Below are positions 1-64,000 of a stretch of 64,000 bases of DNA, in pieces. The stretch lies in the IMG/VR virus record IMGVR_UViG_3300029258_002996. One strand, written 5' to 3'. Source of the stretch: a virus. The position numbers and the translations under genes were made by a program. The notes under the pieces were generated by a model, which was not told where the DNA came from, ran no database searches, and saw only the letters and a list, made by a program, of their open reading frames with translations. The first letter of the stretch is position 1, and each line of letters opens with the position of its first letter.

Positions 1-352
1 CGGAATGTTGGATGAGTATCGAAGTGGGAAATTTCGCGGAAATGTTGTCCTGTTGGATCAGTACGGCGTTCTTGAGCAACGTCATTCGGATATCGCTCTG
101 GCCGTGAAGCTTTTTTACCAAAGCGACGAATCTCGCGGCGTCGAGACCGAAACCGAACGTCGAAAGTCCTTCGATCTGCACCCCTCCGATCACGGAAGCA
201 ATCGAAGAGCTGGTATAGACGGAGAAACTCTTTCCGTCCGAGTTAAAATAGAGCATCTTGACTTTTTTATCGATATTTTCGATAGATTTGTACAAATCGA
301 CCAAGAACTCGTAGTTGAGCAGCAAAGAGTTCCCAACTGCGCGCAGCAACAT
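1..352 (-). CDS. Partial (runs off window) putative sliding clamp, DnaN-like
   Basis: Translated by hand from ATG at 352: MLLRAVGNSLLLNYEFLVDLYKSIENIDKKVKMLYF...FGFGLDAARFVALVKKLHGQSDIRMTLLKNAVLIQQDNISAKFPT; pattern resembles beta-clamp domain 1; lies downstream of primase/helicase. Not in the ORF track. Confidence 0.4.
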   Translation of the reverse strand, partial: MLLRAVGNSLLLNYEFLVDLYKSIENIDKKVKMLYFNSDGKSFSVYTSSSIASVIGGVQIEGLSTFGFGLDAARFVALVKKLHGQSDIRMTLLKNAVLIQQDNISAKFPTSILIQHS

Positions 353-354
353 TT

Positions 355-1260
355 CTACACTTCCCCTAAGCGAATAAAGCGACGCGCATTGATATCAAGC
401 GGTGCTTCACGATCAATACACACCTCGTAACCACGTACAATCTCTTCCCTCGCCAGTTTTACCGACTTCTTCGTCAGCCTACACTTCTCCGCAATCTCGC
501 CGTCCGACAACGTCGGGTTCTCCAACATACAGCCGAAGACCGTCCCTGCGGAAGAGGATAGCAATCCCCATAGATCCGATATCGATTCGCTCAACGCTAC
601 CGCTTCCTCCGGATTTGATCCTTGACTACATAAATACCGGGAAACTTCCGAAATCGAAGGACGGCCAGGATTAAACCCCTTCACAGGATAATCAAAGGAT
701 TCATCTACATCTACGAAATACGGGGATCCCACCACTTCGTACATCGGCATCTTGCGCCCAGTACGTTTTGAAATTCGGGTTCCAACCTTCTTACGAGTAT
801 ACCCCCGTTTTTTCGTGAAATTCGAAGTTAGCATATCAGTACATTGGTTTTTAATTTCTCGGTAAATCGAAGACTCCAGTTTACCCGTTCGAATAAGTTT
901 GAGATTCGAAACCGAAGTCCATAAATCTTCGTGCAATCGAACGTTGCAGCTCAAAGTTTGAAGATGAGCCACCAGAGGACCGTCGTAACCTACGATTTTG
1001 TAGTTATGCCCTTCGTAGCGACACATTGACGAATTATTGATCTCGTCAACCTTCACCACTCCGAGAAAAATCTCTCCGAGAACGTCTTCCTCGTCCCTGC
1101 CGGTTACCCTCGAAACCTTCGAAACCGCTTTCAGGATATAATTCTGCCACCTTTTAATCCCGTCCGCTAACTCAGGTTTCGTCCTCCCCAGGGAAATCAA
1201 CATTCCCTCGATACGAGCTTTGAGCTGCATCGCCTTGGCCCTCCGAACGTCGTACTCCAC
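355..1260 (-). CDS. Putative sigma-factor-like / HTH transcription protein
   Basis: C-terminal NPEEAV...LSDGEIAEKCRLTKKSVKLAREEI resembles a sigma region-4 HTH; start uncertain (overlaps primase). Confidence 0.4.
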   Translation of the reverse strand: MEYDVRRAKAMQLKARIEGMLISLGRTKPELADGIKRWQNYILKAVSKVSRVTGRDEEDVLGEIFLGVVKVDEINNSSMCRYEGHNYKIVGYDGPLVAHLQTLSCNVRLHEDLWTSVSNLKLIRTGKLESSIYREIKNQCTDMLTSNFTKKRGYTRKKVGTRISKRTGRKMPMYEVVGSPYFVDVDESFDYPVKGFNPGRPSISEVSRYLCSQGSNPEEAVALSESISDLWGLLSSSAGTVFGCMLENPTLSDGEIAEKCRLTKKSVKLAREEIVRGYEVCIDREAPLDINARRFIRLGEV

Positions 1261-2188
1261 TTAGAACTTCCCGAACTCGGTCGGCAGATAAATTGCCGGG
1301 GTCTTCGTGCGCGGACAAATGGACCAAATGAGGTTCCAAACCAAACGCACAAAGCTCATCGAAAATTTTTTTCCCAAAATCTCTGAAGGGAGGTTCCCTC
1401 AACACTGCATCCCCATCCAGACACACGATTGGCTGAAGGCCAAAGTCGAGGCAAAGCTCTCGAATCCTATTGATTTGCGCAGCACTCGCTTCCTTGGTGA
1501 AGATGCCGACCGCCTGGATCCCGTACTTGTGGAAATTCCACACGTCAGAAGCCCCCTCGACAATCCAGAGCTGGCCGGTACGCTCCGACACGAGCCAGCC
1601 CCCGTAGAGAAGGTTCTGCAACGGAGATCCTGCGGGCGACTTCCACCGAAGACCGCTAGGATGCAAGTTGCGCGTTTGAAATGTAATATACGACCCGTTG
1701 AGATCCCAAATAGGGACTATGATTGAATTATCGATGTGAATTCCGGAGTACTCACCCCGCACACCGTAGAGTAGGCCAAAAGCATCGACAATTTCCTGAC
1801 CCAGGCCCCGATCCGCCAGATACCGAACTCCCACAATAGGTTCAACATCGGGGGGTTGGGGGAAATCACTGATTTGATAGGGTGACTTGGAACTCTTGCG
1901 CGGAGTAGCAAATAAATCGTCAAAATCTTTAGCAATTTTCGTTACTTTTAAGCGTTTATATACCTCCGCCCAAGTCTCAATACCCTCCATGAGTTTGTAG
2001 AACCGAACAAAATTTCCCCGAACCCCGCATTTTGGCGATCCACAGATGAATACTCCACGGTTTACGTCAATACTGAACGAGGGGCTATGGTCATCATGAA
2101 AGGGGCAGTTCGTGTGGATGCGGCCAGACGAGTTCGGAGACTTGTCCGGGAATTTTTCCAGTATATACGAACGTGGATCCACTACCAA
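1172..2188 (-). CDS. DNA primase (CHC2 zinc finger + Toprim)
   Basis: CPFHDDHSPSF...CGSPKCG zinc finger; YLADRGL; Toprim IVEGASDV and LDGD. Confidence 0.92.
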   Translation of the reverse strand: MVVDPRSYILEKFPDKSPNSSGRIHTNCPFHDDHSPSFSIDVNRGVFICGSPKCGVRGNFVRFYKLMEGIETWAEVYKRLKVTKIAKDFDDLFATPRKSSKSPYQISDFPQPPDVEPIVGVRYLADRGLGQEIVDAFGLLYGVRGEYSGIHIDNSIIVPIWDLNGSYITFQTRNLHPSGLRWKSPAGSPLQNLLYGGWLVSERTGQLWIVEGASDVWNFHKYGIQAVGIFTKEASAAQINRIRELCLDFGLQPIVCLDGDAVLREPPFRDFGKKIFDELCAFGLEPHLVHLSAHEDPGNLSADRVREVLSGVRRSEGQGDAAQSSYRGNVDFPGEDET

Positions 2189-2230
2189 ACCCCATACAAA
2201 AATTCATACAATCGCTACGAACAGAAAGAG

Positions 2231-2259
2231 ACCTTAGCAGCCCTAAAAAACCCTGTCAA
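2231..2259 (-). promoter_or_regulatory. Sigma70-type promoter upstream of primase
   Basis: Minus strand TTGACA-17 nt-TAAGGT in the intergenic gap. Confidence 0.65.
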
Positions 2260-2310
2260 CCTTATTTTCCACCTAAAATCCGTTCAGTAGTGCGTTTTTT
2301 TCTAAATACC

Positions 2311-3648
2311 CTAAATATAAGGATTATTACTTGCAGCCACCTGCCAAAGCCTATGTAATTGTCGTGTAATTACCATACGTGGAAGATCAGTATCTAAGAC
2401 GATCTCCGGAATAGTAATCGGACCGGCTCGAAAAAACAACGGACTCAGAACTATAATCCCTTCAGCTCGTTCCGCTTTGGTTTGATCAATTGCAATGGAA
2501 ATATCGATTCCACGAGAAATATCGGTACTTAACCCACGATGGCCGATGTCGAGACGCTCGGATTTTGCCCCTTCAAGATTCGATTGGGATGCCTCGAAGA
2601 TAGCCACCCCATGTTCTTCGGCGTGATTCTTCAAATCCCAAACAATCTGCTTCTGTTGATGTCGTTCTTCCCTAAAATCTTTGGAAGGAGCGATGATATT
2701 CAGATAATCCCACACTTCTACGTCATGTGTTTCTCCGGTTTTGTCTTGGATACGTTTGATTTCATCGTTTATCTGCGGCACTGTTGTTTCCTGTGGGGTC
2801 GCCTTGATAACGTACAGTCGGTTTTTCCAGCTACGCATCCACTCGAAGGTCGCGTCCATTGCATCTTTTTCTTCTTGAGTAATCAACAAGTTCGAGATGC
2901 GGTCGTAGTTCAACTCACTGAACATTGAATCATACCGGTCCATCGTGAGTTCGAGGGAATTCTCGTAGGTAACGTGAATCGCGTTCCAACCCTGAAGAAG
3001 AAACGAGTACCCGAGCGCATTGAGCACGATGCTCTTGTACCGTTTAAACGGGGCGATGAAGTCAATGATCATCGGGGCTTTCAAGCGGAATTGCTGGTCT
3101 AGTCCAACAATGCCGGTCAGGATCCGTGGATTCAGATTCGGATTATCCCGAACCATCTTTCGTTGATGCTGCCGATCCTGATAGCTTTCGACGTAGTCAA
3201 CTACCGGCAATTTTCCTTCAGTGATGACGCTTCGAGCAATGTCGATGCCTTCGGCCACATCATTGATCAAGAAATCGATGCGGTCAGTGCGTTGAAAACC
3301 TTGAAAAGCATCCCGCACTTTGGAATTCACCGTGCAAAATGCAACATAAGCTTTGAACTTGTCGGCAGCGTCTGCCTCGAACGTCAGTTGACGAACGTAC
3401 AGCGCATAAAGCTGATTTCGGTACTTGCTGCGCTTCTCCTCGTCTTCAATTGTGAGCAACTGCTGATCCAGAAAATCGAAGGCGATGGGCTCCCAGTCTC
3501 TGTTCTTGAGAACTCGGGCAAACCACTGATAGGAGTCGATCTGGAAGTACTCGGGCTCAATATACGAGAGCAGCTCCGAATCCACGGCCTCGGACTTTTG
3601 GAGAATCGCGGAGAGGAACTCAGCCTCGACTTTTACGTCAATTTCCAT
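2311..3648 (-). CDS. DnaB-like replicative helicase with atypical Walker A
   Basis: APFKRYKS at Walker A position, HVTYEN, WDYLNII (Walker B-like), ASQSN; between loader and primase. Confidence 0.75.
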   Translation of the reverse strand: MEIDVKVEAEFLSAILQKSEAVDSELLSYIEPEYFQIDSYQWFARVLKNRDWEPIAFDFLDQQLLTIEDEEKRSKYRNQLYALYVRQLTFEADAADKFKAYVAFCTVNSKVRDAFQGFQRTDRIDFLINDVAEGIDIARSVITEGKLPVVDYVESYQDRQHQRKMVRDNPNLNPRILTGIVGLDQQFRLKAPMIIDFIAPFKRYKSIVLNALGYSFLLQGWNAIHVTYENSLELTMDRYDSMFSELNYDRISNLLITQEEKDAMDATFEWMRSWKNRLYVIKATPQETTVPQINDEIKRIQDKTGETHDVEVWDYLNIIAPSKDFREERHQQKQIVWDLKNHAEEHGVAIFEASQSNLEGAKSERLDIGHRGLSTDISRGIDISIAIDQTKAERAEGIIVLSPLFFRAGPITIPEIVLDTDLPRMVITRQLHRLWQVAASNNPYI

Positions 3649-4386
3649 CTATGCAGGCCAATTCTTCTCCGCGTTGGCGAGCCGAAAGTCTTCCGCGCCG
3701 CCCACCTCGACTTGTCGGAAAAACTCACCGTGGATCCGACCGTCCGGGCGAATTTCCAACACTGAATCGAGATATCCGTTGTAGAAAGAGGACAAAGTAC
3801 GTGGATCGTAGTTCGAAGTAATGATAGTCGGCAACCGGTTGCCTCGTCGGTAGTGCAACAGCTTGTGGAGCGTGGACGTGTACGACTGCTTCTTCCAGTC
3901 CGAGCTTCTCTCCTCGTTTCCCAGATCATCCAACACGTAAAAGGTCGACTTCCAGATTTCCGAGGTCTCCCGAAAAGAGTTGTCGTCCTCGAACAGCTTG
4001 TGAACGTCAGAAAAACCATAGGTTCGGTCGCGTTTGTAGTTTTCCGTGTGCGAGCACGGCCATGCCAGAGAATACGCCAAATAGTGCGCCAAGGTAGTTT
4101 TCCCCCGACCGTTCTCCCGAGAAAAAATGAATAAGCTCAGGCCCTTTTCCAAAACCGTAAACGGATTCTCTATGAAATACCCCAAGGATCCCTCTCCGTC
4201 CTCGATAAGCGGAACTTCGTAGGAATAGGAGCTGACAAGATCGAGAAGCTCCTCTCGGAAGTCACCTCCGACCAATCGATTAAACACCCGAAACTTGATC
4301 GAACAGGCGCAGAGAGAGTCTCCGTACATACCGCTGCCGTCACACGTCCTGCAACGTCCGATAATTCGGTCTCGCAGCGTACTCAC
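3649..4386 (-). CDS. DnaC/IstB-like AAA+ helicase loader
   Basis: CRTCDGSG...CAC zinc motif, NGRGKTT, LDDLG, TIITSN; GGAGG precedes a GTG at 4386 that overlaps the upstream stop (ORF track start 4491 is probably too long). Confidence 0.82.
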   Translation of the reverse strand: MSTLRDRIIGRCRTCDGSGMYGDSLCACSIKFRVFNRLVGGDFREELLDLVSSYSYEVPLIEDGEGSLGYFIENPFTVLEKGLSLFIFSRENGRGKTTLAHYLAYSLAWPCSHTENYKRDRTYGFSDVHKLFEDDNSFRETSEIWKSTFYVLDDLGNEERSSDWKKQSYTSTLHKLLHYRRGNRLPTIITSNYDPRTLSSFYNGYLDSVLEIRPDGRIHGEFFRQVEVGGAEDFRLANAEKNWPA

Positions 4387-5552
4387 GGTCTCCTCCATTT
4401 TAGATCTTTGATTCCGCGATAAGTGGAGACGTTGCGACCTGCTTCGTCCCAAATACCAGGATACGCAGCCCAAGTGTTGTACTCTTCCCACGTCGGTTTT
4501 CCCGTGAGAAGTCGATTGTCGTACCAGCTACTTCGAAAACAGTGAAAGTTCTCTGGAGTACATTTTATGACCAGGTACTTGTTCGTGGCATAGTGGCGTT
4601 TTCCCCGCCATTGAGTGCCATCAGCATAATAGTAGTAACCGTCTTTCGTGATCGATACGATTTTCCGACGATTCTCCTGATCTTCCGTTGCAGGAAACCA
4701 CCCCTTCGGAATACTGCCATCCGGCATCGAACAATGATCCGGCAATTCCAAGAATTTCTTAATCTCTCTCCACGGATCCGCAATCTGGGTACGTAGCTTC
4801 TCCAAATCAGGGTCGAGAGAATTGACGTTGAGAATAAAAGGTAAGGTGAACTCGTCCGCACCCACTTTCTGACGTAAGTTGTCGACTTTCGCCCGCATCC
4901 AATCGGCGTAGTCGACCCCGAGCTGTTCGAACTGCCCAATCCGGTCACAAACAGACCGATAGATCCCCAACACCTTCTTGGGGGCTTTCTTCTTCTTCAC
5001 CTTGGTCGACCACGAATGGTAGTGGGTTGGGTCGTTAGTCAAAAAATCACTGACAACCGGCAACCTGACGCGACCCATGTATTCGATCTGAAGCTGAATA
5101 AACTCCATCATGAAAAATGCGATGTCGTCCATTCGCTGCCGGGAACCGGCGTACTGACGAAGATTTTTAAAACGATTTCGGAACGCGGCATTTCCGGTCA
5201 GGAGCGACGGACGGTCGTAGTACTGATAATCCAACATACATAGGGACAGTACCAACAGGGTCTTCCAGTGAACGTCCGTCATCTCCGAAAAGTTCAACCA
5301 GTTGGTCAAGCTCTTCTTAAAGTAGTTGAACGTCCTTCTAGGGTTGTCCCCGTCGTGCCACGGATGCCCGAGCCCGGTGTACCCCCGGTAGGTCCAGAAC
5401 TTCCGAGACATCTCCAGGAAGCCCTCGAAACAGTCCCCAATGTGAAAATTGCGCTCAATGTATATCGGCGACAATCCCAACTCAGAAGCTGTGACGAGGG
5501 GCCTTCCGGTGCGGTCGGAGCGCACCATCGCATTCAGAGTTTGTTTGTCCAC
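4383..5552 (-). CDS. Hypothetical protein (possible replication initiator by position)
   Basis: 389-aa ORF translationally coupled to the DnaC-like gene; no motif recognised. Confidence 0.6.
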   Translation of the reverse strand: MDKQTLNAMVRSDRTGRPLVTASELGLSPIYIERNFHIGDCFEGFLEMSRKFWTYRGYTGLGHPWHDGDNPRRTFNYFKKSLTNWLNFSEMTDVHWKTLLVLSLCMLDYQYYDRPSLLTGNAAFRNRFKNLRQYAGSRQRMDDIAFFMMEFIQLQIEYMGRVRLPVVSDFLTNDPTHYHSWSTKVKKKKAPKKVLGIYRSVCDRIGQFEQLGVDYADWMRAKVDNLRQKVGADEFTLPFILNVNSLDPDLEKLRTQIADPWREIKKFLELPDHCSMPDGSIPKGWFPATEDQENRRKIVSITKDGYYYYADGTQWRGKRHYATNKYLVIKCTPENFHCFRSSWYDNRLLTGKPTWEEYNTWAAYPGIWDEAGRNVSTYRGIKDLKWRRP

Positions 5553-5553
5553 G

Positions 5554-7362
5554 TTACCTCAGATACTTGAGCAGCTCTTCTCTTCCCATTTCTACCAGTT
5601 TTTCGTTTTTCGTCGTCAACGCATCTGACATATTCTGCTTGGCCTGGATGGAATCTCTCGCCAGCTCGTCCACGGAGTTCGGCACGTCCAGGAACATCAA
5701 AGTTGCAGGCTTCGCCCGGATCCGCTCGATCCGCGAGGTCGGATTCTCCACGACGCGGCGATGGAGCCGGTCCAGGCTCTGCGTGTACAGCGTGAACGAG
5801 TACGGCCTCTCGATATAGATACCAGTACGGGCGCGGGCAAGCCAGTCTACACCTGAGCCTGCTTTTGCCGGAGTGGCCACTACGATTCGAGGATGATCCT
5901 CATTCACGAATTTCCAAGAAATCTCCTCTAACGATTCGTTGGAGACGCCTCCGTAGACCTTCACCGCTCCATAGAGCTTGTCGTAGCGTTCCTGGAGCAG
6001 CTCAACGGCCTTGCGAAATTCAGTCCAGACGACTACCTTTTGCTCCGGATCGGCGAGCAGCTCCTCCAAGATATTGTCCAGCTCGACGTACTTCGCCGAA
6101 TCCCCGCTTTCGTCGAGAAGAGCGGGGTGATTGAGCAGTTGGCGCAATCTGAGGGTCTGAGTCGCCGAGGACAGGAACTTGTCGATGTTGATTCTCGAAT
6201 CCTCCGGAAGCTGCGCAAGAATATCTCCGCAGATCACTCGATAAAGCGCTAACTGCTTACCCGAAAGATGAACGTTGCGAACCATGAACACCTTTTCCGG
6301 GAATCCGCGCATCTCGTCCTTGGTTCTGCGGATCGAGACCACCTCGATGAGCCGCTTCAGCTCGTCCAGGTTCTGATAGCCAGTGATTTTGTCGAACTTG
6401 CCTTTCTTTCCGTACTGAATCTGCTGTCGAACGACAAAGTGATTCTCGAACCTGGAGATATGCGGGATCACATCCTGGCTGAGGATCCGAAGTGCCACGT
6501 AAGAATTCATCGGGCTCTCGGGAACCGGCGTTCCAGTGAGCAGCAGAGCACGGGGACGCTTGTTGGCACGGTCCTTTGAATCCTGAAGAAGAGAAAGAAC
6601 GCACTGGGTACGCTTCGCTTCTACGTTTTTATACATGTGGAATTCATCGACAATAACCATGTCCCAGGTCATCGAACGAAGCAGTCGAGTGAGATCTCCA
6701 AAGACGTTCTTCTTGCCCTTCCCTCCTACCAGATTTTCCGGATGCACGAGGAGAACGTCGAAGTCGGAGTTCTTTTTCAACTGGAGCCATTCCAGCGCTC
6801 GTTTTCGACCAGCGGGAATGACCTCAGCCTTCAAGTATGTGTGTTTTCGAATCTCCTTGCTGAAATCGATATGAACCGTTCGCGGACAAATTATCAGAGT
6901 TTTTCCGACGAGGTTTCCGAGGGCAACCACTGTTGCCAACGCCTGGGCTGATTTTCCACAACCCATCTCATCAAAGATACCCCACCTGCGATTTCGAACC
7001 CCGAGGGCGACAGCGGTAACCTGGTCCTCGTACAGCTCACTTTTGAGCTTCCCTTCGAGATCTTGCTTGATACGCTGATTTTCGGCACCGCTCTTCAGAG
7101 ATTCGTTTATCCGCCGACATGAGTTCAGATACTCGATCCACTGGTACGCATCTTCGGTCATCGTGCGACCTTCGACGAGCCCGAGCATGTCGAGGTGATG
7201 GTGGAGAGTCAGGAAATCCTGATAGCTGACCGCCCACTTATTGTGGTCAACTTCGTAGGAAGAGAGCAACGAGCGCACGAGAATGTACGCCCGTTGATAG
7301 TAGGGGTAGTTCGGATCCAGCTCGACGTGAATCCGGTGACTCTCTACGGAAACGTCTATCAA
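5554..7362 (-). CDS. SNF2-family DEAH helicase
   Basis: DEMGCGKS, VDEFH, LTGTP, RRTKDE, LRQLLNHP, QSLDRLHR. Confidence 0.92.
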   Translation of the reverse strand: MIDVSVESHRIHVELDPNYPYYQRAYILVRSLLSSYEVDHNKWAVSYQDFLTLHHHLDMLGLVEGRTMTEDAYQWIEYLNSCRRINESLKSGAENQRIKQDLEGKLKSELYEDQVTAVALGVRNRRWGIFDEMGCGKSAQALATVVALGNLVGKTLIICPRTVHIDFSKEIRKHTYLKAEVIPAGRKRALEWLQLKKNSDFDVLLVHPENLVGGKGKKNVFGDLTRLLRSMTWDMVIVDEFHMYKNVEAKRTQCVLSLLQDSKDRANKRPRALLLTGTPVPESPMNSYVALRILSQDVIPHISRFENHFVVRQQIQYGKKGKFDKITGYQNLDELKRLIEVVSIRRTKDEMRGFPEKVFMVRNVHLSGKQLALYRVICGDILAQLPEDSRINIDKFLSSATQTLRLRQLLNHPALLDESGDSAKYVELDNILEELLADPEQKVVVWTEFRKAVELLQERYDKLYGAVKVYGGVSNESLEEISWKFVNEDHPRIVVATPAKAGSGVDWLARARTGIYIERPYSFTLYTQSLDRLHRRVVENPTSRIERIRAKPATLMFLDVPNSVDELARDSIQAKQNMSDALTTKNEKLVEMGREELLKYLR

Positions 7363-7784
7363 AACCCGTCCCTCAGAAATTCTTCTATCTCGGACTCGCG
7401 CTTGTCCTTCTCGGAGACGCTCCCTAGCTCGACCACGCGACCCTTGAGTAGGGGGTAACCCCGTTGACCAACTCCCGAGACCTTGATGGTCTGGACGGAT
7501 GCCGAAGAGTCGACGTAGTAAAGAGCCTCGAACGTGCGGGATTCGTCCGGACCGACCCCAAGAAGCATCGTCTTGGCCGAAAACCGGATAGTGTCTTGAT
7601 CAGCCAGTTCCCCGGACCACAGATACCACAAAAAACCCTTCGTGGCTTCAGCCCGAGAAGTCAGGTACTTGCCATTTCCATCGTTCCAAGAACATTCGAT
7701 ATCATTCACCCAGGCACGGACGCTCTGACCTTCGCGTCTGCGACCAAAAGTCTTGATGTATCCGATCTGGATGATAACTTTCAT
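7359..7784 (-). CDS. Hypothetical protein
   Basis: 141-aa ORF with 4-nt overlaps at both ends. Confidence 0.65.
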   Translation of the reverse strand: MKVIIQIGYIKTFGRRREGQSVRAWVNDIECSWNDGNGKYLTSRAEATKGFLWYLWSGELADQDTIRFSAKTMLLGVGPDESRTFEALYYVDSSASVQTIKVSGVGQRGYPLLKGRVVELGSVSEKDKRESEIEEFLRDGF

Positions 7785-8743
7785 TCAGACGCCGTTTCGA
7801 TGGCGTGAGAGTAGTCGTCAAAGACCTTCCCAGGCTCCGCAGTCGGGGGCAGGCTCGCCTTCATCCAGCGAACCACGAGGTCCACGATGGACTTGGCCAT
7901 AGGAACCACCTGGTTTCCCGAAAATCCGGCTGGATCGAAATCTTGATACGAGAACTTTTCGTAGATGTGCGCCGGTTCCACTCCGTAGCGGAGTAGCATC
8001 GAAACCGCGATGGCCCAGCAATCGGCCAAGCCCGCCACGGTCGAACCCTCTTTGCCTACGTCGATAAACACCTCTCCAGGCGTTCCGTCCGAGAAGCAAC
8101 TCACCGTAAAGTAGCCTTCCGTATCCCCGAGCTTGAACTTCACGGTGCGACTAGGGCGCTCAGCGTCCAAAGAAAACCATCGGGGAGGGGGGCAACTCCT
8201 CGGAGAAGGTTTCCTGTAATAAATCCTATCTTCGAGCAGGAACTTAGGAGGATCGAACCTCTCAGGCTCAATAAGATCGCCCCCCTTCCCTGCAAAATGA
8301 GAGTCAATCTGCCGATCAATCTTGGACCAATCGTACCACTCCAGAATTTTATCGATCTCTTTTTTAACGATTTGCAGAGGAGCGATATCACCGTTCGAAC
8401 CACCCCTCAAAAACTCGATCAAATTGAAGATGGCGTTACGCTCTTGGATTTCAAGATCCTGTGATTCGAGAAACGCCATCACGTCAAGAGAACCCTCCGG
8501 GAGCGACGGTGTCCAGTGACCGGCTCGCATTCGAGCTTCCAGAACCCCCAAGTACCACTTGGCCTTGGCTACATCCTCGCGACCCCCCTTCTTCCGATGG
8601 CGACAGAGATACTTAACGATAGACCCCTCCGCAAATCCCAGACCCCACAACTCGATGAAGTCGATAGGCTGATAGATCCCGGAATAATGTCCCTTTTCAT
8701 TCCCCGGAGAGTTTCTGTCGATTTTCAAAACGTTTTTAGGCAT
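7781..8743 (-). CDS. DUF3310-like domain fused to a TSCPD (class II ribonucleotide reductase C-terminal) domain
   Basis: N-term HY...QPIDFI..GLGFAEGSIVKYLCRHRKKGGREDVAKAKWYL; C-term GTPGEVFIDVGKEGSTVAGLADCWAIAVSMLLRYGV...FDPAGF...KSIVDLVVRW. Confidence 0.75.
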   Translation of the reverse strand: MPKNVLKIDRNSPGNEKGHYSGIYQPIDFIELWGLGFAEGSIVKYLCRHRKKGGREDVAKAKWYLGVLEARMRAGHWTPSLPEGSLDVMAFLESQDLEIQERNAIFNLIEFLRGGSNGDIAPLQIVKKEIDKILEWYDWSKIDRQIDSHFAGKGGDLIEPERFDPPKFLLEDRIYYRKPSPRSCPPPRWFSLDAERPSRTVKFKLGDTEGYFTVSCFSDGTPGEVFIDVGKEGSTVAGLADCWAIAVSMLLRYGVEPAHIYEKFSYQDFDPAGFSGNQVVPMAKSIVDLVVRWMKASLPPTAEPGKVFDDYSHAIETASE

Positions 8744-10310
8744 CTTCCGTCACCTTGTCCAAGAGGTTTTTCACCATTTTTTCGGCATACTGCATATTCT
8801 TCTCGTCCTGCTGATTGCGAAACGTTGAAGACGGATGAACGCAAACCGCCACTTTCGCCTCGATTTGCCCGATCATACCAGTCGGGCTCTCCAGTATTTC
8901 CCCGCAGTGCTTGCGCACACGGCTTCGATACGGCGTAAGCTGCATCATAGCCTCGTTCCCGAACGCAATAATAAACTTGGGGCGCAAAAGATCGATTTCG
9001 GCTCGTAAGTACCTGGAGCACGCCTTGATCTCTCCGAAAGTCGGCGGTCGGTTGTCCTGTGAGTAGCATTTGCAAGTGTTCGTGACCCAGCACTCGTCGC
9101 GAATGAGCCCGACGTTCGCCAAGAACTTTTCGAGACGACTCCCCGCAGGAGCCCCCGGAAAAAACGGTTTCCGATTTATCAACTCCTGCTCACCCGGGTT
9201 CCGACCGACGATCATGATCTCGCAGTTTTCGTGCCCCGAGGGAAGCGTGGGGCCGAATTCGGCACAATGCGACCTCAGCTCGCATTGGGCACACTCCAGC
9301 ATTGCATTATCGACTTCCAGCAGAGAGCCCCAGGAGGGCCTCTCAGACGGCGCGCAGTTCTCCATGTAGTTCACCATACCCTTCAGGTCGGCGGAGGACG
9401 TAGGGAGCAGCCTCTCTTGCTCAGCGTAGGATTTGCCGAACCGCTCGTACATCATCCGCACCCGGAAATCTTCCCGAGCGAGCGGCTTCTCGACCTCTTC
9501 CTTGAAAATGAGCATCTCGGCAGGGGAAAGGTAATAAATCGCCTCCCGCAGGGAGGGGATTTTCACAAGCCGATAGGTCTCGGCGATAAGTTCACCACTT
9601 TCCAGGATCCGAGCCGTGGTCTTGCGTTTCGACAGCTCTTTGATTTGATCCTTGTCAGGGAAGCACAAGGTACCGAGGTGCTCGTACTGCGCCAAGAGCT
9701 TTGCACCGGTCTTCGCCCCAATTCCCTTGACTCCAGGGATGTTGTCCGAAGCGTCACCCATCAACGACTTGAGATCGGCTACGCGCTCGGGCTCCACGCC
9801 AAAGGCGCTCTCGACGCCCTGCTCGTTGAACAAGGTGGAATGTAGATGATCGTAAACCAGGACCCGGGAGCTGACGAGCTGCCACAGGTCGCGGTCGCCG
9901 GTCGCAATCACTATCCGAGGATTTTGCCTGTTGTACAGGAGTGAGTAGTACTCGGAAAGCCACCCGAGCACGTCATCGGCCTCGACACCCGGAATAGTGA
10001 TCTGGCGAACCCCTACGGCGTTGAAGTAACGGCGGACGTAGCCCATCTGCTCTTTCACGAGCGCCAAGTCGACATCCTCGCGCTTCTTCTCCAGTCGGTC
10101 GGCCTTGTAGTCGGGGTAGATCAGCGAACGCCAGCGGGACTTTCCCCTGTCCCAGCAGATGACAACCTCTTGAGGACGGAAACGCTCCAGGATCTCGTAG
10201 AAGTAACGCACCACCTCCCCGGCGATACGGGATTCCTGGCTACTCTTGCGTTCGGCATAGGCCGCTCGCCAGACAAGAGGGTTTCCGTCTACCAGTAGAA
10301 CACACGGCAT
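8736..10310 (-). CDS. 5'-3' exonuclease (PolA/FEN) fused to a family-4-like uracil-DNA glycosylase domain
   Basis: LVDGN, YPDYKADR, EADDV, TGDRDLWQL, GDASDNIPGVKGIGAKT; then CAQC...GRNPG...TNTCKC...EIKAC...HPS. Confidence 0.88.
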   Translation of the reverse strand: MPCVLLVDGNPLVWRAAYAERKSSQESRIAGEVVRYFYEILERFRPQEVVICWDRGKSRWRSLIYPDYKADRLEKKREDVDLALVKEQMGYVRRYFNAVGVRQITIPGVEADDVLGWLSEYYSLLYNRQNPRIVIATGDRDLWQLVSSRVLVYDHLHSTLFNEQGVESAFGVEPERVADLKSLMGDASDNIPGVKGIGAKTGAKLLAQYEHLGTLCFPDKDQIKELSKRKTTARILESGELIAETYRLVKIPSLREAIYYLSPAEMLIFKEEVEKPLAREDFRVRMMYERFGKSYAEQERLLPTSSADLKGMVNYMENCAPSERPSWGSLLEVDNAMLECAQCELRSHCAEFGPTLPSGHENCEIMIVGRNPGEQELINRKPFFPGAPAGSRLEKFLANVGLIRDECWVTNTCKCYSQDNRPPTFGEIKACSRYLRAEIDLLRPKFIIAFGNEAMMQLTPYRSRVRKHCGEILESPTGMIGQIEAKVAVCVHPSSTFRNQQDEKNMQYAEKMVKNLLDKVTEDA

Positions 10311-10384
10311 ACCCCTAATCTACCGAATTGGTCTTGAAAAATGATCTAAATTAGACAAAAACAGCCCAAACAAGGTGGAGATAG

Positions 10385-10702
10385 TCACTTTCCTCCCCGA
10401 TATTCCTCTGTAGTTCTCCAGCGGCGTTTTTCCCATACCCGATCTGCGCGTTCTGCCCGCAACTGATGGGCTATTGCAACCGCATCTGAAGATAAGCGGC
10501 ACCAATACGCACCACGTCTTCTAGAATCGAGATCTTCGGAGCAAATTCGCCCAAATTTCACAAAACCAGCCTTGTCCCATTCTTGGGCTTTCGAGAAATC
10601 CGCTCCGTTCATGTTGGCCCCGTCAACCGTGCCCCCGTAATCAGTGGCTCTAGTCTCGAAGTACAACAGTAAAGACTTCTCTTCTTTGGTCAATTCAGTC
10701 AT
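10385..10702 (-). CDS. Hypothetical protein
   Basis: 105-aa ORF preceded by AAGGAG. Confidence 0.65.
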   Translation of the reverse strand: MTELTKEEKSLLLYFETRATDYGGTVDGANMNGADFSKAQEWDKAGFVKFGRICSEDLDSRRRGAYWCRLSSDAVAIAHQLRAERADRVWEKRRWRTTEEYRGGK

Positions 10703-10739
10703 TTTATTCTCCTTCTGGGGAGGAAATGTCCTCTTGTCT

Positions 10740-11141
10740 CTACTTCTTCGTCTTCTTGACCCCGTACTTGGAGCGTCCCTGGTTGCGCGGCATGATCTTA
10801 TCCTTCTCCTGTCGGACCCCCTCGCAGTCGGTGCGCCGCGCCCCCCGGATGACGTGGTACCGGACGCCCGGAAGATCCTTCACACGGCCCCCACGGATCA
10901 GGACGACGGAGTGTTCCTGAAGATTGTGATCGATGCCGGGTATGTAGCAAACCACCTCCTTACCGTTGGTCAACTTCACCCGGCAGCATTTACGATTAGC
11001 CGAGTTCGGCTTCTTCGGCGTCACCACGTAAACCCGAGTGCAAACACCTCGCTTCTGCGGGCAATTTCCCAACGCAGGGGACTTGCTCTTTTGGATCTTC
11101 TTCCTACGCCCGTGTTTCACGAGCTGCTGAATCGTCGGCAT
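10740..11141 (-). CDS. rpsL: 30S ribosomal protein S12 (uS12)
   Basis: Full-length: [49 protein letters not shown]; AAGGAG 5 nt before the second ATG (11141, MPTIQQL). Confidence 0.98.
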
Positions 11142-11376
11142 CATGTCTCCTTCTTGCGGACTTCTCTCGTTCTCGCCGCTTGCTTATTGCGTATTTGGTT
11201 GCGCGTCGGAAGCTTGCCAGCTCCACCTTACAGAGATCCAGCGCATTGTAGATCTTAGCGTTGTGTACGCCCGCGTCGACCATCTCGGCAGTAGCGGCGT
11301 CCAAGAGCGCCTGGACACGTTTCGTCGCTTCCAATCGCCGCTCTGCATCCTCCCCGCCCCACTTGTACTTACTCAT
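11104..11376 (-). CDS. Hypothetical protein overlapping the 5' end of rpsL
   Basis: 90-aa ORF; its last 38 nt lie inside rpsL in another frame. Confidence 0.55.
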
Positions 11377-11419
11377 TACAATCCTAACTTAGAAAACGCC
11401 TCACCGTGCTTTCGCATCA

Positions 11420-12505
11420 CTAAATGGGATCGACCCTCAGTGCGAAAGTGTCGTCGTTCTGAACGATCTCCTCGACTTCGCGAATGAACTCGTCAGGAAC
11501 GAGCTTCTTCGCTTTGGCCTCTTCCCACTTCTCGACATCGAGGGTGAAGCGCAGACAGTTCGAGGCCCAATCCTCAGCCGAGTTGGTAAGGAACTCCTCG
11601 ATCTTCTGAGTATCGCGCTTGATCGCAGGCTGCCCGGGGGTACGGATCAAGTGAGCCTTGTAACCGAACTCCTGAACGACGAAATCGCCTTTCTCGGGCT
11701 CGGACTCGGTACCATACTCGCGCACAAAACTCTCGATGGATCCGCGCTCCTCGCTGCTGACTTGTTTGAACTCTTTCTCGGCGGCGGACTTGGCCTTTTT
11801 CGCCTCTCCAAACCGCTTGATGCTCGGTTCGTAGCTCCTCAGAGCCGCCTCTTTCTTCTTCGCGCGTTCGGCTTCCTTGCGCTTGCTCTCCTCTTCTGCG
11901 GGATCCGTCTGGGGAGCCGCAGGAGGAATCACCGGAGGAGGCGGTGCAATCTGAGGGACCATTCCAGGCACCTCCAGAACACGCAAGCTGCCCTGGAGCA
12001 CGGCCTTTTCCGGAACCGCCCAGATAGCGCTGCCGCCGCGAACAGCGCAGAGCAGGGAAACGGAGCCATCCCCGGTCACTGAACGCTGTACCACCTTGGC
12101 CGGGGGGAGATTGTCGGCGGTCTGAGGACTCCAGTTTCCGGTCGCAGGATCCCTCCAGTAGAGGGTTCCAGTCAGCTCGATGATCGAGCCTTCCGGAATC
12201 TCCGTCAACTTCGGGGGAACCTCGACAGGAGCCGGAGTGATGGGCGGCAGCCCCTCTGCAACCGGAGGAACCGGACTATCTTCCGAAAGATTCTTCGCAG
12301 ACGATTCGGGCTGCTCACGTTCCGGCTTTTCCGGAGGGGAAATCTCCGGAGGAGCGGCTTCGGAAGAAGAACCTTCAGGGGAGGCAGAGTCATTCACCTC
12401 CTCCGAAAGCTCGATCCCCTCTTTGTGGACCTTCCCCATGTGAACCTTGAGACCGGCCACTGACTTGAAAGGTTTCTTGCAGATACTACAAACTTGGGTA
12501 GACAT
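11420..12505 (-). CDS. C2H2 zinc-finger, Pro-rich protein with a Gam/gp157-like C-terminus
   Basis: CSICKKPFKSVAGLKVHMGKVH; Pro/Glu linker; coiled coil then IKRDTQKIEEFL...LDVEKW...DTFALRV. Likely start ATG 12505 after GAAGGAG (ORF extends to 12580). Confidence 0.55.
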   Translation of the reverse strand: MSTQVCSICKKPFKSVAGLKVHMGKVHKEGIELSEEVNDSASPEGSSSEAAPPEISPPEKPEREQPESSAKNLSEDSPVPPVAEGLPPITPAPVEVPPKLTEIPEGSIIELTGTLYWRDPATGNWSPQTADNLPPAKVVQRSVTGDGSVSLLCAVRGGSAIWAVPEKAVLQGSLRVLEVPGMVPQIAPPPPVIPPAAPQTDPAEEESKRKEAERAKKKEAALRSYEPSIKRFGEAKKAKSAAEKEFKQVSSEERGSIESFVREYGTESEPEKGDFVVQEFGYKAHLIRTPGQPAIKRDTQKIEEFLTNSAEDWASNCLRFTLDVEKWEEAKAKKLVPDEFIREVEEIVQNDDTFALRVDPI

Positions 12506-12659
12506 GTTTCTTCTCTCCTTCTGCCCTACGATCCAGTCGAGAGCTTTTTCCGCGAAGTGCGAGACCACATCATCTACCATACCAAAACCCTCCTGTAAAC
12601 TTAGGATGGCAGTTTGTTCATACTACAGAGAGGGGAATCTCTTCCCCCAGAAACCCATA

Positions 12660-13259
12660 TCACTTTTTACTTCTCTGACTCCACCTACGTAGAACTGAAC
12701 GAGAAATTACATCTACAGCAAACGCAGTCATGGAGACCCCGGCAAGCTTCGCCAACCTCCTAAGCATATCGTGGATACTTTTCGGAATCGGCAACAACAT
12801 ATTCTGAAACTCTTCAGGTTCGTACAGAACGCCGGTCAACTCCCATGAACGCCGGGAGCCGGATTCAAAGCCCCGAACTACTCCAAGCTTCCTCAATATT
12901 CGTAGGTTATTCCCAAGCTCCTTGGGAGACGGGATTTTTTCGTTCATCTTGAAATAGTGGGCGATTGCCTCCTCGATGAATTTTCTATCCTCGGCGGAGA
13001 CTTCTTTCCGACTACCGATCTTGCGCCGGTCGACGCCTTCGTAACGCTTTTTCCAGATGGTGGAATAGTAAGTGTTTAATTTTTCGATAAGCACGTCCAT
13101 ATCATTCGCAGAAACTCTTCCGGAATGACGGCGCGTACACATTTTGAAGTAGTGCGCTAGCATTTCGGACGATAGGAACTCCTCATCATAGAGAATTTCC
13201 ATCGCCCAAATAATTAGGATCCGCTCTACGTTTACTCTGTCGATACTTTTTCGGGTCAT
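12660..13259 (-). CDS. Putative DNA-binding regulator (C-terminal ribbon-helix-helix-like)
   Basis: LLPIPKSIHDMLRRLAKLAGVSMTAFAVDVI. Confidence 0.5.
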   Translation of the reverse strand: MTRKSIDRVNVERILIIWAMEILYDEEFLSSEMLAHYFKMCTRRHSGRVSANDMDVLIEKLNTYYSTIWKKRYEGVDRRKIGSRKEVSAEDRKFIEEAIAHYFKMNEKIPSPKELGNNLRILRKLGVVRGFESGSRRSWELTGVLYEPEEFQNMLLPIPKSIHDMLRRLAKLAGVSMTAFAVDVISRSVLRRWSQRSKK

Positions 13260-13287
13260 CTACTTTCTCGCTACAGCTACTACCACA

Positions 13288-13315
13288 TATATACCAGAAT
13301 AGTAGATCCTGTCAA
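13288..13315 (-). promoter_or_regulatory. Sigma70-type promoter
   Basis: TTGACA then TGGTATATAT about 16-17 nt downstream, intergenic. Confidence 0.5.
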
Positions 13316-13360
13316 TAGTTACAAAAAGGTGATCGCTGAAATTAAAAGGCATTTTCTCGT

Positions 13361-14290
13361 TCACTCCCCATGATATCGAGACTCCTTGTACTCCTCCCAA
13401 CTCATGCTCTTAAGGGCTGGCTTGAAATTCACCCATCGTGCGAAGTGGGCTTGGAGTTTCGTGGGCGGAGTTCCTTCTCGATCTATGTAGGGCTGCGCAT
13501 GAGGGTCCACGTAGAGCGTCTTCAGAACCTTCAGCCGCTCTAACGCCTCCTCGATGTCCTTCACCAACATGTAGCAACAATATCTGGCCGGAGTTACGTT
13601 ATTCCATCTCAGATTCGCCACTGCCTTCACCGCGTACTTGATCTGACTCTGGCTATCGCACGCGATCCGGAGAGGTTCGAGCCATTTCACCTTCGCCAAC
13701 AACCGCGCCATCGAATCGTCGATAAAGCGAGCGTCAAGACCCTGGTTGAAGTCCACTTTGACACCGAGCTTCGCGATTTTTTCTATCTGGGCGATGCCGT
13801 GATCGCTGGCGAGGATGTTGTTGTCCATAATGATAACGGAATCGTGCCGCAGGAACTCCTCGATGTCCGCGTGCGCTCGAAGCTTCCCCTCCTTCTCCGG
13901 TACGAAACAGAAACTGCACTTGCGGTCGCAACCTCTCGTGAGAAAACCGAACGAACTCTTGGTTTTGTATAAGTCGTAATCCGGGCAGATATGCTCAATC
14001 TCGTCGGGAAGCCATTCCGTGTAGCCGTAGCCGAATCCTCCACAACGAGCTGTAGGGGGAAGGTCCGGGTCCGCCTCGGAATACGTAAAAACCCGACTGG
14101 AATAGATTAGGTCGAACGGCCCCGGATCCGCCGGAATGAACCCTTCAATACCTTTGAACCACCCGACCGAGTCCCCGCGAGCTTTGTGCCACGCAGAGAG
14201 CTTCATCAACGCCAGATTGGGGAATACGTCTCTCTTCCTTTTTTTAGAAATAGGGGTTGGCTTATCAGGTGTGTGTAGTCCGACTCGCAT
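13361..14290 (-). CDS. Radical SAM protein (phage type)
   Basis: TRGCDRKCSFC (CxxxCxxC), PNLALMKLSAWHK, MDNNIL, DFNQGLDAR. Confidence 0.88.
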   Translation of the reverse strand: MRVGLHTPDKPTPISKKRKRDVFPNLALMKLSAWHKARGDSVGWFKGIEGFIPADPGPFDLIYSSRVFTYSEADPDLPPTARCGGFGYGYTEWLPDEIEHICPDYDLYKTKSSFGFLTRGCDRKCSFCFVPEKEGKLRAHADIEEFLRHDSVIIMDNNILASDHGIAQIEKIAKLGVKVDFNQGLDARFIDDSMARLLAKVKWLEPLRIACDSQSQIKYAVKAVANLRWNNVTPARYCCYMLVKDIEEALERLKVLKTLYVDPHAQPYIDREGTPPTKLQAHFARWVNFKPALKSMSWEEYKESRYHGE

Positions 14291-14441
14291 CGATGCGCGC
14301 TCCTTCCGAGGACCCCGCCCTGTTTTTCTTTCGGAAATCCTCTGTAAGGATTTCTACCAGAACAAGACTCGGGGATCCACCTTAAAATCTCGGCGTCGAC
14401 TCAAAAAGTCAAAACACCGGAAATTACCAAGGCACGCCCGA

Positions 14442-15461
14442 TCACTTCGATTTCAGACCGATTTCTCCTTTTTTCAAAGCCTTGCGACGCAGTTCCACGC
14501 GCCTGTTTCTCGCCTCCTTCATTAGGCGCTTTTCCCTTTTGTACTGTCTCTGCAACTCCCTTATTTGACCCTCTTCCGCTTCATAATGATCTCTAGAGTA
14601 AGATAGGAGATTCACCTTATTGTGCTCCTTGCTATAGTTGTTGTAGATCTTATTCAATAGCTTGAGATAATAATCTCCATCAGGCTGCTTGACCATCAAG
14701 TGGTGGTGAGTGCTTACCTTCTCAAGAAACCGAGAAGGACGAAACTTGGGATTCCGCGCCAGTGCGACAAGTGCGCGCACAAACTCAATCCCGGTAGCGA
14801 ATTTAGCATTTTTTGGATGCTTCACCGCCAGCACGGCGGCGCTCTTACAGGCGTAAAGCAACTCCCCAACCTGATTTGCGAACGCCTCATCCGTCACCAC
14901 GAACTCCTCCTTGCGCACTGTGTCGTTAACCATCCCCCCGACACCGCCAAGTAGGTACGAGGCTACCTTGAAGCCACACCCGTGCTTAGCAACAAACGCC
15001 TCAAGCTTGTGATAGTCCTCACTGCCGCCTCTCTCATACGCTCCTGAGAAGCCCGGAGCGCTCCATGCCTTGGAGGTGGCCTCTTCGTGGTAAGTGCTCA
15101 CCTCGGTATTGTCAATCACAAACCAGATGGGGAGTGCCATCTCTCGGGCAATACAGAATCGGTGATGTCCGGATACGATCTCCAAGCGACCATCCGCGAG
15201 AGCCTTCACCCCTATGGGATGGCGCTTGAGATGCCCATGAAGATCGAAGGACTCTCTTAACAATTCGGCTCGGATCGTCTCTACGCGGTTTTTCTCTCCC
15301 AACAAGAAACGGTCGTAATCCCAAGTCTTGAAAACACCGCCAACTTCCTCAATCCACGGCTCCTCCCCCGCTAGCCCGGCACTCTCGATTTGCCGTGCCA
15401 TAAGGTCGGACACTTCTGCCCTTGCGTCGCTTCTCTCCTTTGGATTTCCCATCTTCTTCAC
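14442..15461 (-). CDS. ParB/Srx-like N-terminal domain protein
   Basis: NR...LRES...HPIGV...LEIVSGHHRF. Confidence 0.7.
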   Translation of the reverse strand: MKKMGNPKERSDARAEVSDLMARQIESAGLAGEEPWIEEVGGVFKTWDYDRFLLGEKNRVETIRAELLRESFDLHGHLKRHPIGVKALADGRLEIVSGHHRFCIAREMALPIWFVIDNTEVSTYHEEATSKAWSAPGFSGAYERGGSEDYHKLEAFVAKHGCGFKVASYLLGGVGGMVNDTVRKEEFVVTDEAFANQVGELLYACKSAAVLAVKHPKNAKFATGIEFVRALVALARNPKFRPSRFLEKVSTHHHLMVKQPDGDYYLKLLNKIYNNYSKEHNKVNLLSYSRDHYEAEEGQIRELQRQYKREKRLMKEARNRRVELRRKALKKGEIGLKSK

Positions 15462-16546
15462 TCCCTTTCGTTTGATTCTTCATTGCAAACTTCCCCCACC
15501 GAATCTTCTTCAGTTTCAGAAGAGTCGATGAAAAAATCATCCACTTTGTACCAAAATGGAATTCCCAGCTTCTTCGCCACATCAAACAGATGTTTTCCAT
15601 CCACAACTTCGTATTTTCCGTCTTCCCGAGATTTCACGATTACCGGCTTCGACTTATCGAATCCGGACGCTTCCATAAAGTTCTGCAACATGCGTTTTTT
15701 TCCTTTGACTTCTTTATACGGAGGCACTATAAAATCTTCGAAATTAGAAGACTCCTTCGCTAAGATGATCTTTTTCTTCTCTTCGTTTTCGTCCAACCAT
15801 TTTCGAAGAAGAGCCCACGCAGCTTTACGTTCCGGATCGCCATTCTCAATCCGGGACATCGAATCAATCGCGCGTCGTGCCCAACCAAGTCCTCTAAGAG
15901 GTGCAGTACATTGTTTCATCGACTGTTCTCTTTTCTTCTTCCTGCGTTTGGACGCAGCAATATACCCAGGTGACTTTCTCTTTGAAATTTGATCTTGTAG
16001 TATTGGATCCGGATCTACTTTATCGCGCACGCGAACACCGCAATGCTCCGCATACATGGGACCTTTTCCGTAAAATTTCCCCAAGCGAGCCCTAATCTGT
16101 TCGGTAACCGTCCCGTTGTTCCTGACTACTTTTTCAGGAAAACCCCGCTCAATAATGGCGCTCACGTATTTCTTGGAAATCCCGGGATTTTTCGCGTTGA
16201 GCAAGTTATGACGACGACCTACCGCCACTTTGAACGCATCTTTGTCGAGAGTCTCTGTAATTTTCCCATTCGCTAGCTGAGCCGCCATGACATAGTCCTG
16301 AGCGTCGTCGAAGGTGATGATGTAGTCAGGGGCCATCACGATCTTAGGCTCAATTCCCAGCTCTTGACAGATCCGATAACGTTCGTGTCCTTCAAGAATT
16401 ATAAGATCGTCACTGTCCTTATCCGCTTTCCATACGACGAGAGGTTCTTTCAGCCCCTCTTTTTGAATACTCTCTTTCAGCTTCCGATAGGCGGAAGCCC
16501 TCAGAGGGGGAAGCGGCTTTTTCAATAGCGGGTCTATCTTAATCAT
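15458..16546 (-). CDS. Protein with two ParB-like domains
   Basis: LKESIQKEGLKEPLVVW...ILEGHERY at the N-terminus; GFDKSKPVIV...EVVDGKHLF at the C-terminus. Confidence 0.72.
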   Translation of the reverse strand: MIKIDPLLKKPLPPLRASAYRKLKESIQKEGLKEPLVVWKADKDSDDLIILEGHERYRICQELGIEPKIVMAPDYIITFDDAQDYVMAAQLANGKITETLDKDAFKVAVGRRHNLLNAKNPGISKKYVSAIIERGFPEKVVRNNGTVTEQIRARLGKFYGKGPMYAEHCGVRVRDKVDPDPILQDQISKRKSPGYIAASKRRKKKREQSMKQCTAPLRGLGWARRAIDSMSRIENGDPERKAAWALLRKWLDENEEKKKIILAKESSNFEDFIVPPYKEVKGKKRMLQNFMEASGFDKSKPVIVKSREDGKYEVVDGKHLFDVAKKLGIPFWYKVDDFFIDSSETEEDSVGEVCNEESNERE

Positions 16547-16645
16547 TTTTACCCATACGACTGCTTACGATTGCACGGCCTCCATACCCTTACAATACCA
16601 AACAGGTAGCTCCGGAGACCTGCGAAATCTCAAACTCAGCCTCTT

Positions 16646-16674
16646 CATATACTACAGAGCCGGGGGTCTGTCAA
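16646..16674 (-). promoter_or_regulatory. Possible sigma70-type promoter
   Basis: GCTATA-TTGACA-17 nt-TATATG; the GCTATATTGACA context is shared with the promoter at 17488-17516. Confidence 0.4.
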
Positions 16675-16719
16675 TATAGCGGAAAGAAAAAATTTAGCCA
16701 ATACGTATCGGAATCCGAA

Positions 16720-17469
16720 TCAGGGGTGGCAGATGTCGAACGGGTCTGCGGGAAGGTCCCTGCAAAGTTGACCCGGAGGGCATTGGTCGTCGTGGCCGCA
16801 TTTTAACGTACAGTTCCGACCGGTCACCAACGCACACTCTCCCTGAGCATCGTATGAATGTTCGCAACCTGAGATCACATCCCCGCTTATCGGATCCTTG
16901 CACTCCCGAGCGCAAACCCCAAAATCAGAAGGTGTGATAACCAAGCCGATACAAGGAGACCCGTCGTTGCAATCCTGACCGCGAGGATTGCACGCACACG
17001 GCCACCCCGAGTTCAGCGGACACGGCTCTCGGCATTCACACACCGTCCAACCCATCCGGTCCGGTCGACATTCTTGCGTACCCGGATCCGCAGGAGGGCA
17101 AGTACAAATTTGAGTTTCCCCAGGATCGCACACAAAGCCGGTTCCGGTATCGCTGCCAGTTCCGGTATCTGAGTCAGCGTCCGTGTCGCCATCCACATCG
17201 AGATCAGCATCTCCGTCGAGATCCCCATCGGAATCCGAGTCGGAGTCTCCATCCGCGTCCAGGTCTGCACCACCGTCTGCGTCAGAATCCGTGTCCCCGT
17301 CACCGTCCGCATCTCCGTCCGAACCGGGTCCATGCACAGACTTCTCGGAATCCTGAGAATCGACCGCTGCCTGAAAATCAGTGTCGGTGTCTGCGTTCTC
17401 CCCCGGCTCCCCCAGCTCCGCGTTGCAGCCCAGAAACACAAAGCTCAAAGCCAAAATCCAACAAGTCAT
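16720..17469 (-). CDS. Lipoprotein with Asp-rich linker and Cys-rich domain (moron)
   Basis: Signal peptide with lipobox FLG|C; DxDxD tract; about 20 Cys in the C-terminal half; GGAGG RBS and own promoter. Confidence 0.75.
   Translation of the reverse strand: MTCWILALSFVFLGCNAELGEPGENADTDTDFQAAVDSQDSEKSVHGPGSDGDADGDGDTDSDADGGADLDADGDSDSDSDGDLDGDADLDVDGDTDADSDTGTGSDTGTGFVCDPGETQICTCPPADPGTQECRPDRMGWTVCECREPCPLNSGWPCACNPRGQDCNDGSPCIGLVITPSDFGVCARECKDPISGDVISGCEHSYDAQGECALVTGRNCTLKCGHDDQCPPGQLCRDLPADPFDICHP
17137..17319 (-). repeat. Low-complexity D-(G/A/S/T) dipeptide repeat
   Basis: DGDADGDGDTDSDADGGADLDADGDSDSDSDGDLDGDADLDVDGDTDADSDTGTGSDTGTG. Confidence 0.85.
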
Positions 17470-17487
17470 GGCACACCTCCTGAAGCT

Positions 17488-17516
17488 ACCTTACCAAGGA
17501 GTTGGACTCTTGTCAA
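17488..17516 (-). promoter_or_regulatory. Sigma70-type promoter of the lipoprotein gene
   Basis: TTGACA-17 nt-TAAGGT with TG extension; same hexamers as the primase promoter. Confidence 0.68.
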
Positions 17517-17533
17517 TATAGCAAAGAGTGGAG

Positions 17534-20500
17534 CTAGAAAACGGTCGCCAGACCTCCATCATCCATCCGAATGTTGGTAGGCGCAAGAGTAAGTCCAACC
17601 GTAATCACCTTGGTCCCCATCTGAGTTTTTGGCTGCCCGCTCAAGTTTGGAACGCTCATCACGTTGTTGCGAACGACAGGATAAAACTTAAAATTCGCAT
17701 TTGCGGAGGTTTCTACATAGAGAGCGTAGTAAGACCCGGTACTCAGATTGTTGTCCAAAATCAGATTACCCTCGATAAAAGCAGCCCCATGAATCAACCC
17801 ACCTCCGTAACCTGTTTCACTCACATATAGCCCGTGAATGGCCACGGGAGTAGGCGTTGCACTATGGTTATCAATCACGTTGTCTTTGATCGCAAAATGA
17901 CCTTTGTCGTATTTCGCGTAATCGCGAACAATAATATGCTGCCCAGTTCCGCTAACAAGACCATCGCAACTTATATAAGTTTTGTTCGATTGAATAGAAA
18001 AATGAGAACAAGATCCTAACGCAATGCAAGAACTATTGTCCAACAGTAAATTGTCACTACTACGCCCCTGCATAAAAATTTCATTACTATGAATCGTAAG
18101 ATGAGCACTGTTATCCGCTCCTATAATTCCATAGCCACCCAACAAACCTCCAAGACTGGTATATGGATTGTCGCGTTCCGTAACAATACGTATCGCGTTG
18201 TTTGAAACAATCGAACGATCTTGCTTAACGAGAATTCCAACACTTTCAGAATAAATTACGTTTCCGTCGATGGTAGTGTCGGTTACTCGCGCTATGATGC
18301 CCCCCTTAAATACTTTAAGATCATTATTGTTCAGAACCCAATATCGCCCTAAATTGCTAGGGAATATAACTCCTTCTCCAAGATCTTTAACTGTATTTTC
18401 TCCAATATTGCAATAATCGCTATTATAAACACGAAAAGCAGTGCCATCGATAGAAGTCGAGCCGTCCACACGCTTGATCGAATTTCCCTTAAAAACAGAA
18501 TTCAGGACAGTTCGAATTTCAAAACCAACTTCTACATCCCCCGTACTATCACCTAGCTCTACGTGATTTTCAAAAACCTTGGCATAATCGGTATCCTTCA
18601 AAAAAACCGGATTTACAAAACCAGTACCGCCAGAACACAAAAAACGATTTTCACTAACGATGGGGGCTTGGCAGTACTCCAAACGTAAGACCGAAACATC
18701 GTCAGTAGAGCGAAAATGATTCCCTGCGATCTGAAAATTCTGATATCCATTTGCAAGAGAAATCGCATTAGCAAAAATCGTAGCTCGGTTCAAAATAAAT
18801 TCACAATTCCGAATAGTGACATTCTCGATTTTCGACACACCTACCCAACTAGAATCATCAAGAGTCATAAAATATTGAGTAGGGTTTGCATGCGTATACT
18901 TACATCCACGTATCTCGATGCCGTTTGCAACTCTCAAAGCCGCACCCGCACCGCTCTGCGAGTGAATGCATAAATTCTCCAGAACATTACGCTCCGAGAG
19001 AGCCCATGCACCATCCGCACTACCGTAGTTAATGTATACCGTGCTTCCTTCCGGAGACGCATCGTGGCCCGCAGTCCCTCGCACATTCACATAAGTTGGC
19101 TGCACAATACGTCTGGAAATGTTGCTTTCGGCTACTAAGATCACCTCGATGGATCCGGCAAAATGAGGATACTGCTGAGCCAGCTCCGCATACAGAAAAG
19201 CGGATTCCAAGCTGTCGAAAGTAGCTGCAAAAGTCGACAATATGGAAGAACTCCTGCGATTCCCAACCGACCACTCAACTTCCACATTGTTAATGTTCTT
19301 AGAGATGTCCACAGTGTCCGTCACTGCCCCACCGGAAGCATCGACCAACCAAAGTGCCACACCGCGCTCGGGCGGATCCGTTTGGTCTTCTTCCCCGGTG
19401 GAAGCCACCGAGAAGTGAGTTTCGTCGTCAACCCGGGGTGTCAACGCAGACGCGCCGACCACGTATTTCAACGCACTGACTACACTTCCGCTAAAGTCAT
19501 TGGTCACGTCCAAAACGTCGAAATTTCCTTCAAAATCGACATAGACCAAATTCGTCGCGTTGTCTGCGAACCCTAAAGACGTGGCCCCCGTAGTCTCGAT
19601 ACGCTTTCCTCGGCAGTAGTACGCGCCACCTCGAATGTCGGCTGCCAAAGCTGCGATATTGTACAGCTCGAACTCGTTAGCGAAGCCGTTCCGGTTGAAG
19701 ACGATCCCGGAGGAGAGATACTCGTTGTTTGGGGAATAGATCATCTCCTGCAACGCGGAATCAGCCATGTTTTCGACGCACAGAGTTCCCCACGATCTTT
19801 TGTCAATAGTGCGACGAAGACCGGTATAGGGAGCATACCCTAGCTTTCTCTTTGGAGACACTGAATCATACCAAAGAGATAGGGAGGCAATTTGCATATT
19901 TTGATCACGATCAGGAGAAGCCAGAACGTCAATATTATCTTGATAAGGTCCGGCCCCTGATGGGAGAGTATCGTCCGCAGCAGTGGGAGTATCATTCCCG
20001 TTTACCCACAAATCAATCCAATCAATTCCATTCTTTGCATACAGCCGAATCACTTGACTTATCAGATCAGAAGAAGCGATGGATAAAGGTTTCCCGCCGT
20101 CCCAAGTGAATATGTAGTTACCTCCTGAAACTTCATATTTTAAAATAAGTCCCGAAGCAGCGGGGTAATCTTTCGAGCAATCCACAATCCAGGTTCCTTG
20201 AACATTCCGAGTTCCTGGAGGATAACTCATTTTCCTTTTTGCAAAAACATTCGATTCATCGTCTACGTATACTTCCAAAAGACCCGTAGATGTAGAATTC
20301 CCCCAATTGGCGTCCCAGCTACCTGGATCAAAGTAAATTTGATTGTTCAAAATCGAGTCGAACTGCTTCCCATTGATATAGAACAAATCTCCAGAACTGG
20401 GATCCTGAATGTTCAAGGTATCGCCACCCGTGCTACCGGTGTTGATGGTGGCCTGAAAAATATTCGATGAGGATCCCTTCCAGATCCCGTTGCAGTGCAT

Positions 20501-21487
20501 CACGTCCTGGTGCTGCTCCAGGTAAGGCAACGACTCTCCTGCGATGTCCTCTACCGACAGCCCGTGCGGATTGGTAGGACTGACGACACCGGTCCCTCGA
20601 AGATTCCGATGCAGAAGATCCGCAGCGGTGAGTCTCGGAACCGCCTGGTAGTAGAGATTCGTGACCGTGATGGTCTCGGTGATGGGTAGGCCGCTGGTAG
20701 GGAGAAGAGAAAGCGTCACCAAACACCGAATGTACTCCCCGGCCCCATCCGTGAAATTGTAGATTCCGTCCGAAGTGATGGACACGGTAGGTCCCGTACC
20801 GTTCGAAGTGGTCCACTCGAAATCATGAGGAGCGCCGGGCTTGTCGTACTCCAAGCTCCCATCGCCAACCGGGGTGTTCGGAGACACTTCGAGCACGGTA
20901 ACGCCCGTGATCTGAATGAGGGTGCTCGGGGTCGAATAGAGGATGTTGTTGAACGTGGTCGGTCCTTCGATGTTGCTCTGGGTCAGGGAAGTGGTCGCTC
21001 CTTGCGCCGTCACCTTCCCAATCAAGAGGCAGCGATCCTGGGCATCATTGGCCAGGTTGTCGTCCGTGGCGGGGAGAGCGTTGAACTCCGCGTCGGTGAA
21101 AACTCGAATCCTCCACGCGGCCTGCGCTCGGGTCGGATATCTCTCATTGTCGCTCTCGTGGGGCTGGTAGTAGTCTTCATCCTCGGTGTAGACGGCACAA
21201 ACCCGGTTCACCACCCCAGAGGTGTAGTCGGAAAGGGCGATATTGTAGTAGTCGCTCGTCGTCTCGATGTACTCGCCGTTCGGAGCGTAACCCGAGAGCT
21301 GCTTCACGTCGATGTTCAGATACGGAGCGGACCCCGATGTATTGACCGTGATTTCGCCTCCGGTGAAGATCCCGCGAGAAGTCCAGTCGACGCGATTTCT
21401 GAGAATCTCTTCGGCCTTTGTGACTTCGGTTCGACGAAGTGCGACGTGGTCTACGACAACGCCGTCCGGATAGGTGCTACCTCTCAT
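17534..21487 (-). CDS. Tail fibre/tailspike with C-terminal parallel beta-helix
   Basis: 1317 aa at the end of the baseplate module; many I/V-x-x-N-x-I/F repeats in the C-terminal third; NPHGLS anchor-type motif. Confidence 0.75.
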   Translation of the reverse strand: MRGSTYPDGVVVDHVALRRTEVTKAEEILRNRVDWTSRGIFTGGEITVNTSGSAPYLNIDVKQLSGYAPNGEYIETTSDYYNIALSDYTSGVVNRVCAVYTEDEDYYQPHESDNERYPTRAQAAWRIRVFTDAEFNALPATDDNLANDAQDRCLLIGKVTAQGATTSLTQSNIEGPTTFNNILYSTPSTLIQITGVTVLEVSPNTPVGDGSLEYDKPGAPHDFEWTTSNGTGPTVSITSDGIYNFTDGAGEYIRCLVTLSLLPTSGLPITETITVTNLYYQAVPRLTAADLLHRNLRGTGVVSPTNPHGLSVEDIAGESLPYLEQHQDVMHCNGIWKGSSSNIFQATINTGSTGGDTLNIQDPSSGDLFYINGKQFDSILNNQIYFDPGSWDANWGNSTSTGLLEVYVDDESNVFAKRKMSYPPGTRNVQGTWIVDCSKDYPAASGLILKYEVSGGNYIFTWDGGKPLSIASSDLISQVIRLYAKNGIDWIDLWVNGNDTPTAADDTLPSGAGPYQDNIDVLASPDRDQNMQIASLSLWYDSVSPKRKLGYAPYTGLRRTIDKRSWGTLCVENMADSALQEMIYSPNNEYLSSGIVFNRNGFANEFELYNIAALAADIRGGAYYCRGKRIETTGATSLGFADNATNLVYVDFEGNFDVLDVTNDFSGSVVSALKYVVGASALTPRVDDETHFSVASTGEEDQTDPPERGVALWLVDASGGAVTDTVDISKNINNVEVEWSVGNRRSSSILSTFAATFDSLESAFLYAELAQQYPHFAGSIEVILVAESNISRRIVQPTYVNVRGTAGHDASPEGSTVYINYGSADGAWALSERNVLENLCIHSQSGAGAALRVANGIEIRGCKYTHANPTQYFMTLDDSSWVGVSKIENVTIRNCEFILNRATIFANAISLANGYQNFQIAGNHFRSTDDVSVLRLEYCQAPIVSENRFLCSGGTGFVNPVFLKDTDYAKVFENHVELGDSTGDVEVGFEIRTVLNSVFKGNSIKRVDGSTSIDGTAFRVYNSDYCNIGENTVKDLGEGVIFPSNLGRYWVLNNNDLKVFKGGIIARVTDTTIDGNVIYSESVGILVKQDRSIVSNNAIRIVTERDNPYTSLGGLLGGYGIIGADNSAHLTIHSNEIFMQGRSSDNLLLDNSSCIALGSCSHFSIQSNKTYISCDGLVSGTGQHIIVRDYAKYDKGHFAIKDNVIDNHSATPTPVAIHGLYVSETGYGGGLIHGAAFIEGNLILDNNLSTGSYYALYVETSANANFKFYPVVRNNVMSVPNLSGQPKTQMGTKVITVGLTLAPTNIRMDDGGLATVF

Positions 21488-21506
21488 GACATCCTCCTAC
21501 AATATC

Positions 21507-21992
21507 CTACCACCAAGCCCAGCGGTCGGTCATGCCCTGAGACCACTGTTCCTTGGGGATCTCGACTTTCTGGCCCGCATACGACCTGGCACCACGTTCA
21601 AACCAGTTGTCGTAGTAGCTGTGTTTGCTGCGCTGGAACAACCAAATCCAAATCGAGTTGATGATGTATATCGGATAGAAGAAGAGACCGCAAGCGTACT
21701 GCTGTTGACAATGTCGGTTTTCGTGCTTCACAGTACGTTCCCATCTCTCCGTATCCGAATCGATCACCACTATATTATTACCGCAACTCCAGCCACCCCA
21801 ACCTCGGTCGGAAAACGCCTTCCGGCAGAACCATCCTTCATTGGTCAGGTCCCACAGAAAAGTGAAATCCGGGTACATTTTGAACTTCTGGATCTGCCCA
21901 GTCACGAGCAAGACGATTCCGAAAATCCAAAAACCCAAAGAGACCGGAAGGGTCCACAAGAACCCGAGAAAAAAGGCGATTTTCTTAAACAT
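21507..21992 (-). CDS. Membrane protein with HExxH motif
   Basis: Hydrophobic N-terminus; KHENRHCQQ...WFERGA. Confidence 0.55.
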   Translation of the reverse strand: MFKKIAFFLGFLWTLPVSLGFWIFGIVLLVTGQIQKFKMYPDFTFLWDLTNEGWFCRKAFSDRGWGGWSCGNNIVVIDSDTERWERTVKHENRHCQQQYACGLFFYPIYIINSIWIWLFQRSKHSYYDNWFERGARSYAGQKVEIPKEQWSQGMTDRWAWW

Positions 21993-24900
21993 TTGTCAGT
22001 CCTGGTACGTTCGCGTTCGAGCCGAACAGGTGAAGCCCCTTCATGACCATCGATCTCAACCGAAAATCGCGCAGATCTCGGATGTTGCTGGCCGAGAAGC
22101 GCAATTGATGGATCACATGCCCTAAAGGGGTCTGTGTTACATTCACGTTCTCATTTTTCTCTACCACATTCCATGAAGCGGATCCGCAAGCCGTGGAGGT
22201 CGGTCCCGAGCGATGCTCGAAGGTGAGATTGATTCTCCGTTGGTCGTAGAGAACTACAGATTCATAAGTAAGCTGGTAAAGAACGCCTTCGACATACTGA
22301 GAGACATCGAGTTCGACTGTTTTCGAGTCAATGTACCTCCAGTTCGCCGGAGAAATGATTCTCGTTTCATCCTCGTCTTCCAAGAACAGCGTCGAAGTGC
22401 TTTGATCTCTGTTTGAGCGATTCTCCAGAATAGCCCGTCCCGTATCCGGATTGATGTAGATGGGTACCGTGATCTCTTTTGAAATTTCGTTGTGATCGAA
22501 CCTTTCCCACAACATATAGTCCACGAGCCACATGTAATCTTGGAAATTGGTGCCCAAATCAATAAAAGGTGTTGTAATTCGATAAATCGGATTGTAGTTG
22601 AACGTGTACTGCGCCGACGAGTTGTAGTAGGCGGTGTCAACTTGAATCTGAGAGGCAGAATTGAAATGCCACTTGTCGTTCGGAACCAAAACACCGTCCT
22701 CGAACAACATCGCGGCTTCCTGATCCTGATCCGAATCGTACAGGAGGGCGGCAACGTAGGGGGCGGATCCGGAAAACGTAAGCTCCTCCCCCTCAATCGG
22801 CAGCACATTCGGACCGACGAACGAGTACCTGAACGGCGTATCCGGATTGACATCCATATTGACCAAAGTGCAGTTCGAAAAATCGGCCTCCGTGATCGGC
22901 CCCTTCAAATTGAGAGGCTCCCCAGCCGTTCCGTATTCGGTCACGTCGAAAATGTCGATAGATGAATGCGCAGGAGAGATCTTCCGCACATGGCCCTGCT
23001 GAACAGAGGTGTCTGAAATCTCGACAATTCGGCTTTCCGTCGCCGCCGGGGGAGTACCGCTGAGAATCGGCAACAGGTCGTAATCCGCGAGAACCTGGAT
23101 CGAGGAGCTGTCCGGAGCGAGAAGCTGGTAGTAGCCCGAGCTGGTCACCGAAACCCATCCGACACCTGGAGTCCAAGTCGTTCCGTTGGGCGTCCACCGG
23201 AGGCGACGAAGATCCCCTACGCTGTTGTACTCGTACTCGAAAGTGCCGTTTCCCGGATTCGTATCCAGTGAGATGCTCGTCACTTCCACGCCTGAGAGAA
23301 CCGTAGGGGGAGTCGCTCGCTTGTGCGGCAAGCCGATGTACTCCTGTTCTGTCAGGGAAAGCGGATCCGGCGACCAACACCAGAGAAGCTCCCCAAAATA
23401 TTGTCGATGTCGATAACGGGCAATCGTCGTGTTGGCAAGCACACGCGAGGTAATGTACTCGACATCTACATTGAAGCTATCGATCATCACGTCGACGGAA
23501 CCAGCATCCGTGATTTCGATAGCGACCAGAACACTGTTGTCCACCAGATCAGCCGGAATGACAACGCTGAAATCCAGGAACGTGAAGTCTTCGTACCAGG
23601 AGCCCCCAGAGTCCTGCTGAACCGGCACAGCAGGTCCTGCGACCCAAGTAGCACCTCCGTCGAAAGAGAAGCTCAGGGAAGCTGTGGTAGGCCCTGCGGT
23701 ACCACTGAGAATCCAACCGCTGAATGTGGCAAGGTAGCCTTCGTAATCATAGAACAGTCCAGGGCTCTGTTGCGGGAAATTGGTTCCCCGAGGTCCTGGC
23801 CTCGGCATAGGCCATTGGAGAACCCGGGAGATCAAGGCATGGCTGCTCGCGGACAGATCCTGAAGTTGAATTAGAAACTGAGGGGAGGGATCATACGATT
23901 CCAGCTTGTCCGTAACCACCTTTGATGGAAGGATTGTCGAAACCGTGCTCGGAAGAGGGCTGAACAACCACCAGTTGTCGGGCAACTCAGGGTTACCGAA
24001 AGTAGCGTCGTCGACCACATCCACGTTATCGGAAGTGAGGATCGCGGGAAGCTGGGTTCGATCCACGAGAACCCAAGCTCCTTTCGTCTGTTCCAAGTTT
24101 CGGTTCACGTTCGTATAAGCCACCTTGAACGAACGGGCTGCCGCTATGGTCGGGTAGGGGCCGGGGGGAGCGGCCATCTCATCGGGGTAGCACTTGACTT
24201 TGATGGTCGCGCTCACGCTATCCGATACAACATACTCCGCGATATCCTCGGTTATCGGAGTCCACGGAGAAAATAGAGCGCCGCCAGAATGCCATCGAAT
24301 TTCCCGGGTAGGTGGAACGGTAGAACCGTCATAGCGATATTGAAATTCACAGTTCGAGTGAATGTCTTTGACCCCCAAAATCTCCACGCCGAAAACACCA
24401 TCAAAGATATTCTCATCGAACTTGAGATCTCCCGGCTTGATCCCGAACAACTCCGCAGCCGCATTGGACGGCCCGCTTTCGATCTTCACGCTCGAACCGG
24501 CGACCGTTGTGCTTTGAAGGAGCAGCTTGCCGTTGTAAGACGAAGCCACTACAGCCCCGAGGGCGGCGTTGATGTCGGCAATGACGTTCGCCACGGTCGG
24601 CGTCGGGAAACCTGTCGTCAAGGTGACTACTACGATTCCGACATCGTCGATGTCCAGGTAGAGCTTGTCTTCAAAAGCGCTGAGTAAAAACGGTCCCGCA
24701 AGTCCGAGGATGAATGCAGGTACCGTCGACGGCGGACCGGGGAGGAACAGCGCTCCGTTGTTGGCAGGTACATAAGGACCCCAACTTCCCCCGACCTGCC
24801 AACGAAGCGCGTCCGGAGTCGGATCGTACTCGATCACAGCCGCAGGAGATCCTGAAGGAAGATCGGCTTCAACACGCTCCAGTTGTACTCCTGAAATTCC

Positions 24901-25587
24901 GGCTCCGGCGTAGGCTACCGTGTGCGACCTCTCCTTATAGCGGTCGTTGATCAACATCGATTGATCCAACACCCAGTTCGGTCCCCACATACGACGCGCG
25001 TATCCAAACGGAGGCACCTGAGTAAACTCGGAAACGGCTTTGTCGAGACCTTCGTACTTTCCGCCGTGCTGCCGGTACGCCAGACGCAGCTCGTGAAGCA
25101 TCCGACGATAGGTATCGAGATCCTGGCCAAGATTTCGATAGGTCTGAATCGCCCGACCAAAGACATCCTCGATACCGTTGATGGTGGCGGTCTCAATGAA
25201 CATGTCGCGGTAGGCTTCGAGCCAATCAGCATCGATTGAATCAAACACAGTCGCGTAGGAAATCAGCCACAAAGCGTACTCGCGCACCGTGATCCAGCTC
25301 GAAGTACGCCGGGCAGTATTCTGATGAATGAGCAGCAGCTCATTGTCGCCGTAATCAAAGTGGCGAGCAAAGACGACATTGCCTTCCGCATCGGAAACGA
25401 CGGAACCTGAGAAAACCTCGTTGATGTAGAGACCAAAGTTGGAATTCGGATAATTCGTCTCCAGCCGAACCTCGGTGTTACCGAGACGGTAAGGGACAAT
25501 CGACCCCCGCGAAGCGTAGAAATTCCCCGAGACAATCGCCTTGATCAGCTCGGCATACCGATTCGTGTTCGCGAGAGGATCGGCCAT
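21985..25587 (-). CDS. Large baseplate wedge / structural protein
   Basis: About 1200 aa after baseplate J; DMFIETAT..IEDVFG...YRRML resembles gpI/wedge N-terminus; start MADP at 25587 with GGAGG. Confidence 0.6.
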   Translation of the reverse strand: MADPLANTNRYAELIKAIVSGNFYASRGSIVPYRLGNTEVRLETNYPNSNFGLYINEVFSGSVVSDAEGNVVFARHFDYGDNELLLIHQNTARRTSSWITVREYALWLISYATVFDSIDADWLEAYRDMFIETATINGIEDVFGRAIQTYRNLGQDLDTYRRMLHELRLAYRQHGGKYEGLDKAVSEFTQVPPFGYARRMWGPNWVLDQSMLINDRYKERSHTVAYAGAGISGVQLERVEADLPSGSPAAVIEYDPTPDALRWQVGGSWGPYVPANNGALFLPGPPSTVPAFILGLAGPFLLSAFEDKLYLDIDDVGIVVVTLTTGFPTPTVANVIADINAALGAVVASSYNGKLLLQSTTVAGSSVKIESGPSNAAAELFGIKPGDLKFDENIFDGVFGVEILGVKDIHSNCEFQYRYDGSTVPPTREIRWHSGGALFSPWTPITEDIAEYVVSDSVSATIKVKCYPDEMAAPPGPYPTIAAARSFKVAYTNVNRNLEQTKGAWVLVDRTQLPAILTSDNVDVVDDATFGNPELPDNWWLFSPLPSTVSTILPSKVVTDKLESYDPSPQFLIQLQDLSASSHALISRVLQWPMPRPGPRGTNFPQQSPGLFYDYEGYLATFSGWILSGTAGPTTASLSFSFDGGATWVAGPAVPVQQDSGGSWYEDFTFLDFSVVIPADLVDNSVLVAIEITDAGSVDVMIDSFNVDVEYITSRVLANTTIARYRHRQYFGELLWCWSPDPLSLTEQEYIGLPHKRATPPTVLSGVEVTSISLDTNPGNGTFEYEYNSVGDLRRLRWTPNGTTWTPGVGWVSVTSSGYYQLLAPDSSSIQVLADYDLLPILSGTPPAATESRIVEISDTSVQQGHVRKISPAHSSIDIFDVTEYGTAGEPLNLKGPITEADFSNCTLVNMDVNPDTPFRYSFVGPNVLPIEGEELTFSGSAPYVAALLYDSDQDQEAAMLFEDGVLVPNDKWHFNSASQIQVDTAYYNSSAQYTFNYNPIYRITTPFIDLGTNFQDYMWLVDYMLWERFDHNEISKEITVPIYINPDTGRAILENRSNRDQSTSTLFLEDEDETRIISPANWRYIDSKTVELDVSQYVEGVLYQLTYESVVLYDQRRINLTFEHRSGPTSTACGSASWNVVEKNENVNVTQTPLGHVIHQLRFSASNIRDLRDFRLRSMVMKGLHLFGSNANVPGLTNV

Positions 25588-25588
25588 T

Positions 25589-26587
25589 TTATTCTCCGCC
25601 TCCGAGCCCCTTCTGCTCACCTTCCGGGGTGAACAACTGAGGATCGTTTATAAACGAGAGTTTCGACTGCGCTTGGGCACTATTGATCACTCGGAACTGT
25701 TCCACAAAGTAGTATTCATAGGCATTCGACTTCGTGTAATCGCCATTCGCAATCATCGACACATCGACCAAACCTTGATAGGCGCCTTCGGTGTGCTTCA
25801 CATCTCGGCTCGCGGGCACGATACCTCGACATCGCGTATCCGAAACGATAACAGTATCGTGAACGGGTTGATTTTGGAACACCACGAAGGGCCTGAAGTA
25901 GAACCATTCCACCCGGATCCCGGCCAATGAATATGACGTGGATCCGTTGGTTGAGAAAATCCGGAACTTCGCCGTAGTCGAACTAAATCGAACGCTCCGA
26001 TAGGCCAATGAGCCGTTGGCGTAGAAGTACACATCCGAACCGAACCTGAGAATCTTGAGCATCGTGACGCCCGTGGTCCACGGCAGCGGAACGATAAGCT
26101 CGTCGGCCAAGGCACCATTTCGATAGACCTCGCAACGAAGCTGAAGAACGCTGGGCGTCAGCTCGATGTACGCAATCGCGTACTCCGTAGCGCTCACGTA
26201 CAGCGATAGCGCAACGAGCTGGACAACGTCGGACGGATATTGAGCAATCCGAGGTAGATTGATTCGAATCTCCCCCTGCACATTGCCCCAAATGGTTTTG
26301 GATTCGATTCCGGCCACGGAACCCGGAGTGGCTCCGGTGTCGAGCTGGAGATGGAAAGCGCCTGTCGAGACGGACCCCGAGCCGGAGCTGAGATCCGTCC
26401 AGAGTACTGTGTCCAGACTCACGCCATCGAACAGATCATCCCACTGTCTGGGATCGAATCCGACGCCTTTCATGATGAAACGATTTCCTCCGGGGGATGG
26501 CCCTCGGTCCGGATTTACTTCGTCGATAGACGTAGCAGTACCATATAAAATTCCGCTCCCGTATTTGAAGGTGGCGAATTTTGCCAT
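25589..26587 (-). CDS. Baseplate-associated beta-sandwich protein (IPT/TIG-like ends)
   Basis: IDEVNPDRGPSPGGNRFIMKGVGF...VVFQNQP...VSDTRCRGIVP. Confidence 0.5.
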   Translation of the reverse strand: MAKFATFKYGSGILYGTATSIDEVNPDRGPSPGGNRFIMKGVGFDPRQWDDLFDGVSLDTVLWTDLSSGSGSVSTGAFHLQLDTGATPGSVAGIESKTIWGNVQGEIRINLPRIAQYPSDVVQLVALSLYVSATEYAIAYIELTPSVLQLRCEVYRNGALADELIVPLPWTTGVTMLKILRFGSDVYFYANGSLAYRSVRFSSTTAKFRIFSTNGSTSYSLAGIRVEWFYFRPFVVFQNQPVHDTVIVSDTRCRGIVPASRDVKHTEGAYQGLVDVSMIANGDYTKSNAYEYYFVEQFRVINSAQAQSKLSFINDPQLFTPEGEQKGLGGGE

Positions 26588-26599
26588 AATATTCGGTCC

Positions 26600-28033
26600 T
26601 TAGCTCACCAAGTTCACGACCAAATCAGCAGCCTCGATTCTAGCATACCGATTTGGTCCGATTGCGAGGTCACCCACTCCGGAACCACCCTGAACTGCCA
26701 GTGTCGTCCAGGTCCAGTTTCCAACCCCGAAGACCTTCGAGATCTCCGCATCTAGGTCGAACTCCTCCACGTCCTCTCCGAGACGTAATGCATTGATGTA
26801 GTTCGTGATCCGGTCGCGCACGAGCTGAACCACGGAATCGGGATTTCCCGACGTGACCGTCAGGTTCCCCTCGATTGACAGAAGCTGCGGTTGCGCCCAC
26901 CTGAACAAAACGTCGGATCCCATCACGAAGTATCGAGATTGGCGATAGTAGGAGGTGATCACGTTGATGAGGGAGTTGTACTGGTATTCGATGTGAACGG
27001 AAGTCCCTACGGCAGGGAAACTCCCAGTCGCCAAGAACTTGATACCGCCCTGAGCCCGGTTGCTGTATCCGTAGACCCCCTCCCCACGAATCACTTCATA
27101 GTCGGTCCCCTCGATGTACGTGACCGGTCCTGCGCTCGTCACCAAGTTCACCTGAGAAATCGGCTGCCGGGGAAGCGGGATCAACGTCTCGACCCCGGGA
27201 AACGCGATGTCGTAGGAAGCAGACAGTGGCGTATCTCCGAGAATCCACATGTCCACGGCCCCTGCATCATCTTGCTCCCGCTCCAGGTTCACATTGTTCC
27301 CGTAGACCACGTAGGTATCGATGACGCCGGAGAAGGTATCTTCGAGGAACCTGGCGAGGCCAGCCGGGGTAGAGGTTTGATGACCCTCCACCTGCATGAG
27401 GTAGCGTGCGGCGAGATCCGAGTTCGTCTCGCGCCCGAGGCCGGAAGTCGTGGCAAACTTGTTGTAAAACTCGTCAAACTGCGGGAAAGGCCTTTTGGCG
27501 ACGGTAATCGTGTACGCACCGACTTGAGTAGTGGAGCCGCGAATGATGCTCGCACAAGCTACGTTCAACTCGTACCGTTCAGTCTCCGCGTTGTAGTAGG
27601 CGCTCGCCGGTGTCGACAGGGGTCCGTACATGATTCTTGACTCGACCGTTCGGAAATCCACAACCTCTCCGGTTTCGGGATTGAGAACCGTCGAAAGGGG
27701 GAAGTTGATGGGAACCAGAATGTCCGCAGTTGGAGGACGAATGCGAGCGAAGGTAACGGTCACGTAGGAAGGTGATCCCTCCCAACGAACAATGGCTTCG
27801 TTGTACACAAAATCGTCCAAATCTTCCGGGTTGAAACGAGCCGCGTTTTTGAGCGACATGAGCTGGCTGAGATAGACGATGTTGTCGTGCTGGTCCTTGA
27901 AGACCTCGGACGGAGGAGTGATGTACAAATCCTTGATAGGTCCGATTCTGGTGTCCAACGAAGGATCACGGGATTCGATTCCTTCGGTAATCTCGTTTTC
28001 GAACTCTGGTACTGTTTTCGCTCGAATGACCAT
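26600..28033 (-). CDS. Baseplate J-like wedge protein
   Basis: GLGRETNSDLAAR, GAVDMWILG, ITNYINALRLGEDV; follows gp25-like gene. Confidence 0.8.
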   Translation of the reverse strand: MVIRAKTVPEFENEITEGIESRDPSLDTRIGPIKDLYITPPSEVFKDQHDNIVYLSQLMSLKNAARFNPEDLDDFVYNEAIVRWEGSPSYVTVTFARIRPPTADILVPINFPLSTVLNPETGEVVDFRTVESRIMYGPLSTPASAYYNAETERYELNVACASIIRGSTTQVGAYTITVAKRPFPQFDEFYNKFATTSGLGRETNSDLAARYLMQVEGHQTSTPAGLARFLEDTFSGVIDTYVVYGNNVNLEREQDDAGAVDMWILGDTPLSASYDIAFPGVETLIPLPRQPISQVNLVTSAGPVTYIEGTDYEVIRGEGVYGYSNRAQGGIKFLATGSFPAVGTSVHIEYQYNSLINVITSYYRQSRYFVMGSDVLFRWAQPQLLSIEGNLTVTSGNPDSVVQLVRDRITNYINALRLGEDVEEFDLDAEISKVFGVGNWTWTTLAVQGGSGVGDLAIGPNRYARIEAADLVVNLVS

Positions 28034-28042
28034 CTCCGCCTC

Positions 28043-28474
28043 CTAGAACAGACCTTCCAGTGAAAAAGCGTATTTTCCCAAGAAAGAGTAGAAGTCAACC
28101 CTCCACCTGAAAGTCCTCGGATCTTCCGTATCCGGCCAAATCTGTACCGGAGTGTATGAATCGAGCAGCTCCTCGGGCGTGCGCCTACTGAACATCGTGT
28201 GTCTCTGGACGTAGCGAAACCGAGAGATGCCGGAAGAAGCGCGCGACTGGAACTCGAACATCGCGGGAGAGCCGAAAGCATTCTCGGGCTCTCCATCCGT
28301 GTGCTTTCCGATCACCTCGTCGAGACCACAACCGATACCGTCCGCGCGGATCCCCGTGGTCAGCACCATCCGACAGTCCTGCCGAAGCTTGTCCTTGCGG
28401 GTGATCGTTTCGTAGCCGGTGTTCGAATGATTTCGAACTACGTCGCCGTTTTCGATCTTCACCGTGTAGCTCAT
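28043..28474 (-). CDS. gp25-like sheath initiator
   Basis: KIENGDV...KLRQD..VLTT...G.GL...RTPEELL...EDPRT; size and position. Confidence 0.65.
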   Translation of the reverse strand: MSYTVKIENGDVVRNHSNTGYETITRKDKLRQDCRMVLTTGIRADGIGCGLDEVIGKHTDGEPENAFGSPAMFEFQSRASSGISRFRYVQRHTMFSRRTPEELLDSYTPVQIWPDTEDPRTFRWRVDFYSFLGKYAFSLEGLF

Positions 28475-28968
28475 GTCGGCGTTTCCTCGGCTTCTCGAAT
28501 CTTCGCTAAGTAGATCGCATCATCGATTACCTCGACCGTGGCAACCAGGTCCGTCTTGATGGCGTCCCAGTAGCTGATCAGGTAATCGAGTTCGTCCACG
28601 TAGCTGATCATTGTCTTGTACCTCTCCCTCCATACTGTAAGGGCAGAGGTGTTGATATCTGAAAGTTGAACCAAAGGATCAACCAAAGCTCGATAAAACT
28701 CAGGACAGAGATCGGCAAACGGCCCCTCCGGAAATGCCGTGAGGGTGTCTCGAATCGCTTGAACCAAGGCTTCAAAGACACTCCAAGCCGCTTCTTCGAT
28801 GATCGCAAGCACATCGTACTGAGCCAAGAGAGCCCGAAGCCACAAAATTTGTGCATCGATGAACTGGATCGCGGCTAGGAGGATCAGCTTGAGAGCTTCG
28901 AGAACTGCGGCGATCTGATCATAAATCCAACGAAGGATGCAGCGCGCTATGGTTCGTCCGACAGCCAT
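28471..28968 (-). CDS. Hypothetical helical protein in baseplate module
   Basis: 165-aa ORF with GGAGG RBS. Confidence 0.6.
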   Translation of the reverse strand: MAVGRTIARCILRWIYDQIAAVLEALKLILLAAIQFIDAQILWLRALLAQYDVLAIIEEAAWSVFEALVQAIRDTLTAFPEGPFADLCPEFYRALVDPLVQLSDINTSALTVWRERYKTMISYVDELDYLISYWDAIKTDLVATVEVIDDAIYLAKIREAEETPT

Positions 28969-28977
28969 GAAATCCTC

Positions 28978-30333
28978 CTATTGCGTCGCCACTTTGACCG
29001 ATAGCATACTACTCAAAGATAGGCCAAAAGCAGTAAGGATCGGAACAAAAGTCCCCGCCGCAGCCACCGTCGCAGGTGCAACCGCTTTCAAGCCAGTATC
29101 ACCCTGTATAGCACCCACGAACAACCCCAAACCAGTAAGAAATGTAGACAACTGCGAAACAAAAGAAGTACCCTTCAACAGGAACTCAGTAGCCCCTTCC
29201 GATCCTAAGCGAACCGCCACATCAGAGACTAGGGAGGCCAGGACCTTCCCTTCGAGCTTGAGGTTTGCCGCTGCGGAAATAGAAGCTGAAACACCTACGG
29301 TAAGATCAAAAGTCGAAGTCACTGTCCAGCTAGTTGACAGATTTGCGATATCCCACATGGCGAGTGGCGTAAACCATTGAAATCCCGTCGCCGTCTTCGC
29401 CGAAAAACCCCTATTCCCCAGGTTATCCACCACCTCGGTATAAAGATCGATCACTCCCGTCGCATCGTCTTTTATCGCCCGGTAGGCTCGAACCGAGGTG
29501 CCTACGAGAGAAGTCAGCTCCGGATAAGCCACTGAGGGGACCATGACCTGCTTGGTGTCGTCATCCACTACCTCCCCAAGAGAGTCGTGGACCATCAGGA
29601 GACCGCCCACGGCGGTCAGAGAGGAACGTTTGACGTAATTGGTACACTCCTGGGCCGGAGTCCCGAAAAGACCGTCCACGGGCGATTCTATGGAGTCTAC
29701 GCCGGGGACCAGCAGACGGCGAGCAGTGCCTTCCCGCTTCTCGGACGCATTCCCATACCAGGTATGCAGATGATCGGTCTGGATGGAGATCTCGCTGTTC
29801 GTGGTGTTCTTGTCCAGCGTGATCGAGTGCGGTCCGCTGGCGATTCTGGCACGATCTCCGAGGTAGAGAAAACAGTTGCGCCCACTCTTAAAATGCCAAT
29901 CTCCGGGTTTGAGACGCTTCCCCGAGGCGTTCCCCCATCCGATGCCGCCTCGATCTTCATTCGCTTCGTCGGCGCGATCCATCGCTCCGAAATCAAATGA
30001 GTAGTACCCGAGGGAATACGGAGCGCCTAAAGCATCAAACCCAATAAGAGTGATGTCCCCTTCTTGAGGATAGTAAACTCCCCACGCTGTTTTTCTGAAA
30101 TTTTGATCTTTCGCGGCGCTTTCCGGATCCCCCTTGGGGGGAAATGAAAAGCCCATGAGAGGTAGGGGAACATTCGGAAGGTACGAACCGCCGTCAAGAA
30201 ATTCGACAGCCATCGTACCGTTGCTAAAGTTTACGTCATTCACTTTACAACGATGAATCGAGGAGTAGAAAGCCTTGTTCAACCTCCGCTCATCCAGAAT
30301 TGAAGACTTTCCGCTTGCGTTGATACGGCCCAC
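28978..30333 (-). CDS. Central spike / gpV-like baseplate protein
   Basis: OB-fold-like N-terminus (VNDVN...V...YYPQEGDITLIGF), beta-strand-rich middle, hydrophobic C-terminal hairpin; follows hub gene. Confidence 0.6.
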   Translation of the reverse strand: MGRINASGKSSILDERRLNKAFYSSIHRCKVNDVNFSNGTMAVEFLDGGSYLPNVPLPLMGFSFPPKGDPESAAKDQNFRKTAWGVYYPQEGDITLIGFDALGAPYSLGYYSFDFGAMDRADEANEDRGGIGWGNASGKRLKPGDWHFKSGRNCFLYLGDRARIASGPHSITLDKNTTNSEISIQTDHLHTWYGNASEKREGTARRLLVPGVDSIESPVDGLFGTPAQECTNYVKRSSLTAVGGLLMVHDSLGEVVDDDTKQVMVPSVAYPELTSLVGTSVRAYRAIKDDATGVIDLYTEVVDNLGNRGFSAKTATGFQWFTPLAMWDIANLSTSWTVTSTFDLTVGVSASISAAANLKLEGKVLASLVSDVAVRLGSEGATEFLLKGTSFVSQLSTFLTGLGLFVGAIQGDTGLKAVAPATVAAAGTFVPILTAFGLSLSSMLSVKVATQ

Positions 30334-30335
30334 CG

Positions 30336-32792
30336 CTACCTCCGGTTCCTCAACACATCGTTATAGTCAAACGGATACTTACCTCCGAAAAATTCGTAAA
30401 TCTCGTGCTCCTGAATAGTGCTTCCCGTCCACCCACGCACATTGTTCAGGTTGACTGTAGTGTCGCACGAGCTGTTCCACACAATCGAATGCTGCGCACT
30501 CACGAGATTCGCCATGTAGTTTCTCTCGCGCCAATAAATAGGGCGGTTCACCATCAATCCGAACATCGGAACCGTTCCTATTCCTAGATTTCTCGCTTCC
30601 GCATTTGATTTCCTCAACATCAAGGAGGCGAATACTTGAGCGCCCTCCTTGGTGGCCACAGGACACCAAGGCTGGTAGGAAGCGATTCGGAAACCCAAGA
30701 GTTGAGCCAACTCCGGAACAGTCACGTACACATTCCTTCGAAGCCCTTCGTCGTTGATTTTTGCAAAATTTATCAATAAATTAGGCATCGCGCGACCTAC
30801 GGTTTTCAATCCCGAATCGTTCAATGAATTGCTATACCCAGTTGTCTCGTGATGCTCAATGGTAAAGGCGCGAGTGTAGCTGTACTCATCCAAAAGGTCC
30901 TGATAGAAAACATCAAAGCCTTGCTGAGCAACCTCAAGTTTCGTCGGAAGATCCATCATTTCCCTGAAATCACCTTCCGTGTATTTATCGGAATCAGACA
31001 CCCAGAAATCGAAATACTTCGTAGTAAGATCCTCAAGCTCTTTTCGAATGCGGTCATTGTAAACACTGGGGTCCTTAGAATCCATAATGTCGACGCTGAA
31101 GTCGTAGAAAGGCATCTCAAATACTACATCGCCTCTCGGAGTGGCGTAGAACCTAAAGTCGATGGCGTCTGCAAGATCGTAAATGAACGACAACCTGTCC
31201 TTGAACTCGGAATGCTGAAGGGCAGTCCCCGCCGTAGACTGATCCAGGATACCCCTGGATACCTTCGGCCCCAAATTGGCAGGGGCTACGTAGTAGACAT
31301 TTCCGTGACCCACGGGATAACGTTCGATGTCAGTACCAATCTGCGTAATGACATCCTCCAGAGTCCAGCCCTTCTCCAAAGAAGGGATCGCGTCGTATTT
31401 CAGCATCGTGTCCAAATCCTCAACCCGAACACGATGATGCAAGAGATCGTTCAGTTCCCTAATATTCGCTATGGGTATCTTCTCCCCGAGAGCCTCGTCA
31501 ACAGGATTCAGCTCGTCACCGATGAAGAGCGCGCGAACGCCTTGCTCAACGGTCTTCCTTTTGAACGGAATCCCACGAGGAGTTGTGATCAACGGAATCG
31601 AAGAACCTGGAAAACGATCCTGTTTTTCATCCACGAGCCTTTTTTGAAGCTGCTTACGGCGTTCCGCAGGCTGCATCGAGGCAACTTCTTCTTTAGACCG
31701 ACCAAGAGTATTTAAAAGATAGGTATTGATCTCCGAATCGTCCATTGCGCGAATGGTCGCCATCACGGTGTCGTCAAGGATAGGACGAAAATCGTCCAAA
31801 CCGAAAAACAGGATTTCTAAAATTTCATAAGGACTGAATCCAGAAAAAATCTCATTGTAAAAATTCGCCTTCAACTCCCCCACGGGACTGTCTCCGAACG
31901 GACCCTGGAAAGCCGGGTTGTTTCGGAAGATTTTTCGAATCGCAGGATCGAGTTGATCCGTATTAGTCTGCAAAAAAGCGTATCGAACGGATTTGGTGAC
32001 ATCCGTTCCGGTAATTGTGACGGTAGACTCCCGGTTCACGCCTCGATTTTCAGTAAAGGAATCCACAAAACCAGTGAACATCCAATACCAGACGTTCGGA
32101 CTGAACGGATCCCGAAAGACAATGCGAATAGGATCGTTCGGATGGAAAATGCAGTCACCCTCTTGAAATGGGTAAAGATAAATCTGCTTGGACTTTATGT
32201 ATGGCCAGAGAATCTCATCCTTCATCAGGTCGTTAATCGCCCCTTCGCTATCATACAAAACTTGAGGGGCTTTGTTCTGTAGGACGGTGTATTTTATGCC
32301 GTCAGGAACTTGAAGATCTCCGTTATAGTAACCTTCGAAAAAACCACCTGAACTCTTCAAGTTTGAATACACAGAGATAAGGTCTCCAAGATCCTGAAAC
32401 GCACCGGCCCCCTCCGCATCTAGCTGAGAAAGTCTCGACATGAAAGAATCGAAATCGCTGCCGCCCGGATCAATTTCAGTAATCATCTCCACCCAATCTC
32501 GGTACGCTTGAATATTTTCATCAAACCTCCTATCGAGATTTTGCCGAGAAGTTCCTAGAATCAGCATATCGGTGTGGTTCACTATATACTTATCGTTGTA
32601 ATTCGCTAAAGTGATCGAACAAGTGCTCGGAGAGCGATCCTGGCTACCGCCCGACTGATTAACCCGAGCATCAATAACGTCTCCAGAAACCTCCATTCCG
32701 TAGATGAAGACACGGAAAGCTGGAAAAGCCGCTCGATAGATGCCTTCAGCGGCATCTACTCCCGAATATGGATTTTCAAAACCGTCGCCCAT
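30336..32792 (-). CDS. Baseplate hub protein (gp27/gpD-like)
   Basis: FTGFVDSFTE...TITGTDVTK; DFRFYATPRGDVVFEMPFY. Confidence 0.68.
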   Translation of the reverse strand: MGDGFENPYSGVDAAEGIYRAAFPAFRVFIYGMEVSGDVIDARVNQSGGSQDRSPSTCSITLANYNDKYIVNHTDMLILGTSRQNLDRRFDENIQAYRDWVEMITEIDPGGSDFDSFMSRLSQLDAEGAGAFQDLGDLISVYSNLKSSGGFFEGYYNGDLQVPDGIKYTVLQNKAPQVLYDSEGAINDLMKDEILWPYIKSKQIYLYPFQEGDCIFHPNDPIRIVFRDPFSPNVWYWMFTGFVDSFTENRGVNRESTVTITGTDVTKSVRYAFLQTNTDQLDPAIRKIFRNNPAFQGPFGDSPVGELKANFYNEIFSGFSPYEILEILFFGLDDFRPILDDTVMATIRAMDDSEINTYLLNTLGRSKEEVASMQPAERRKQLQKRLVDEKQDRFPGSSIPLITTPRGIPFKRKTVEQGVRALFIGDELNPVDEALGEKIPIANIRELNDLLHHRVRVEDLDTMLKYDAIPSLEKGWTLEDVITQIGTDIERYPVGHGNVYYVAPANLGPKVSRGILDQSTAGTALQHSEFKDRLSFIYDLADAIDFRFYATPRGDVVFEMPFYDFSVDIMDSKDPSVYNDRIRKELEDLTTKYFDFWVSDSDKYTEGDFREMMDLPTKLEVAQQGFDVFYQDLLDEYSYTRAFTIEHHETTGYSNSLNDSGLKTVGRAMPNLLINFAKINDEGLRRNVYVTVPELAQLLGFRIASYQPWCPVATKEGAQVFASLMLRKSNAEARNLGIGTVPMFGLMVNRPIYWRERNYMANLVSAQHSIVWNSSCDTTVNLNNVRGWTGSTIQEHEIYEFFGGKYPFDYNDVLRNRR

Positions 32793-33544
32793 CAGCTCAA
32801 CTCGTTGAAAAACTCACGACCAAGCGTCGTGGAAAGATACCTGTAGATAAAGTCCATCGGCGGATCCGAGCTGGTCGCCACGAAACTGAAAGAATAATTC
32901 TTGTTGAAAGGATTATCCGCGTCATCCGTGAATTCCAAAACCCGGTCAAAATGGCCCGTAAAGTGAATCAAAGCGTTTGCAAAAATCGGGCTAGAGTACA
33001 TCGCGTAGTAGCGAACAGGGCTTCCATTCCGCACATCAATCATCGGTTCTCGTGTAATGGTGTACAAATTCCAAAAGCTCATAAGTTTCGTCACACCGGA
33101 GAGAGACTCGATCTCCAGAGCTTGGTCTTTTGTAACTCCCTGGCTCCACTCCCGGAGCTTCTTCAATTGTTCGGATGCCCAATTACGACGATTCGCGCCC
33201 ATCCGAAGGTTTATGTTCCCGGTCTGTCCTGAAAAATTGATGGTAATTACGTCGTTGTTAGACCCCAATGAGTTGGCCCAGTGAAAATAGATAGCCCCCG
33301 CCTGAGTATCACGTCGTGTAATCCTCTTGTTCTGGGAAAAAGTCACCGATCTCGGATTCACGCGCAGTCTCACCGGGGGGATATTGTTCCGTTTGCGAAT
33401 ATCGGAAGTGAACATAAAAGGTACTCGATATGAGATGTCCTCATACGGATTGAGAATGCGCTCCAGGACGCGCTCCGGACGAGGAATCGGATCAACCTCG
33501 GAGGCGAAAGTTTCTCGCATCCATTCTCCAAATTTACTTGCCAT
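32792..33544 (-). CDS. Tail tube initiator / baseplate protein
   Basis: VNPRSVTFSQNKRI...ITINFSGQTG...FTGHF...NPFNKNYSFSF; position after tape measure. Confidence 0.58.
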   Translation of the reverse strand: MASKFGEWMRETFASEVDPIPRPERVLERILNPYEDISYRVPFMFTSDIRKRNNIPPVRLRVNPRSVTFSQNKRITRRDTQAGAIYFHWANSLGSNNDVITINFSGQTGNINLRMGANRRNWASEQLKKLREWSQGVTKDQALEIESLSGVTKLMSFWNLYTITREPMIDVRNGSPVRYYAMYSSPIFANALIHFTGHFDRVLEFTDDADNPFNKNYSFSFVATSSDPPMDFIYRYLSTTLGREFFNELS

Positions 33545-33550
33545 AGCTAC

Positions 33551-36457
33551 CTACCCAGTTCCTTGATCCTTTCCACCCACCATGTATTGAGCGGCAAATT
33601 GAGATGCACCGCCCTTCGCTTCGTCTTCAGGACGCATGACTACGCGAGGAGCCGCTTGACGCGCCTTATAAATTCTTTGGTACTTTCGATTAAGCTGCTG
33701 CGCATCCTCGGCTTCTTCCCCACGGCGCGAATAAACCCGAAGAACCGCCCCCGGAGTATTGCTCGGCAGATTCATCACGTTCACCATGCGATCTCCCTGG
33801 GCAAACAACGGTCTCGTCGGGTCCATACCAGCTTTTACGCTTTGTTTCGCTACGTAGTTTCGTGCGGCATGATAGAAATGAGTGCCGCCTTGCGTCGGAT
33901 CTTCGACTTCTCCACCGAGCAATCTTCTAGCCATTCGGAGAGATTCTGGAGAGGCTTCATGAGTGGTTGCGTAGGGCCTTTTCTGACCTTGCTTCCCGTA
34001 ACCGGCTCCGCGCGTCAAAATATCGTAAATATCCCCACTCTTGCCCTTCTTCAACTCTTTCTTAACTCGGTTCAACAGAGTCCAGCCAATGACTTCCGCT
34101 TCTTCCCCCCACGCCTTGTGGACGGTTTCCGTCTCCAGCATTCGCGCAAGTGCTTCCACCTCCCGCGCTTGATAATCTTTGTCAAAAATGCCCTTTTCCA
34201 CCTCAAGAGGTCGGTCCTCCGGAGCTTCCGCACCAAACACAAAACCGCATCGAGGACAGTTTCCTACGATTCCGACCGTAATATTCCCCTCTTGATCTAC
34301 ACTACTAACTTCCAAATTGATGCCGCCGCCGACCCAATAATCCGAAGAAAAACCCGGAGATTCTCGACGCTCTTTAGAAACCGGAATCGTGACCTGGGGC
34401 ATGAAGCGAGTTGGCTGAGCTGTCGCCAGATCCACCAAAGGCATCGTAACCGGTCGCACGGTAGGCTGACTCGGTTGCCACATACCTCCAGGCAACGCAA
34501 TCCCTTGTCGTGGAAGTTCCTGCTCCGGGATCCCCCCTCGCGCAACACCTGCAAAAGACCCCGGAGCAGGCGGAGCGCCCCGGTCTCCCTCCCGCACCGG
34601 AGCCGAAGGATCAAATGCCCACGCGCTCTGGACATTTTTAAGAGAGGACCCGAGAATGTCCATCCCCATGCTCTTCGCAGCAGCAGCCATCTGGTTAACG
34701 CCGCGCGACATCTTGTCTCGATGTTCCCCCTTCATTCCATAGAGATTGTTAATCTTGGACATCAGCTCGACGTTTTTGTCGAAGTCTCCACGGAGAATAT
34801 TGCTCAAAAAATCTGGAATAGATTTGAAGAATGCGATCAGCCATGCGAGTGTTTCGACCGCGAGGCTCAAAAGACCCTGACCAAGTTTCGCAATGCCCTT
34901 GTTCCAGATATTCATCATGATCTCGAACTGGCTCGTTTTCTTCTGTTCCAACTGAAACGATTTGGCCAAAACCCCCATGCTCTCTTCGGTCGCCTTCGCC
35001 GCTTCCACCATCTTGCCCTCTTTCGCAAGATTGTAGAGCTTGGCCATCGCCCGAGCACCCTCGTATCCGAACTTGGCCTCCAGGAACTCCCGAGCGTAGG
35101 TTTCATCACCGCCAGTCGCGTCGAGAGCAATCTGGAACAGGGTCTTCGCGACTTCCAGGAACCGATTGGTATCCTTTCGATTCAAAGCCCGCTGGAGAGC
35201 GTCCTTGAGGCTCTGAGCGGCTCGAATCCCCTCCCCATGCCCTAGACGCTCCCCAACCAAGATCGCCCAATCATTGCCCATCTGAGCAATCCCAGCGGCG
35301 AGCTGCTGCAACCCCTCGGCAGCAACACGGCCCGCAAACTGCTTCGGAACCCCCATGTCCTCATAAGCCTTCCCCAAAGTCTTGGCAAGATCCATCACAT
35401 CCCGAATGTTATAACCAAGACCGGCCAGAGACTCCGCAGCCGCCTCCACGTTTCTCACGAAATAAGGCTGTCCGATGCCCTCCCGACCTTCCATGTAGAG
35501 GTCGGTAACAGCTTCCCGGGCCTCGTCCGTAGTCAACGCATACTTGGCCATGTAGTCAACCATTCGTCGCGCGCTCGTACCTCCGGGAAGCTCAAACATA
35601 AGATCCAAGGCGTGAGAAACGGTTTGAGTCGTGCTCTCGACCCCTTTCAAGGTGATCCCTACTCGTTGCTCGATTCGTTCGATGGCGACGCCGCCGTCAA
35701 CGAATGCTTTCGTAACTCCCTGAGTTTCTGATTTATGGATCCCATAATACTGTTGAAGATGCTCTTGCAGACCGGAAAGATTCCGGGTAGCCGCGCGAGT
35801 AGCAGCGTTCAACCCGCCATCATACGCCGCGACGAGAATGTTCTGCATCTCGCCCGCTTCGGCACGTACCCGATCTTTGTCGAGAAACCCAGCCTTCATC
35901 CAGTTGACGATTCCTGAAAGTACGCCGCCCGGCAACGGAATCTTCAGACTGCCAAGCATCCCCTTGATGTTGTTCCAAAAAGAGGAAAGCTCGGTATCCA
36001 TGATGGTCAGCGGGGCGCGCGCCAGTCCCGTCAATTCTCGCTTCAACCAACTCTTCTTTTCTTTAGATTTATCTTCGTCGGATTTAATTACCCCAGCTTC
36101 CTGAGCCATCTGAAGAAGATCGACAGCATCTCCTGAGAGTTTTCCAAAGTTTTCGTTGGCCGCGTCCACGGTGGAATCGAGCTTGTCAAAAGATTTTTCC
36201 ATGTTCTTGGACATGGAGCTGTATTGCCCCGCTACATTGGCCACATATTGATCGCTCAAGTTTACCAATCGGCTCGCTTTTTTGAACTCCTCACTCCCCA
36301 CCAAAACGCCCACCGCAGAACTGAAATGTCCGATAGAGCGGAAAGTTTCATCAAAAAGCTGAGAGTTGGTTTTTGAAAGATCCTCGACCGCGACTCCGAG
36401 ATCGGTAAACCGCTGCTTGGCAGCATCGAGCTGAGTTATGTCGACAAAGTCAGCCAT
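33551..36457 (-). CDS. Tape-measure-like protein 3 with C-terminal SleB/Hydrolase_2-like cell-wall hydrolase
   Basis: Helical core paralogous to the two upstream genes; EVEALARMLETE...IGWTLLNRV...DPTQGGTHFY. Confidence 0.72.
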   Translation of the reverse strand: MADFVDITQLDAAKQRFTDLGVAVEDLSKTNSQLFDETFRSIGHFSSAVGVLVGSEEFKKASRLVNLSDQYVANVAGQYSSMSKNMEKSFDKLDSTVDAANENFGKLSGDAVDLLQMAQEAGVIKSDEDKSKEKKSWLKRELTGLARAPLTIMDTELSSFWNNIKGMLGSLKIPLPGGVLSGIVNWMKAGFLDKDRVRAEAGEMQNILVAAYDGGLNAATRAATRNLSGLQEHLQQYYGIHKSETQGVTKAFVDGGVAIERIEQRVGITLKGVESTTQTVSHALDLMFELPGGTSARRMVDYMAKYALTTDEAREAVTDLYMEGREGIGQPYFVRNVEAAAESLAGLGYNIRDVMDLAKTLGKAYEDMGVPKQFAGRVAAEGLQQLAAGIAQMGNDWAILVGERLGHGEGIRAAQSLKDALQRALNRKDTNRFLEVAKTLFQIALDATGGDETYAREFLEAKFGYEGARAMAKLYNLAKEGKMVEAAKATEESMGVLAKSFQLEQKKTSQFEIMMNIWNKGIAKLGQGLLSLAVETLAWLIAFFKSIPDFLSNILRGDFDKNVELMSKINNLYGMKGEHRDKMSRGVNQMAAAAKSMGMDILGSSLKNVQSAWAFDPSAPVREGDRGAPPAPGSFAGVARGGIPEQELPRQGIALPGGMWQPSQPTVRPVTMPLVDLATAQPTRFMPQVTIPVSKERRESPGFSSDYWVGGGINLEVSSVDQEGNITVGIVGNCPRCGFVFGAEAPEDRPLEVEKGIFDKDYQAREVEALARMLETETVHKAWGEEAEVIGWTLLNRVKKELKKGKSGDIYDILTRGAGYGKQGQKRPYATTHEASPESLRMARRLLGGEVEDPTQGGTHFYHAARNYVAKQSVKAGMDPTRPLFAQGDRMVNVMNLPSNTPGAVLRVYSRRGEEAEDAQQLNRKYQRIYKARQAAPRVVMRPEDEAKGGASQFAAQYMVGGKDQGTG

Positions 36458-36460
36458 TTC

Positions 36461-39004
36461 TTAACCCGGGGGTAAAACCTTCTTTCCCGAAACCGCCAAA
36501 GAAGCCGGAATAAGACGCACCCCGGCATCTCCGGACAAACCCGCCGTAGTATCATCCGAATAGTCGCGCAGAGTGAACTTACCCTCAGTATCCTGCTCTG
36601 CTCTTCTCTTCGCTTGCTCCTTTATATGATCGCGAGTCCGGTCTCGGATGATTTCCCCGTGCGTCCGTCCTTCTCGTTCCACATTGAGAATGCCGGTCTC
36701 GTTCAAAACAAAACGTGTCATCGGAGGAGCGAGGACTTCGAGACCGGGAACGACTTCTCCCATATTCTTCGCAAAACCCAACGCGCTCTCTACCGATTGA
36801 GCAGCAGTAGGATCGTAAGTGCCTGAGATGCGCTCTAGCTCACGACCACCGGGACTCCACCGACGACCGGTGTAGGGATCGATGGCAATTTGATTCATCC
36901 AAACCAAATCCCCGCTTTCCGTTTTCTTTTTCATCCAATCGGGCGCACGTTGAGGAGCGGCTTCACCTCGCATGTATTGTTCGGCAAGCTCTTGAGCCCT
37001 TTCCGATTGCTGCAACTCTTCGGGAGACATCGACGCCAACTTATCCAGATCTTGTTGTCTCGGAGGTTCGTAGTACTTTTGCCTACCAAAAAATAAATTC
37101 AAGATAGTCCCCACGGTGCCAGGAAACATTGCCGAGAGTTTCTGGGACGAATTGTACAAAGAATCCTCAATCTTCTGCCAGTTGGTCCCCATATCACGCC
37201 AAATAGAAGAAACCTTTTCCCACAGACGATCCATCACCAGATCAACCTCACCTGACTTGAACCCGTAGTAAAGAGCTGGGAAAGTTTTTACACCTACGAT
37301 GAGAAGAGCAACAATATTGGTAAGGATCCCAAAAAGACCCTCCGAAACACCAGAAATCATATCGATCAATTCACGACGGGTAACATCCAAGGTCGAAACC
37401 GCCTCACGCTCACGACCAAACGCATCTTTCAGGTTCCGAACCTGGCTTTTATCCAGATCGGCCAACTTACCAACTTCACCCAGTTCCTCCGTCAAATCGT
37501 GAATCAACGCCGCGTCGCCAACCGAAACACTTAGAATATCGCTGACCGCCATGATTCTCTGGGCACGGCTTCCTGCCAACTGACGCATCACCACGTTAGA
37601 AAAGGCTTTCAAAAGCTTTTCGAGAAACTCGTCACTACCCCCACCCTCTTTCAAACGACTTAGACCGTCCTTGAACTGCTGCACGAGATCGAGTCCGCGC
37701 GCCTGCTCATCCCCCGTAATGTCGCGCATCAGCTCGATTTTCAATTTATCTCCGATATTTTGAAATGCCTCCAACAAATTTACAGCCACGCCCACTGCCT
37801 GTCGTCCTGCGAATTTTCGATTGAGACCCATCTCCTCGTAATGATCGGTGATTCGGTTAACCATGACCGCCACGAATTCAACATTGCCGCCGAGCTTTCG
37901 AAGCGCATCCTCACTATCCAAGACGGCTCCAATGAATTTTTCAGTACCGATTCTACTTCGTTGCGCGGCCCCTGCGATTTTCATGTAGGATTTAAGTGCT
38001 TCGTGAGCGCCCATCGCGTAGTTGTGCATAAACTCCACGGCACGCTGCATTGAAGTTCCGTCCGCGACGTGAAAGTGCTTATCGAGCGCCAAGGAAGCTT
38101 TCACTACGTTGTCCCCGACACCGCCAAGACCTTTGTCAAATTCCTTCAAAAAATCGTCCGCCTCTACTCCGGCATCGACGAGCAGCTTAGCAGTCGCCTG
38201 TACATCTTTCCGCGCGAGTCGATACCGCCACTGAGCGTGTTCTGCGAAGCTGCTCAGGTTACGAACCGCTCGTTGAGTTTTCCCACTCATCAAAGAATCG
38301 AAAGAAGATTGAAAAACGTTCGCCATCTCCCCTAGCTCAGCGCGCTTACGATCTTTCTCCCGGTATCCAATCGAAAGAGCCCCGAACAGCCCGCTGACAA
38401 AACCTCCACCGAGCCGGGAAAGTTTATCGGGGAGCTTCTTTAACAAATCTCCGATTCCTTCGTAAGCTTTCAAAACAGCAGCTTCAATTTTACTGGTGGC
38501 TTCCCGAGATTCCTTCGCGGCTTCCTTTCGAACGCCAAACACACCTTCGGAAGCTTTCATAGTTTCCTTGAAAGTCCCTTTGACCTCTTCTTTTGCGCTC
38601 TTCATGTCACGCTCGGCCATGCCAATCGCAGACTCTACCGATTGATGTTGCGGATCCTGCGGCGACGGTTTTTTCTTGAAAACTTTATCGAGCTTCACCT
38701 CTTTCATTGTCGCAAGGTTTTCTACGATCCGCCTCGCCTCCCGTTGTTGAGCCTCCAGATAAAAAGCGATGCGCCCCTGGTCGGCGGCTCCGAGTGGGGC
38801 GGGCTCCGGGAGACTTGCCAAAGCGGATGATATCGGCAAATCCATCCCCAACGTTAAATCGTAAAACGAAGACACATCCTGAGCGGTGCCGACCGCGATG
38901 TCCTGAACGGTCGCTCCAAATTCGGTATAGGAACGTTGAAGATTCGCAACCTGACTTTGCAAACCAGTAAGATCAAGTTCTACCTTTGGTATTTCCTCAG
39001 CCAT
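36461..39004 (-). CDS. Tape-measure-like protein 2
   Basis: Helical, 847 aa; GEMANVF, FAEHAQWRY, HYEEMGL. Confidence 0.65.
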   Translation of the reverse strand: MAEEIPKVELDLTGLQSQVANLQRSYTEFGATVQDIAVGTAQDVSSFYDLTLGMDLPISSALASLPEPAPLGAADQGRIAFYLEAQQREARRIVENLATMKEVKLDKVFKKKPSPQDPQHQSVESAIGMAERDMKSAKEEVKGTFKETMKASEGVFGVRKEAAKESREATSKIEAAVLKAYEGIGDLLKKLPDKLSRLGGGFVSGLFGALSIGYREKDRKRAELGEMANVFQSSFDSLMSGKTQRAVRNLSSFAEHAQWRYRLARKDVQATAKLLVDAGVEADDFLKEFDKGLGGVGDNVVKASLALDKHFHVADGTSMQRAVEFMHNYAMGAHEALKSYMKIAGAAQRSRIGTEKFIGAVLDSEDALRKLGGNVEFVAVMVNRITDHYEEMGLNRKFAGRQAVGVAVNLLEAFQNIGDKLKIELMRDITGDEQARGLDLVQQFKDGLSRLKEGGGSDEFLEKLLKAFSNVVMRQLAGSRAQRIMAVSDILSVSVGDAALIHDLTEELGEVGKLADLDKSQVRNLKDAFGREREAVSTLDVTRRELIDMISGVSEGLFGILTNIVALLIVGVKTFPALYYGFKSGEVDLVMDRLWEKVSSIWRDMGTNWQKIEDSLYNSSQKLSAMFPGTVGTILNLFFGRQKYYEPPRQQDLDKLASMSPEELQQSERAQELAEQYMRGEAAPQRAPDWMKKKTESGDLVWMNQIAIDPYTGRRWSPGGRELERISGTYDPTAAQSVESALGFAKNMGEVVPGLEVLAPPMTRFVLNETGILNVEREGRTHGEIIRDRTRDHIKEQAKRRAEQDTEGKFTLRDYSDDTTAGLSGDAGVRLIPASLAVSGKKVLPPG

Positions 39005-41322
39005 TAATCTGACGGTGGAAGTGTCCGCTCCTTGTGTTTGATATCCGCCTGGGCGATTGCTTCAGAAGATATGACCACTTCGGCACGCCGAGGGTTTGCC
39101 ATGATTTCGCGCTCTTTGGCGTTGGCTAACGGTTCTGGCTTGGCCCGCTCTTGGTCACGCACTGCCTTGACTTCGGAACCGCGAGGCATTCCAGGATGCT
39201 TCGGAGGCGGTTCGCTTTCTTCCGTAGCCGAGTCCGGAGGAGCTACCGCAGGGGGTTCCGGGGTCGCAGACTCGGGGATCCGTTTACCTACGGTCCCCGC
39301 AGCTCCGGTCGCAAGCCCTTTCGCCGCTCTCCAGGCACCTTTGAACAGTTCAATTGGGCTTCCGGACGTACCGCGACCCACAACTCTCGGAGTCGTCGGC
39401 TGATCTTCCCTACGAGGTCCTTCAAGGTTTCCACTCGCAGCTCGTTTCAATATATCCAGCGGACCGCCTAGAGCCTCTGAGACTGATCCCGGAACTTCTT
39501 CCAGCCCTTCCATTGCCTGGACGACTCCCTCCCCCAAAGTTCCGACGAGCATTTTCATCTCGTCACCGATCTTCGTCAGCTCCCGATTCCCCTCTTCCCC
39601 TCCCCTTAAAGTAGCGCTGATAAGACGAGGCAACGAAGTGATGCCTACCGTCAGGATAGCCAAAATTGAAGTCAAAACCTTCAAAAGACCGTTCCCAACC
39701 CCAGCCAAAGCGTTGATAAGCTTCCTTTCCGTCTGTTCCAACGTGGAAACCGCTTTTCTATTGATCTCGAACGCCTGCTGAACTGCGCGCTTCTGTTCCG
39801 GAGCAAGCTTTTGAAAATCGTTGTACTTCTTGAGTTCCTCCCGCGCATCCAGCAACGTAGCTGCTGTCTGGGTCTGCATGCCTTGGTTTTCCAAAAACAA
39901 GATAGCTTCGGAACGACCACGACCCTCCAGAGCCCACGCGGTAAGGTGCATGGTCGCTTCGACAAGGAAACCTTCGTCCTCACCGCGAGCAGCTCGGGCA
40001 GCCCCCTCCTCGTACTTTACGAATGCTGCATGCGCCTCCATGCCAGGGAACATCCGACGCGCTAGCTCAAGCTTGGAACTACTGCCAAGGTTGGCTACGG
40101 CGCCCGTGTAGTTATCTACAAACCGAGCTGCCATTTCCCCAGCATGCTGCGGATGGAGTCCCATTCGGCGATAGTGCCGCTCGATATTCACCATAATGTT
40201 CGCAACATCACGAACGTCGATACCGTATTGCTGCATCGCCGAAGCACCGGACATCACCGCGTTGATGAACTTGTCGATTCCGGCCCCGCTGCGCTGCGCA
40301 GCCATCCCGAAACCGATGTAATCCTTAGTCGCCTTCTCCAACGTGTCACCGTAGTCAGAAACCAAGGTAATCACGTTTGACATCGCAGTACCCTGAGCCC
40401 TGTGGAGATGGGCATCCAGCGCCATTGTGGCAACTACGGCATTCTGACCAACGTACCCCAAGTCTTCGCTAATTCTTTTTTCGAAATCCTCGCGTCGATA
40501 TCCAGCTTGCGCCATCTGACTGACAACGCCCTGCGTTTCTTCCTTGCTGATCCCGTAAAACCACTGAGCGTGTTCTTGAAAAGCACTGAACCATCCAATG
40601 GTTTTTTCGAGAGACCCCGGGCCTGAAAGTCGCTCACCGGTAGCTTCCAGTACGTTGGCCATTTCCCCGCGTTGCGCGGTGAGGCGCGCGTCCTCTTTCC
40701 TACCCAAAATCATCCAGTTGATGAGCGTGCCGATGACTCCCCCACCGACCCCTGGAATGTTACTCAAGAGACTTCCAAGAGACTGTTTCAGCCCCTTCAA
40801 TTCACTTTCCGCGTACTGTAAGAGTTGCGCAACACCTTTTTTGAACACTTCCAGCTCGTCTTTCAACGTGCGCTTCATCTCTTTGTGCTGCTGCTCGACT
40901 TCGGACATCGTGGCACGCGCCACATCCGCCATCTCCAGGACTGCCTTGATTTCTTTCGAGACGCGCTGAAGCTCCGGAGGAGTCCCGACGCCTGCTTCGC
41001 CGCCAACCTGGATCCCAGACAAGCGACTCATGTTGGCGGCTACGGTTTCGCTCTGCCTAGAAAGATTTTCAAGATTTCGGACCGTGGAGCCCATGCCTCG
41101 CTGAATCGATTGAGCCGATTGATCCAGTTGCGGAATCATGGTTTGCAGAGAGGCTGAAACTCCTTCTGTGGATTGTCTGAGAGCTTGCGTATCGGTGGTC
41201 GCAGCGTTCACTACCTCACGCACTGCCATGCCGAAATCGGTATAGTCCCGCGTCAGCTCGTTGATCTGATTATCGAACTCAGAAAAATCAAACGAAAGCA
41301 GATAGTCTTTGGCAACCGCCAT
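39004..41322 (-). CDS. Tape-measure-like protein 1
   Basis: Helical, 772 aa, directly after the chaperone frameshift product; GEMANVL, FQEHAQWFY, HYRRMGL. Confidence 0.68.
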   Translation of the reverse strand: MAVAKDYLLSFDFSEFDNQINELTRDYTDFGMAVREVVNAATTDTQALRQSTEGVSASLQTMIPQLDQSAQSIQRGMGSTVRNLENLSRQSETVAANMSRLSGIQVGGEAGVGTPPELQRVSKEIKAVLEMADVARATMSEVEQQHKEMKRTLKDELEVFKKGVAQLLQYAESELKGLKQSLGSLLSNIPGVGGGVIGTLINWMILGRKEDARLTAQRGEMANVLEATGERLSGPGSLEKTIGWFSAFQEHAQWFYGISKEETQGVVSQMAQAGYRREDFEKRISEDLGYVGQNAVVATMALDAHLHRAQGTAMSNVITLVSDYGDTLEKATKDYIGFGMAAQRSGAGIDKFINAVMSGASAMQQYGIDVRDVANIMVNIERHYRRMGLHPQHAGEMAARFVDNYTGAVANLGSSSKLELARRMFPGMEAHAAFVKYEEGAARAARGEDEGFLVEATMHLTAWALEGRGRSEAILFLENQGMQTQTAATLLDAREELKKYNDFQKLAPEQKRAVQQAFEINRKAVSTLEQTERKLINALAGVGNGLLKVLTSILAILTVGITSLPRLISATLRGGEEGNRELTKIGDEMKMLVGTLGEGVVQAMEGLEEVPGSVSEALGGPLDILKRAASGNLEGPRREDQPTTPRVVGRGTSGSPIELFKGAWRAAKGLATGAAGTVGKRIPESATPEPPAVAPPDSATEESEPPPKHPGMPRGSEVKAVRDQERAKPEPLANAKEREIMANPRRAEVVISSEAIAQADIKHKERTLPPSD

Positions 41323-41323
41323 T

Positions 41324-42148
41324 TCAGTCCGTTTCGATTACAACGCGGCTTCGCTTGCGCTTCGCCGGAATTTCATCCAAGGAACCTTCGGATTCGATCC
41401 TCACGGGGATCTCCTCGGTTTCTCCTACATCTTTCTTTCGTTTCGCCTCCTCGCGAAGCTCTCTTCTAGCTTGTCCGATGGTTCGGGCTCTTCTCGGCAT
41501 CAGATCAATCTGCTCGGCATCGAGATCTTCCTTCGACACCACGAGACTCTCCAGCATCTTCTGCATCATGGGATCCCCCCAAGAAAGAGATTCCTGAAGC
41601 TCGTCAGGCTCGTTATCAAATTGGATATCACCTTCAGCCATGAAGGCTTCTAACTCTTCAGGAGTCAACTCCGGTTCCGATTCTCGGTCGGTTACAAATT
41701 CGGAGCCTTCGACTTCGAGATCCTGACGGACTTGTTCTTGGGTATGGTACTCCCCTTGCTTTTTGAGGATTCCAGCCACTACGTCCTCGCGACCCATTCC
41801 CAGCATCAACGGGAGATACTCACCTTCCTGCGGCAAGCGCAGTAGTCCCGTATGAGGGTCCTCGACCGGCATCAAGTTGACCCCGAGAACGGAAATAACC
41901 TCGTCTCGAACCGCATCCATGATGGCCTTCATCTCGTCGTATCTGCGCTCCTCGTTCCTCTGAATCGCAGCGTCTTCGAACGCCCACTGCGTTTCATTCA
42001 TGTTCCTCAACCGAGGATCCCCTATCGGGATGTTTCGCTGCGTCAAGATCTGCGCCTTGATCTGCAAATGCGAAACTATTTTTCTCCAGAAGGGGAAAGT
42101 TCGGTCCCAGAGGGGTCGATACCCTCGTCCGAACTCTCCCCGGAGGAT
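41324..42148 (-). CDS. C-terminal (gpT-like) part of tail assembly chaperone, reached by -1 frameshift
   Basis: Frame is -1 relative to 42076..42612 and reads KKILRGEFGRGY from the A7 run. Confidence 0.8.
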   Translation of the reverse strand: MLRGEFGRGYRPLWDRTFPFWRKIVSHLQIKAQILTQRNIPIGDPRLRNMNETQWAFEDAAIQRNEERRYDEMKAIMDAVRDEVISVLGVNLMPVEDPHTGLLRLPQEGEYLPLMLGMGREDVVAGILKKQGEYHTQEQVRQDLEVEGSEFVTDRESEPELTPEELEAFMAEGDIQFDNEPDELQESLSWGDPMMQKMLESLVVSKEDLDAEQIDLMPRRARTIGQARRELREEAKRKKDVGETEEIPVRIESEGSLDEIPAKRKRSRVVIETD

Positions 42149-42612
42149 TTTTTTAACGCATCCTGAGCGTTCGACCTGCGGTCCTCCATCCTCTGCCACT
42201 CATCCCACAAGTCCGAAATGACTTCTGGAAAACGGTCCGCGAGGAACTTCATCAGGTGTTCCGCCGTGAAGTACTTCGCAGAGTACGGCCCCTTTCCCTC
42301 CACGATCTCAAGCGCCCTCCGGCTCTCCTCGGTTGCGTCCCATTCCTCTCGAAAGAATTCGAAAACGGGAGTGCCGTTGATCTGTCGAATTCCGATTGCC
42401 AACGTAGGGAGCCGCCACGAGCTAACGGCGCTCAGCTTCGAGCCGAGATTGATGTAGCCGTTTCTCCAGTTCGACTCCTCTTCGTTGAGCAGCCGCATCT
42501 TGAACTCGAAGCCTTTCACGTTGCAGGTGTGCTCGATGGTCTCGCCGTCCAGTTCCTTGGCAAGATCCATCAGGACTTGTTTCGGATTTACGTTTTTCTG
42601 TTCGGTAGACAT
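42076..42612 (-). CDS. Tail assembly chaperone (gpG-like)
   Basis: Between tube and tape measure; carries slippery site. Confidence 0.8.
   Translation of the reverse strand: MSTEQKNVNPKQVLMDLAKELDGETIEHTCNVKGFEFKMRLLNEEESNWRNGYINLGSKLSAVSSWRLPTLAIGIRQINGTPVFEFFREEWDATEESRRALEIVEGKGPYSAKYFTAEHLMKFLADRFPEVISDLWDEWQRMEDRRSNAQDALKKSSGESSDEGIDPSGTELSPSGEK
42148..42156 (-). other. Programmed -1 ribosomal frameshift site
   Basis: TTA AAA AAA (A-AAA-AAA heptamer) in frame in the chaperone gene, within the ORF overlap. Confidence 0.8.
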
Positions 42613-42615
42613 GGG

Positions 42616-42650
42616 GCTTTCGCTCCTCTCTCCCGCAATGCGGGGTAAAA
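42616..42650 (-). promoter_or_regulatory. Conserved double-hairpin leader element, copy 2
   Basis: TTTTACCCCGC-ATT-GCGGGAGA-GAG-GAGCGAAAGC; matches 54002..54036 and overlaps the GAGGAG RBS of the chaperone gene. Confidence 0.65.
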
Positions 42651-42657
42651 CGGGTTT

Positions 42658-43263
42658 TTAAATAGGTCTAACTTTTGTATAGTTCAGTGTTGCGTTCACC
42701 ATCACTATTCGGTCGCCCTGCGCTGACAAATTACGACCGATCTGAGAAAACCAGCATCCCGAATACCACCACTTTTCAACCTCAAAATCTCCGGTGCCGG
42801 TCTCTATCTTTTCGATTTTTTCATCGGTAAGTCCGACGAAATTCAAAGCCTTGATCTGCCCTTCTCCTATTTTGTCAACCACGTCAGAAGTTTTATTGCC
42901 CAATTTGTCCAGCCAAGGAAAGGACCATTTGATACCGACATCCCCCACATAGCGGATCCACTTCTCCTCCACGTCGAAAGGGTTGTGCTGGTTCGTGAGC
43001 ATCCAGTAGGCATTCGGGTTTCCCCACACCTCCTCCATTTTCGCCCTATACAGATCGTATCGGGAAACTTGGATGGTGAGGTTCGTAGCCGTCGCGGGAA
43101 CTTGCTCAAGGGGGTTACCTACTCCGACTGCGTCGATCTCGTACAGAGGAGCCACTCCGCGAGATTGACTCGGAGCCCAGGTCTGGATCTGACCGATGGT
43201 GTAACCGCCAGCTCGAATGGATACGGCATGACTGGTACGAACCGTAGTTTCCGGGACTGGCAT
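42658..43263 (-). CDS. Tail tube paralog 2 (with insertion)
   Basis: Shares RTSHAV, IGQIQTWAP, IQVSRYDL, GCWFSQIGRNL, QGDRIVMVNATLNY with the upstream tube gene. Confidence 0.75.
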   Translation of the reverse strand: MPVPETTVRTSHAVSIRAGGYTIGQIQTWAPSQSRGVAPLYEIDAVGVGNPLEQVPATATNLTIQVSRYDLYRAKMEEVWGNPNAYWMLTNQHNPFDVEEKWIRYVGDVGIKWSFPWLDKLGNKTSDVVDKIGEGQIKALNFVGLTDEKIEKIETGTGDFEVEKWWYSGCWFSQIGRNLSAQGDRIVMVNATLNYTKVRPI

Positions 43264-43267
43264 TTCG

Positions 43268-43720
43268 TTATGCGGTCTGTTTGATCCGCACGTAGTTGAG
43301 AGTCGCGTTCACCATCACGATTCGATCACCCTGCGCTTGCAGGTTTCTACCGATCTGGGAAAACCAGCACCCTATGTACTCATATTTCTCAGGAGACCCG
43401 CTAGGATTCACCCACTTCTCCGTAATAGTGAGGGGGTTCGACTGTCGAGAGAGCATATTGAGGTCCGGGTTCCCCCAAATCTCCTCCATCTTCGCAGAAA
43501 ACAAATCATAGCGACTAACCTGAATCGTAAGACCGGTGATGTTCCCGGGTACGTTCTCAGTCACTTCGCCAGAAGTCTGCGCCTTCAACTCATATGCAGG
43601 TGTGATCGTCCGGGACTGGTTTGGAGCCCACGTTTGGATCTGTCCAATAACGTATGAATTGTACTGGATGGTGACCGCATGGCTCGTCCGAATGTTTGTT
43701 GCCGGAATTGGGAATGTCAT
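43268..43720 (-). CDS. Major tail tube protein
   Basis: 150 aa directly after sheath, strong GGAGG RBS. Confidence 0.8.
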   Translation of the reverse strand: MTFPIPATNIRTSHAVTIQYNSYVIGQIQTWAPNQSRTITPAYELKAQTSGEVTENVPGNITGLTIQVSRYDLFSAKMEEIWGNPDLNMLSRQSNPLTITEKWVNPSGSPEKYEYIGCWFSQIGRNLQAQGDRIVMVNATLNYVRIKQTA

Positions 43721-43745
43721 TTAAATTCCTCCTCCCTTTCTCAGC

Positions 43746-46232
43746 TTACGCGGGGCTGAAGAAGGGGTTGTCGACGCTGTACTCGCCGAAGAATCGTTTC
43801 GCCGGGTAACGCAAGTTAAACCAGTACTTGAAGTAGAAGTTCCTCGGGTCCGTGGTGCTTTGCGCCACCTGAATGTCAGTCAGCGCATCGATTTCTCGCG
43901 GGAAGCCCGCCTGATCTCGGTACGGTCCAATCGAACCGGCGTTGATGTTCGCTTCGATTCCGAGAAGAATCCACTTCTTCGTATCGGAAATAAAGTCCGC
44001 CAGATCATCCGGAACCACCCCGACCATGTTCGCAGTGAGAAGATTCTCCACCGTCTTGGAAACCGCGTCCTTCTGGGCGGAAGCCGCAGGCTCCTCGAAC
44101 TGAACCACTCCGCCGCCACCGGCTTCCGTGGTAAGCGGGTCGAGCATGACGAATCGACCTGCCTGGAGCGTGATAACAGTGACTCCCTGACTGGCCATCG
44201 TATGACGCTCGCCGCGCAAGAAGGTGCTGAAACCGTCTTCCTCGAAGCCGGTGATGGTCTTGTTGATGAGCGGGCTCGCGGGGCTCGGAAGCGCCGTGAA
44301 CACCGAAGCCACCGCAGCCGCGATGTAGGAACCGTCGAGGTCCACACTGACTTCCTGACCGCTGTCCAACGTCAGGGTTCTCGTAGCGTTGCCACCGGCG
44401 ACCAGGATCTGACGACCACGTCCCGGGGAAGTCGCGCCCGGCTGCAAGGTCTGAGTCGACCTGTACACGAAGGTATCCGGCGTGTCGGGATCGCCAGGAT
44501 CCGTGTCCCGAGCCATCCCATACCAGCCGCGCCGATAGTGTTTCTCCAAAATTGAAGACTGGGTAGAGACGTGATTCATCAGGTAGACCGCAATCTCCTG
44601 AGAAGTATCGAGCACGACCACGTCCGTTATCTGCGCAGTCTCCTCGCAGACATCGATTGCGCGACGGATCTGGTTCAACGTGGGCTGACCCTCAACCGTC
44701 TGATCGTTGACTTGGACCACGAAAATCGAAGGAGTGGCATTTTCGAATGCGATCTCTCCAGCCACACAGAGGGCGTTTCTCGTGTAGTTGTCCAGCGTCA
44801 ATGGAGACGTGTACTCGTAGAGCTGATCCGGGTCGTAGCACCGATGGTAAGTTTCGTAATCGGCGGAAGGTCGCTGGTAGTCGTAGGTTGCGTAGTAGCC
44901 AGTCCCAAAATCAGGACGTTCTCCGACGCCACGGACCTCGTAAGGCAACGTAATCGCGCCGAACAACGTCGCAAAAGCATTGTCCGAAGTATCCAGGAAA
45001 TCGAAGGAGCTGGCCGCACCCTTCTCGGTCGGGAAGTTTTCGAACGGATCCGGAACATCGAGCTTGACCGCGCCGCCAGAATCTGATGCCACATGCGCAT
45101 ACTCGGGACCGTAATCCGCCGAAGCCGCCAACGCCGTATTGATGTCGGTGGCTATATTCGCTGCGGTTTGAGCAGCGCCAGCGGTCAACGTGATCAGAAT
45201 CGGGGAATTGTCGTTGATCGCCAGGTAGAGCTTATCGTTCGTGCTCGCAACGATGGCGTAGGGACCTGCAATACCGGTGATCGTCGAATTCGCCCATGTC
45301 GAGGAACTCCACTCGATATTGTTACCGCTCGCCTGGTAGTCCACACTCTTCTCGTAGCTGCTGCCCCCAGGATACGAGCTGACACGAGCCAAGTTGACCA
45401 GCGGATCGGTCGCGGTGGCATTGGCCAAGGGATCAGTCAATCCGTCAATCGCCACGTAGTCGAGCGTGTAGACCGCAGTAGAGTTGTACGCTTCGTCGCG
45501 CACCTGAATCCAACTGTCCGCCTGAACGCCCGCAGACGCCGTGGGAACCCACGCAGCGTTCGAAATCAGCGACGCACCGTCCGCCGTCCGAGACAGAAGA
45601 ACCTTTACGTCCGAAGCGGACGTGCTATCCGGAGACGTAATCGTGATGATCTCGTTTGCGGTACCCGTCGCGTGAGTCGCCACGTTCGCATAGGCCGCGC
45701 CGTACTTGCTGTAGTAAGTACCTGCGCTGTTACCCAGCTCGTAGTTGATGGCGTCACAGATGTTGGTCGCCGAAGCCGTCGCCGGAGTACCACCGACAGC
45801 AGTCACCGCCGCATCCATGTCGATAGTGACTACATCCTTGCCGTCGAGGGACAGCGTGAAGTACCGGTCGGTGCCCGTACCGCTCGAAACGTCGATAGTC
45901 GCACCAGCCCACTCGTTGCCCGTCAAATACGCGGGCAGGAACCACCAATCCGCGATCCCTAAAGAGTTTCCATTCATGTAGAGAGTCGCGTTGTTCCTGT
46001 CTCGATTCGACATGTTCACGAGCTGCGCGATATACGGGGTCGAAGCCGCGAGCGACAAAGTCTCCGCGAAAATCTTGCCGCGAACTACGGGCTCGTCCGT
46101 GGAACGACGGGTGCGCGGAGCGATTCCCACAATCGCGAGAACGCGATCCGAGGTGACAGACACGGAACCTGGCTGAATTACTTCTCCAATGTAGGTTCCG
46201 GGATCAACATATCGGGAAATCTCAATAGCCAT
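43746..46232 (-). CDS. Contractile tail sheath protein
   Basis: N-term YVDPGTYIGE; C-term YIAAAVA, GVTVI, DPLTT, FNLRYPAKRF; 828 aa. Confidence 0.88.
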   Translation of the reverse strand: MAIEISRYVDPGTYIGEVIQPGSVSVTSDRVLAIVGIAPRTRRSTDEPVVRGKIFAETLSLAASTPYIAQLVNMSNRDRNNATLYMNGNSLGIADWWFLPAYLTGNEWAGATIDVSSGTGTDRYFTLSLDGKDVVTIDMDAAVTAVGGTPATASATNICDAINYELGNSAGTYYSKYGAAYANVATHATGTANEIITITSPDSTSASDVKVLLSRTADGASLISNAAWVPTASAGVQADSWIQVRDEAYNSTAVYTLDYVAIDGLTDPLANATATDPLVNLARVSSYPGGSSYEKSVDYQASGNNIEWSSSTWANSTITGIAGPYAIVASTNDKLYLAINDNSPILITLTAGAAQTAANIATDINTALAASADYGPEYAHVASDSGGAVKLDVPDPFENFPTEKGAASSFDFLDTSDNAFATLFGAITLPYEVRGVGERPDFGTGYYATYDYQRPSADYETYHRCYDPDQLYEYTSPLTLDNYTRNALCVAGEIAFENATPSIFVVQVNDQTVEGQPTLNQIRRAIDVCEETAQITDVVVLDTSQEIAVYLMNHVSTQSSILEKHYRRGWYGMARDTDPGDPDTPDTFVYRSTQTLQPGATSPGRGRQILVAGGNATRTLTLDSGQEVSVDLDGSYIAAAVASVFTALPSPASPLINKTITGFEEDGFSTFLRGERHTMASQGVTVITLQAGRFVMLDPLTTEAGGGGVVQFEEPAASAQKDAVSKTVENLLTANMVGVVPDDLADFISDTKKWILLGIEANINAGSIGPYRDQAGFPREIDALTDIQVAQSTTDPRNFYFKYWFNLRYPAKRFFGEYSVDNPFFSPA

Positions 46233-46255
46233 AGAAATCCTCCTTGAATCTCGAA

Positions 46256-46285
46256 ATATTATAGAAGAGTCGATGTTGGAAAATT
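46256..46285 (-). promoter_or_regulatory. Candidate late promoter (sheath operon)
   Basis: AATTTTCCAA-10 nt-TCTATAATAT; both blocks identical to 59081..59111. Confidence 0.6.
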
Positions 46286-46298
46286 TAAAACGAGGAAA

Positions 46299-47450
46299 CT
46301 ATCTGTTGTTTTCGTTTCGATAGTTGGTTCCCGGATAATCTCCGTCTGGAAGCAGATCATTCTGGGTCACCGATTGTACGATCTGAGCATCCCGATTTAT
46401 GAAATCGGCAGCAATCATCGGCACCGATCCCCGAATGGAGTGTACCTGCTCTTTCTGCTCTCCGCCTTGACGCGGCGTGTGGTACTCCCCAGCCCACGAA
46501 AACTCCCCCTTCAAGATCAACTGGTACCACTCAGGAGGGTCGAGCAAATGATCTTGATACGACCTTCCAAGTATTTGAAAATATTGGCGCTCCATGTAGA
46601 AAGTAAAAAAACTTCGAACCAGATCCGCCACTTCGGTTCGCTCATTCAAATCATCAGTCACCACATCGAGATTAATCACCACATCCCCGGCCATCCAGTA
46701 CCGTTTCTTGGGGGGATTCTGAATGTAATTCGAAGATTCGCTTTTCTGACCCACTGCGAACCCCAAAACATTCAAACATTCCGGGGTGCCACCTGTAATC
46801 TCAATAGAGTTCGGGATGCCGGGAGCCGCAGGACCACCGGCAGAAAGTTGCAAGAAATTATAAGCACTTACAGAAGCTCTGCTATACAAAGCTTGAACGT
46901 TTACAGCATTTGCTACCTGCTCCGTCGTCGAATTTCCAATGATGGGGAGCATAACGCTGCTAAAGAGAATGGTAGTAGGTTGAATTGCGGACCCATCTCC
47001 GACAGGATCCGTCTGATATTCCAACGTCCAGCCGTCCTGCAATGCATACGGACCTGAATTAGACGAAACAATCGTCGGTATGAACTGCCCGATAGCCGCC
47101 AAGTTGTGTCCAATCCCGAGTCTCTTTTCTCGATCACTGGCCGACGTGATCGCAACCATCGGAAATCTATCGGGTGTATCGCCCCTAGACATGATCAGAT
47201 TGATCACCGTAGACATGCTCGCCGCGAGCGATCCTCCGCTATCGTGAGCAAACTTCTCTATGGTGGGTATTTCCCTAATTTTCGCCCGAATGTCGTCCGA
47301 CCTATAATCAAAAAATCGACGAAGCTCTGAAGCCACCGCATCTTTCGCGGTTTCGATGAGCTGCCCGAAGCGCGGCGGGTCGTCGGAATCGAAAGGCTCC
47401 GCAGAACGGTATGATCGGCTTCCTGTGAAATCGTTGATCGTCATCACCAA
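46299..47450 (-). CDS. Tail completion/terminator-like protein
   Basis: FPMVAIT...INLDVVTDDLNERTEVADLV; position before sheath. Confidence 0.55.
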   Translation of the reverse strand: MVMTINDFTGSRSYRSAEPFDSDDPPRFGQLIETAKDAVASELRRFFDYRSDDIRAKIREIPTIEKFAHDSGGSLAASMSTVINLIMSRGDTPDRFPMVAITSASDREKRLGIGHNLAAIGQFIPTIVSSNSGPYALQDGWTLEYQTDPVGDGSAIQPTTILFSSVMLPIIGNSTTEQVANAVNVQALYSRASVSAYNFLQLSAGGPAAPGIPNSIEITGGTPECLNVLGFAVGQKSESSNYIQNPPKKRYWMAGDVVINLDVVTDDLNERTEVADLVRSFFTFYMERQYFQILGRSYQDHLLDPPEWYQLILKGEFSWAGEYHTPRQGGEQKEQVHSIRGSVPMIAADFINRDAQIVQSVTQNDLLPDGDYPGTNYRNENNR

Positions 47451-48556
47451 ATCTCCGCCAGCGGACCCACCGGGTCCACAATCCGAATCTGGAAATTTTG
47501 AGAGACGACAATCTCTCCAAATGGGTCAGAGCTTTGCCAATTCGTGGTCAAGTACCGACTGCCTACACGGGCTCCGTCGAGAATCTCGAACATCGCGTCA
47601 GGGCCGAGAATCAGCTCTTGACGACTTCCAGTTTCGATGGAGGGATCGAACAGGCTCAATCCCGCTGTCCAGAGGGTCAACCCATCTTCAACCGAAATCG
47701 AACCGTAGTCCTGCTTGTGAAAACCTGTTTTCGGCGGTCCACGCATGATGAGAAGCCACGGTCCTTTTTGATAACCGCCATCGGCTTTCTGACCCTCCAC
47801 AGGAATCCTGGAATACCTCGCGCGAACAATGTCAAAAAGAGGCGAAAGGACGTTCGCGTCATCTCTCGACAGAGTTGCGCGGAATCGGATCGTTCCCGAA
47901 CCTACAGGATTCGTCGTCGGCAACGTCGAGATGTCGCTCCAGCTTCCCCCCGAATCCGTCGAGTACTCAACAGATACGCTCGACTCGGCCTCCTCACGGA
48001 GATAGTAAAGAGACTGCTGCTCCCAAGCGGATCCGAAAGCCGTCCGATCAAAAGATTTGTCTCCGCTTTCGAGAGTGCCCGTGGTTGCGCCCTCGGTCAG
48101 CTCGACCTTCGAAGATTTGAACTGAGTTGGCCGAAGGTTCGTAAGAGTCACGTCGGCATCGACGGTCGACATGAACAGCGTGTGATAGCCGAACTTGTAA
48201 TAGCCGGGAACCACTCCAACCCCGTAGCAGGCATTGCACTTCCGATCCGCAGAGATGTTCGACTTCTTGTAGCAACCGCACTTTACGTGCTCGGTGACGT
48301 TGAGCTGCCCCGTGTAGTCTCCCTGGACCGCGTTGTTGTTGCTGAGATCTACAATCAGTTCATCATTGCCCGCGCCCTGCCAAAACGATGCCCGGAACGA
48401 TTGGGCGAGGATTTGGTCTTCGAGTAGGGCGCGTTCTCGTTCGAGTTTCTGGGCGGCTTGGATCTCGCGGTACACGGATCGACCCCAGTATCCGACCGCC
48501 ATGTGGGCTCCTGGAACCTTACAACCCTTGTTCCTATCTTCCGGTCCACAGCTCAT
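47444..48556 (-). CDS. Neck / head-closure protein
   Basis: CGCY...CNACYGVG...GY Cys motif; neck position. Confidence 0.55.
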   Translation of the reverse strand: MSCGPEDRNKGCKVPGAHMAVGYWGRSVYREIQAAQKLERERALLEDQILAQSFRASFWQGAGNDELIVDLSNNNAVQGDYTGQLNVTEHVKCGCYKKSNISADRKCNACYGVGVVPGYYKFGYHTLFMSTVDADVTLTNLRPTQFKSSKVELTEGATTGTLESGDKSFDRTAFGSAWEQQSLYYLREEAESSVSVEYSTDSGGSWSDISTLPTTNPVGSGTIRFRATLSRDDANVLSPLFDIVRARYSRIPVEGQKADGGYQKGPWLLIMRGPPKTGFHKQDYGSISVEDGLTLWTAGLSLFDPSIETGSRQELILGPDAMFEILDGARVGSRYLTTNWQSSDPFGEIVVSQNFQIRIVDPVGPLAEIW

Positions 48557-48912
48557 TGACCAAACTTCCTGTCCAAACTCTCTTTCAACGCAGCCCCTTC
48601 TTCAGTCACCCAGCCCCAATCCAACTCAGAATACGGAATCTCCTCACGACTCAGCAATTCACGAATCAATTTCTCCGCGATTCCCTTTCCTTGGTACTCC
48701 GGTTTTACGGTTATCATGCTGATCTGATACTCATCTTGATAGACCGTGTAGTCGAGATATCCCAACCCAGTTCCATCCTTCGAATCAAACGCGGCAATCC
48801 AGCCATTGTACTGATCTGAGCCGACAACGTCACCCCCAGATTGAAACGTCAACTCAGGTTCGACCGCTTGAGCGATTCTGGAAAACGCTGCTTCTGGGAT
48901 CCCAAGCCTCAT
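48553..48912 (-). CDS. GNAT-family acetyltransferase
   Basis: ISMITVKPEYQGKGIAEKLI (motif A Q/RxxGxA), TEEGAAL. Confidence 0.78.
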   Translation of the reverse strand: MRLGIPEAAFSRIAQAVEPELTFQSGGDVVGSDQYNGWIAAFDSKDGTGLGYLDYTVYQDEYQISMITVKPEYQGKGIAEKLIRELLSREEIPYSELDWGWVTEEGAALKESLDRKFGQ

Positions 48913-49079
48913 CTCGACTCCAAAAGCTCCTTGAACAGCTCGGCCAATGATTTTTGTCCGAGCCCTTGATCGTATTCATCTATCAGTTTTTTCCACTTCG
49001 CTTCATCTACGAGATTGACGAACTTCTGGTTGTCCTTTTTGTTCGGATCGAAAAGGTCTATTTCGATCTTCTCAGGCAT
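48909..49079 (-). CDS. Small hypothetical protein (56 aa, not in ORF track)
   Basis: MPEKIEIDLFDPNKKDNQKFVNLVDEAKWKKLIDEYDQGLGQKSLAELFKELLESR; TAATG and ATGA overlaps with both neighbours. Confidence 0.7.
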   Translation of the reverse strand: MPEKIEIDLFDPNKKDNQKFVNLVDEAKWKKLIDEYDQGLGQKSLAELFKELLESR

Positions 49080-49987
49080 TATCCCGTAGCCCAGATCCCT
49101 CGGTACAGAGCCCCGACCGGCGACGAGGCCAGCAGCAACCCATACGCCATGTCCATTCTCATCTCGACCATCGCGGTTCCGCTATCCACAAATTGAAGCT
49201 TGAATTCCCGAATCAGCTTGTCCAACTCACCTTTCAGATGGCTGAGATAGCCCGACAAGTACTGAGCGTGGACCTGGACGAACGAATGGCCCTGATCGTT
49301 GTACGAGGGAATGTCCGTGTCGATGGCGAAGATAAGCTGACTCGTGATTCCCTGGTACAGCGCGGCTTTGATGAGAATATCGCTGTGGGTCGTAATGGGA
49401 AAAAGATCAAATGTCGAGAACGTCGGATATGGCTGGTGCTCGTTGATATAATGCAACCCCAGCTTGAGCAGCATGATGAGCTGCCCATCGCTCCAACCCA
49501 AAAAGCAGAGTCTTTCCGGCAAGATAGGCTTGATCACCTTATCCAGAAGCAACCTAAACGAAGGAAGTAATGTCAAAGTTTTCGGTGAAATCACTTCCAG
49601 AATCTGAGTCCGGTACGCATCCTCGGTCGTCGCGTTCTGACGAGAATGCCAATTGAAGAGGACCGCTCGATTCGTGTCGGTCTCGTTCTCCCCAGTACCC
49701 CACTTGATGTAGTACTTTCCCGGAGCAACCTTGACTATTCGATGATCCGTTTGTGTCGGAAGCTTCGGCCAGTAGGATTCCGAGTACAGAGAGTTCCCGG
49801 CGATGTCAGTTACTTCGAGTTCGAGTTCCCCAGTCGGATCCCCATTCGGAAGATTCCCCTCTTCAATATCGATTGATGCGCCTGTTTGATCTTGCAACTC
49901 AATGTTCACTCGACGCAACGAGTCGGTACGTGCCATCTCTATCATGTTGGCGACAGAAGGTTGATCGTATCCGGGAACGATTATCAT
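49079..49987 (-). CDS. Head-tail adaptor / neck protein
   Basis: WSDGQL...LHYINEHQPYPT...SYNDQGHSF; neck position. Confidence 0.58.
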   Translation of the reverse strand: MIIVPGYDQPSVANMIEMARTDSLRRVNIELQDQTGASIDIEEGNLPNGDPTGELELEVTDIAGNSLYSESYWPKLPTQTDHRIVKVAPGKYYIKWGTGENETDTNRAVLFNWHSRQNATTEDAYRTQILEVISPKTLTLLPSFRLLLDKVIKPILPERLCFLGWSDGQLIMLLKLGLHYINEHQPYPTFSTFDLFPITTHSDILIKAALYQGITSQLIFAIDTDIPSYNDQGHSFVQVHAQYLSGYLSHLKGELDKLIREFKLQFVDSGTAMVEMRMDMAYGLLLASSPVGALYRGIWATG

Positions 49988-50340
49988 TTGCTCGCAGCCT
50001 TTTGCTCCGCTTGACGAAACTCCAGAGTATTCGCGTCAACTATCTCTGGAAAGAATCCAATGCGGTCGCCCACCTCCTCCGAAATGCGCGCCACGGCGGT
50101 TTCCATCTCGGGGGAGTAGAAATCCCGGTCCAAGAGCCCCTCCCCTTCGAGGACGTACACATTGTCGGACGGCTGGAAAATCTGAGACAACATCTTCACG
50201 TAAGCTTCATCTGGTCCTGCCTGAATGTAGTCCTGGAGATGAAAAAAGAGACTTTCCGCCAAACGCTCCTTCTCGTCAGTGAGAGCAAGCTTTGCTCGGA
50301 CCCTCCCCAGACCCTCTGAACTGATTCCCCGCAGCTTCAT
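49984..50340 (-). CDS. Hypothetical protein with shared N-terminal leader
   Basis: MKLRGISSEGLGRVRAKLA...; start 50340 lies just after the upstream stop. Confidence 0.6.
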   Translation of the reverse strand: MKLRGISSEGLGRVRAKLALTDEKERLAESLFFHLQDYIQAGPDEAYVKMLSQIFQPSDNVYVLEGEGLLDRDFYSPEMETAVARISEEVGDRIGFFPEIVDANTLEFRQAEQKAASK

Positions 50341-50341
50341 T

Positions 50342-50722
50342 TTAGTCACCAACGATCACGACAAAGGGCTTCGCCTCGACCGCTCCTGCGGTAATCTCGA
50401 CTGCCGTGATTCCGCCGAGAGCGATCATCATGAAGCCTTCGTCAGCCAGACTCAAAATCTCGGATCCACCGTTCAGCTTGAACGTGATGGCCTTGTCGGT
50501 CCCGATGTACAGGAACTTCCCGTCTGCGATGGTCCCGAAATCAACGACCTTCGAAGTCGTCGCCGCGATGGTCAGCTCGTAATTCGCCTTCTCGTTGTAT
50601 TCGATAGTCGCTGAGTTCGCGCTCGGGGTGGCTGTCGGGGCTCCGATAATGACCTGGGTCGTCGATCCGCCCGGAGCGTTCGGCAGCGTCATCGTACCGG
50701 TGATAACCAGATTTTCGGACAT
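50342..50722 (-). CDS. Hypothetical beta-rich virion protein
   Basis: 126 aa, Gly/Thr/Ala rich. Confidence 0.55.
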   Translation of the reverse strand: MSENLVITGTMTLPNAPGGSTTQVIIGAPTATPSANSATIEYNEKANYELTIAATTSKVVDFGTIADGKFLYIGTDKAITFKLNGGSEILSLADEGFMMIALGGITAVEITAGAVEAKPFVVIVGD

Positions 50723-50723
50723 G

Positions 50724-51194
50724 TTACTCTCCTGTCGATTTGGAAAGCCCGAAGCTCAAGCCAACGGCTAGTACAGCCCCGAGCACAAAGCCTACGCCTG
50801 CCCAGAAAGGCGGCGATCTGTACCATTTGTTCAACCTCTCAAGATCCTCTCGATACTGCTTCCTTTCCATCTCGTTGATCTTGATCTGTTGATTGAAAGA
50901 GTTTTCCCAACGAAGTCCAATCTCCTGAGTGAGTTTGATATCCTCCTTGAGCAATGCGATGCGGTCGTCGCTGAGCTTCGCCCGCAGCTCATACTTTTCG
51001 ATCTTCAACTCCAGCTCGGGAAGCTTCTTGAGATCCGCGAGCATTCGGGTAGCGGTCTCCTCCGCAAACCAAAATCCAGTATGCCCTTTGATCTTTACGA
51101 TTCGGCTCTCGGGAATTTCTTCCTCGGCGAACGCGATCTGCGGAACCGCCAGCAAGAAAGTCAAAATTATGGGAAGGATCCGTTTCATTTCCAA
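50724..51194 (-). CDS. Spanin-like protein: signal peptide, coiled coil, C-terminal TM
   Basis: MKRILPIILTFLLAVPQIAFA|EEE; coiled coil; KWYRSPPFWAGVGFVLGAVLAVGL. Confidence 0.55.
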   Translation of the reverse strand: MEMKRILPIILTFLLAVPQIAFAEEEIPESRIVKIKGHTGFWFAEETATRMLADLKKLPELELKIEKYELRAKLSDDRIALLKEDIKLTQEIGLRWENSFNQQIKINEMERKQYREDLERLNKWYRSPPFWAGVGFVLGAVLAVGLSFGLSKSTGE

Positions 51195-51208
51195 CTCATT
51201 CCCGAAAA

Positions 51209-51559
51209 TTAGTAACCCAAATCTTTGAATTCCTTGAGTTTTCGTTTCGCACTCATCTTTTTTATTTCACGACCATCGATTTCGATTTTCATATCGATGG
51301 CTTTGATCTCCTTATCAATCGCCTCTACCTCGTCAGCCACCTCTCCCTCGCGACGACGGATGATTTCACGCTTCCCTTCGAGCTTCGCGATCTTCACTTT
51401 GTTTTTGTGAACTTCAACCTTCCGTTTGTTAATGAGTGCCCGTTGAATGTCCTTCCGGAACATCCCGGCTGCGATTGCAGCCACAACGATGCCGAGCGCT
51501 CCGGCAATGATTTGCCAGTTGCGCTTGCACCATCTCCAGGCTCTCTTCAACCAGGCCAT
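51209..51559 (-). CDS. i-spanin-like protein (N-terminal TM + coiled coil)
   Basis: MAWLKRAWRWCKRNWQIIAGALGIVVAAIAAGMF; start 51559 by TGATG overlap. Confidence 0.55.
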   Translation of the reverse strand: MAWLKRAWRWCKRNWQIIAGALGIVVAAIAAGMFRKDIQRALINKRKVEVHKNKVKIAKLEGKREIIRRREGEVADEVEAIDKEIKAIDMKIEIDGREIKKMSAKRKLKEFKDLGY

Positions 51560-51813
51560 CAGTACTCGTCGTCGCCTCCAATAGGAAGATCGTGCATCTG
51601 GATAATGAACTCCAGATTCTCCTGAGCCTCTTGGGAAGACATCGCGCGCATAAGTTCTTCGAGAAGCGTGGCATCCCCTAGCATCTCCCGAACCTGTTCG
51701 AACAGATCCCAAACAGCATCAGAAGTTCCCGCCTTCTTCTCGGGAACCTTCTGCCCCATGCGCTCGGCGATCTTCGCCACACTGTCGTCTCTGATTCCAC
51801 TTCGAATTCTCAT
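51559..51813 (-). CDS. Small hypothetical protein with shared N-terminal leader
   Basis: MRIRSGIRDDSVAKIAERM...; GGAGG RBS. Confidence 0.62.
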   Translation of the reverse strand: MRIRSGIRDDSVAKIAERMGQKVPEKKAGTSDAVWDLFEQVREMLGDATLLEELMRAMSSQEAQENLEFIIQMHDLPIGGDDEY

Positions 51814-51814
51814 C

Positions 51815-52141
51815 TTACTCCTCCAGTTCCTTGTGATACGCCTGCTTCTTTGCCAGCTTCGTCTTTGAGGCGATGCTGGTCGAGAAGAATTTGTAGATCA
51901 ACGAGGAGAGCTGCCCGAGAGCGCCACCGAGGAGTAGCTGCTCTTTCATCGATTCGACAGGCAGGAGCAGCCCCCCGACGAGACCGAGAATAATCGGAAG
52001 GAACGGGAGCAACCGGATCCCGACTTCGTGGTGCTTGAAGAACTTCTTGAAACCGGCCTTCAGACCTTGAACCACTCCGGCCACGATGATCGGATGGGCG
52101 CAATACGGGCCATATTCTTGTACGAGATCGAAAATCTCCAT
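51815..52141 (-). CDS. Putative holin
   Basis: 108 aa with 2-3 hydrophobic segments and a charged C-terminus, next to spanin-like genes. Confidence 0.62.
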   Translation of the reverse strand: MEIFDLVQEYGPYCAHPIIVAGVVQGLKAGFKKFFKHHEVGIRLLPFLPIILGLVGGLLLPVESMKEQLLLGGALGQLSSLIYKFFSTSIASKTKLAKKQAYHKELEE

Positions 52142-52153
52142 CGACTTTTCCTC

Positions 52154-52609
52154 CTATACGTGATCACCGACAGTGCGGGACACGAAGACTACTCTGCCCG
52201 AAACGGGCGAAGCTTTTTGGTTTGTCAGCTCCACTACAATGGGAAATCCCTTGAGCGCGCTGTCCTGAACCGATCTCCCAAAAGGGATGTTCTTGTTGCC
52301 TGGAAGCAGCGTAGCGTCTTCCCAAATCACATCGCAGAGTTCCGCGCCCCCTGCGATGCTGCCGCTTCCTTGAGATTTTCCTCGAACATGAGTAGAACCT
52401 TCCTTGAAAGGTTCCCCAGTCCAGCCACCGCCGTACAAAACCTCCCAATCGAGATCAAGCGCAGCGGTAACCAAACCCCCGCTCAAAACCCAAATCGTCA
52501 TGTTGCGAATGGGCTCGCTCACCGGGGCGTCCCAAAGACGAATCGTATCCTGAGCGCCTCCGGATGCCGTCAGCTCGAATTCCCGTACTGTTACCCTGAA
52601 AGCTCCCAT
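52154..52609 (-). CDS. Putative virion protein, tandem paralog B
   Basis: Shares LDWEVxYGGGWTGEPFK, GSTH, ELCD, RTVGDHV with 52619..53062. Confidence 0.65.
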   Translation of the reverse strand: MGAFRVTVREFELTASGGAQDTIRLWDAPVSEPIRNMTIWVLSGGLVTAALDLDWEVLYGGGWTGEPFKEGSTHVRGKSQGSGSIAGGAELCDVIWEDATLLPGNKNIPFGRSVQDSALKGFPIVVELTNQKASPVSGRVVFVSRTVGDHV

Positions 52610-52618
52610 TCCTCGCTC

Positions 52619-53062
52619 CTATACGTGATCGCCCACGGTACGGCACACAAAAACCGCATTCAACGTCAGCGGTACGGCCTTGTTATTCTTCAGGTACAAG
52701 ACGACCGGAAAGCCCTGCAAGGCACTGTCTGAGACCGATCTTCCCGCTGGTATGTTCTGGTTCGGAGGAAGAAGTGTTCCGTCTTCCCAAACCATGTCGC
52801 ACAGCTCTGTACCGCCTGCGATAGCACCGCTTGCCTGAGATTTGCCCTTCAAGTGAGTAGAGCCCGATTTGAAAGGCTCCCCGGTCCAGCCGCCACCGTA
52901 GAAAACCTCCCAATCGAGGTTCCCCGCAGCAGTCGGGACTCCTCCATTGAGAAGCCAAATAGTCATATCTTTAAAAGGCTCACTCAAAGGAGCTGCCCAG
53001 ATACGAGTAGCAGCACCTGCTGCAAGAGTTACGGTACGGACAGTTTCTTGGAAAGCTCCCAT
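52619..53062 (-). CDS. Putative virion protein, tandem paralog A
   Basis: Paralog of the downstream gene; GAGGTG RBS. Confidence 0.65.
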   Translation of the reverse strand: MGAFQETVRTVTLAAGAATRIWAAPLSEPFKDMTIWLLNGGVPTAAGNLDWEVFYGGGWTGEPFKSGSTHLKGKSQASGAIAGGTELCDMVWEDGTLLPPNQNIPAGRSVSDSALQGFPVVLYLKNNKAVPLTLNAVFVCRTVGDHV

Positions 53063-53144
53063 CGATCACCTCGTATAAGACGCAATGGTCCGTTTGGTAT
53101 GAGAATACCATAAAACAAATTCGGAAAGATAAAGAGACTCCGAT

Positions 53145-53975
53145 TTACTCGGGTGCGCCGTCGATTTTTGACTCCAGCTCTTTCTGCGCGAACTTCTTGA
53201 CCGTCTTCCAGTAGCCTTTCCCCATCAGATACTCAAGATCGGCCCTCGTCAGCTCCATCGCCCGAAGCTCATCGAGCATCTGATTGGCGGACATCCTTTT
53301 GTCCTTCTCCACATCGTCGCCGACTTGCGCGCACAATCCGATCACCCGAGCAGTGACAATGTCGTCCGGCGATTGAGGAGCAGCAGCCTGCTCTTCCGTC
53401 AGTTCCTCGATAGTCCTGCGAGGCCCGGCGTCCTTGTTGGTGTACGCCTGCTTGTTCTGGATCGCGGCCTGTCCTTGGTGCGCCTCATCCATCTCGGTTT
53501 GCGCATCCGTACCTCGGCTCTTCGCCTTCTTTTCGTAGTAAGCGAGATACTCCTCCTCCTCCAGCAAGATCAACGCCGGAGGACGGCGATTGATCATCTT
53601 CCGAAAATCGGGAGAATCCTTGATCGCGCTGAAAGGCACCAACTGGGTGAGGTTGATTGGATCCGGGTTTCGTGGAATCAACACGGATTCGGTTCGACCC
53701 ATTCCCATCTCGAACATCAGGGAAACCTGCGTATTCGACTTGTTCTGGACATACACATCATGCTCTTCCCTAAAGTACTTAGTGAAGTTCGTGATCGCCC
53801 CTGCTGCACTTGGCATATTAGCCTCCTTTGGCTTTTCGATCAGTTGTATGGCGTAGGGGCGACGTCCCGCGACTCGCGCCCTACCCCGGTTCACCAGTTT
53901 CCGCGCCCTGGCGGGGTGGGTGGCCGACAAAATGGTTCCATCAGGTCCAAGGACTGGAACACGATTCGTCGACAC
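53145..53975 (-). CDS. Protein with N-terminal RRXRR/PLMP (IscB-type) domain; internal second start at 53816
   Basis: RVPVLGPDGTILSATHPARARKLVNRGRARVAGRRPYAIQL; no RuvC or HNH motifs follow; AAGGAGG precedes in-frame ATG 53816. Confidence 0.72.
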   Translation of the reverse strand: MSTNRVPVLGPDGTILSATHPARARKLVNRGRARVAGRRPYAIQLIEKPKEANMPSAAGAITNFTKYFREEHDVYVQNKSNTQVSLMFEMGMGRTESVLIPRNPDPINLTQLVPFSAIKDSPDFRKMINRRPPALILLEEEEYLAYYEKKAKSRGTDAQTEMDEAHQGQAAIQNKQAYTNKDAGPRRTIEELTEEQAAAPQSPDDIVTARVIGLCAQVGDDVEKDKRMSANQMLDELRAMELTRADLEYLMGKGYWKTVKKFAQKELESKIDGAPE

Positions 53976-54110
53976 ACCAACTATCCTCGTTGGGAATCAG
54001 AGCTTTCGCTCAATCTCCCGCCTACGCGGGGTTAAAGAGTCGGAGGGAAGGGGACGCTCAGCGTCCCCATACGAAGGCGTTACCGTCTTCGCCCCTCTTC
54101 CTCAGTTTTC
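53976..54110 (-). ncRNA. Highly structured intergenic leader containing double-hairpin element copy 1
   Basis: Five hairpins in 135 nt: 54072-54091 (GUAA loop), 54050-54068 (8-bp stem), 54017-54030, 54000-54011 (GAAA loop), 53977-53993 (GAGGA in loop). Confidence 0.55.
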
Positions 54111-55385
54111 CTACTTCGAGCCCTTGGCGCACGCACGCGCGTTCGGGATCACGAATCCGATCATCTCGACAAAGGCCCAGCCTTTCACCGTCTCCTGCTG
54201 CGCGTACTTGTTGTACGGCTCGGAGAACAGCTCGATCCTGACGCCCATCTCGCCCATGTATTCGGCTCCGGTCGTCGCGTAGAAGGTCCCTGCCGGGATC
54301 ACTTCCTCGACACCGGTACCGGCTGCGGTGAGGATCTGCGCGTTCAAGATATTGCCGATGTAACCGGCCAGGATCAGCTCACGCTCGGTGACCGGATCCA
54401 CCGCAGCCGACATCGTCTTCACGACATCGGACAGCTCGGCACGAGAGATCAGGAAGTTCTCGACCATCAGACGATGGCGCTCGACCTGATACCGGACATC
54501 CTCGAAAGCGTTCAGGCCAAGAGAACCGAACGTGGTCACGGTATTCTCGGTCTGGGCAGCCTCGTCGATGATGGCGATACCGGCCTTGTCCTCCTGAAGC
54601 TCGATCTCCTGCCGCGCGGTGTCCTGAGCACGATCCAAGACATCGAAGTTCATCTGATAGATGTCCATGATGTCGATGGACGGGAAGCTCGTCACCTTCC
54701 ACTCGGGCGGGGTGACCCACTTCGTCTTGATCCTCGACTCGGGGGTCTGCCCGTCTTGGCCAACCACCCAGGCGACCGAACGGATATCCAGCGGCACGCG
54801 GAACAGCTCGGCCTGGGCCAGCTTGCGTACACGATAGATCTTCCGGGAGAAGCCTTCGTAGTCGAGAATCGCCTTGATCGGGAGCGCCAGCTCCTGACCG
54901 ACGATGTGGAAGCCCTGACCCGAGGGATCCTGGAGAGCCGCCGCCAAGATGTCCCGACGCGCTTCCTTCGAGATGCCCGACTCCGTGTCCGGACGGTAGA
55001 AGGAGAGCGCGTTGGCGTTCTGCTTCACCGTCTCGTTCAGGAGCTGATGCACCTGCGTCATCGCGTCGCGACGGTCGATGGCGTTGACCTCGCCTCTCGA
55101 ATCAAACATGCGGCGATCCGAACGTCCGCGAGTCGCGTGGCGGCTCGACGGATGATCGTAACGCTGCGGGTTGAAGGTACCGTCGCCCTGGAACAGGGTT
55201 TCGTCCTTCTTCGATCCGAACCGACTCCTCGGACGTGCAGCGAGTCTGCGCCGCTCGTCCTTCGGAGCTTCTTTCCGAGCCTGTCGGGGAGCGGGACGCT
55301 TACCCCGGGTAGGCTCACCTCGCCGAGCTGCCTTGGTGGGCACGGGACGGCGCTTCTTGGAAATCCTTTTGTACGGATTATTCAT
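54111..55385 (-). CDS. Major capsid protein (HK97 fold) with basic N-terminal extension
   Basis: ELALPIKAILDYEGFSRK, FDVLDRAQDTARQEIELQED, GWAFVEMIGFVIPN; follows protease/scaffold; strongly biased codon use. Confidence 0.88.
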   Translation of the reverse strand: MNNPYKRISKKRRPVPTKAARRGEPTRGKRPAPRQARKEAPKDERRRLAARPRSRFGSKKDETLFQGDGTFNPQRYDHPSSRHATRGRSDRRMFDSRGEVNAIDRRDAMTQVHQLLNETVKQNANALSFYRPDTESGISKEARRDILAAALQDPSGQGFHIVGQELALPIKAILDYEGFSRKIYRVRKLAQAELFRVPLDIRSVAWVVGQDGQTPESRIKTKWVTPPEWKVTSFPSIDIMDIYQMNFDVLDRAQDTARQEIELQEDKAGIAIIDEAAQTENTVTTFGSLGLNAFEDVRYQVERHRLMVENFLISRAELSDVVKTMSAAVDPVTERELILAGYIGNILNAQILTAAGTGVEEVIPAGTFYATTGAEYMGEMGVRIELFSEPYNKYAQQETVKGWAFVEMIGFVIPNARACAKGSK

Positions 55386-55398
55386 GATGCACCTCCGC

Positions 55399-56166
55399 CT
55401 AGCTCAGCATTCCGCCGACGTACCGCACGCCCAGGAAGGGGTCGTCCGCCGTGGGCACTTGGAACACGTTTCCGATGAATGCGCCGCCGCCACCCTTGGT
55501 GACGAGGCCCGACTTGGTGTTTCCCGAGGTCCCGGCGTTCAGAGCGTCGTTGACCGCGTAGGTTTGCGACGGGTCGTACTGGGTCGTGAAAATGATCGAC
55601 CAGTCGTTGATGACTGTGATCTTTCCGCCCTGCTGATCCACGTCGTTGATGAAGTTCCAGAAGTTGCGCCCCTCGAACTTCAGTTCGGCCTCAGTAACCT
55701 GGTACTGATAATCGACGCGGACGTAATCGCCATCGCCGATGGAACCGAGCGCCACACGGGTCACCTGACCGTTGGTGTAGTTCACCGTGTAGTCTGTCGT
55801 TTCTGCGTAAACCACCGTGCGGTCATCGTTGGTCACTCGAATTCCGCCCGAGGCACCCGGTACCCACAGATTCGCGTGGGCCAGGTTGGTTGCGGTGGTA
55901 GCGTTCAGTTGGATCCGCTCGCCTACGACTGCCGCGTACAACGTGTTGACCTTGTTGTACTTGGTAAACCCGAAGGGCTCCGTGCCGTCCGAAACGATGA
56001 TCTCCTGACTGGAATTGAGCTGAACCAGCATTCCAGCCCGGAAGGTCGTCGCTGCGTTGGCAACGTAGATCCCCAGGTTGCGGGTGTAGACCGAGCGCAT
56101 CAAATCAATTCCGATTGCTCGGGAACTGACCCTGAAGGCTTCCATGCGTGGTGAAAACAAGCTCAT
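55399..56166 (-). CDS. Putative head decoration protein
   Basis: Directly upstream of capsid gene; FRAGMLVQL, YTVNYTNGQV, IGNVFQVPTADDPFLGV. Confidence 0.6.
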   Translation of the reverse strand: MSLFSPRMEAFRVSSRAIGIDLMRSVYTRNLGIYVANAATTFRAGMLVQLNSSQEIIVSDGTEPFGFTKYNKVNTLYAAVVGERIQLNATTATNLAHANLWVPGASGGIRVTNDDRTVVYAETTDYTVNYTNGQVTRVALGSIGDGDYVRVDYQYQVTEAELKFEGRNFWNFINDVDQQGGKITVINDWSIIFTTQYDPSQTYAVNDALNAGTSGNTKSGLVTKGGGGAFIGNVFQVPTADDPFLGVRYVGGMLS

Positions 56167-56196
56167 GGTTTTCGCCTCCTAATGCGTCCTTGCCGC

Positions 56197-58119
56197 TTAG
56201 CTCAGAGTCCTCGCGCGCCCGAGCCTTTTCCCGAGCGCGGTACCTCCACTAAGAGCCTCACGGACTGTGTTGTTTGACATCCTTTTCGCGGGCATAGAGG
56301 TCGAGGATGCCCTCTTCGATTTCGTAAAATTCCCCTCGGCGGCGTCCCTCCGAACTCGGGCGGAACGTCGATTCCGGGAACTTGACTTCGCGATATGTGA
56401 AACTTCGCCACCAACCGGAACGGGGGCGAGTTCTTTCAGATCGGCTTCCACATCGGTCAGGTAGTCATCACTCTTTTCGAGTAAATCAGCAGCTTTCGAC
56501 AACAGTCGACCAACGAACTGATCATGACCTTCAGATGCAATAAGCTCGGTAAGCTCGACTGCGGTTCCGAGATCCATCGAAGCGTACTTCTCGCCGCTCG
56601 AAAACGAAATGTCACCAGCAGTCAGCACGTCGACTACCGCAACCTTCATCGGATGCTCATCGTGATTGAGAGCCATCCGAGCTGCGGCAATCCGAATCGC
56701 TCGCGTGAATTTTCGAATGAACGCTTCTTTCTCCGCCGCGATGTGTTTCTCCGCGCGCTTCTTGTAAAGATCGCGCAGATTTCTCGCAGTGGAGTGGCGA
56801 ATGTCGTCATCAGCTTCAGAAAGAACGTCGTTCGAAGGTTTGGGCTCGGGGGCCTGCTCGTCGTTGACAGCTTCGTCCTGGGTATTTCCGGAGGGCTTGG
56901 TCGGCTGCCCGTCCTTCGTAACGTTCTCCGCCATTTCGAGAATATCCCTGCCACTCTTCGTCGCCTTGAATCTCGCCCGGGACTTGGCAAGAGCTTTCTT
57001 CTTTTCGCCCGATTTGATCATGTCCGTCTTGACATCCGTAACGGTCGGCGGTTTCTCTCGGGTATCCACCTCGTTCCCCGGAAGAGACGAATCGGAATCG
57101 TCAGTGTGCTGCTCCTGCGCGTCAGTTTCGGAATCCGACAAAATACCCTCGGACTTCGGAGCGACTTCTTTGTCCGAATCCAGCTCGACACCTTCGTCCA
57201 CGCCCGCAGTGCGGAGCAATTTGGTATTGCAGAGCTGCGCAGCCACCTTGAAGCCTTTGTATACGGCGACGCCGTACACCTTGTTCGCCAATCTGCGAAG
57301 GGCTTCGAGATCCCGCTTGACCGCAGCATGCGGCTCCGCATAGAAAACAGGGCCGTAGTCTTCGTGCTGCGCGACTAGGTTCCTTTCGGGAGTGATTGCG
57401 ATTTTGATTTTCTTCGCTCTAGCGGTAGCCATCAAATCTCCTGTCGTCACTTCGGCCTCCTCGACGCCCATTTCGGCAGCAGAGATCTCGGACTCTTCCT
57501 TTTCCTTTTTCTTGTCTTGAAGAGTTCGAATATCCTTTCTTCCACGCTCCTGATCCATTGCCCTGCGAATCAGCTCACGACGGGCTTCCTTCATCTCGTC
57601 CGGCTTTTCGCCGTTTTTCGTCTCGTCCTTCTCGTCCTTCTCGTCCTTTTTCCCAGGACCTTTTTTAGAGCCCTCTCCCAGACCTTTCTCCTTTTTCGGA
57701 GGAAATCCCGAGGGTGGGGTAACGCCCTTCAGATCGATGTCCTTCTTATCTCCCCCGTCTTCTTTTTCCTCGCTCTTCTCCTCGGAACGGAACTCCTGGG
57801 TCTTTCCCTCGATGTCCTCGATAATCTCCTCTTCACGCTCTTCGTGCCCCTCGCTCTCGATAATCCCCTTGTCCTTCAGAAAATCGGCGACATACGTGAA
57901 AGCTTCGTCAGCATCCTTGGCATCTCGGAGCTTCTCCAAGATTTCCTCGAACCCCTCCGGAGTCTTCATCGCGGTCTTATTGCGAATCGATCTTTTGATA
58001 AGATCCGCAGTTTCCGCCTCGATCTGACGACGCTCCTGCGGGGTCAGATCCACCGTCCCGGCATCGTGAAGATTTTTAACTGTGGTGAAAAGCTGGATTC
58101 TTTCGAGGGGATTGGCCAT
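56197..58119 (-). CDS. Putative scaffolding protein
   Basis: 640 aa, highly charged low-complexity, between protease and capsid genes. Confidence 0.6.
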   Translation of the reverse strand: MANPLERIQLFTTVKNLHDAGTVDLTPQERRQIEAETADLIKRSIRNKTAMKTPEGFEEILEKLRDAKDADEAFTYVADFLKDKGIIESEGHEEREEEIIEDIEGKTQEFRSEEKSEEKEDGGDKKDIDLKGVTPPSGFPPKKEKGLGEGSKKGPGKKDEKDEKDETKNGEKPDEMKEARRELIRRAMDQERGRKDIRTLQDKKKEKEESEISAAEMGVEEAEVTTGDLMATARAKKIKIAITPERNLVAQHEDYGPVFYAEPHAAVKRDLEALRRLANKVYGVAVYKGFKVAAQLCNTKLLRTAGVDEGVELDSDKEVAPKSEGILSDSETDAQEQHTDDSDSSLPGNEVDTREKPPTVTDVKTDMIKSGEKKKALAKSRARFKATKSGRDILEMAENVTKDGQPTKPSGNTQDEAVNDEQAPEPKPSNDVLSEADDDIRHSTARNLRDLYKKRAEKHIAAEKEAFIRKFTRAIRIAAARMALNHDEHPMKVAVVDVLTAGDISFSSGEKYASMDLGTAVELTELIASEGHDQFVGRLLSKAADLLEKSDDYLTDVEADLKELAPVPVGGEVSHIAKSSSRNRRSARVRRDAAEGNFTKSKRASSTSMPAKRMSNNTVREALSGGTALGKRLGRARTLS

Positions 58120-58130
58120 CGGATCGTCTC

Positions 58131-59048
58131 CTAACCTTGCGTCATCGCTGAGTTAATCAGCTTCGCCAGCGACTCTGGAATCTCTTGGGGGAACCTTGCC
58201 ACAAAGGAAGAAATCTCACGGATATCCGAAGCTGTCAATCTATTTAAAGATATCGGATCTCGATCCGCGATCTGTAGAAGTCCCTCCTGGACTTCTGCGG
58301 ACTTGTCAGCCGGATCGTCAACTCCGGACAGCTCGGCAAATATCGTGCCTAAGCACCATTCGAAAGCTCGCCGACGACCGCCCCCTTCAATGGGATAGGC
58401 GGTCTTTGCCAACTTGCCGCGAACGTGATCACAAAATTGGAAGGTGTTCGTAGCGACACGTTTGCAGATGGAACATTCGGTAGATTCGACATCGCAGCCC
58501 ATCGAGAATCGGTAAACCGACCCCGTCTTGTAAGCTTCCGCGAGAGACGGATCCTTCGTGGTATCCATCGCAATGAGGCACTCTACAAACTCATCGTTGG
58601 TGGGAACCCGACCAGTTGCCTCGGACACGGCCTCCTTGACCAGGTCGTTCGCGGGATTCGCATCGTTGTAGTGAGTATCGAGCACTACGCCCCGAGAAAG
58701 GGCGTAGTTGGCGGAATTGTGATTCACGAAATGCGGCTTGAGAAGGTAGGTCTGGTACACCCTTCGAGCGACAGTGGGTTCGAACCGAAGCAGCTCGTCG
58801 CGCCGCCAAGCGTCCATATTTTCGTTCGGGCGATCCGCTGAATTCGCCCGAACCGGGATGAGAATATAATCCTCCGGATCGCGAGAGATCAAGTAGGCAT
58901 CCGCGACACTGTCGAGAGCGGCTTCGATATTGATCGAGCCGCCACCGTCCATGTAAAATGACGAGATCTTTTTCCGGGACGCCTTCTTCCACGATCCGTT
59001 CGACTGGAATCCCAAGACAGGGAGATGTGCTGTTTTTCGAAAGCCCAT
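58131..59048 (-). CDS. Putative prohead protease (zinc-ribbon type)
   Basis: PNENMDAW, PHFVNH, FSMGC...CSIC...CDH, FAELSGVDDPAD. Confidence 0.72.
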   Translation of the reverse strand: MGFRKTAHLPVLGFQSNGSWKKASRKKISSFYMDGGGSINIEAALDSVADAYLISRDPEDYILIPVRANSADRPNENMDAWRRDELLRFEPTVARRVYQTYLLKPHFVNHNSANYALSRGVVLDTHYNDANPANDLVKEAVSEATGRVPTNDEFVECLIAMDTTKDPSLAEAYKTGSVYRFSMGCDVESTECSICKRVATNTFQFCDHVRGKLAKTAYPIEGGGRRRAFEWCLGTIFAELSGVDDPADKSAEVQEGLLQIADRDPISLNRLTASDIREISSFVARFPQEIPESLAKLINSAMTQG

Positions 59049-59080
59049 GATTTTGATACAATAATCCGTTCGTTAACTGG

Positions 59081-59111
59081 ATATTATAGATCAATATTGT
59101 TTTGGAAAATT
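59081..59111 (-). promoter_or_regulatory. Candidate late promoter (head operon)
   Basis: AATTTTCCAA-11 nt-TCTATAATAT. Confidence 0.6.
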
Positions 59112-59129
59112 AAAGAGGTTAAAAGATTT

Positions 59130-59450
59130 TTACGAGATCAGATATTCCCGGATCGCGGAATCCACTTCTGCGTGAATATTTTGAAGATTTCGGGATTCCC
59201 CCCGTTTCCACGGGCCAACACATAGTTGATCAAGGACGATCTCAATCCACTCAAACTCGTGAGGACCTTGTCGATGAACTCGGACAGCGTCCTCCTCCCG
59301 AGAAAATTTGAGACTCGCCTTTGCGCATACAGCCTCGAAAGCTTTGCGGAAGGCTTCGCTGCGAGAGCGACAATAAAACGTTCCGTTTCGGTAGTCATGG
59401 ACAACCACCGCCACCGGAGAATCGTTAGATTCTATCGGAAAATATCTCAC
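59130..59450 (-). CDS. Hypothetical protein
   Basis: 106 aa, GTGA overlap with upstream small ORF. Confidence 0.55.
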   Translation of the reverse strand: MRYFPIESNDSPVAVVVHDYRNGTFYCRSRSEAFRKAFEAVCAKASLKFSREEDAVRVHRQGPHEFEWIEIVLDQLCVGPWKRGESRNLQNIHAEVDSAIREYLIS

Positions 59451-59557
59451 TTCTTCTTCGGCTTCTCTTCGGACTTTTTCTTGGATTTCTTACCGGTATC
59501 GACAGGGACCGGATCCTTCGCCAATGGCTTTGCTTCCCCAGTTTTCTTAAACGACAT
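59447..59557 (-). CDS. Small Lys-rich peptide (36 aa, not in ORF track)
   Basis: MSFKKTGEAKPLAKDPVPVDTGKKSKKKSEEKPKKK; fills the gap exactly. Confidence 0.55.
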   Translation of the reverse strand: MSFKKTGEAKPLAKDPVPVDTGKKSKKKSEEKPKKK

Positions 59558-59559
59558 CT

Positions 59560-60633
59560 CTACTTCACCTTCTCCCCCGTTTTCAAATCCCAATAACTTC
59601 CGCGATGTTTTGCAACGCGCCGACCTGAGATAAAATACACGTCTTTTCCTTCGAGATCGGCCAAGGGGAGCGAACTCTCCCCAGTCTCTTCTCGAACAAA
59701 TGCTTTCAAAAACTCCACAGGACCGGCAAGATCCACATAGCTGTTATGGACGATGAGAATATCCTTGTTTTGAAAAGCTACGATTCCTTCCGTGTTTTCT
59801 CGTTTCACATCCATGTCAGACAGATACTTTGGAAGATTCGTAAACGTGATTTTCTTCACGCCAGTAGTCGCGACCTGATCAAAAATATTGCGCTTCATTT
59901 CTACGGGGACGTTCGACATTTCAACGCCTTGATGAAGCGCTTTCGAAAGGTTCAGATGATCGCTCAACACCCCGTCGTAAAACTCCCGATGAATGATCGG
60001 GAACCACTGACACGAGCAGTACGGGTGGACCGGAAAATCTCCGCCACTGAATAGATTGATCAAAGGTCGAACTTCGAAGAACAGCCCGTGGTGAGCCTCG
60101 CAGAGCGGACAGCCGTCAGATGGGATAAACTTTGCGAACTGAATGCCCATGTTGTCATAGGCCATCAGCGTGGCAACACTGGAGATAGCGAAGTAATCGG
60201 TGAGCTTTCTCTGTAAGTAATCAACGACGTACAAATCATTATCATCTAAAATAAGATCCTCCTCACGAAGGGGGACATCCCCCATGAAGGAAGACTTGAT
60301 ATCCAGGAATCCAAAAATATCGAACGCAGCCTTCTTCGACAAAGAGAATAATTTAACAAAAGCTTCCTCGTCTCGAACATCTACCTTATCAAGAACGAAA
60401 TCATTAAGATCATCCTCGGCTCGAATTTCGTCGTCATTTTCTTCGGGCTTTTCGCGCAGTGACTGAACCGTATTCACGTCCGTCAACTGCCATGCAGTTG
60501 AAGGTTTGTACGTAGTTGTCGCCAATTCCTCGGAAGCATGCCCCACAAAAAAGGGGTCGAACTCCAGGAGAGCTTCCTCGTTCGGAAAAGCATCGTAGAG
60601 CTTCTGAGCGTATTTTTCGATCTCGCTACCCAT
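59560..60633 (-). CDS. Head morphogenesis protein (SPP1 gp7 / Mu gpF-like)
   Basis: CPLCEAHHG...FPVHPYCSC; follows portal. Confidence 0.65.
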   Translation of the reverse strand: MGSEIEKYAQKLYDAFPNEEALLEFDPFFVGHASEELATTTYKPSTAWQLTDVNTVQSLREKPEENDDEIRAEDDLNDFVLDKVDVRDEEAFVKLFSLSKKAAFDIFGFLDIKSSFMGDVPLREEDLILDDNDLYVVDYLQRKLTDYFAISSVATLMAYDNMGIQFAKFIPSDGCPLCEAHHGLFFEVRPLINLFSGGDFPVHPYCSCQWFPIIHREFYDGVLSDHLNLSKALHQGVEMSNVPVEMKRNIFDQVATTGVKKITFTNLPKYLSDMDVKRENTEGIVAFQNKDILIVHNSYVDLAGPVEFLKAFVREETGESSLPLADLEGKDVYFISGRRVAKHRGSYWDLKTGEKVK

Positions 60634-60652
60634 GTCTCTATAATACCATTCC

Positions 60653-62491
60653 CTAACCAGCCGTGGTCGGCAAACCGCCCCCCGAAGGGGCTTCGATGGT
60701 ATCGTTCAACGGCCCCGTAGATTCTGCACTTCCGGGAGGCGCACTCTCGTCTGTCATGTCCTTGCCCGCAGCAGCAGGGGGCTTCCCAGCAGCTCCCGGA
60801 GGTTTGGCTCCGGCGCCAGGGGTTCCTGGAGGTGTTGGCTTGGCCGGTTGGTTCTGCTGAATGTACTGCTGAGCCAGCTCTTTCCCGAGCGTCTTTTCGA
60901 TGTGCTCGCGATCCTCCTTGAACTCGTGAAGACTCTTTTCCAGCTCCTCCTTGTAATCGAGGCCCACGGCACCGGCAGCGGTCGACTTAGATACCGGAAT
61001 CTGGAAAGCGTCCTTGAGCGCCTTGTACGCCTGGAGAACATCGGTGTCGACGCTGGGATCCAGCTTGTTCTTCCACTTGACCGTGGGCATGATGAGGAGA
61101 CGTTCCTCCTCGATTTCCTGAGCGGTGCGCTTGATTCGATACCTGTGGTTCACCTCGGACGGTGTCGAAGTCGTCCACTCGTTGATCTCCGAAATCGGCC
61201 TGAAGAACTTGGGGTACAGCCAAACCGTCTCCAGGTACTGACGAAGCGAAAGGAGGCGTCGGAGAAAGACTTGAAGACCGCTCTTCGCACTGGCGAAGGT
61301 CTGCTCTCCCGACATAAAAGATTTGGACAAACCCAGACCGAGCAGCTTCACGCGCTCAATTACATCGTGGTACTTATTAATATTTACTTCTCGGTCTTGA
61401 GCGCCCCAAGCCTCGAAGTTTATCCCGTAATGATAGATTAACCAACTGGCCGGGTCCACCTCGATTCGGTTGAGCATTTCTAATAATTTTGCTTCAGAAC
61501 CCGGAGCCGGGATCCACCCACTGGCGGGATCCCCGAGTTTTAAAACTTTTACGGGGGCCGCGCTACGTCTAAATATGGCAATCGTCGAATTGTATACCGC
61601 GTCCTCCACCATGAATATTCTCCAGAGGCGGCTCGCGATGGAGGTTCCCCTGATCTCGTAGGGGTGGAGTTTCCGGGCAATGAACGAACAGTTCAACGAA
61701 GAGAGTCGAATCGGCTGCCGAGCCAGAATTTTACTCACGAACTCCTGGGGCAGATGCCTCTTCAGCTCTTGAGATTCTCGGGATCCATCCGACAAGAGCC
61801 GACGTAGATTGTCGTCAGGGACAAAGTTGAGGATCGGCTCCATGTCGATGATCGGGCTGTCGAGCACCTCGATATAGTCGGGGTTGTGGAACCCGATGTA
61901 CGTCCAGATACCCAGCTCGTCGTCGAAGAAATTGTGGGGAATCGCCTCTCCCACGGATAGGTACTCTCGCACGATGTACTTCAACCGATCAATCAGGTTC
62001 ACCTTCTCGCACATGTACTCCAAAGTTCTCTTGATCTCGACAGACTCCTTGGCATCTCCGAGCACGATGTCGTAATCCGAGACGAGCATATCCGCGTACA
62101 TGTCGATAGCGGTACCGAACAGAGGGTCGAGCCGGTGAAAAAGACGCCAGTCCTCGTTAGCTTCGATTCGGCTCCGTGGGTACTGAACTCGGTCTGGGGA
62201 TTCCACCTGCGGCAGATAGGGACGCTGCATGTGGTAGAACGTGCTTCCACCGCCTCCTCCGCCGCCGTAAGGGGTTACCCCGTAGGGCATACCCCCCGAG
62301 AATACCCCCGCCCCTCCAGAAGCGTGTCGACGGCCTCCTACGGACAATGTGGCCCCAGCGGGTAGAACGCTCGCCGCGATCTCCCGCTGCTGGTAGCTGG
62401 GATCCCCGAGATTCACAAGACGGGGTTTGAAGCTCCCCATTGATCTGCGCCGTCTAGGCACGAAACTATCCATCGGTTTTTTCCTTCGCAT
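60653..62491 (-). CDS. Portal protein
   Basis: DPLFGTAIDMY, REYLSVGEAIP, RGTSIASR, LKLGD, Pro-rich tail; first gene of head module. Confidence 0.8.
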   Translation of the reverse strand: MRRKKPMDSFVPRRRRSMGSFKPRLVNLGDPSYQQREIAASVLPAGATLSVGGRRHASGGAGVFSGGMPYGVTPYGGGGGGGSTFYHMQRPYLPQVESPDRVQYPRSRIEANEDWRLFHRLDPLFGTAIDMYADMLVSDYDIVLGDAKESVEIKRTLEYMCEKVNLIDRLKYIVREYLSVGEAIPHNFFDDELGIWTYIGFHNPDYIEVLDSPIIDMEPILNFVPDDNLRRLLSDGSRESQELKRHLPQEFVSKILARQPIRLSSLNCSFIARKLHPYEIRGTSIASRLWRIFMVEDAVYNSTIAIFRRSAAPVKVLKLGDPASGWIPAPGSEAKLLEMLNRIEVDPASWLIYHYGINFEAWGAQDREVNINKYHDVIERVKLLGLGLSKSFMSGEQTFASAKSGLQVFLRRLLSLRQYLETVWLYPKFFRPISEINEWTTSTPSEVNHRYRIKRTAQEIEEERLLIMPTVKWKNKLDPSVDTDVLQAYKALKDAFQIPVSKSTAAGAVGLDYKEELEKSLHEFKEDREHIEKTLGKELAQQYIQQNQPAKPTPPGTPGAGAKPPGAAGKPPAAAGKDMTDESAPPGSAESTGPLNDTIEAPSGGGLPTTAG

Positions 62492-62942
62492 CGAGTCCAG
62501 TGATAAAGTCTAGCAGAGGAGAATAGTCGAGTGCTTTACCTCGATCTGGAATTTTTTCGAAAGGTATCGGCAAGAGATCCAGTTCGATTTCCCGCTGACC
62601 CAAGACATCCGCTTCAAGCTTGTGCTTGCACCGCTCCTCGAATACTTTAGGATATTTTTCATATAGAGCATCCAAGGCGGTTCCGTATCCTAAGACATCT
62701 CCCCGAAAAGTACGCTCCAGCTTCGTCCTCTCCACAGCAAACTGGTAGAACTCTGGGGAAACGTCCAACTGCTCCTCAGTCGGAAACCTCACGTCGGACA
62801 CGTAATCCTGATACGCTCGCTTAACCGTGCGGTAGTTGCGAGCGATCAGAATCATGAAGGATTTTTCGAGTTCGAGTCCGGAAATGCGAGCCAAGGCTCG
62901 TTCCGCCTCCTGAAGATCGCCATTCCGGAACCTCACCTTCAT
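62466..62942 (-). CDS. Hypothetical helical protein (paralog of upstream gene)
   Basis: MKVRFRN...IARNYRTVK vs MKVKN...LARNKNKIK. Confidence 0.55.
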   Translation of the reverse strand: MKVRFRNGDLQEAERALARISGLELEKSFMILIARNYRTVKRAYQDYVSDVRFPTEEQLDVSPEFYQFAVERTKLERTFRGDVLGYGTALDALYEKYPKVFEERCKHKLEADVLGQREIELDLLPIPFEKIPDRGKALDYSPLLDFITGLDAKEKTDG

Positions 62943-63547
62943 TTCGAGGAGTCTTCCTTTTTGGACTTTTCGGACTTGGAGGGAGACGCATTCACGTCCA
63001 CATCTTCCTTGATGATCTTCAAATCATACAAGATTTCCAGATCATCCACAGTAAACAGCTCGACATCATCGGGAATGAGCGAGAGGTTGAATTTGAAAAA
63101 AGAAACCTCGGATTCCTCCTTGAGAAGCTTCTGAAATTCCTCCTCGCGAGCTTCCTGACGTTCGATAGCCTCTTTGTGTTCATCCAAGTTTCTCAGATTT
63201 TCGACTTCTTTATCGTACTCCTCTTGACGGGAATCGTCGATGAAGTACTGTATTCGGCCATCGGGAAGTCTTTTCGGAGGCTTCTTTTTCTCCCGCCCCC
63301 TATCGTCAGTAAGAATCTCGGAGTACTCCTCCGCGATCTTTCCCAAGGCTCGTTCGTACTCCCTGAAGTCCTCACCCGGGGTCGTGGCCTCGCGAATAGC
63401 CTCCAAAGGCTCTTTGATTTTGTTCTTGTTTCTCGCCAAAGCATACTTCAACTTCACGAGACCGGTGGCTTTGGACCTGGACGCGACTTGATCAAAAACA
63501 TTGATCAGTCTCTCTAGCTTGAAGAGGGTTTCATTCTTGACTTTCAT
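62939..63547 (-). CDS. Hypothetical coiled-coil protein (DUF1617-like)
   Basis: KLKYALARNKNKIK...LLKEESEV...TVDDLEIL; follows a fibre gene. Confidence 0.55.
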   Translation of the reverse strand: MKVKNETLFKLERLINVFDQVASRSKATGLVKLKYALARNKNKIKEPLEAIREATTPGEDFREYERALGKIAEEYSEILTDDRGREKKKPPKRLPDGRIQYFIDDSRQEEYDKEVENLRNLDEHKEAIERQEAREEEFQKLLKEESEVSFFKFNLSLIPDDVELFTVDDLEILYDLKIIKEDVDVNASPSKSEKSKKEDSSK

Positions 63548-63624
63548 AGGATACTCCTTTTTCCAAATATCTGTTCCCCACTACACTACCAGATTTGTAG
63601 AAAAATCGATCCTCCTGAATGATC

Positions 63625-64000
63625 TTAATGGTTCGCGCCGGTGGCTTCCGCCGTGTTGCTGGTCCCGTACTGGTTATTCGTATTCGAACCCGTCGTCGAA
63701 CCTTGGAAGGAAGTGGTGTCGTCCGCGTTTCCGATAATAGTGCTGTAATCAAAGCTAGTAACGTCGATTTTCGTCGTCCCCGTGTAACAGGTGTTTCCGA
63801 CGATTACCCAATACCTGGGTTTAGCCCCAGTACCCGCAGTGATTTTTCCAGAAATGCAAGTTTCTCCGGAAGCTACGATGATCGTGTTTGAGGAGATCAC
63901 ACCGCCATCGGCTCCGTTCGTATCCCCATCTGGGTTGTCTACGAGGATCCCGTAGCCTCCACCAGTGCCGCTCGGGTTGAAACCGCCTATGGTATTTCCC
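63625..64000 (-). CDS. Partial C-terminus of a beta-helix fibre/spike protein
   Basis: Frame open to the window edge: GNTIGG...YGILV...ISSNTI...IVGNTC...IIGN. Confidence 0.55.
   Translation of the reverse strand, partial: GNTIGGFNPSGTGGGYGILVDNPDGDTNGADGGVISSNTIIVASGETCISGKITAGTGAKPRYWVIVGNTCYTGTTKIDVTSFDYSTIIGNADDTTSFQGSTTGSNTNNQYGTSNTAEATGANH

Follow-up and report, generated by a model that had tools for sequence, protein, structure and literature searches.

The stretch of DNA analysed here (the window; 64,000 nt) corresponds to bases 7623-71622, reverse strand, of a 127,888-bp IMG/VR record estimated by CheckV to be 71% complete. On its minus strand lies a gene for ribosomal protein uS12 (rpsL-like; 10740..11141), which encodes 133 amino acids followed by a stop codon and has an alternative start one codon earlier, at 11144. 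Translated from the latter, the ORF (10740..11144, minus strand) comprises 134 amino acids with a double-Met N-terminus, MMPTIQQL. The sequence 5′ of the uS12 start (reverse complement) is AAGAAGGAGACATGATG, in which a Shine-Dalgarno motif, AAGGAG, can be read at 11147..11152 (minus strand), inside the 3′ end of a second small ORF, the partner gene described below. The spacing to AAGGAG is 5 nt for the second ATG (11141) but only 2 nt for the first, which makes the second the likelier uS12 start and 10740-11141 a better gene model than the 134-aa ORF; the public gene call P0001 has the same length as the 133-aa model.

Family assignment was unequivocal. The protein scored 121.3 bits against Pfam PF00164 (E=2e-35; cut-off 22.3) and 197.3 bits against the NCBIfam equivalog TIGR00981 (rpsL_bact; cut-off 112.95 bits), with residues 1-132 covering model positions 1-123, and solved bacterial uS12 chains aligned with it from end to end (E~1e-49). 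PHROGs holds no family matching the window uS12. An AF2 model (mean pLDDT 80) has an OB-fold core with five beta strands at residues 29-98 and an insertion loop at 101-120 of lower confidence. The product of 10740-11141 is thus clearly predicted, far above chance, to be a full-length bacterial-type uS12, and the claim in the preliminary description of an intact gene with its own ribosome-binding site stands. On the opposite strand, an ORF of 204 aa (10644-11258, plus strand) faces uS12 and the partner gene, and a naive longest-ORF caller favours it over S12; it is almost certainly no gene but a shadow of the codon-biased, GC3-rich S12.

Genomic context and assembly of the uS12 locus

Hallmark phage genes share the contig with uS12 and mark it as part of a bona fide viral genome. 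They include genes for a portal (60653-62491), a head maturation protease (58131-59048), a major head protein (54111-55385), two tape-measure-like proteins (36461-41322) and a baseplate wedge (26600-28033), in addition to replication and repair genes (SNF2 helicases, the family A DNA polymerase PolA and an SbcC-like ATPase). The tape-measure position as a whole (33551-41322, minus strand) is occupied by three consecutive large genes, of 772, 847 and 968 aa, two of which weakly match PHROG 167 (tape measure; E ~5e-6).

Nearly all genes are co-oriented, and the neighbours of uS12 all run in its direction, as had been described previously. In the order of transcription, the structural module is followed by a few small genes (ParB-like, radical-SAM-like, Arc-like and zinc-finger), then by uS12 and then by an exonuclease/helicase module. 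Immediately downstream of uS12 is a gene for a 105-aa phage protein of unknown function (10385..10702, minus strand; PHROG 15089, E=1e-17), which is not kept beside S12 elsewhere, since the neighbours differ in L010, L013, L015, L017 and L018. The replication/repair module 3′ of S12 then starts with a gene fusion (8736..10310, minus strand), whose 524-aa product combines a 5′-3′ exonuclease, represented by its N-terminal and SAM-fold domains, with a domain of the uracil-DNA-glycosylase (UDG) superfamily. The placement of uS12 in an early/replication region, as first proposed, needs correcting: the gene lies where the structural module meets a replication/nucleotide-metabolism module, a position that does not support the term 'early'. 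A 1318-aa protein near S12 in L013 was considered as synteny with a 1317-aa protein of the window and rejected, the two proteins being unrelated. A scan for promoters and terminators around the uS12 module yielded nothing above chance, PADLOC defence-system models gave no match near uS12, and neither end of the 127.9-kb record has a CRISPR-like array.

In cells, uS12 (RpsL) is encoded by the first gene of the str operon, rpsL-rpsG-fusA-tuf. The window gene does not sit next to rpsG and fusA but among phage genes, and neither S7 (PF00177) nor EF-G/EF-Tu (PF00009) found a match anywhere in the 127.9-kb record, where S12 itself occurs once. The gene had been described as carried alone, and as regards S7, EF-G and EF-Tu this is so; it is nevertheless accompanied by the 90-aa partner ORF that overlaps its start.

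That such a gene might have reached a phage contig through a chimeric join was examined in independent assemblies. An identical uS12 protein is encoded, with unchanged neighbours, on nine contigs of 50-200 kb, and contigs that carry this protein reach 182 kb. The 1.2-kb stretch around uS12 is complete in four sequencing runs from three studies (sediment 2018, seawater 2021), and in each of the four a single Logan contig (64-135 kb) spans positions 8000-14000 with 0 differences and a word depth of 87-128. The four runs may include the source sample; the separate assemblies nonetheless agree over both junctions. Because several independent assemblies from three studies are identical, the uS12 locus is not chimeric. 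The 6-kb identity between sediment and seawater across three studies suggests that the phage forms a single abundant clone, that the samples were enriched by culture or that the studies had sample material in common.

A conserved partner gene overlaps the uS12 start

The partner gene (11104..11376, minus strand; 90 aa) overlaps the start of uS12 with its 3′ end by 38 nt, in another frame. Its homologues lie directly upstream of uS12 in otherwise differing neighbourhoods (blastp E 1e-8 to 1e-23), and a family profile, which the window partner matches with 93 bits, places the partner upstream of S12 in ten distinct loci (the window, L002, L010, L013, L015, L017, L103, L104, L106 and L107). With the same profile no partner was detected upstream of S12 in L005, L008, L018, L114 or L116, and the context listing of P0019 has no partner-like small ORF at this position. 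Conversely, starting from the partner, uS12 was found to come next after two distant homologues, P0139 and P0143, whose surroundings look phage-like and contain SSB, dCMP deaminase and metallophosphatase genes. By these criteria of gene order, partner and uS12 are a conserved two-gene phage module.

The junction between the two genes is tight throughout: partner and uS12 overlap by 22-80 nt in seven of the ten loci and abut within 36 nt in the other three. All ten have a purine-rich GGAG-type motif before the S12 start, within the codons for a partner RKRExR motif. The conservation of this basic motif is partly explained by the purine-rich codons doubling as the S12 ribosome-binding site, and the 'CRPSIS' C-terminal tails of several partners are the S12 MPTINQL codons read in another frame. 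Partner and uS12 are, on this arrangement, probably translationally coupled.

The partner family itself is rare. Its profile, run against 1.84 billion representatives, retrieved only ~24 small relatives; a word-based homologue search recovered only the partner itself, and nothing significant was found in Pfam, PHROGs, NCBIfam or PADLOC. In the AF2 model (pLDDT 91.8) two helices, 8-34 and 40-89, form a hairpin, and the C-terminal tail of the protein is basic; comparison of the fold by ESM Atlas and Foldseek against the PDB returned generic helical hairpins only (Rop-like and designed hairpins). A two-residue basic insertion after the RGA motif of uS12 was present in 9/10 uS12 proteins with a partner, in 1/6 without one and in 0/64 cellular sequences parsed, counts that ignore shared ancestry; it hints that the insertion may contact the partner. 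In L015 (3896-4516) and L016 (910-1530), the gene just downstream of partner and uS12 weakly matches PTH2 (peptidyl-tRNA hydrolase), and if this match is real, a second translation-related gene lies beside the module there.

The uS12 belongs to an old phage lineage

Searches among 185,579 prokaryotic species (one genome each) gave 70-71% identity for the best cellular uS12, with equally good matches scattered over many phyla, all of them carrying the signatures GxGHNLQEH and PNSA[LM]RK. Metagenomic relatives of the window uS12, in phage-type context, reach 73-82% identity. Every close relative whose context could be read, namely P0008 (~170-kb contigs from three independent assemblies), P0005, P0012, P0025, P0026 and P0019, lies among small unannotated or phage-type genes, without rpsG or fusA.

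In IMG/VR, just 13 of 2.9 million contigs carry S12. Copies with S7 adjoining are of cellular type (L003, L004, L007 and L111) and probably represent contamination; stand-alone copies are found in L002, L005 (96 kb), L008, L106 (442 kb, complete), L107 (193 kb, complete), L114 and L116. In INPHARED, 19 tblastn matches (55-70% identity) were not counted as phage uS12, since they are probably bacterial contamination, judged by names and identity; among them are whole-genome shotgun contigs under wrong labels (Salmonella, 'Acinetobacter phage MD-2021a') as well as fragments that lack annotation.

In a carefully built maximum-likelihood tree with 90 sequences, 37 rows, comprising 35 of phage type and two of unknown context, are split from 53 cellular rows (UFBoot 95 / SH-aLRT 90). 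This split was present in 96% of bootstrap trees, and quick trees agreed with it. Genomic context was examined for 16 of the 35 phage-type rows, none of which (0/16) lies in a str operon, and the remaining phage-type rows were assigned by sequence signature. Other phages carry uS12 too, and its absence from related phages, which the preliminary description would have counted against the claim, does not apply. Nearest to the window uS12 in the tree are P0003, P0009, P0004 and L106. The nearest cellular sequences come from uncultivated lineages that also have a C-terminal insertion; among these, P0064 is in a canonical rpsL-rpsG-fusA operon, and the P0029 cluster includes a sequence from a Dehalococcoidia MAG. 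The trees do not include P0002 (211 aa, on a 1222-bp JGI contig), a metagenomic protein whose S12 sequence is partially duplicated in tandem, starting at the PQKRG motif.

The tree, envisaged earlier as a means of finding the donor, resolved the phage clade but gave no cellular phylum as its sister with support (<=64). Since sister support is weak and uS12 has a long phage history rather than being a fresh capture, no donor can be named. From its position in the tree, the window uS12 is placed as a long-resident gene of a phage lineage, and recent capture from a host is excluded.

We also compared structural genes between carriers. The major head protein and portal of the window are 35% and 30% identical, respectively, to those of L106 (442 kb, a module carrier), and its portal is 25% identical to that of L114 (a 72-kb record; CheckV 45% complete), whereas neither window protein has a detectable match in L107 (complete, 193 kb, likewise a module carrier). 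With head and portal genes of carriers ranging from related to unmatched, the partner-uS12 module must be old or be moving between phage groups. The preliminary description had overlooked both the conserved partner and the long phage ancestry of uS12.

Selection, conserved residues and clade-specific changes

Pairwise dN/dS within the phage clade was 0.06-0.24, with dS near saturation, and was low over the full length of uS12, both tails included. These values indicate that phage uS12 is under purifying selection and not decaying, and so settle the earlier concern about decay.

Residues are numbered as in E. coli with Met as 1, such that H77 here is His76 in numbering without the initial Met. 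Across 31 clade members, K43, K44, P45-N46-S47-A48, D89, P91, G92, H72 and H77 do not vary, and R86 and K88 are invariant or almost so; the window protein has all of these residues. Both basic tails are kept as well, including the N-terminal tail and the C-terminal RSKYG. Divergence at positions nearly invariant in cells was scored against 170 cellular sequences and comprises T39V (T in 170/170), L49N (L or M in cells), V52C, L102T and G71D. The last is characteristic of the clade, with D in 29/31 members vs 4/170 others and G in 166/170 cellular sequences. The window protein has, in addition, the two-residue basic insertion after R99-G100-A101 (the RGA motif) and a seven-residue insertion before RNQGRSKYG, whose columns are gapped in ~93% of non-clade sequences; an insertion at this second site also occurs in some uncultivated cellular lineages (P0064 and P0035, in str-type operons).

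In cells, no protein other than uS12 is known at the decoding site, where uS12 sets the balance between speed and accuracy and relays codon recognition to EF-Tu. K88 is a classical streptomycin-resistance and accuracy position. With wild-type K43 and K88, the window uS12 is not expected to confer a streptomycin phenotype. The uS12 of both L114 and L116 (IMG/VR contigs of 72 kb and 117 kb, with S12 at ~3001-3400 of each locus) has Pro at K88 (GGRVPDLPGV), and the partner is absent from both. On the ribosome, uS12 reaches into the decoding centre, and its surface overlaps EF-G domain III and RRF (PMC5960728). His76 (numbering without Met) is critical for dityromycin/GE82832 binding and for EF-Tu signalling, and changes at Thr57 and Val78 (same numbering) lead to miscoding (PMC5960728). 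G71D sits in the same loop, six residues before His76/H77, and by its position may alter factor interaction.

Other translation components and codon use

The phage encodes one further translation component that could be recognised, a tmRNA that lies outside the window, on the plus strand of the record (G000:C1:122569-122909, equivalent to L102:11569-11909). It matches Rfam RF00023 over its full length (88.8 bits, E=8e-33), and ARAGORN reads its tag as AEEQLQEAA. SmpB, bS21 and PTH2 were not found in the 127.9-kb record, nor were group I or II introns or any Rfam RNA besides the tmRNA in the 128 kb. In its use of phage-preferred codons S12 ranks 97/98 among the phage genes, and its GC3 (0.77) is ~2 SD above the phage mean (0.60).

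Discussion

We consider it fairly probable that the phage uS12 is built into 30S subunits during infection and changes their behaviour at the decoding and factor-binding surface. Incorporation is favoured because conservation covers exactly those features that are needed only in the ribosome, and because the codon-preference rank and the consensus ribosome-binding site hint at strong expression. The protein would be produced in quantity in the infected cell and would take the place of host uS12 in 30S subunits. It would bring with it changes next to the decoding loop, in the second shell (T39V, L49N and V52C), in the factor-facing loop (G71D) and in two surface insertions, and the resulting ribosomes would differ from those of the host in tRNA selection, in translocation or in sensitivity to inhibitors directed at uS12. 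In such a scheme the partner would most likely serve uS12 specifically, whether by chaperoning or delivering this very basic protein or by binding alongside it, a role that we assign purely by conjecture. The main difficulty is that uS12 lies outside the set of exchangeable ribosomal proteins, so that incorporation would need ongoing 30S assembly or some exchange mechanism as yet unknown.

A bolder form of the same proposal would meet this difficulty through the partner, cast as an exchange or assembly factor: it would load the phage protein on the 30S subunits of the host, or else evict or block the uS12 of the host itself. The outcome would be 'phage ribosomes' in which decoding or factor interaction is changed and which favour phage messages or resist shut-off by host or phage. 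We regard this form as unlikely.

The principal rival has uS12 work away from the ribosome, perhaps together with the partner, whether as RNA chaperone, as translational or transcriptional regulator, or as a decoy that titrates a host factor recognising uS12 (for example RimO, an assembly GTPase or a defence sensor). Such a role has precedent in the RNA-chaperone activity of E. coli S12 on T4 group I introns; it would sidestep the non-exchangeability that makes incorporation harder, and a dedicated partner fits a free-standing complex equally. However, the residues with known functions in the ribosome are all invariant in the clade, dN/dS is low over the full length, and the protein passes the TIGR00981 equivalog cut-off by a wide margin. 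The chaperone alternative in particular is weakened by the lack of any group I or II intron in the 128 kb, where the tmRNA is the only Rfam RNA. Off-ribosome use, one of the functions put forward initially, is weakened by these observations, and we judge it improbable.

A variant of incorporation, to which we give slightly less weight again, is that the phage uS12 enters the ribosome to protect it from an inhibitor directed at uS12 rather than to retune decoding; since the one is a variant of the other, the likelihoods attached here to the several explanations are not meant to make up a whole. Candidate inhibitors are a host-shutoff factor made by the phage itself, an abortive-infection toxin of the host, or antibiotics from the environment such as dityromycin/GE82832 or aminoglycosides. 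The clade-defining G71D in the His76 loop, which is the site of dityromycin/GE82832 and of EF-G domain III, would fit such protection, as would the unchanged decoding loops of the window uS12 and the K88P of L114 and L116. Yet K43 and K88 of the window protein are wild type, no inhibitor gene was identified, and the defence-system models gave no match nearby.

Finally, the gene might be recently acquired or mis-assembled host DNA without a function in the phage, as its high GC3 and the many database 'phage' S12 matches that are bacterial contamination would allow, but this is effectively refuted by identical independent assemblies from three studies, a phage-only clade, a partner conserved in ten loci, purifying selection, a maximal identity of ~71% to cellular proteins and a codon choice that matches phage preferences.

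If incorporation is accepted as the preferred reading, a phage lineage of uS12 under strong selection, with its own partner and in phages of ~130 kb up to 442 kb, would imply that phages can reach into the core of the host ribosome, and the data suggest that some phages alter this core, beyond the exchangeable surface proteins. Two small genes would then make a directly testable system for the replacement of a core protein during infection. The effects of positions 39, 49 and 71 and of the two loop insertions on fidelity, frameshifting, translocation and inhibitor sensitivity could be tested likewise.

Comparison with known systems

Compared with bacterial uS12, the window protein is alike in its ~70% identity over the full length to proteins from many phyla, in its decoding loops, in H72 and H77 and in its basic tails. 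It differs in being encoded by a phage, without S7, EF-G or EF-Tu, and in being paired with a gene that cellular str operons lack. The classical streptomycin alleles of rpsL lie at K42, K87 and P90 (numbering without Met). As with such accuracy and resistance alleles, natural variation of uS12 clusters beside two surfaces, one formed by the decoding loop and the other by the 70s loop that faces the factors, whereas in the window protein K43, K88, P91, T58, V79 and H77 (Met as 1) are wild type. We know of no characterised rpsL alleles at the changed residues 39, 49, 52 and 71.

Full-text searching of the published literature brought up no relevant report of a phage-encoded uS12. The translation genes of huge phages described by Al-Shayeb et al. 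(2020) comprise S4, S1, S21, L7/L12, initiation factors, tRNAs and aminoacyl-tRNA synthetases (PMC7162821); uS12 is unlisted there, and 'ribosomal protein S12' is absent from the first 200 supplementary files (PMC7162821). The window phage resembles those in being a large phage with several translation components (here uS12 and the tmRNA) and differs from them in being smaller (~130-180 kb).

The virus-encoded set of Mizuno et al. (2019) consists of bS21, bL12, bL9, bL31, bL33, bS6, uS9, uS15 and HPF (PMC6375957). In that study the S12 profile PF00164 was among the queries, and uS12 appears neither in the main text nor among the reported proteins (PMC6375957). Its absence from the reported proteins of both studies agrees with the initial impression that uS12 is no recognised phage gene. 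Like the members of the Mizuno set, the window uS12 is a single ribosomal-protein gene carried by a phage, evolves under purifying selection and is presumed to replace a host protein. Those proteins are mostly peripheral, loosely bound and exchangeable, whereas uS12 is a core protein of the decoding centre, and none of them has been described with a dedicated partner gene. bS21, bL12, bL9, bL31 and bL33 are named as dynamic and exchangeable, and uS12 is not among them (PMC6375957). Thus, the peripheral, exchangeable viral ribosomal proteins known so far fit simple swapping on mature ribosomes and uS12 does not belong with them; what is new here among virus-encoded ribosomal proteins is a core decoding-centre protein with a dedicated partner.

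Follow-up and report, generated by a model that had tools for sequence, protein, structure and literature searches.

Three adjacent genes in the tail module of a phage encode diverged, paralogous tape measure proteins (TMPs), here called A, B and C, of which only C carries a predicted cell-wall hydrolase. The source is an uncultured large contractile-tailed phage. The array suggests that the core of its tail is built from different proteins. The explanation we prefer is that A, B and C assemble together into a heteromeric tape measure, and our confidence in it is evenly balanced.

Textbooks present the tape measure protein as a molecular ruler encoded by a single gene. How many copies a tail contains (three or six) and what state they adopt in the lumen is debated, since hardly any tail structure resolves the protein well. 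The clade described here has one, two or three diverged copies, and in Virus Rctr197k the tail module otherwise matches in a gene-by-gene comparison. Hence, it is a natural experiment that bears on the chains filling the lumen, on their register, and on the distinction between length-measuring parts and parts that act after ejection (wall hydrolysis, membrane channel).

Organization of the tail module

The window is the whole 64,000-nucleotide stretch of an IMG/VR virus record (IMGVR_UViG_3300029258_002996). On its minus strand, the tail genes follow the order sheath, tube, tube paralog, -1 frameshifted chaperone, TMP-A, TMP-B, TMP-C, tube-initiator-like gene, hub and baseplate (Table 1). The sizes and coordinates of the three TMP reading frames agreed exactly with the initial annotation.

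Table 1. Coordinates of the tail genes and protein features in the window
Feature	Position	Strand	Size and evidence
Baseplate J-like wedge gene	26600..28033	-	477 aa; PF04865, 22.7 bits vs cut-off 21.1
Probable baseplate hub gene	30336..32792	-	818 aa; assigned by position only
Tube-initiator-like gene	32792..33544	-	250 aa; PF23980 Phage_tail_tube_init, E 0.003, sub-threshold
TMP paralog C (P0003)	33551..36457	-	968 aa
SleB/CwlJ-type (Hydrolase_2) peptidoglycan hydrolase domain of C, residues ~752-910	33728..34204	-	Structure and orthologs
CPRC (CxxC) motif of C, residues 734-737, in GNCPRCG	34247..34258	-	Cys kept in 45 of 50 C-clade proteins
Strong hydrophobic helix of C, residues 525-548	34814..34885	-	Kyte-Doolittle maximum 1.72
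TMP paralog B (P0002)	36461..39004	-	847 aa
Strong hydrophobic helix of B, residues 549-582	37259..37360	-	Kyte-Doolittle maximum 2.06
TMP paralog A (P0001)	39004..41322	-	772 aa
Strong hydrophobic helix of A, residues 538-572	39607..39711	-	Kyte-Doolittle 19-mer maximum 2.03
Frameshift extension (T-like part) of the chaperone	41324..42153	-	Open -1 frame from slippery site to stop at 41324
Tail assembly chaperone, short (G-like) product	42076..42612	-	178 aa; directly upstream of the TMP genes, -1 frame overlap with next ORF
-1 programmed frameshift site A_AAA_AAA, then TCCTCCGGGG	42148..42154	-	Read from sequence
Second tube-like gene, paralogous	42658..43263	-	201 aa; phrog_985, E 2e-7
Tail tube gene	43268..43720	-	150 aa; phrog_985 virion structural protein, E 2e-5
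Tail sheath gene	43746..46232	-	828 aa; tblastn to Bacillus phage G gp178 'tail sheath', 26% identity, E 7e-10

The nearest GenBank relative, Virus Rctr197k (KX853510), has the same gene order, with identities of 61% for the major capsid protein, 42% for the sheath (Rctr197k_065), 42% for the tube (Rctr197k_067) and 37% for baseplate J. The sheath gene gave no Pfam or PHROG match. The tube ortholog in one related locus (L007) matched PF26461 Phi812_tail_tube weakly, and the second tube-like gene cross-matched both tube genes of Rctr197k. The tube-initiator-like gene was 38% identical to Rctr197k_072 and 35% identical to a 271-aa gene in locus L043; PF23980 was marked weak in locus L004 as well. 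The probable hub gene matched no family, and was syntenic with Rctr197k_073 (26% identity over 848 columns, E 5e-59).

The chaperone reading frames had no homology match in Pfam, NCBIfam or PHROG. Their layout is that of the lambda G/GT type, with two overlapping reading frames upstream of the TMP genes and a -1 shift at a canonical X_XXY_YYZ heptamer. In the 0 frame the site reads TTA AAA AAA TCC, and the -1 frame runs into the open reading frame at 41324-42199. The T-like extension was 34% identical to the region of Rctr197k_070. In 15 related loci, the corresponding part of the upstream gene held a sequence that fits the slippery-heptamer pattern (A_AAA_AAA, A_AAA_AAC, G_GGA_AAC or G_GGA_AAA), followed by a TCCTC.GGGG-like or CTCATCAGGGG-like sequence.

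Identification of the tape measure proteins

A, B and C are proteins of the tape-measure family, because they occupy the canonical TMP slot, A in a confident model has structural matches to predicted phage TMPs in Foldseek, and there is no other TMP candidate in 128 kb. The genes lie between the frameshifted chaperone pair and the tube-initiator, hub and baseplate genes, and encode long, nearly all alpha-helical proteins with hydrophobic helices at equivalent positions. Against BFVD, the model of A gave 89 Foldseek matches at E<=1e-3 (best E 3e-8); among the named matches listed, all were TMPs or minor tail proteins except one 'Uncharacterized protein'. The ESM Atlas neighbours were TMP/PhageMin_Tail clusters at 0.96. 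Homology to recognised TMPs was also detected with phrog_167, for A (E 6e-6) and B (E 4e-6). C matched no TMP PHROG, and its link to TMPs runs via its paralogy with A and B.

PF10145 (PhageMin_Tail) aligned with residues ~256-378 of A at 14.4 bits (E 1e-3), and the gathering cut-off of 33.2 was not reached; the best PF10145 score among family members had an E of 2e-4, and relatives matched PhageMin_Tail or TMP_3 weakly. Since the score stays below the cut-off, we do not file A, B and C in PF10145; judged by their sequences, they are distant relatives of the PF10145-type core rather than members. Neither PF10145 nor phrog_167 had a match elsewhere in the 128 kb.

Searches of A, B and C in Pfam, NCBIfam and PHROGs yielded sub-threshold or compositional matches only. 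Baculo_PEP_C, and coronavirus S2 HR1 from the PDB profile search, were set aside as compositional or coiled-coil noise. A and C had no tblastn match in 50,697 phage records. Foldseek found nothing significant for the model of A in the PDB, and hence no solved structure for its core.

Paralogy and shared architecture

The initial annotation had described the three proteins as paralogs with collinear motifs, and pairwise alignment, which it had proposed as a check, bore this out for all three pairs. BLASTP gave 29% identity between A and B over 576 columns (E 2e-65), 25% between A and C (E 9e-38) and 24% between B and C (E 1e-34). This similarity is far beyond chance, and A, B and C are true paralogs. 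All motifs quoted earlier were found in the translations, in the order A/B/C: YTDFG/YTEFG/FTDLG; QRGEMANVL/ELGEMANVF/EAGEMQNIL; FQEHAQWFYGI/FAEHAQWRYRL/LQEHLQQYYGI; ALDAH/ALDKH/ALDLM; and HYRRMGL..HAG/HYEEMGL..FAG/AYEDMGV..FAG. The collinear similarity extends from residue ~10 to ~570-600. Beyond this core the C-termini could not be aligned, in line with the difference noted initially. The extreme C-termini are unlike, and the C-terminal tails of A and B show little conservation among their orthologs.

A single hydrophobic segment had been proposed for each protein. This needs correction, as two are common to A, B and C: a weak Gly-rich segment at ~189-207 and one strong helix (Table 1). The AlphaFold2 (AF2) model of A consists of helices only, with pLDDT >90 for residues ~200-610, and a long helix (527-573) contains the hydrophobic helix. 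A thus comprises two long N-terminal helices, a helical core, the hydrophobic helix and a disordered tail rich in Pro, Glu and Ala. B has its own C-terminal region of ~265 aa.

The GEMxN motif and the hydrophobic helix lay 326-338 aa apart in every pattern-matching copy from 8 phages. The N-terminal arm before GEMxN differed consistently, with 219-235 residues in A, 210-225 in B and 193-209 in C.

The start codon of B overlaps the stop codon of A (TAATG). Across the arrays, stop and start codons overlap or abut (TAATG, TGATG, ATGA), with some gaps of 3-7 nt, which suggests that translation of the genes is coupled.

Hydrolase domain of protein C

C consists of the common core, a linker, a beta-hairpin with the CxxC motif, and a SleB-type hydrolase. 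The claim that only the third protein carries a SleB-like hydrolase held up, both in structure and through orthologs. The domain was modelled by AF2 with pLDDT >85 and has the Hydrolase_2 catalytic fold: VIA-align superimposed it on 4fet_A with Z 10.4 (rmsd 2.6 A over 116 residues) and on 4f55_A with Z 10.0, and the next, unrelated match had Z 3.8. Before VIA-align gave Z 10, a Foldseek search of the PDB with the C-terminal model had returned weak SleB rows only, and phmmer found no match for the region in the PDB. C itself had no Pfam match for a hydrolase (PF07486, cut-off 27 bits). Its orthologs P0094 (30.9 bits) and P0154 (30.3 bits) exceed that gathering cut-off, and are 45-48% identical to the hydrolase domain of C (E 1e-25).

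The likeness to SleB/CwlJ enzymes (Hydrolase_2; 4fet, 4f55) lies in the fold, which covers 116-118 of 122-128 residues, and in a conserved Glu whose location agrees with a catalytic role. In contrast, identity is only ~10%, and the domain in C is fused to a TMP and preceded by the CxxC beta-hairpin rather than by a peptidoglycan-binding domain. The candidate catalytic residue is Glu777 (in ALARMLETE) in the first helix of the domain, which is kept in 35 of the 50 C-clade proteins and which, going by the SleB motif, may correspond to the SleB catalytic Glu. The Cys residues of the CxxC motif were invariant in alignment A7. C is predicted to cut the cell wall.

In relatives, the enzyme on the last copy was swapped for M15, M23 or CHAP, and the other lineage with three copies has a glucosaminidase or CHAP domain, again on the last copy only. 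Hence, the division of labour suggested in the initial annotation stands in a limited sense: peptidoglycan hydrolases of different types are confined to the last copy.

Copy number and history of the array

The family search retrieved 438 representatives at E<=1e-3; an earlier profile search of viral contigs with alignment A1 had given no match. A host search in genome contigs returned two short MAG contigs only, which are probably mis-binned phage DNA. The triplet proved to be conserved in relatives: 8 distinct phages share the order A-B-C. Five other phages have a doublet (AB-like + C) and three a differently arranged triplet; none of these has four copies. The doublets and the singleton rule out a universal triplet.

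A, B and C form separate clades in the tree, with support values of 98, 100 and 99, respectively. All copies were intact in every locus examined, at ortholog identities down to ~30-45%. The array is old and selected.

The sister pairs in the tree are A/B in the A-B-C phages and o2/o3 in the other triplet lineage, so the third copy probably arose, by this phylogeny, at least twice. The unconstrained tree places the second triplet lineage apart from the old AB/C split ('other' clade, support 85); the AU test of the AB+o1 constraint gave dlnL 23.2 and p 0.053, a value short of rejecting it. The lineage probably started from a single gene, the state seen in Rctr197k; it would then have gained a second (AB-like + C), and a third when the AB gene was duplicated. 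The second phage lineage would have reached three copies via another duplication.

As the initial annotation stated, phages normally have one TMP, and this is true of the nearest named relatives. Rctr197k_071 fills the TMP slot and shows distant homology to the family core (98.6% probability in hhalign, E 1e-15), but it is a single 669-aa copy, the sole profile match in 197 kb, with no apparent hydrolase domain. This matters for annotation: the array genes get no Pfam name, and Rctr197k_071 is given only as a misc_feature and not called as a CDS. In Bacillus phage G, gp178-gp189 show the same order of sheath, two tube-like genes, frameshifted chaperone and TMP with muralytic domains, and the sheath is detectably homologous (Table 1). 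In contrast, phage G has one giant TMP, gp183 (2893 aa), described as a 'tail protein with lysin activity'. We found one weak family-core match in gp183 (probability 56%), which rules out that it is a fusion of three such modules.

Arrangement of the proteins in the tail lumen

We compared several arrangements of A, B and C, among them the hetero-oligomer and the alternative tails put forward in the initial annotation. An unlikely one is that a single protein, such as C in contact with the hub, is the ruler, and that the two others are TMP-derived cargo, pilot or membrane-channel proteins of the lumen that kept the TMP fold and chaperone binding. The entirely different C-terminal modules would suit this arrangement, as would the hydrophobic helix in every copy, whose role comes after ejection, and the change in copy number from 1 to 2 or 3 among relatives without another change in the tail module. 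Yet the whole collinear region of ~570 residues, including the N-terminal motif and the long helices, is kept in all three proteins, and the landmark spacing is constant in all copies; such full-length retention argues against cargo, since non-ruler cargo would be free to shorten. Decidedly less probable still are homo-oligomers of each paralog stacked end to end, with duplication lengthening the tail instead of one longer gene. The summed length of A, B and C (2587 aa) is indeed close to that of gp183 in the related tail module of phage G, C, the hydrolase-bearing protein, comes from the last gene and would be placed next to the baseplate, and its CxxC motif fits a C homotrimer. But gp183 holds one weak core and is no fusion of three modules, stacking gives no reason for an N-terminal motif and a hydrophobic helix in all three proteins, and the poor conservation of the A and B tails is unexpected for a head-to-tail joint. 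Our literature searches found no non-covalently concatenated TMP, and we know of no precedent for one. That each paralog homotrimerises, with one kind per virion and a mixed population of particles that differ in penetration, we regard as very improbable: different C-terminal modules could suit different envelopes, but with a single hydrolase copy in both triplet lineages two thirds of the virions would lack the hydrolase, the genes, whose translation is probably coupled, give no sign of switching, and joint use is a better fit to genes that 8 + 3 phages strictly retain together in a fixed order. Neutral or decaying duplicates without functional consequence have a negligible chance of being the explanation. 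Nothing speaks for them beyond duplication itself, and they conflict with copies that stay intact despite the divergence of orthologs and with the separate, well-supported clade of each paralog type.

We favour the heteromeric tape measure because of the co-retention of the genes in fixed order, their overlapping stop and start codons, the constant spacing of landmarks, and the trimeric TMPs in solved tails, which were seen at the baseplate end in T5, 80alpha, JBD30 and phi92. Several observations sit less easily with it. A heterotrimer would break the three-fold symmetry of the contact with the hub, and the three proteins differ at their very C-terminal ends. The constant spacing may just reflect a conserved folded domain (pLDDT >90) rather than register, and the N-terminal arms have consistently different lengths. 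Moreover, the scores against TMP-family profiles are below threshold, and the conserved CxxC of C would be easier to explain if several C chains met on the axis.

In a heteromeric tape measure, coupled translation would provide A, B and C in near-equal amounts, and the same chaperone would bind all three. They would then run alongside one another, in register, within a single tail lumen. Upon contraction, the tape-measure bundle would exit first; C's hydrolase would open the cell wall, and all three proteins would insert their hydrophobic helices in the inner membrane to form a conduit for DNA. The divergent tails of A and B may supply other functions.

A more specific and more tentative proposal, which we think possible although we would not bet on it, is that the tape measure is an obligate hetero-oligomer, with a 1:1:1 composition in triplet phages derived from 2:1 in doublets, and that the three-gene state was reached twice by duplication of different members. 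If so, the trimeric stoichiometry of the TMP would be visible in gene copy number, and this would be the first tape measure with separate subunit roles, with wall hydrolysis in one and other functions in two. 'Three genes for a trimer' is no strict rule, because there are five doublet lineages and one single-gene relative.

Comparison with other tape measures

Single TMPs of the PhageMin_Tail/TP901 type (PF10145, TIGR01760), such as that of lactococcal phage TP901-1 (PMC5099701), share with the array a frameshifted chaperone upstream, an all-helical build, hydrophobic segments and a core match (Foldseek; PF10145 weak). They differ in that one gene is replaced here by three tandem diverged paralogs (24-29% identity) that score below the curated-profile thresholds.

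In T5, the TMP pb2 is a trimer with a predicted transmembrane domain and a C-terminal zinc carboxypeptidase motif, which is expelled and forms a channel (bioRxiv 10.1101/2022.09.20.507954). C is built alike, with a ruler region, a hydrophobic helix and a C-terminal muralytic domain. In contrast, pb2 is the one-gene homotrimer of a siphovirus and of peptidase type, whereas here the enzyme is of SleB type and sits on one of three paralogs.

No study of this question turned up in our literature searches, which covered heterotrimeric and paralogous tape measure proteins as well as second or multiple ones. Adjacent TMP-like genes do occur in Staphylococcus jumbo phages, namely two in MarsHill, Madawaska and Machias (bioRxiv 10.1101/2020.12.14.422802) and genes 00259/00260 in vB_SauM-UFV_DC4 (PMC10638138). 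According to the available portions of these papers, the neighbouring genes encode long helical TMP-like proteins with transmembrane segments and cell-wall hydrolase domains, but they are, in those portions, mentioned in annotation only, with no analysis of paralogy, conservation or function; they belong to an unrelated group and number two copies of ~2000 aa.

Three paralogous tape measure genes

The window derives from an IMG/VR record of 127,888 bp with a CheckV completeness of 71%, which implies a genome of ~180 kb, and all genes lie on the minus strand. The initial annotation had placed three tandem tape-measure-like genes at 33551-41322. The three tape measure protein (TMP) paralogs A, B and C were found there with exactly the same coordinates and lengths, together with all of the shared motifs that had been quoted. 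At the junctions between paralogs, the stop codon overlaps the next start codon or is separated from it by 3-7 nt (TAATG, TGATG, ATGA).

Structural genes in the window, in their listed order
Feature	Position	Strand	Remark
Portal	60653-62491	-	
Protease		-	between portal and major capsid protein
Major capsid protein	54111-55385	-	
Tail sheath homolog, 828 aa		-	homolog: tail sheath gp178 of Bacillus phage G (E 7e-10)
Tube-like gene, 150 aa	43268-43720	-	phrog_985
Tube-like gene, 201 aa	42658-43263	-	phrog_985
Two overlapping ORFs		-	joined by -1 slippery heptamer
TMP paralog A, 772 aa	39004-41322	-	ORF
TMP paralog B, 847 aa	36461-39004	-	ORF
TMP paralog C, 968 aa	33551-36457	-	ORF
Tube-initiator-like gene, 250 aa	32792-33544	-	weak Phage_tail_tube_init match, E 0.003
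818-aa gene		-	after 250-aa tube-initiator-like gene
Baseplate_J protein		-	farther along, past 818-aa gene; exceeds Pfam cut-off

Pairwise alignment confirmed the paralogy. BLASTP was significant for all three pairs, with 29% identity for A vs B (E 2e-65), 25% for A vs C (E 9e-38) and 24% for B vs C (E 1e-34). The proteins are collinear from residue ~10 to 570-600, and the C-terminal remainder of each is unrelated to the others, as had been described. A strong hydrophobic segment near residue 525-582 occupies an equivalent place in A, B and C. It had been reported as the only one, but a weak, Gly-rich hydrophobic segment near residue 190-207 is also common to all three. The distance from the GEMxN motif to the hydrophobic helix is a constant 326-338 aa (eight phages, every copy in which the motif pattern matched). 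The ~265 aa C-terminal region of B (residues ~583-847; window 36461-37258, minus strand) had no family match; it contains the motif D-P-x-T-G-x-x-W-S-P, which is also present in the B ortholog of the related locus L004.

An AlphaFold2 model of A, with 93 family sequences as input, was all-helical. Its N-terminal part forms two long helices (13-102 and 117-186; moderate confidence), which are followed by a core from ~196 to ~630 with pLDDT >90 and by a disordered tail (635-748). Foldseek comparison of this model with predicted viral structures gave 89 matches at E<=1e-3 (best E 3e-8), and the named matches listed were all 'tape measure' or 'minor tail protein', except one 'Uncharacterized protein'. 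Neighbours in the ESM Atlas belonged to TMP/PhageMin_Tail clusters (score 0.96), and phrog_167 (tape measure) matched A and B (E ~5e-6). Neither phrog_167 nor PF10145 had a further match elsewhere in the 128 kb of the record. The PF10145 match, to residues ~256-378 of A (E 1e-3), was well below the family cut-off, and the three proteins were therefore not accepted as PF10145 members proper. On the basis of position, architecture and distant homology, A, B and C are classed as tape measure proteins.

Distribution and duplication history

A family profile search yielded 438 representatives at E<=1e-3 (50% identity clusters), with lengths concentrated around 750-850 and 900-1000 aa. Among the linked loci, the triplet proved to be conserved in unchanged order A-B-C in eight distinct phages, with contigs of 188.5, 192, 205.6 and 212 kb among them. 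Doublets, with an AB-like gene (akin to A and B) and C immediately after, occurred in five phages, and a single copy in Virus Rctr197k. A different triplet was found in three phages, in the order o1, a tube-initiator-like gene, o2, o3, with a hydrolase (glucosaminidase or CHAP) on the last copy only. No four-copy arrays were seen among the linked loci. At L043:6849-14640, as at L041 and L042, the tube-initiator-like gene (271 aa in L043, 35% identical to window 32792-33544) lies between TMP paralogs 1 and 2, not behind the last. Family members on 3-5 kb contigs in Thermotogae and Dehalococcoidaceae MAGs (L025 and L026) are most likely mis-binned phage fragments, unsuitable for host assignment.

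In the tree, A, B and C formed clades with support of 98, 100 and 99, respectively. A and B are sisters nested inside the AB-like genes of the doublet phages, which indicates that they split later, when one gene of an older pair was duplicated. Since o2 and o3 are likewise sisters (support 96), the tree topology implies that the third copy arose at least twice. The Rctr197k copy fell outside, and an old AB/C split in common with the second triplet had an AU p of 0.053.

Rctr197k is the nearest GenBank record (identities: capsid 61%, sheath 42%, tube 42%, baseplate J 37%), and within its 197 kb only a 669-aa ORF matches the family profile (hhalign probability 98.6%, E 1e-15). This intact ORF, Rctr197k_071 (L022:12063-14072; KX853510.1 78062-80071), that virus's single tape measure homolog, is annotated merely as misc_feature 'similar to hypothetical protein'. 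The tail module of phage G is ordered as here, but with one 2893-aa TMP; because this protein gave only a single weak match to the family core, a fusion of three modules was ruled out.

No study of heterotrimeric, paralogous, second or multiple tape measure proteins emerged from our literature search. The closest mentions, annotation only in the relevant passages of both sources, concern Staphylococcus jumbo phages ('two potential tape measure proteins'; bioRxiv 10.1101/2020.12.14.422802) and phage DC4, where two genes of ~2000 aa lie side by side (PMC10638138). The multi-copy arrangement is a recurring, barely described variant.

C-terminal hydrolase of the last paralog

Although C had no Pfam match, a model of its C-terminal part (residues 660-968, pLDDT >85 over the enzyme domain) fitted the SleB catalytic domain (4fet: Z 10.4, rmsd 2.6 Å, 116/122 residues; 4f55: Z 10.0), while the next-best structure reached Z 3.8. 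The domain is common to at least 30 orthologs, two of which pass the Hydrolase_2 cut-off, in line with the SleB-like hydrolase initially assigned to the third gene. The 50 C-clade sequences scanned contained Peptidase_M15 (12), Hydrolase_2 (8), Peptidase_M23 (4) and CHAP (1). This mixture of families shows the last paralog to be a vehicle for exchangeable wall hydrolases. The wall hydrolase is confined to the hub-proximal gene of the array.

Of 50 C-type proteins, 45 retain a CxxC motif (GNCPRCG; residues 734-737 of C, window 34247-34258, minus strand). It lies at the end of a beta-hairpin directly before the hydrolase and is conserved whichever enzyme comes next. Since two cysteines per chain are not enough by themselves to bind a metal, the motif may form a disulfide or mark a site between chains.

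A proposed heteromeric tape measure

In published work, the baseplate end of the tail holds a TMP trimer in T5, 80alpha, JBD30 and phi92, and the TMP of T5 is expelled and forms a channel (T5: bioRxiv 10.1101/2022.09.20.507954). The TMP of A-1(L) is a six-fold bundle with three ends ordered. We give an even chance to a heteromeric tape measure, in which A, B and C would be produced in similar amounts, handled alike by one chaperone and brought together in a single tail lumen, with the enzyme contributed by C and a membrane helix by each. Several points speak against this: some relatives have a doublet or a singleton, the lengths of the N-terminal arms vary by 15-40 residues, the C-terminal ends due to meet a three-fold hub differ among the paralogs, and the conserved fold alone may account for the constant landmark spacing.

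A single ruler, with the other two paralogs as accessory lumen proteins, is a possible but unlikely alternative to the heteromeric tape measure. It is rather improbable that A, B and C are stacked end to end, and we give still less weight to alternative tails, which the initial annotation had also proposed. Three intact paralogs are retained jointly, in fixed order, across deep divergence, and neutral duplicates seem very improbable.

Tube-like genes and frameshift site

The two tail-tube-like genes are tandem paralogs. Rctr197k has such a pair too, and two 'virion structural proteins' occupy the matching position in phage G; the tube duplication thus appears to predate the TMP duplications.

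A textbook -1 slippery heptamer, A_AAA_AAA (42154-42148, minus strand), links the two overlapping ORFs upstream of A, and the -1 frame then stays open to 41324. This matches the G/GT arrangement of lambda, which sits ahead of tape measure genes. A heptamer of the same pattern, with similar sequence downstream, occurs in the upstream gene region of 15 related loci as A_AAA_AAA, A_AAA_AAC, G_GGA_AAC or G_GGA_AAA, and such swapping of slippery forms is as predicted for a conserved programmed frameshift. The bases 3' of the heptamer (window ~42138-42147, minus strand) read TCCTC[ACT]GGGG, or CTCATCAGGGG in doublet phages, and are conserved at the DNA level among phages with proteins of only 30-45% identity (L004:9175, L011:9176, L032:4498 and others). 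They may be an element that stimulates frameshifting, or their conservation may reflect the constraint of coding in two frames.

What the first reader, a model, noticed from the sequence alone, without database searches (positions are those of the whole stretch)
53145..54110. Candidate domesticated OMEGA module: IscB-type PLMP domain plus structured RNA leader behind the capsid gene
Seen: the first ~50 aa match the IscB/RRXRR N-terminus pattern (V.VL..DG..L..THPARARKL...G.A.V....P..IQL) but are fused to a phage protein with no RuvC or HNH; directly upstream is a 135-nt five-hairpin region, part of which recurs at 42616-42650. Established: in IscB loci the omega/HEARO RNA lies immediately upstream of the ORF and the PLMP domain contacts it. 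Inference: the phage kept only the RNA-binding domain and an RNA hairpin and uses them as a protein-operator pair that autoregulates this gene and co-regulates tail-chaperone/TMP translation. I know of no description of such a system.
Basis: partly seen in the sequence, partly recalled or inferred. Interest (0 to 1): 0.85.

Follow-up and report, generated by a model that had tools for sequence, protein, structure and literature searches.

The report
Nuclease-free IscB RNA-grip in phage
A large uncultured phage carries only the small RNA-gripping front domain of IscB (the transposon nuclease ancestral to Cas9), joined to a protein encoded next to its capsid gene; the RNA hairpin that this domain holds in IscB sits before this gene and a tail-assembly gene, which points to an undescribed translational switch.

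Summary
ORF 53145-53975(-) begins with a 53-residue PLMP domain: Pfam RRXRR scores 33.6 bits against a cut-off of 25, and the model fits DtIsrB at Z 7.8, rmsd 2.0 A. It is fused in frame to a 223-aa phage protein (phrog_17686) that has no RuvC or HNH.

The fusion is kept in 39 of 40 related phage loci, with dN/dS of 0.01-0.19. An internal SD+ATG is conserved in all 40, so a long and a short isoform are likely.

The leader holds a conserved hairpin, H1 (TTTAAC-CCCGC..GCGGG-AG), followed by a small GNRA hairpin, H2. H1 has 17 different stem sequences in 23 relatives, and all of them pair. The same module precedes the tail-chaperone gene (42610-42650) here and in at least 9 relatives. In this 128-kb genome record the motif was found at these two sites plus one likely chance match.

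Real iscB genes carry the same WWAC-hairpin-AG just before their ATG. It starts exactly where Rfam's HEARO model ends, which explains the lack of an Rfam hit.

The one relative without PLMP lacks the hairpin at both sites.

Best reading (about 0.6): a PLMP-hairpin operator pair captured from an OMEGA element and used for translational control. Binding and repression are untested.

I found no publication describing it. This scan has already reported the same family on at least 14 other genomes.

The parts
54111..55385 (-). Major head protein gene, immediately upstream
   Evidence: phrog_2522 major head protein, E 6e-57
54047..54097 (-). Two GC-rich hairpins just after the capsid stop codon. Their sequence varies between relatives. 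They look terminator-like or stabiliser-like but have no T-run here.
   Evidence: Fold. Every relative has a different long GC hairpin at this position. The scan calls no canonical terminator.
54015..54036 (-). H1, site A: TTTAAC | CCCGC GTAG GCGGG | AG. This is the counterpart of the omegaRNA terminal Shine-Dalgarno hairpin.
   Evidence: Coordinates verified. 23 relatives carry 17 different stems, all paired, with invariant AC/AG flanks. The same motif lies in front of cellular iscB genes.
54000..54011 (-). H2, site A: GAGC-GAAA-GCTC, a small GNRA-type hairpin. It is the second of the tandem pair.
   Evidence: Relatives show covarying stems: GGGC/GCCC, GGGT/ACCC, CAGC/GCTG, GGAT/ATCC.
53977..53993 (-). 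Third small hairpin, CCAAC-GAGGATA-GTTGG. It presents the long-form SD (GAGGA) in its loop, one base before the GTG start.
   Evidence: Folds; sequence
53817..53975 (-). PLMP domain coding part (residues 1-53) of the long isoform, with its GTG start at 53973-53975
   Evidence: Pfam PF14239. Structural match to IscB/IsrB PLMP. Purifying selection. A start codon lies 18-23 codons before the HPARAR motif in all relatives.
53814..53828 (-). Internal ribosome-binding site AAGGAGG (53822-53828) and ATG (53814-53816). This is the start of the short isoform, which is the body protein alone.
   Evidence: Conserved in all 40 loci although the linker residues differ. The PLMP-less L039 starts exactly here. 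The window's own genome was gene-called from this ATG (P0001).
53145..53816 (-). Body protein, 223 aa, phrog_17686, function unknown
   Evidence: BFVD relatives are uncharacterised proteins of jumbo phages PaBG, Motura and BcepSaruman. No informative PDB fold was found.
42610..42650 (-). Site B module: TTTTAC | CCCGC ATT GCGGG | AG AGAGGAGCGAAAGCCCC ATG. H1 is followed by the SD, a GNRA mini-hairpin and the start codon of the tail-chaperone-like gene.
   Evidence: Conserved before the orthologous gene in G001-G005, G008, G010, G012 and G014 with different stems.
42076..42612 (-). Tail assembly chaperone-like gene (178 aa). Its 3' end overlaps ORF 41324-42199, and it lies upstream of the tape-measure gene 39004-41322.
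   Evidence: Position between tube-like proteins (phrog_985) and the tape measure (phrog_167). It has no family hit of its own.

Best explanation
The phage lineage captured two pieces of an IscB/IsrB-type OMEGA element: the roughly 50-residue PLMP domain, and the 3'-terminal Shine-Dalgarno hairpin(s) of the omegaRNA that this domain clamps in IscB/IsrB. The nuclease, the guide and the rest of the RNA scaffold are gone.

The PLMP domain is translated as an N-terminal extension of the protein encoded after the capsid gene. It uses a weak GTG start. A strong internal SD+ATG makes the body protein alone, so the long PLMP-bearing form is probably the minor product.

The PLMP domain is proposed to bind the tandem hairpins H1/H2. 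These occur in its own leader and directly over the ribosome-binding site of the tail-chaperone gene. Binding would then limit translation of the chaperone gene, of the frameshift partner and tape-measure genes behind it, and of its own long form.

What is shown: the domain identity, its selection, the nested start, the structure and covariation of the hairpins, their equivalence to the iscB leader hairpin, their restriction to essentially two sites per genome, and their absence where PLMP is absent.

What is inferred: RNA binding by this PLMP domain, and the regulatory outcome.
For: PLMP domain:
- Pfam match 33.6 bits above the cut-off.
- Top PDB hits are all IscB/IsrB; Z 7-8.6 with rmsd 2-3 A.
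- The fusion is in frame in 39 of 40 loci.
- dN/dS is 0.01-0.19, as low as in the body.
- The internal SD+ATG is kept in all loci.

Hairpins:
- H1 has 17 distinct stems in 23 relatives, all paired.
- In the alignment, 99.1% of cells are paired, 5 of 8 pairs show double changes, and 0 of 500 shuffles reach the observed score.
- 22 of 39 motif hits in 729 kb fall in the PLMP leaders; the rest are at shuffle level.
- Whole genomes have the motif at the PLMP and chaperone leaders only, plus about background. The shuffle mean is 0.6 for the own genome.
- The site B module is conserved in at least 9 other genomes.

Link to OMEGA:
- Cellular iscB leaders have WWAC-hairpin-AG within 16 nt of the ATG in 24 of 40 cases, against 21 of 800 shuffles.
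- HEARO RF02033 ends at the UUAC flank.
- In IsrB the PLMP domain binds the tandem terminal hairpins SL7/SL8 and contacts the SD, and the authors suggest expression control (PMC9581776). In IscB the terminal hairpins are recognised by PLMP mostly independently of sequence (PMC9640706).

Natural controls:
- PLMP-less L039/G006 has plain AAGGAG leaders at both sites.
- Each phage genome has one RRXRR hit and no full IscB.
Against: - There is no direct evidence of binding or repression.
- In this window H1/H2 end about 25 nt before the long-form SD, so occlusion of that start is not obvious.
- Rctr197k has a divergent PLMP and a leader H1 but no hairpin before its chaperone gene. G009 and G013 are ambiguous at that site.
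- L022 and L025 have PLMP without a clear H1 in the immediate leader.
- The co-absence rests on one lineage on a 37-kb fragment, and its tree position is a long branch.
- In IscB/IsrB the PLMP domain also packs against RuvC/TI, so a protein-protein role cannot be excluded.
- The PLMP motif itself is replaced here (ILSA/LSYT).
- Part of the 100% pairing of H1 is by construction, because the finder required at least 4-5 bp.
Confidence: 0.6

Rival explanations
1. Domain and hairpins are both functional but unconnected. The hairpins would be ordinary translation-initiation, mRNA-stability or processing structures read by host or other phage factors. The PLMP domain, which has an IF3-N-like fold, would serve a protein-protein or ribosome-related role on the body protein.
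For: - No binding data exist.
- PLMP contacts RuvC/TI in IsrB.
- Rctr197k, L022 and L025 break the strict pairing of domain and hairpin.
- At site B the SD and AUG are already sequestered by RNA structure alone.
Against: - The hairpin has the same flanks, first C-G pair and position as the hairpin in front of real iscB genes.
- It is restricted to two or a few sites per genome.
- It is missing at both sites in the PLMP-less relative.
Confidence: 0.17
2. The PLMP-hairpin contact has a tethering role, not a repressive one. The long isoform would grip its own mRNA or leader RNA to bring RNA into an assembly. Possibilities are co-translational assembly of head and tail components, an RNA cofactor for the body protein, or setting the long:short isoform ratio only.
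For: - The deep-clade leaders are 150-200-nt, five-helix RNAs with 18 covarying pairs. That is more than an operator needs.
- H1/H2 at site A do not overlap the start in this window.
- Variants with two PLMP domains exist.
Against: - A split form exists in which PLMP is a separate 71-aa protein upstream of the body gene, so covalent tethering to the body is not required.
- At site B the module sits exactly on the SD and AUG of another gene.
Confidence: 0.13
3. A still RNA-guided system: the leader RNA would act as a guide that directs the body protein to a nucleic-acid target.
For: Ancestry from an RNA-guided nuclease. The body has an unknown fold.
Against: - There is no RuvC or HNH.
- There is no HEARO/omegaRNA scaffold or guide-like segment.
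- The leader here is only 135 nt, and most of it is variable hairpins.
- The body protein exists without PLMP in other phages.
Confidence: 0.03
4. A decaying remnant of an IscB/IS200-605 insertion that happens to read into the next gene.
For: Only the first 48 of 174 RRXRR profile positions remain.
Against: The extension is kept in frame in 39 of 40 loci that are only 35-62% identical. It has its own conserved start and dN/dS of 0.01-0.19.
Confidence: 0.01

Closest known systems
IscB / IsrB OMEGA effectors with their omegaRNA (HEARO, Rfam RF02033; PDB 8DMB, 7UTN, 7XHT, 9K30)
   Same: - The N-terminal PLMP domain is homologous: Pfam hit, 35% identity, rmsd 2.0 A to DtIsrB.
- The gene is preceded by a hairpin with the same WWAC 5' flank, C-G first pair and AG(G) 3' flank containing the SD. 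In many phage lineages this hairpin is one of a tandem pair, like SL7/SL8.
- In the solved complexes PLMP clamps exactly these hairpins.
   Different: - No RuvC, bridge helix, HNH or TI domains.
- No guide and no omegaRNA scaffold (no HEARO hit).
- No transposon context.
- PLMP is fused to an unrelated phage protein that has its own internal start.
- A second hairpin copy controls a different gene.
IshB (PLMP + HNH, about 180 aa) and other short RRXRR proteins
   Same: PLMP is used outside the full IscB architecture. Loci of IshB size turned up among the cellular hits (L076, L081).
   Different: IshB keeps a nuclease domain. Here no nuclease is present, and the partner is a phage head-region protein.
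Phage translational repressor-operator pairs (T4 RegA, T4 gp32, MS2/PP7 coat protein with their operator hairpins); cited from general knowledge
   Same: A small phage protein is proposed to bind a hairpin at or next to the SD/AUG of its own and another late gene, in order to set expression.
   Different: - The protein fold is unrelated.
- Both the operator and the binding domain derive from a transposon RNA-guided nuclease.
- The repressor domain rides on a second protein as an alternative isoform.
- Function is untested.
TldR: TnpB-derived, nuclease-dead RNA-guided transcription factors (PMC10705468)
   Same: A precedent for exaptation of OMEGA components for gene regulation.
   Different: TldR keeps the whole protein and its guide RNA and acts on DNA. 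Here only a 50-residue RNA-binding domain and a terminal hairpin survive, and the likely level of control is translation.
[quoted passage not shown]
   Same: Same small beta-alpha-beta fold, as noted for PLMP in PMC9581776. It appears among the Foldseek hits.
   Different: There is no sequence-level membership and no IF3 C-domain. The similarity is at fold level only.

Membership tests
PLMP domain (N-terminal part of Pfam RRXRR, PF14239) | Profile match above the curated cut-off over the N-terminal ~50 positions | tested here: met
   33.6 bits against a cut-off of 25, profile positions 1-48. One such hit in each phage genome.
PLMP domain (N-terminal part of Pfam RRXRR, PF14239) | Small beta-sheet plus one helix fold that superposes on the PLMP domain of solved IscB/IsrB | tested here: met
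   8dmb Z 7.8, rmsd 2.0 A over 48 residues. 9k30 Z 8.5. 9liq Z 6.9.
PLMP domain (N-terminal part of Pfam RRXRR, PF14239) | The eponymous P-L-M-P motif in strand beta-2 | tested here: not met
   The window has I-L-S-A and most relatives have L-S-Y-T or L-E-Y-T. The following HPARAR(K/R)L helix is conserved.
IscB / IsrB OMEGA nuclease | Split RuvC nuclease domain with an arginine-rich bridge helix | tested here: not met
   The Pfam match stops at profile position 48 of 174. The remainder is phrog_17686.
IscB / IsrB OMEGA nuclease | HNH domain (IscB) | tested here: not met
   No HNH family hit at E <= 1.
IscB / IsrB OMEGA nuclease | Upstream omegaRNA with a guide and a pseudoknotted scaffold (HEARO) | tested here: not met
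   No RF02033 hit in the window leader at E <= 10, nor in four relatives at E <= 1. Cellular loci score 130-157 bits.
IscB / IsrB OMEGA nuclease | 3'-terminal SD-containing hairpin directly before the ORF | tested here: met
   Same WWAC-stem-AG motif in the phage leaders and in 24 of 40 cellular iscB leaders.
Translational repressor-operator pair | Operator structure overlapping or abutting the SD/AUG of the regulated gene | tested here: met
   Site B: H1-AG-SD-GNRA hairpin-ATG. Site A in this window: about 25 nt upstream of the SD. Site A in L019, L026, L034, L035 and L037: directly before the start.
Translational repressor-operator pair | Specific protein-RNA binding and repression of translation | not testable with these tools
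   Needs EMSA, toeprinting and reporter assays.

The most novel reading that the evidence does not exclude
PLMP plus its hairpin would be a portable, nuclease-free RNA-protein cassette that phages took from OMEGA elements. They would use it as a translational operator system that links a head-region gene to tail-chaperone and tape-measure synthesis. The same cassette also occurs as a stand-alone 60-75-aa protein, as tandem PLMP pairs and on other fusion partners. That would make it a so far unrecognised family of small RNA-binding regulators derived from the ancestor of Cas9.
Probability: 0.5. Interest if true: 0.85.

Novelty: new variant of a known kind. Interest (0 to 1): 0.75.

Why it matters
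- It would be the first case in which only the RNA-clamping domain of IscB/IsrB, together with its cognate hairpin, has been exapted without any nuclease.
- It would support, in a natural system, the suggestion drawn from the IsrB structure that PLMP binding at the SD hairpin controls expression.
- It would add a compact (about 50 aa plus about 25 nt) protein-RNA pair that could serve as an orthogonal translational switch or RNA tag.
- For phage biology, it would reveal a post-transcriptional link between head-region and tail-assembly genes in a large group of uncultured phages of roughly 130-210 kb.
- The effect is directly testable with standard binding and reporter assays.

Tried and rejected
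- Rfam scans of the window leader and of four deep-clade loci found no HEARO or other family. This is explained by the 3' end of the HEARO model.
- The narrow covariance model R1 finds one strong hit per locus but only 12 bits for the window's second copy. It is too closely fitted to the CCCGC stems to serve as a genome-wide detector, so a pattern finder with shuffle controls was used instead.
- A MAFFT alignment of the whole leaders was poor because the first hairpins vary.
- The search for related loci with the single chaperone protein found nothing. Orthologues were reached through the genome search instead.
A narrower alignment worked.
- The body protein has no Pfam family. It gave only generic helical matches with Z < 6 in two VIA-align searches, only unnamed viral clusters in the ESM Atlas, and uncharacterised jumbo-phage proteins in BFVD. 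Its function stays unknown.
- tblastn against 50,697 phage records finds only Virus Rctr197k.
- The consensus scan calls no sigma-70 promoter or intrinsic terminator in 53700-54400.
- The IS-remnant reading is rejected on the conservation data.
- Complex prediction was not used, because the open question is protein-RNA binding, not protein-protein binding.

Full report
OBSERVATION

ORF 53145-53975 on the minus strand encodes 276 aa from a GTG start. Residues 6-53 match Pfam RRXRR (PF14239), but only profile positions 1-48 of 174. The score is E 4.5e-8 and 33.6 bits against a cut-off of 25. That part of the profile is the PLMP domain of IscB/IsrB.

The rest of the protein matches phrog_17686, of unknown function. 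The match runs from a point that puts the family's start at about residue 54. The gene upstream (54111-55385) is the major head protein (phrog_2522, E 6e-57).

An AlphaFold2 model built from 39 homologues has pLDDT 87.7. It shows a beta-beta-alpha-beta-beta domain (residues 6-45), a disordered linker (residues 50-56) and a separate body. The nine best Foldseek PDB hits are all IscB/IsrB-omegaRNA complexes. VIA-align places residues 4-53 on their N-terminal PLMP domains:
- 9k2z, Z 8.6
- 9k30, Z 8.5
- 8dmb (DtIsrB), Z 7.8, rmsd 2.0 A over 48 residues, 35% identity
- 9liq, Z 6.9

IS THE EXTENSION REAL?

A search of 5.8 billion proteins gave 53 homologues. About half are 270-300 aa and carry PF14239. 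The rest are calls of about 220 aa, including the call made on the window's own genome.

In IMG/VR, 40 related loci were found on contigs of up to 212 kb. In 39 of them the tblastn match begins at query residue 1-8. Reading the DNA confirms an open frame through the PLMP segment into the body. A start codon, mostly ATG, lies 18-23 codons before the HPARAR motif in every locus.

Nei-Gojobori estimates for 14 pairs give dN/dS of 0.01-0.19 for the PLMP codons. For example, L032/L033 have pS 0.49 and pN 0.01. This is as low as in the body.

The extension is therefore translated and under purifying selection, and the IS-remnant reading is refuted. Each of four phage genomes has exactly one RRXRR hit and no complete IscB.

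NESTED START

At the junction the window has AAGGAGG (53822-53828) seven bases before an ATG (53814-53816). All 40 loci keep an ATG there, with an SD-like AGGGAGG or AGGAGA 6-9 nt upstream, although the linker residues differ (PREDKM, SIRRKNM, IRRRIVM). The only relative without PLMP, L039, starts exactly at this ATG.

I therefore read the gene as giving two in-frame products. The long PLMP-body form starts at a weaker site (GTG here). The short body form starts at a strong site. This is inferred from sequence only.

A natural split form exists. In L133/L134 a 71-aa PLMP ORF ends in TAG, and 20 nt later the body gene begins (MQITNFTEFF..) behind its own SD. The covalent link is therefore not obligatory.

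THE RNA

The 135-nt leader folds into five hairpins (-59.1 kcal/mol, z -3.9). Comparison with relatives shows three kinds of element:
- The first, GC-rich hairpins after the capsid stop differ in every phage.
- Two elements are conserved. H1 is TTTAAC | CCCGC GTAG GCGGG | AG (54015-54036). H2 is GAGC-GAAA-GCTC (54000-54011).
- A third small hairpin presents the long-form SD in its loop (53977-53993).

In 23 relatives H1 has 17 different 5' arms, and all of them pair. The first pair is always C-G, and pairs 2-5 each show three to five pair types. The flanks are constant: [T/A][T/A]AC before the stem and AG[G/A] after it. Part of this pairing is by construction, because the finder required a stem.

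On a model-fitted alignment of near relatives, 99.1% of cells are paired and 5 of 8 pairs carry double changes. The covariation score is 0.301 against 0.143 in shuffles (0 of 500 reach it), and slid controls reach at most 61% pairing.

The motif is rare. In 729 kb of loci it gave 39 hits. Of these, 22 lie in the PLMP leaders and the rest are at shuffle level.

THE SECOND COPY

CCCGC-N-GCGGGAG occurs exactly twice in the window, against 0.12 expected. The second copy (42610-42650) reads TTTTAC | CCCGC ATT GCGGG | AG AGAGGAGCGAAAGCCCC ATG. It runs straight into the start of ORF 42076-42612.

That ORF lies between tube-like proteins (phrog_985) and the tape-measure gene (phrog_167). Its 3' end overlaps ORF 41324-42199, which is the usual place and layout of tail assembly chaperones. 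The fold sequesters both the SD and the AUG.

In the whole 127,888-bp genome record the motif is found at these two sites plus one likely chance hit; the shuffle mean is 0.6.

The same module precedes the orthologous gene in G001, G002, G003, G004, G005, G008, G010, G012 and G014. The stems differ from genome to genome and differ from the site-A stem of the same genome. G009 and G013 are ambiguous, and Rctr197k lacks it. In the deep clade H1 alone sits 5-8 nt before the ATG, with its 3' arm forming the SD (GAAGGAGG). A third conserved site also appears there.

LINK TO OMEGA

A search of 185,579 species genomes with the phage PLMP gave 57 loci. They are mostly cyanobacteria, Streptomyces and Chloroflexota, often in several copies, with ORFs of IscB, IsrB or IshB size.

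Directly before their ATG they carry the same motif. Examples are gTTAC CCCT tttt AGGG AG (L074), ATTAC CCTA gtaa TAGG AG (L101) and ATTAC TGCC gaaa GGCA AGG (L116). It is present in 24 of 40 distinct leaders, against 21 of 800 shuffles.

L084, L101 and L116 score 130-157 bits with Rfam HEARO, and the model's last positions are '..CGAgGcgaAcauUAC'. The curated family thus stops at the 5' flank of this hairpin. That explains why the phage leaders give no Rfam hit.

Published structures fit this picture:
- In IsrB the PLMP domain binds the tandem hairpins SL7/SL8. [quoted passage not shown]
- In IscB the terminal hairpins are recognised by PLMP mainly without sequence specificity (PMC9640706).

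The phage H1/H2 pair therefore corresponds to the part of the omegaRNA that PLMP holds.

NATURAL CONTROL

L039/G006 is the one relative without PLMP. It has unstructured AAGGAG leaders before both the body gene and the chaperone gene. On a tree of the body protein, both halves of a strongly supported split contain PLMP-bearing phages. L039 sits inside one half, which suggests loss. However, it is a long branch joined to another long branch (Rctr197k), so this is not settled.

Exceptions to the pairing of domain and hairpin are listed under evidence against.

MECHANISM

Most likely (about 0.6), the PLMP domain binds H1/H2 as it does in IscB/IsrB. At the chaperone leader this would cover the SD and AUG and repress translation. 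In its own leader it would limit the long form or otherwise act on the capsid-body intercistronic RNA. The result would be a coupling of a head-region protein to tail-chaperone and tape-measure output.

In this window the site-A hairpins do not overlap the long-form SD, so autoregulation is the weaker half of the model.

The rivals are:
- unconnected functions of domain and hairpins (0.17);
- a tethering or RNP role (0.13);
- residual RNA guidance (0.03);
- a decaying remnant (0.01).

The body protein's function is unknown.

NOVELTY

Full-text searches for PLMP with phage, for RRXRR, and for IscB exaptation found no description of a nuclease-free PLMP fusion. The one GenBank relative, Virus Rctr197k, annotates the gene only as a misc_feature.

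A profile search shows further non-nuclease PLMP architectures: stand-alone ORFs, tandem pairs, and double PLMP plus body.

This scan has already reported the same family on at least 14 other genomes, with similar readings. Those notes are not independent evidence.

I class the finding as a new variant of known kinds: translational operators, and exaptation of OMEGA parts.

Noticed in passing
L133:1365-1640 and L134:560-830: Split form of the gene. A stand-alone 71-aa PLMP ORF (P0068) ends in TAG. 20 nt later the body gene (MQITNFTEFF..) starts behind its own SD. No clear H1 was seen upstream in this AT-rich phage.
   Followed up: partly
P0064, P0065, P0072: Proteins with two tandem PLMP domains and nothing else (165 and 194 aa), and one with two PLMP domains plus the body (402 aa). 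Many 60-75-aa stand-alone PLMP ORFs appear among 2652 profile hits.
   Followed up: partly
L021:5830-5988 and seven other deep-clade loci (alignment A9): The deep clade has a leader RNA of about 150-200 nt with five helices. RNAalifold predicts 32 pairs, 18 of them with compensatory changes. This includes H1, an H2-like GGG/CCC hairpin and three further helices that are absent from this window.
   Followed up: partly
G004:C1:137218 (-) and L028:8592 (+): A third conserved H1-type hairpin (TTTAC CCTGGTAT..ATACCAGG AGG) lies before a 121-aa ORF about 2 kb downstream of the PLMP gene in deep-clade phages. This window has no counterpart.
   Followed up: no
L126 (KX853510.1 60618-61757): Virus Rctr197k is the only GenBank relative. 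Its gene is annotated only as a misc_feature, 'similar to hypothetical protein'. It reads through as 379 aa with a divergent PLMP, an internal Met and an H1 in the leader.
   Followed up: yes
L069 (QMZE01000009.1) = L012: A 17,766-bp phage contig of this family is deposited as part of an Archaeoglobales MAG from Guaymas. This is likely a binning artefact or a host hint.
   Followed up: no
window 52154-52609 and 52619-53062; 42658-43263 and 43268-43720: Two tandem pairs of paralogous genes. One pair is 151 and 147 aa with no family. The other pair is tube-like, phrog_985, with 73-83% identical DNA stretches.
   Followed up: no
window 56197-58119: A 640-aa, very Lys/Glu/Asp-rich protein lies between the portal-side genes and the capsid gene. 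It has no family hit and is scaffold-like by position and composition.
   Followed up: no
L029:1440-1560: The stretch between the capsid gene and the PLMP leader contains a tRNA-like 3' end (..GGTTCGAATCCGAGGAGCTCCACCA).
   Followed up: no
L084:2253-2475, L101:2251-2476, L116:2264-2472: Rfam HEARO (RF02033) ends at the UUAC that flanks the terminal SD hairpin. The curated model therefore omits the hairpin that PLMP binds.
   Followed up: yes
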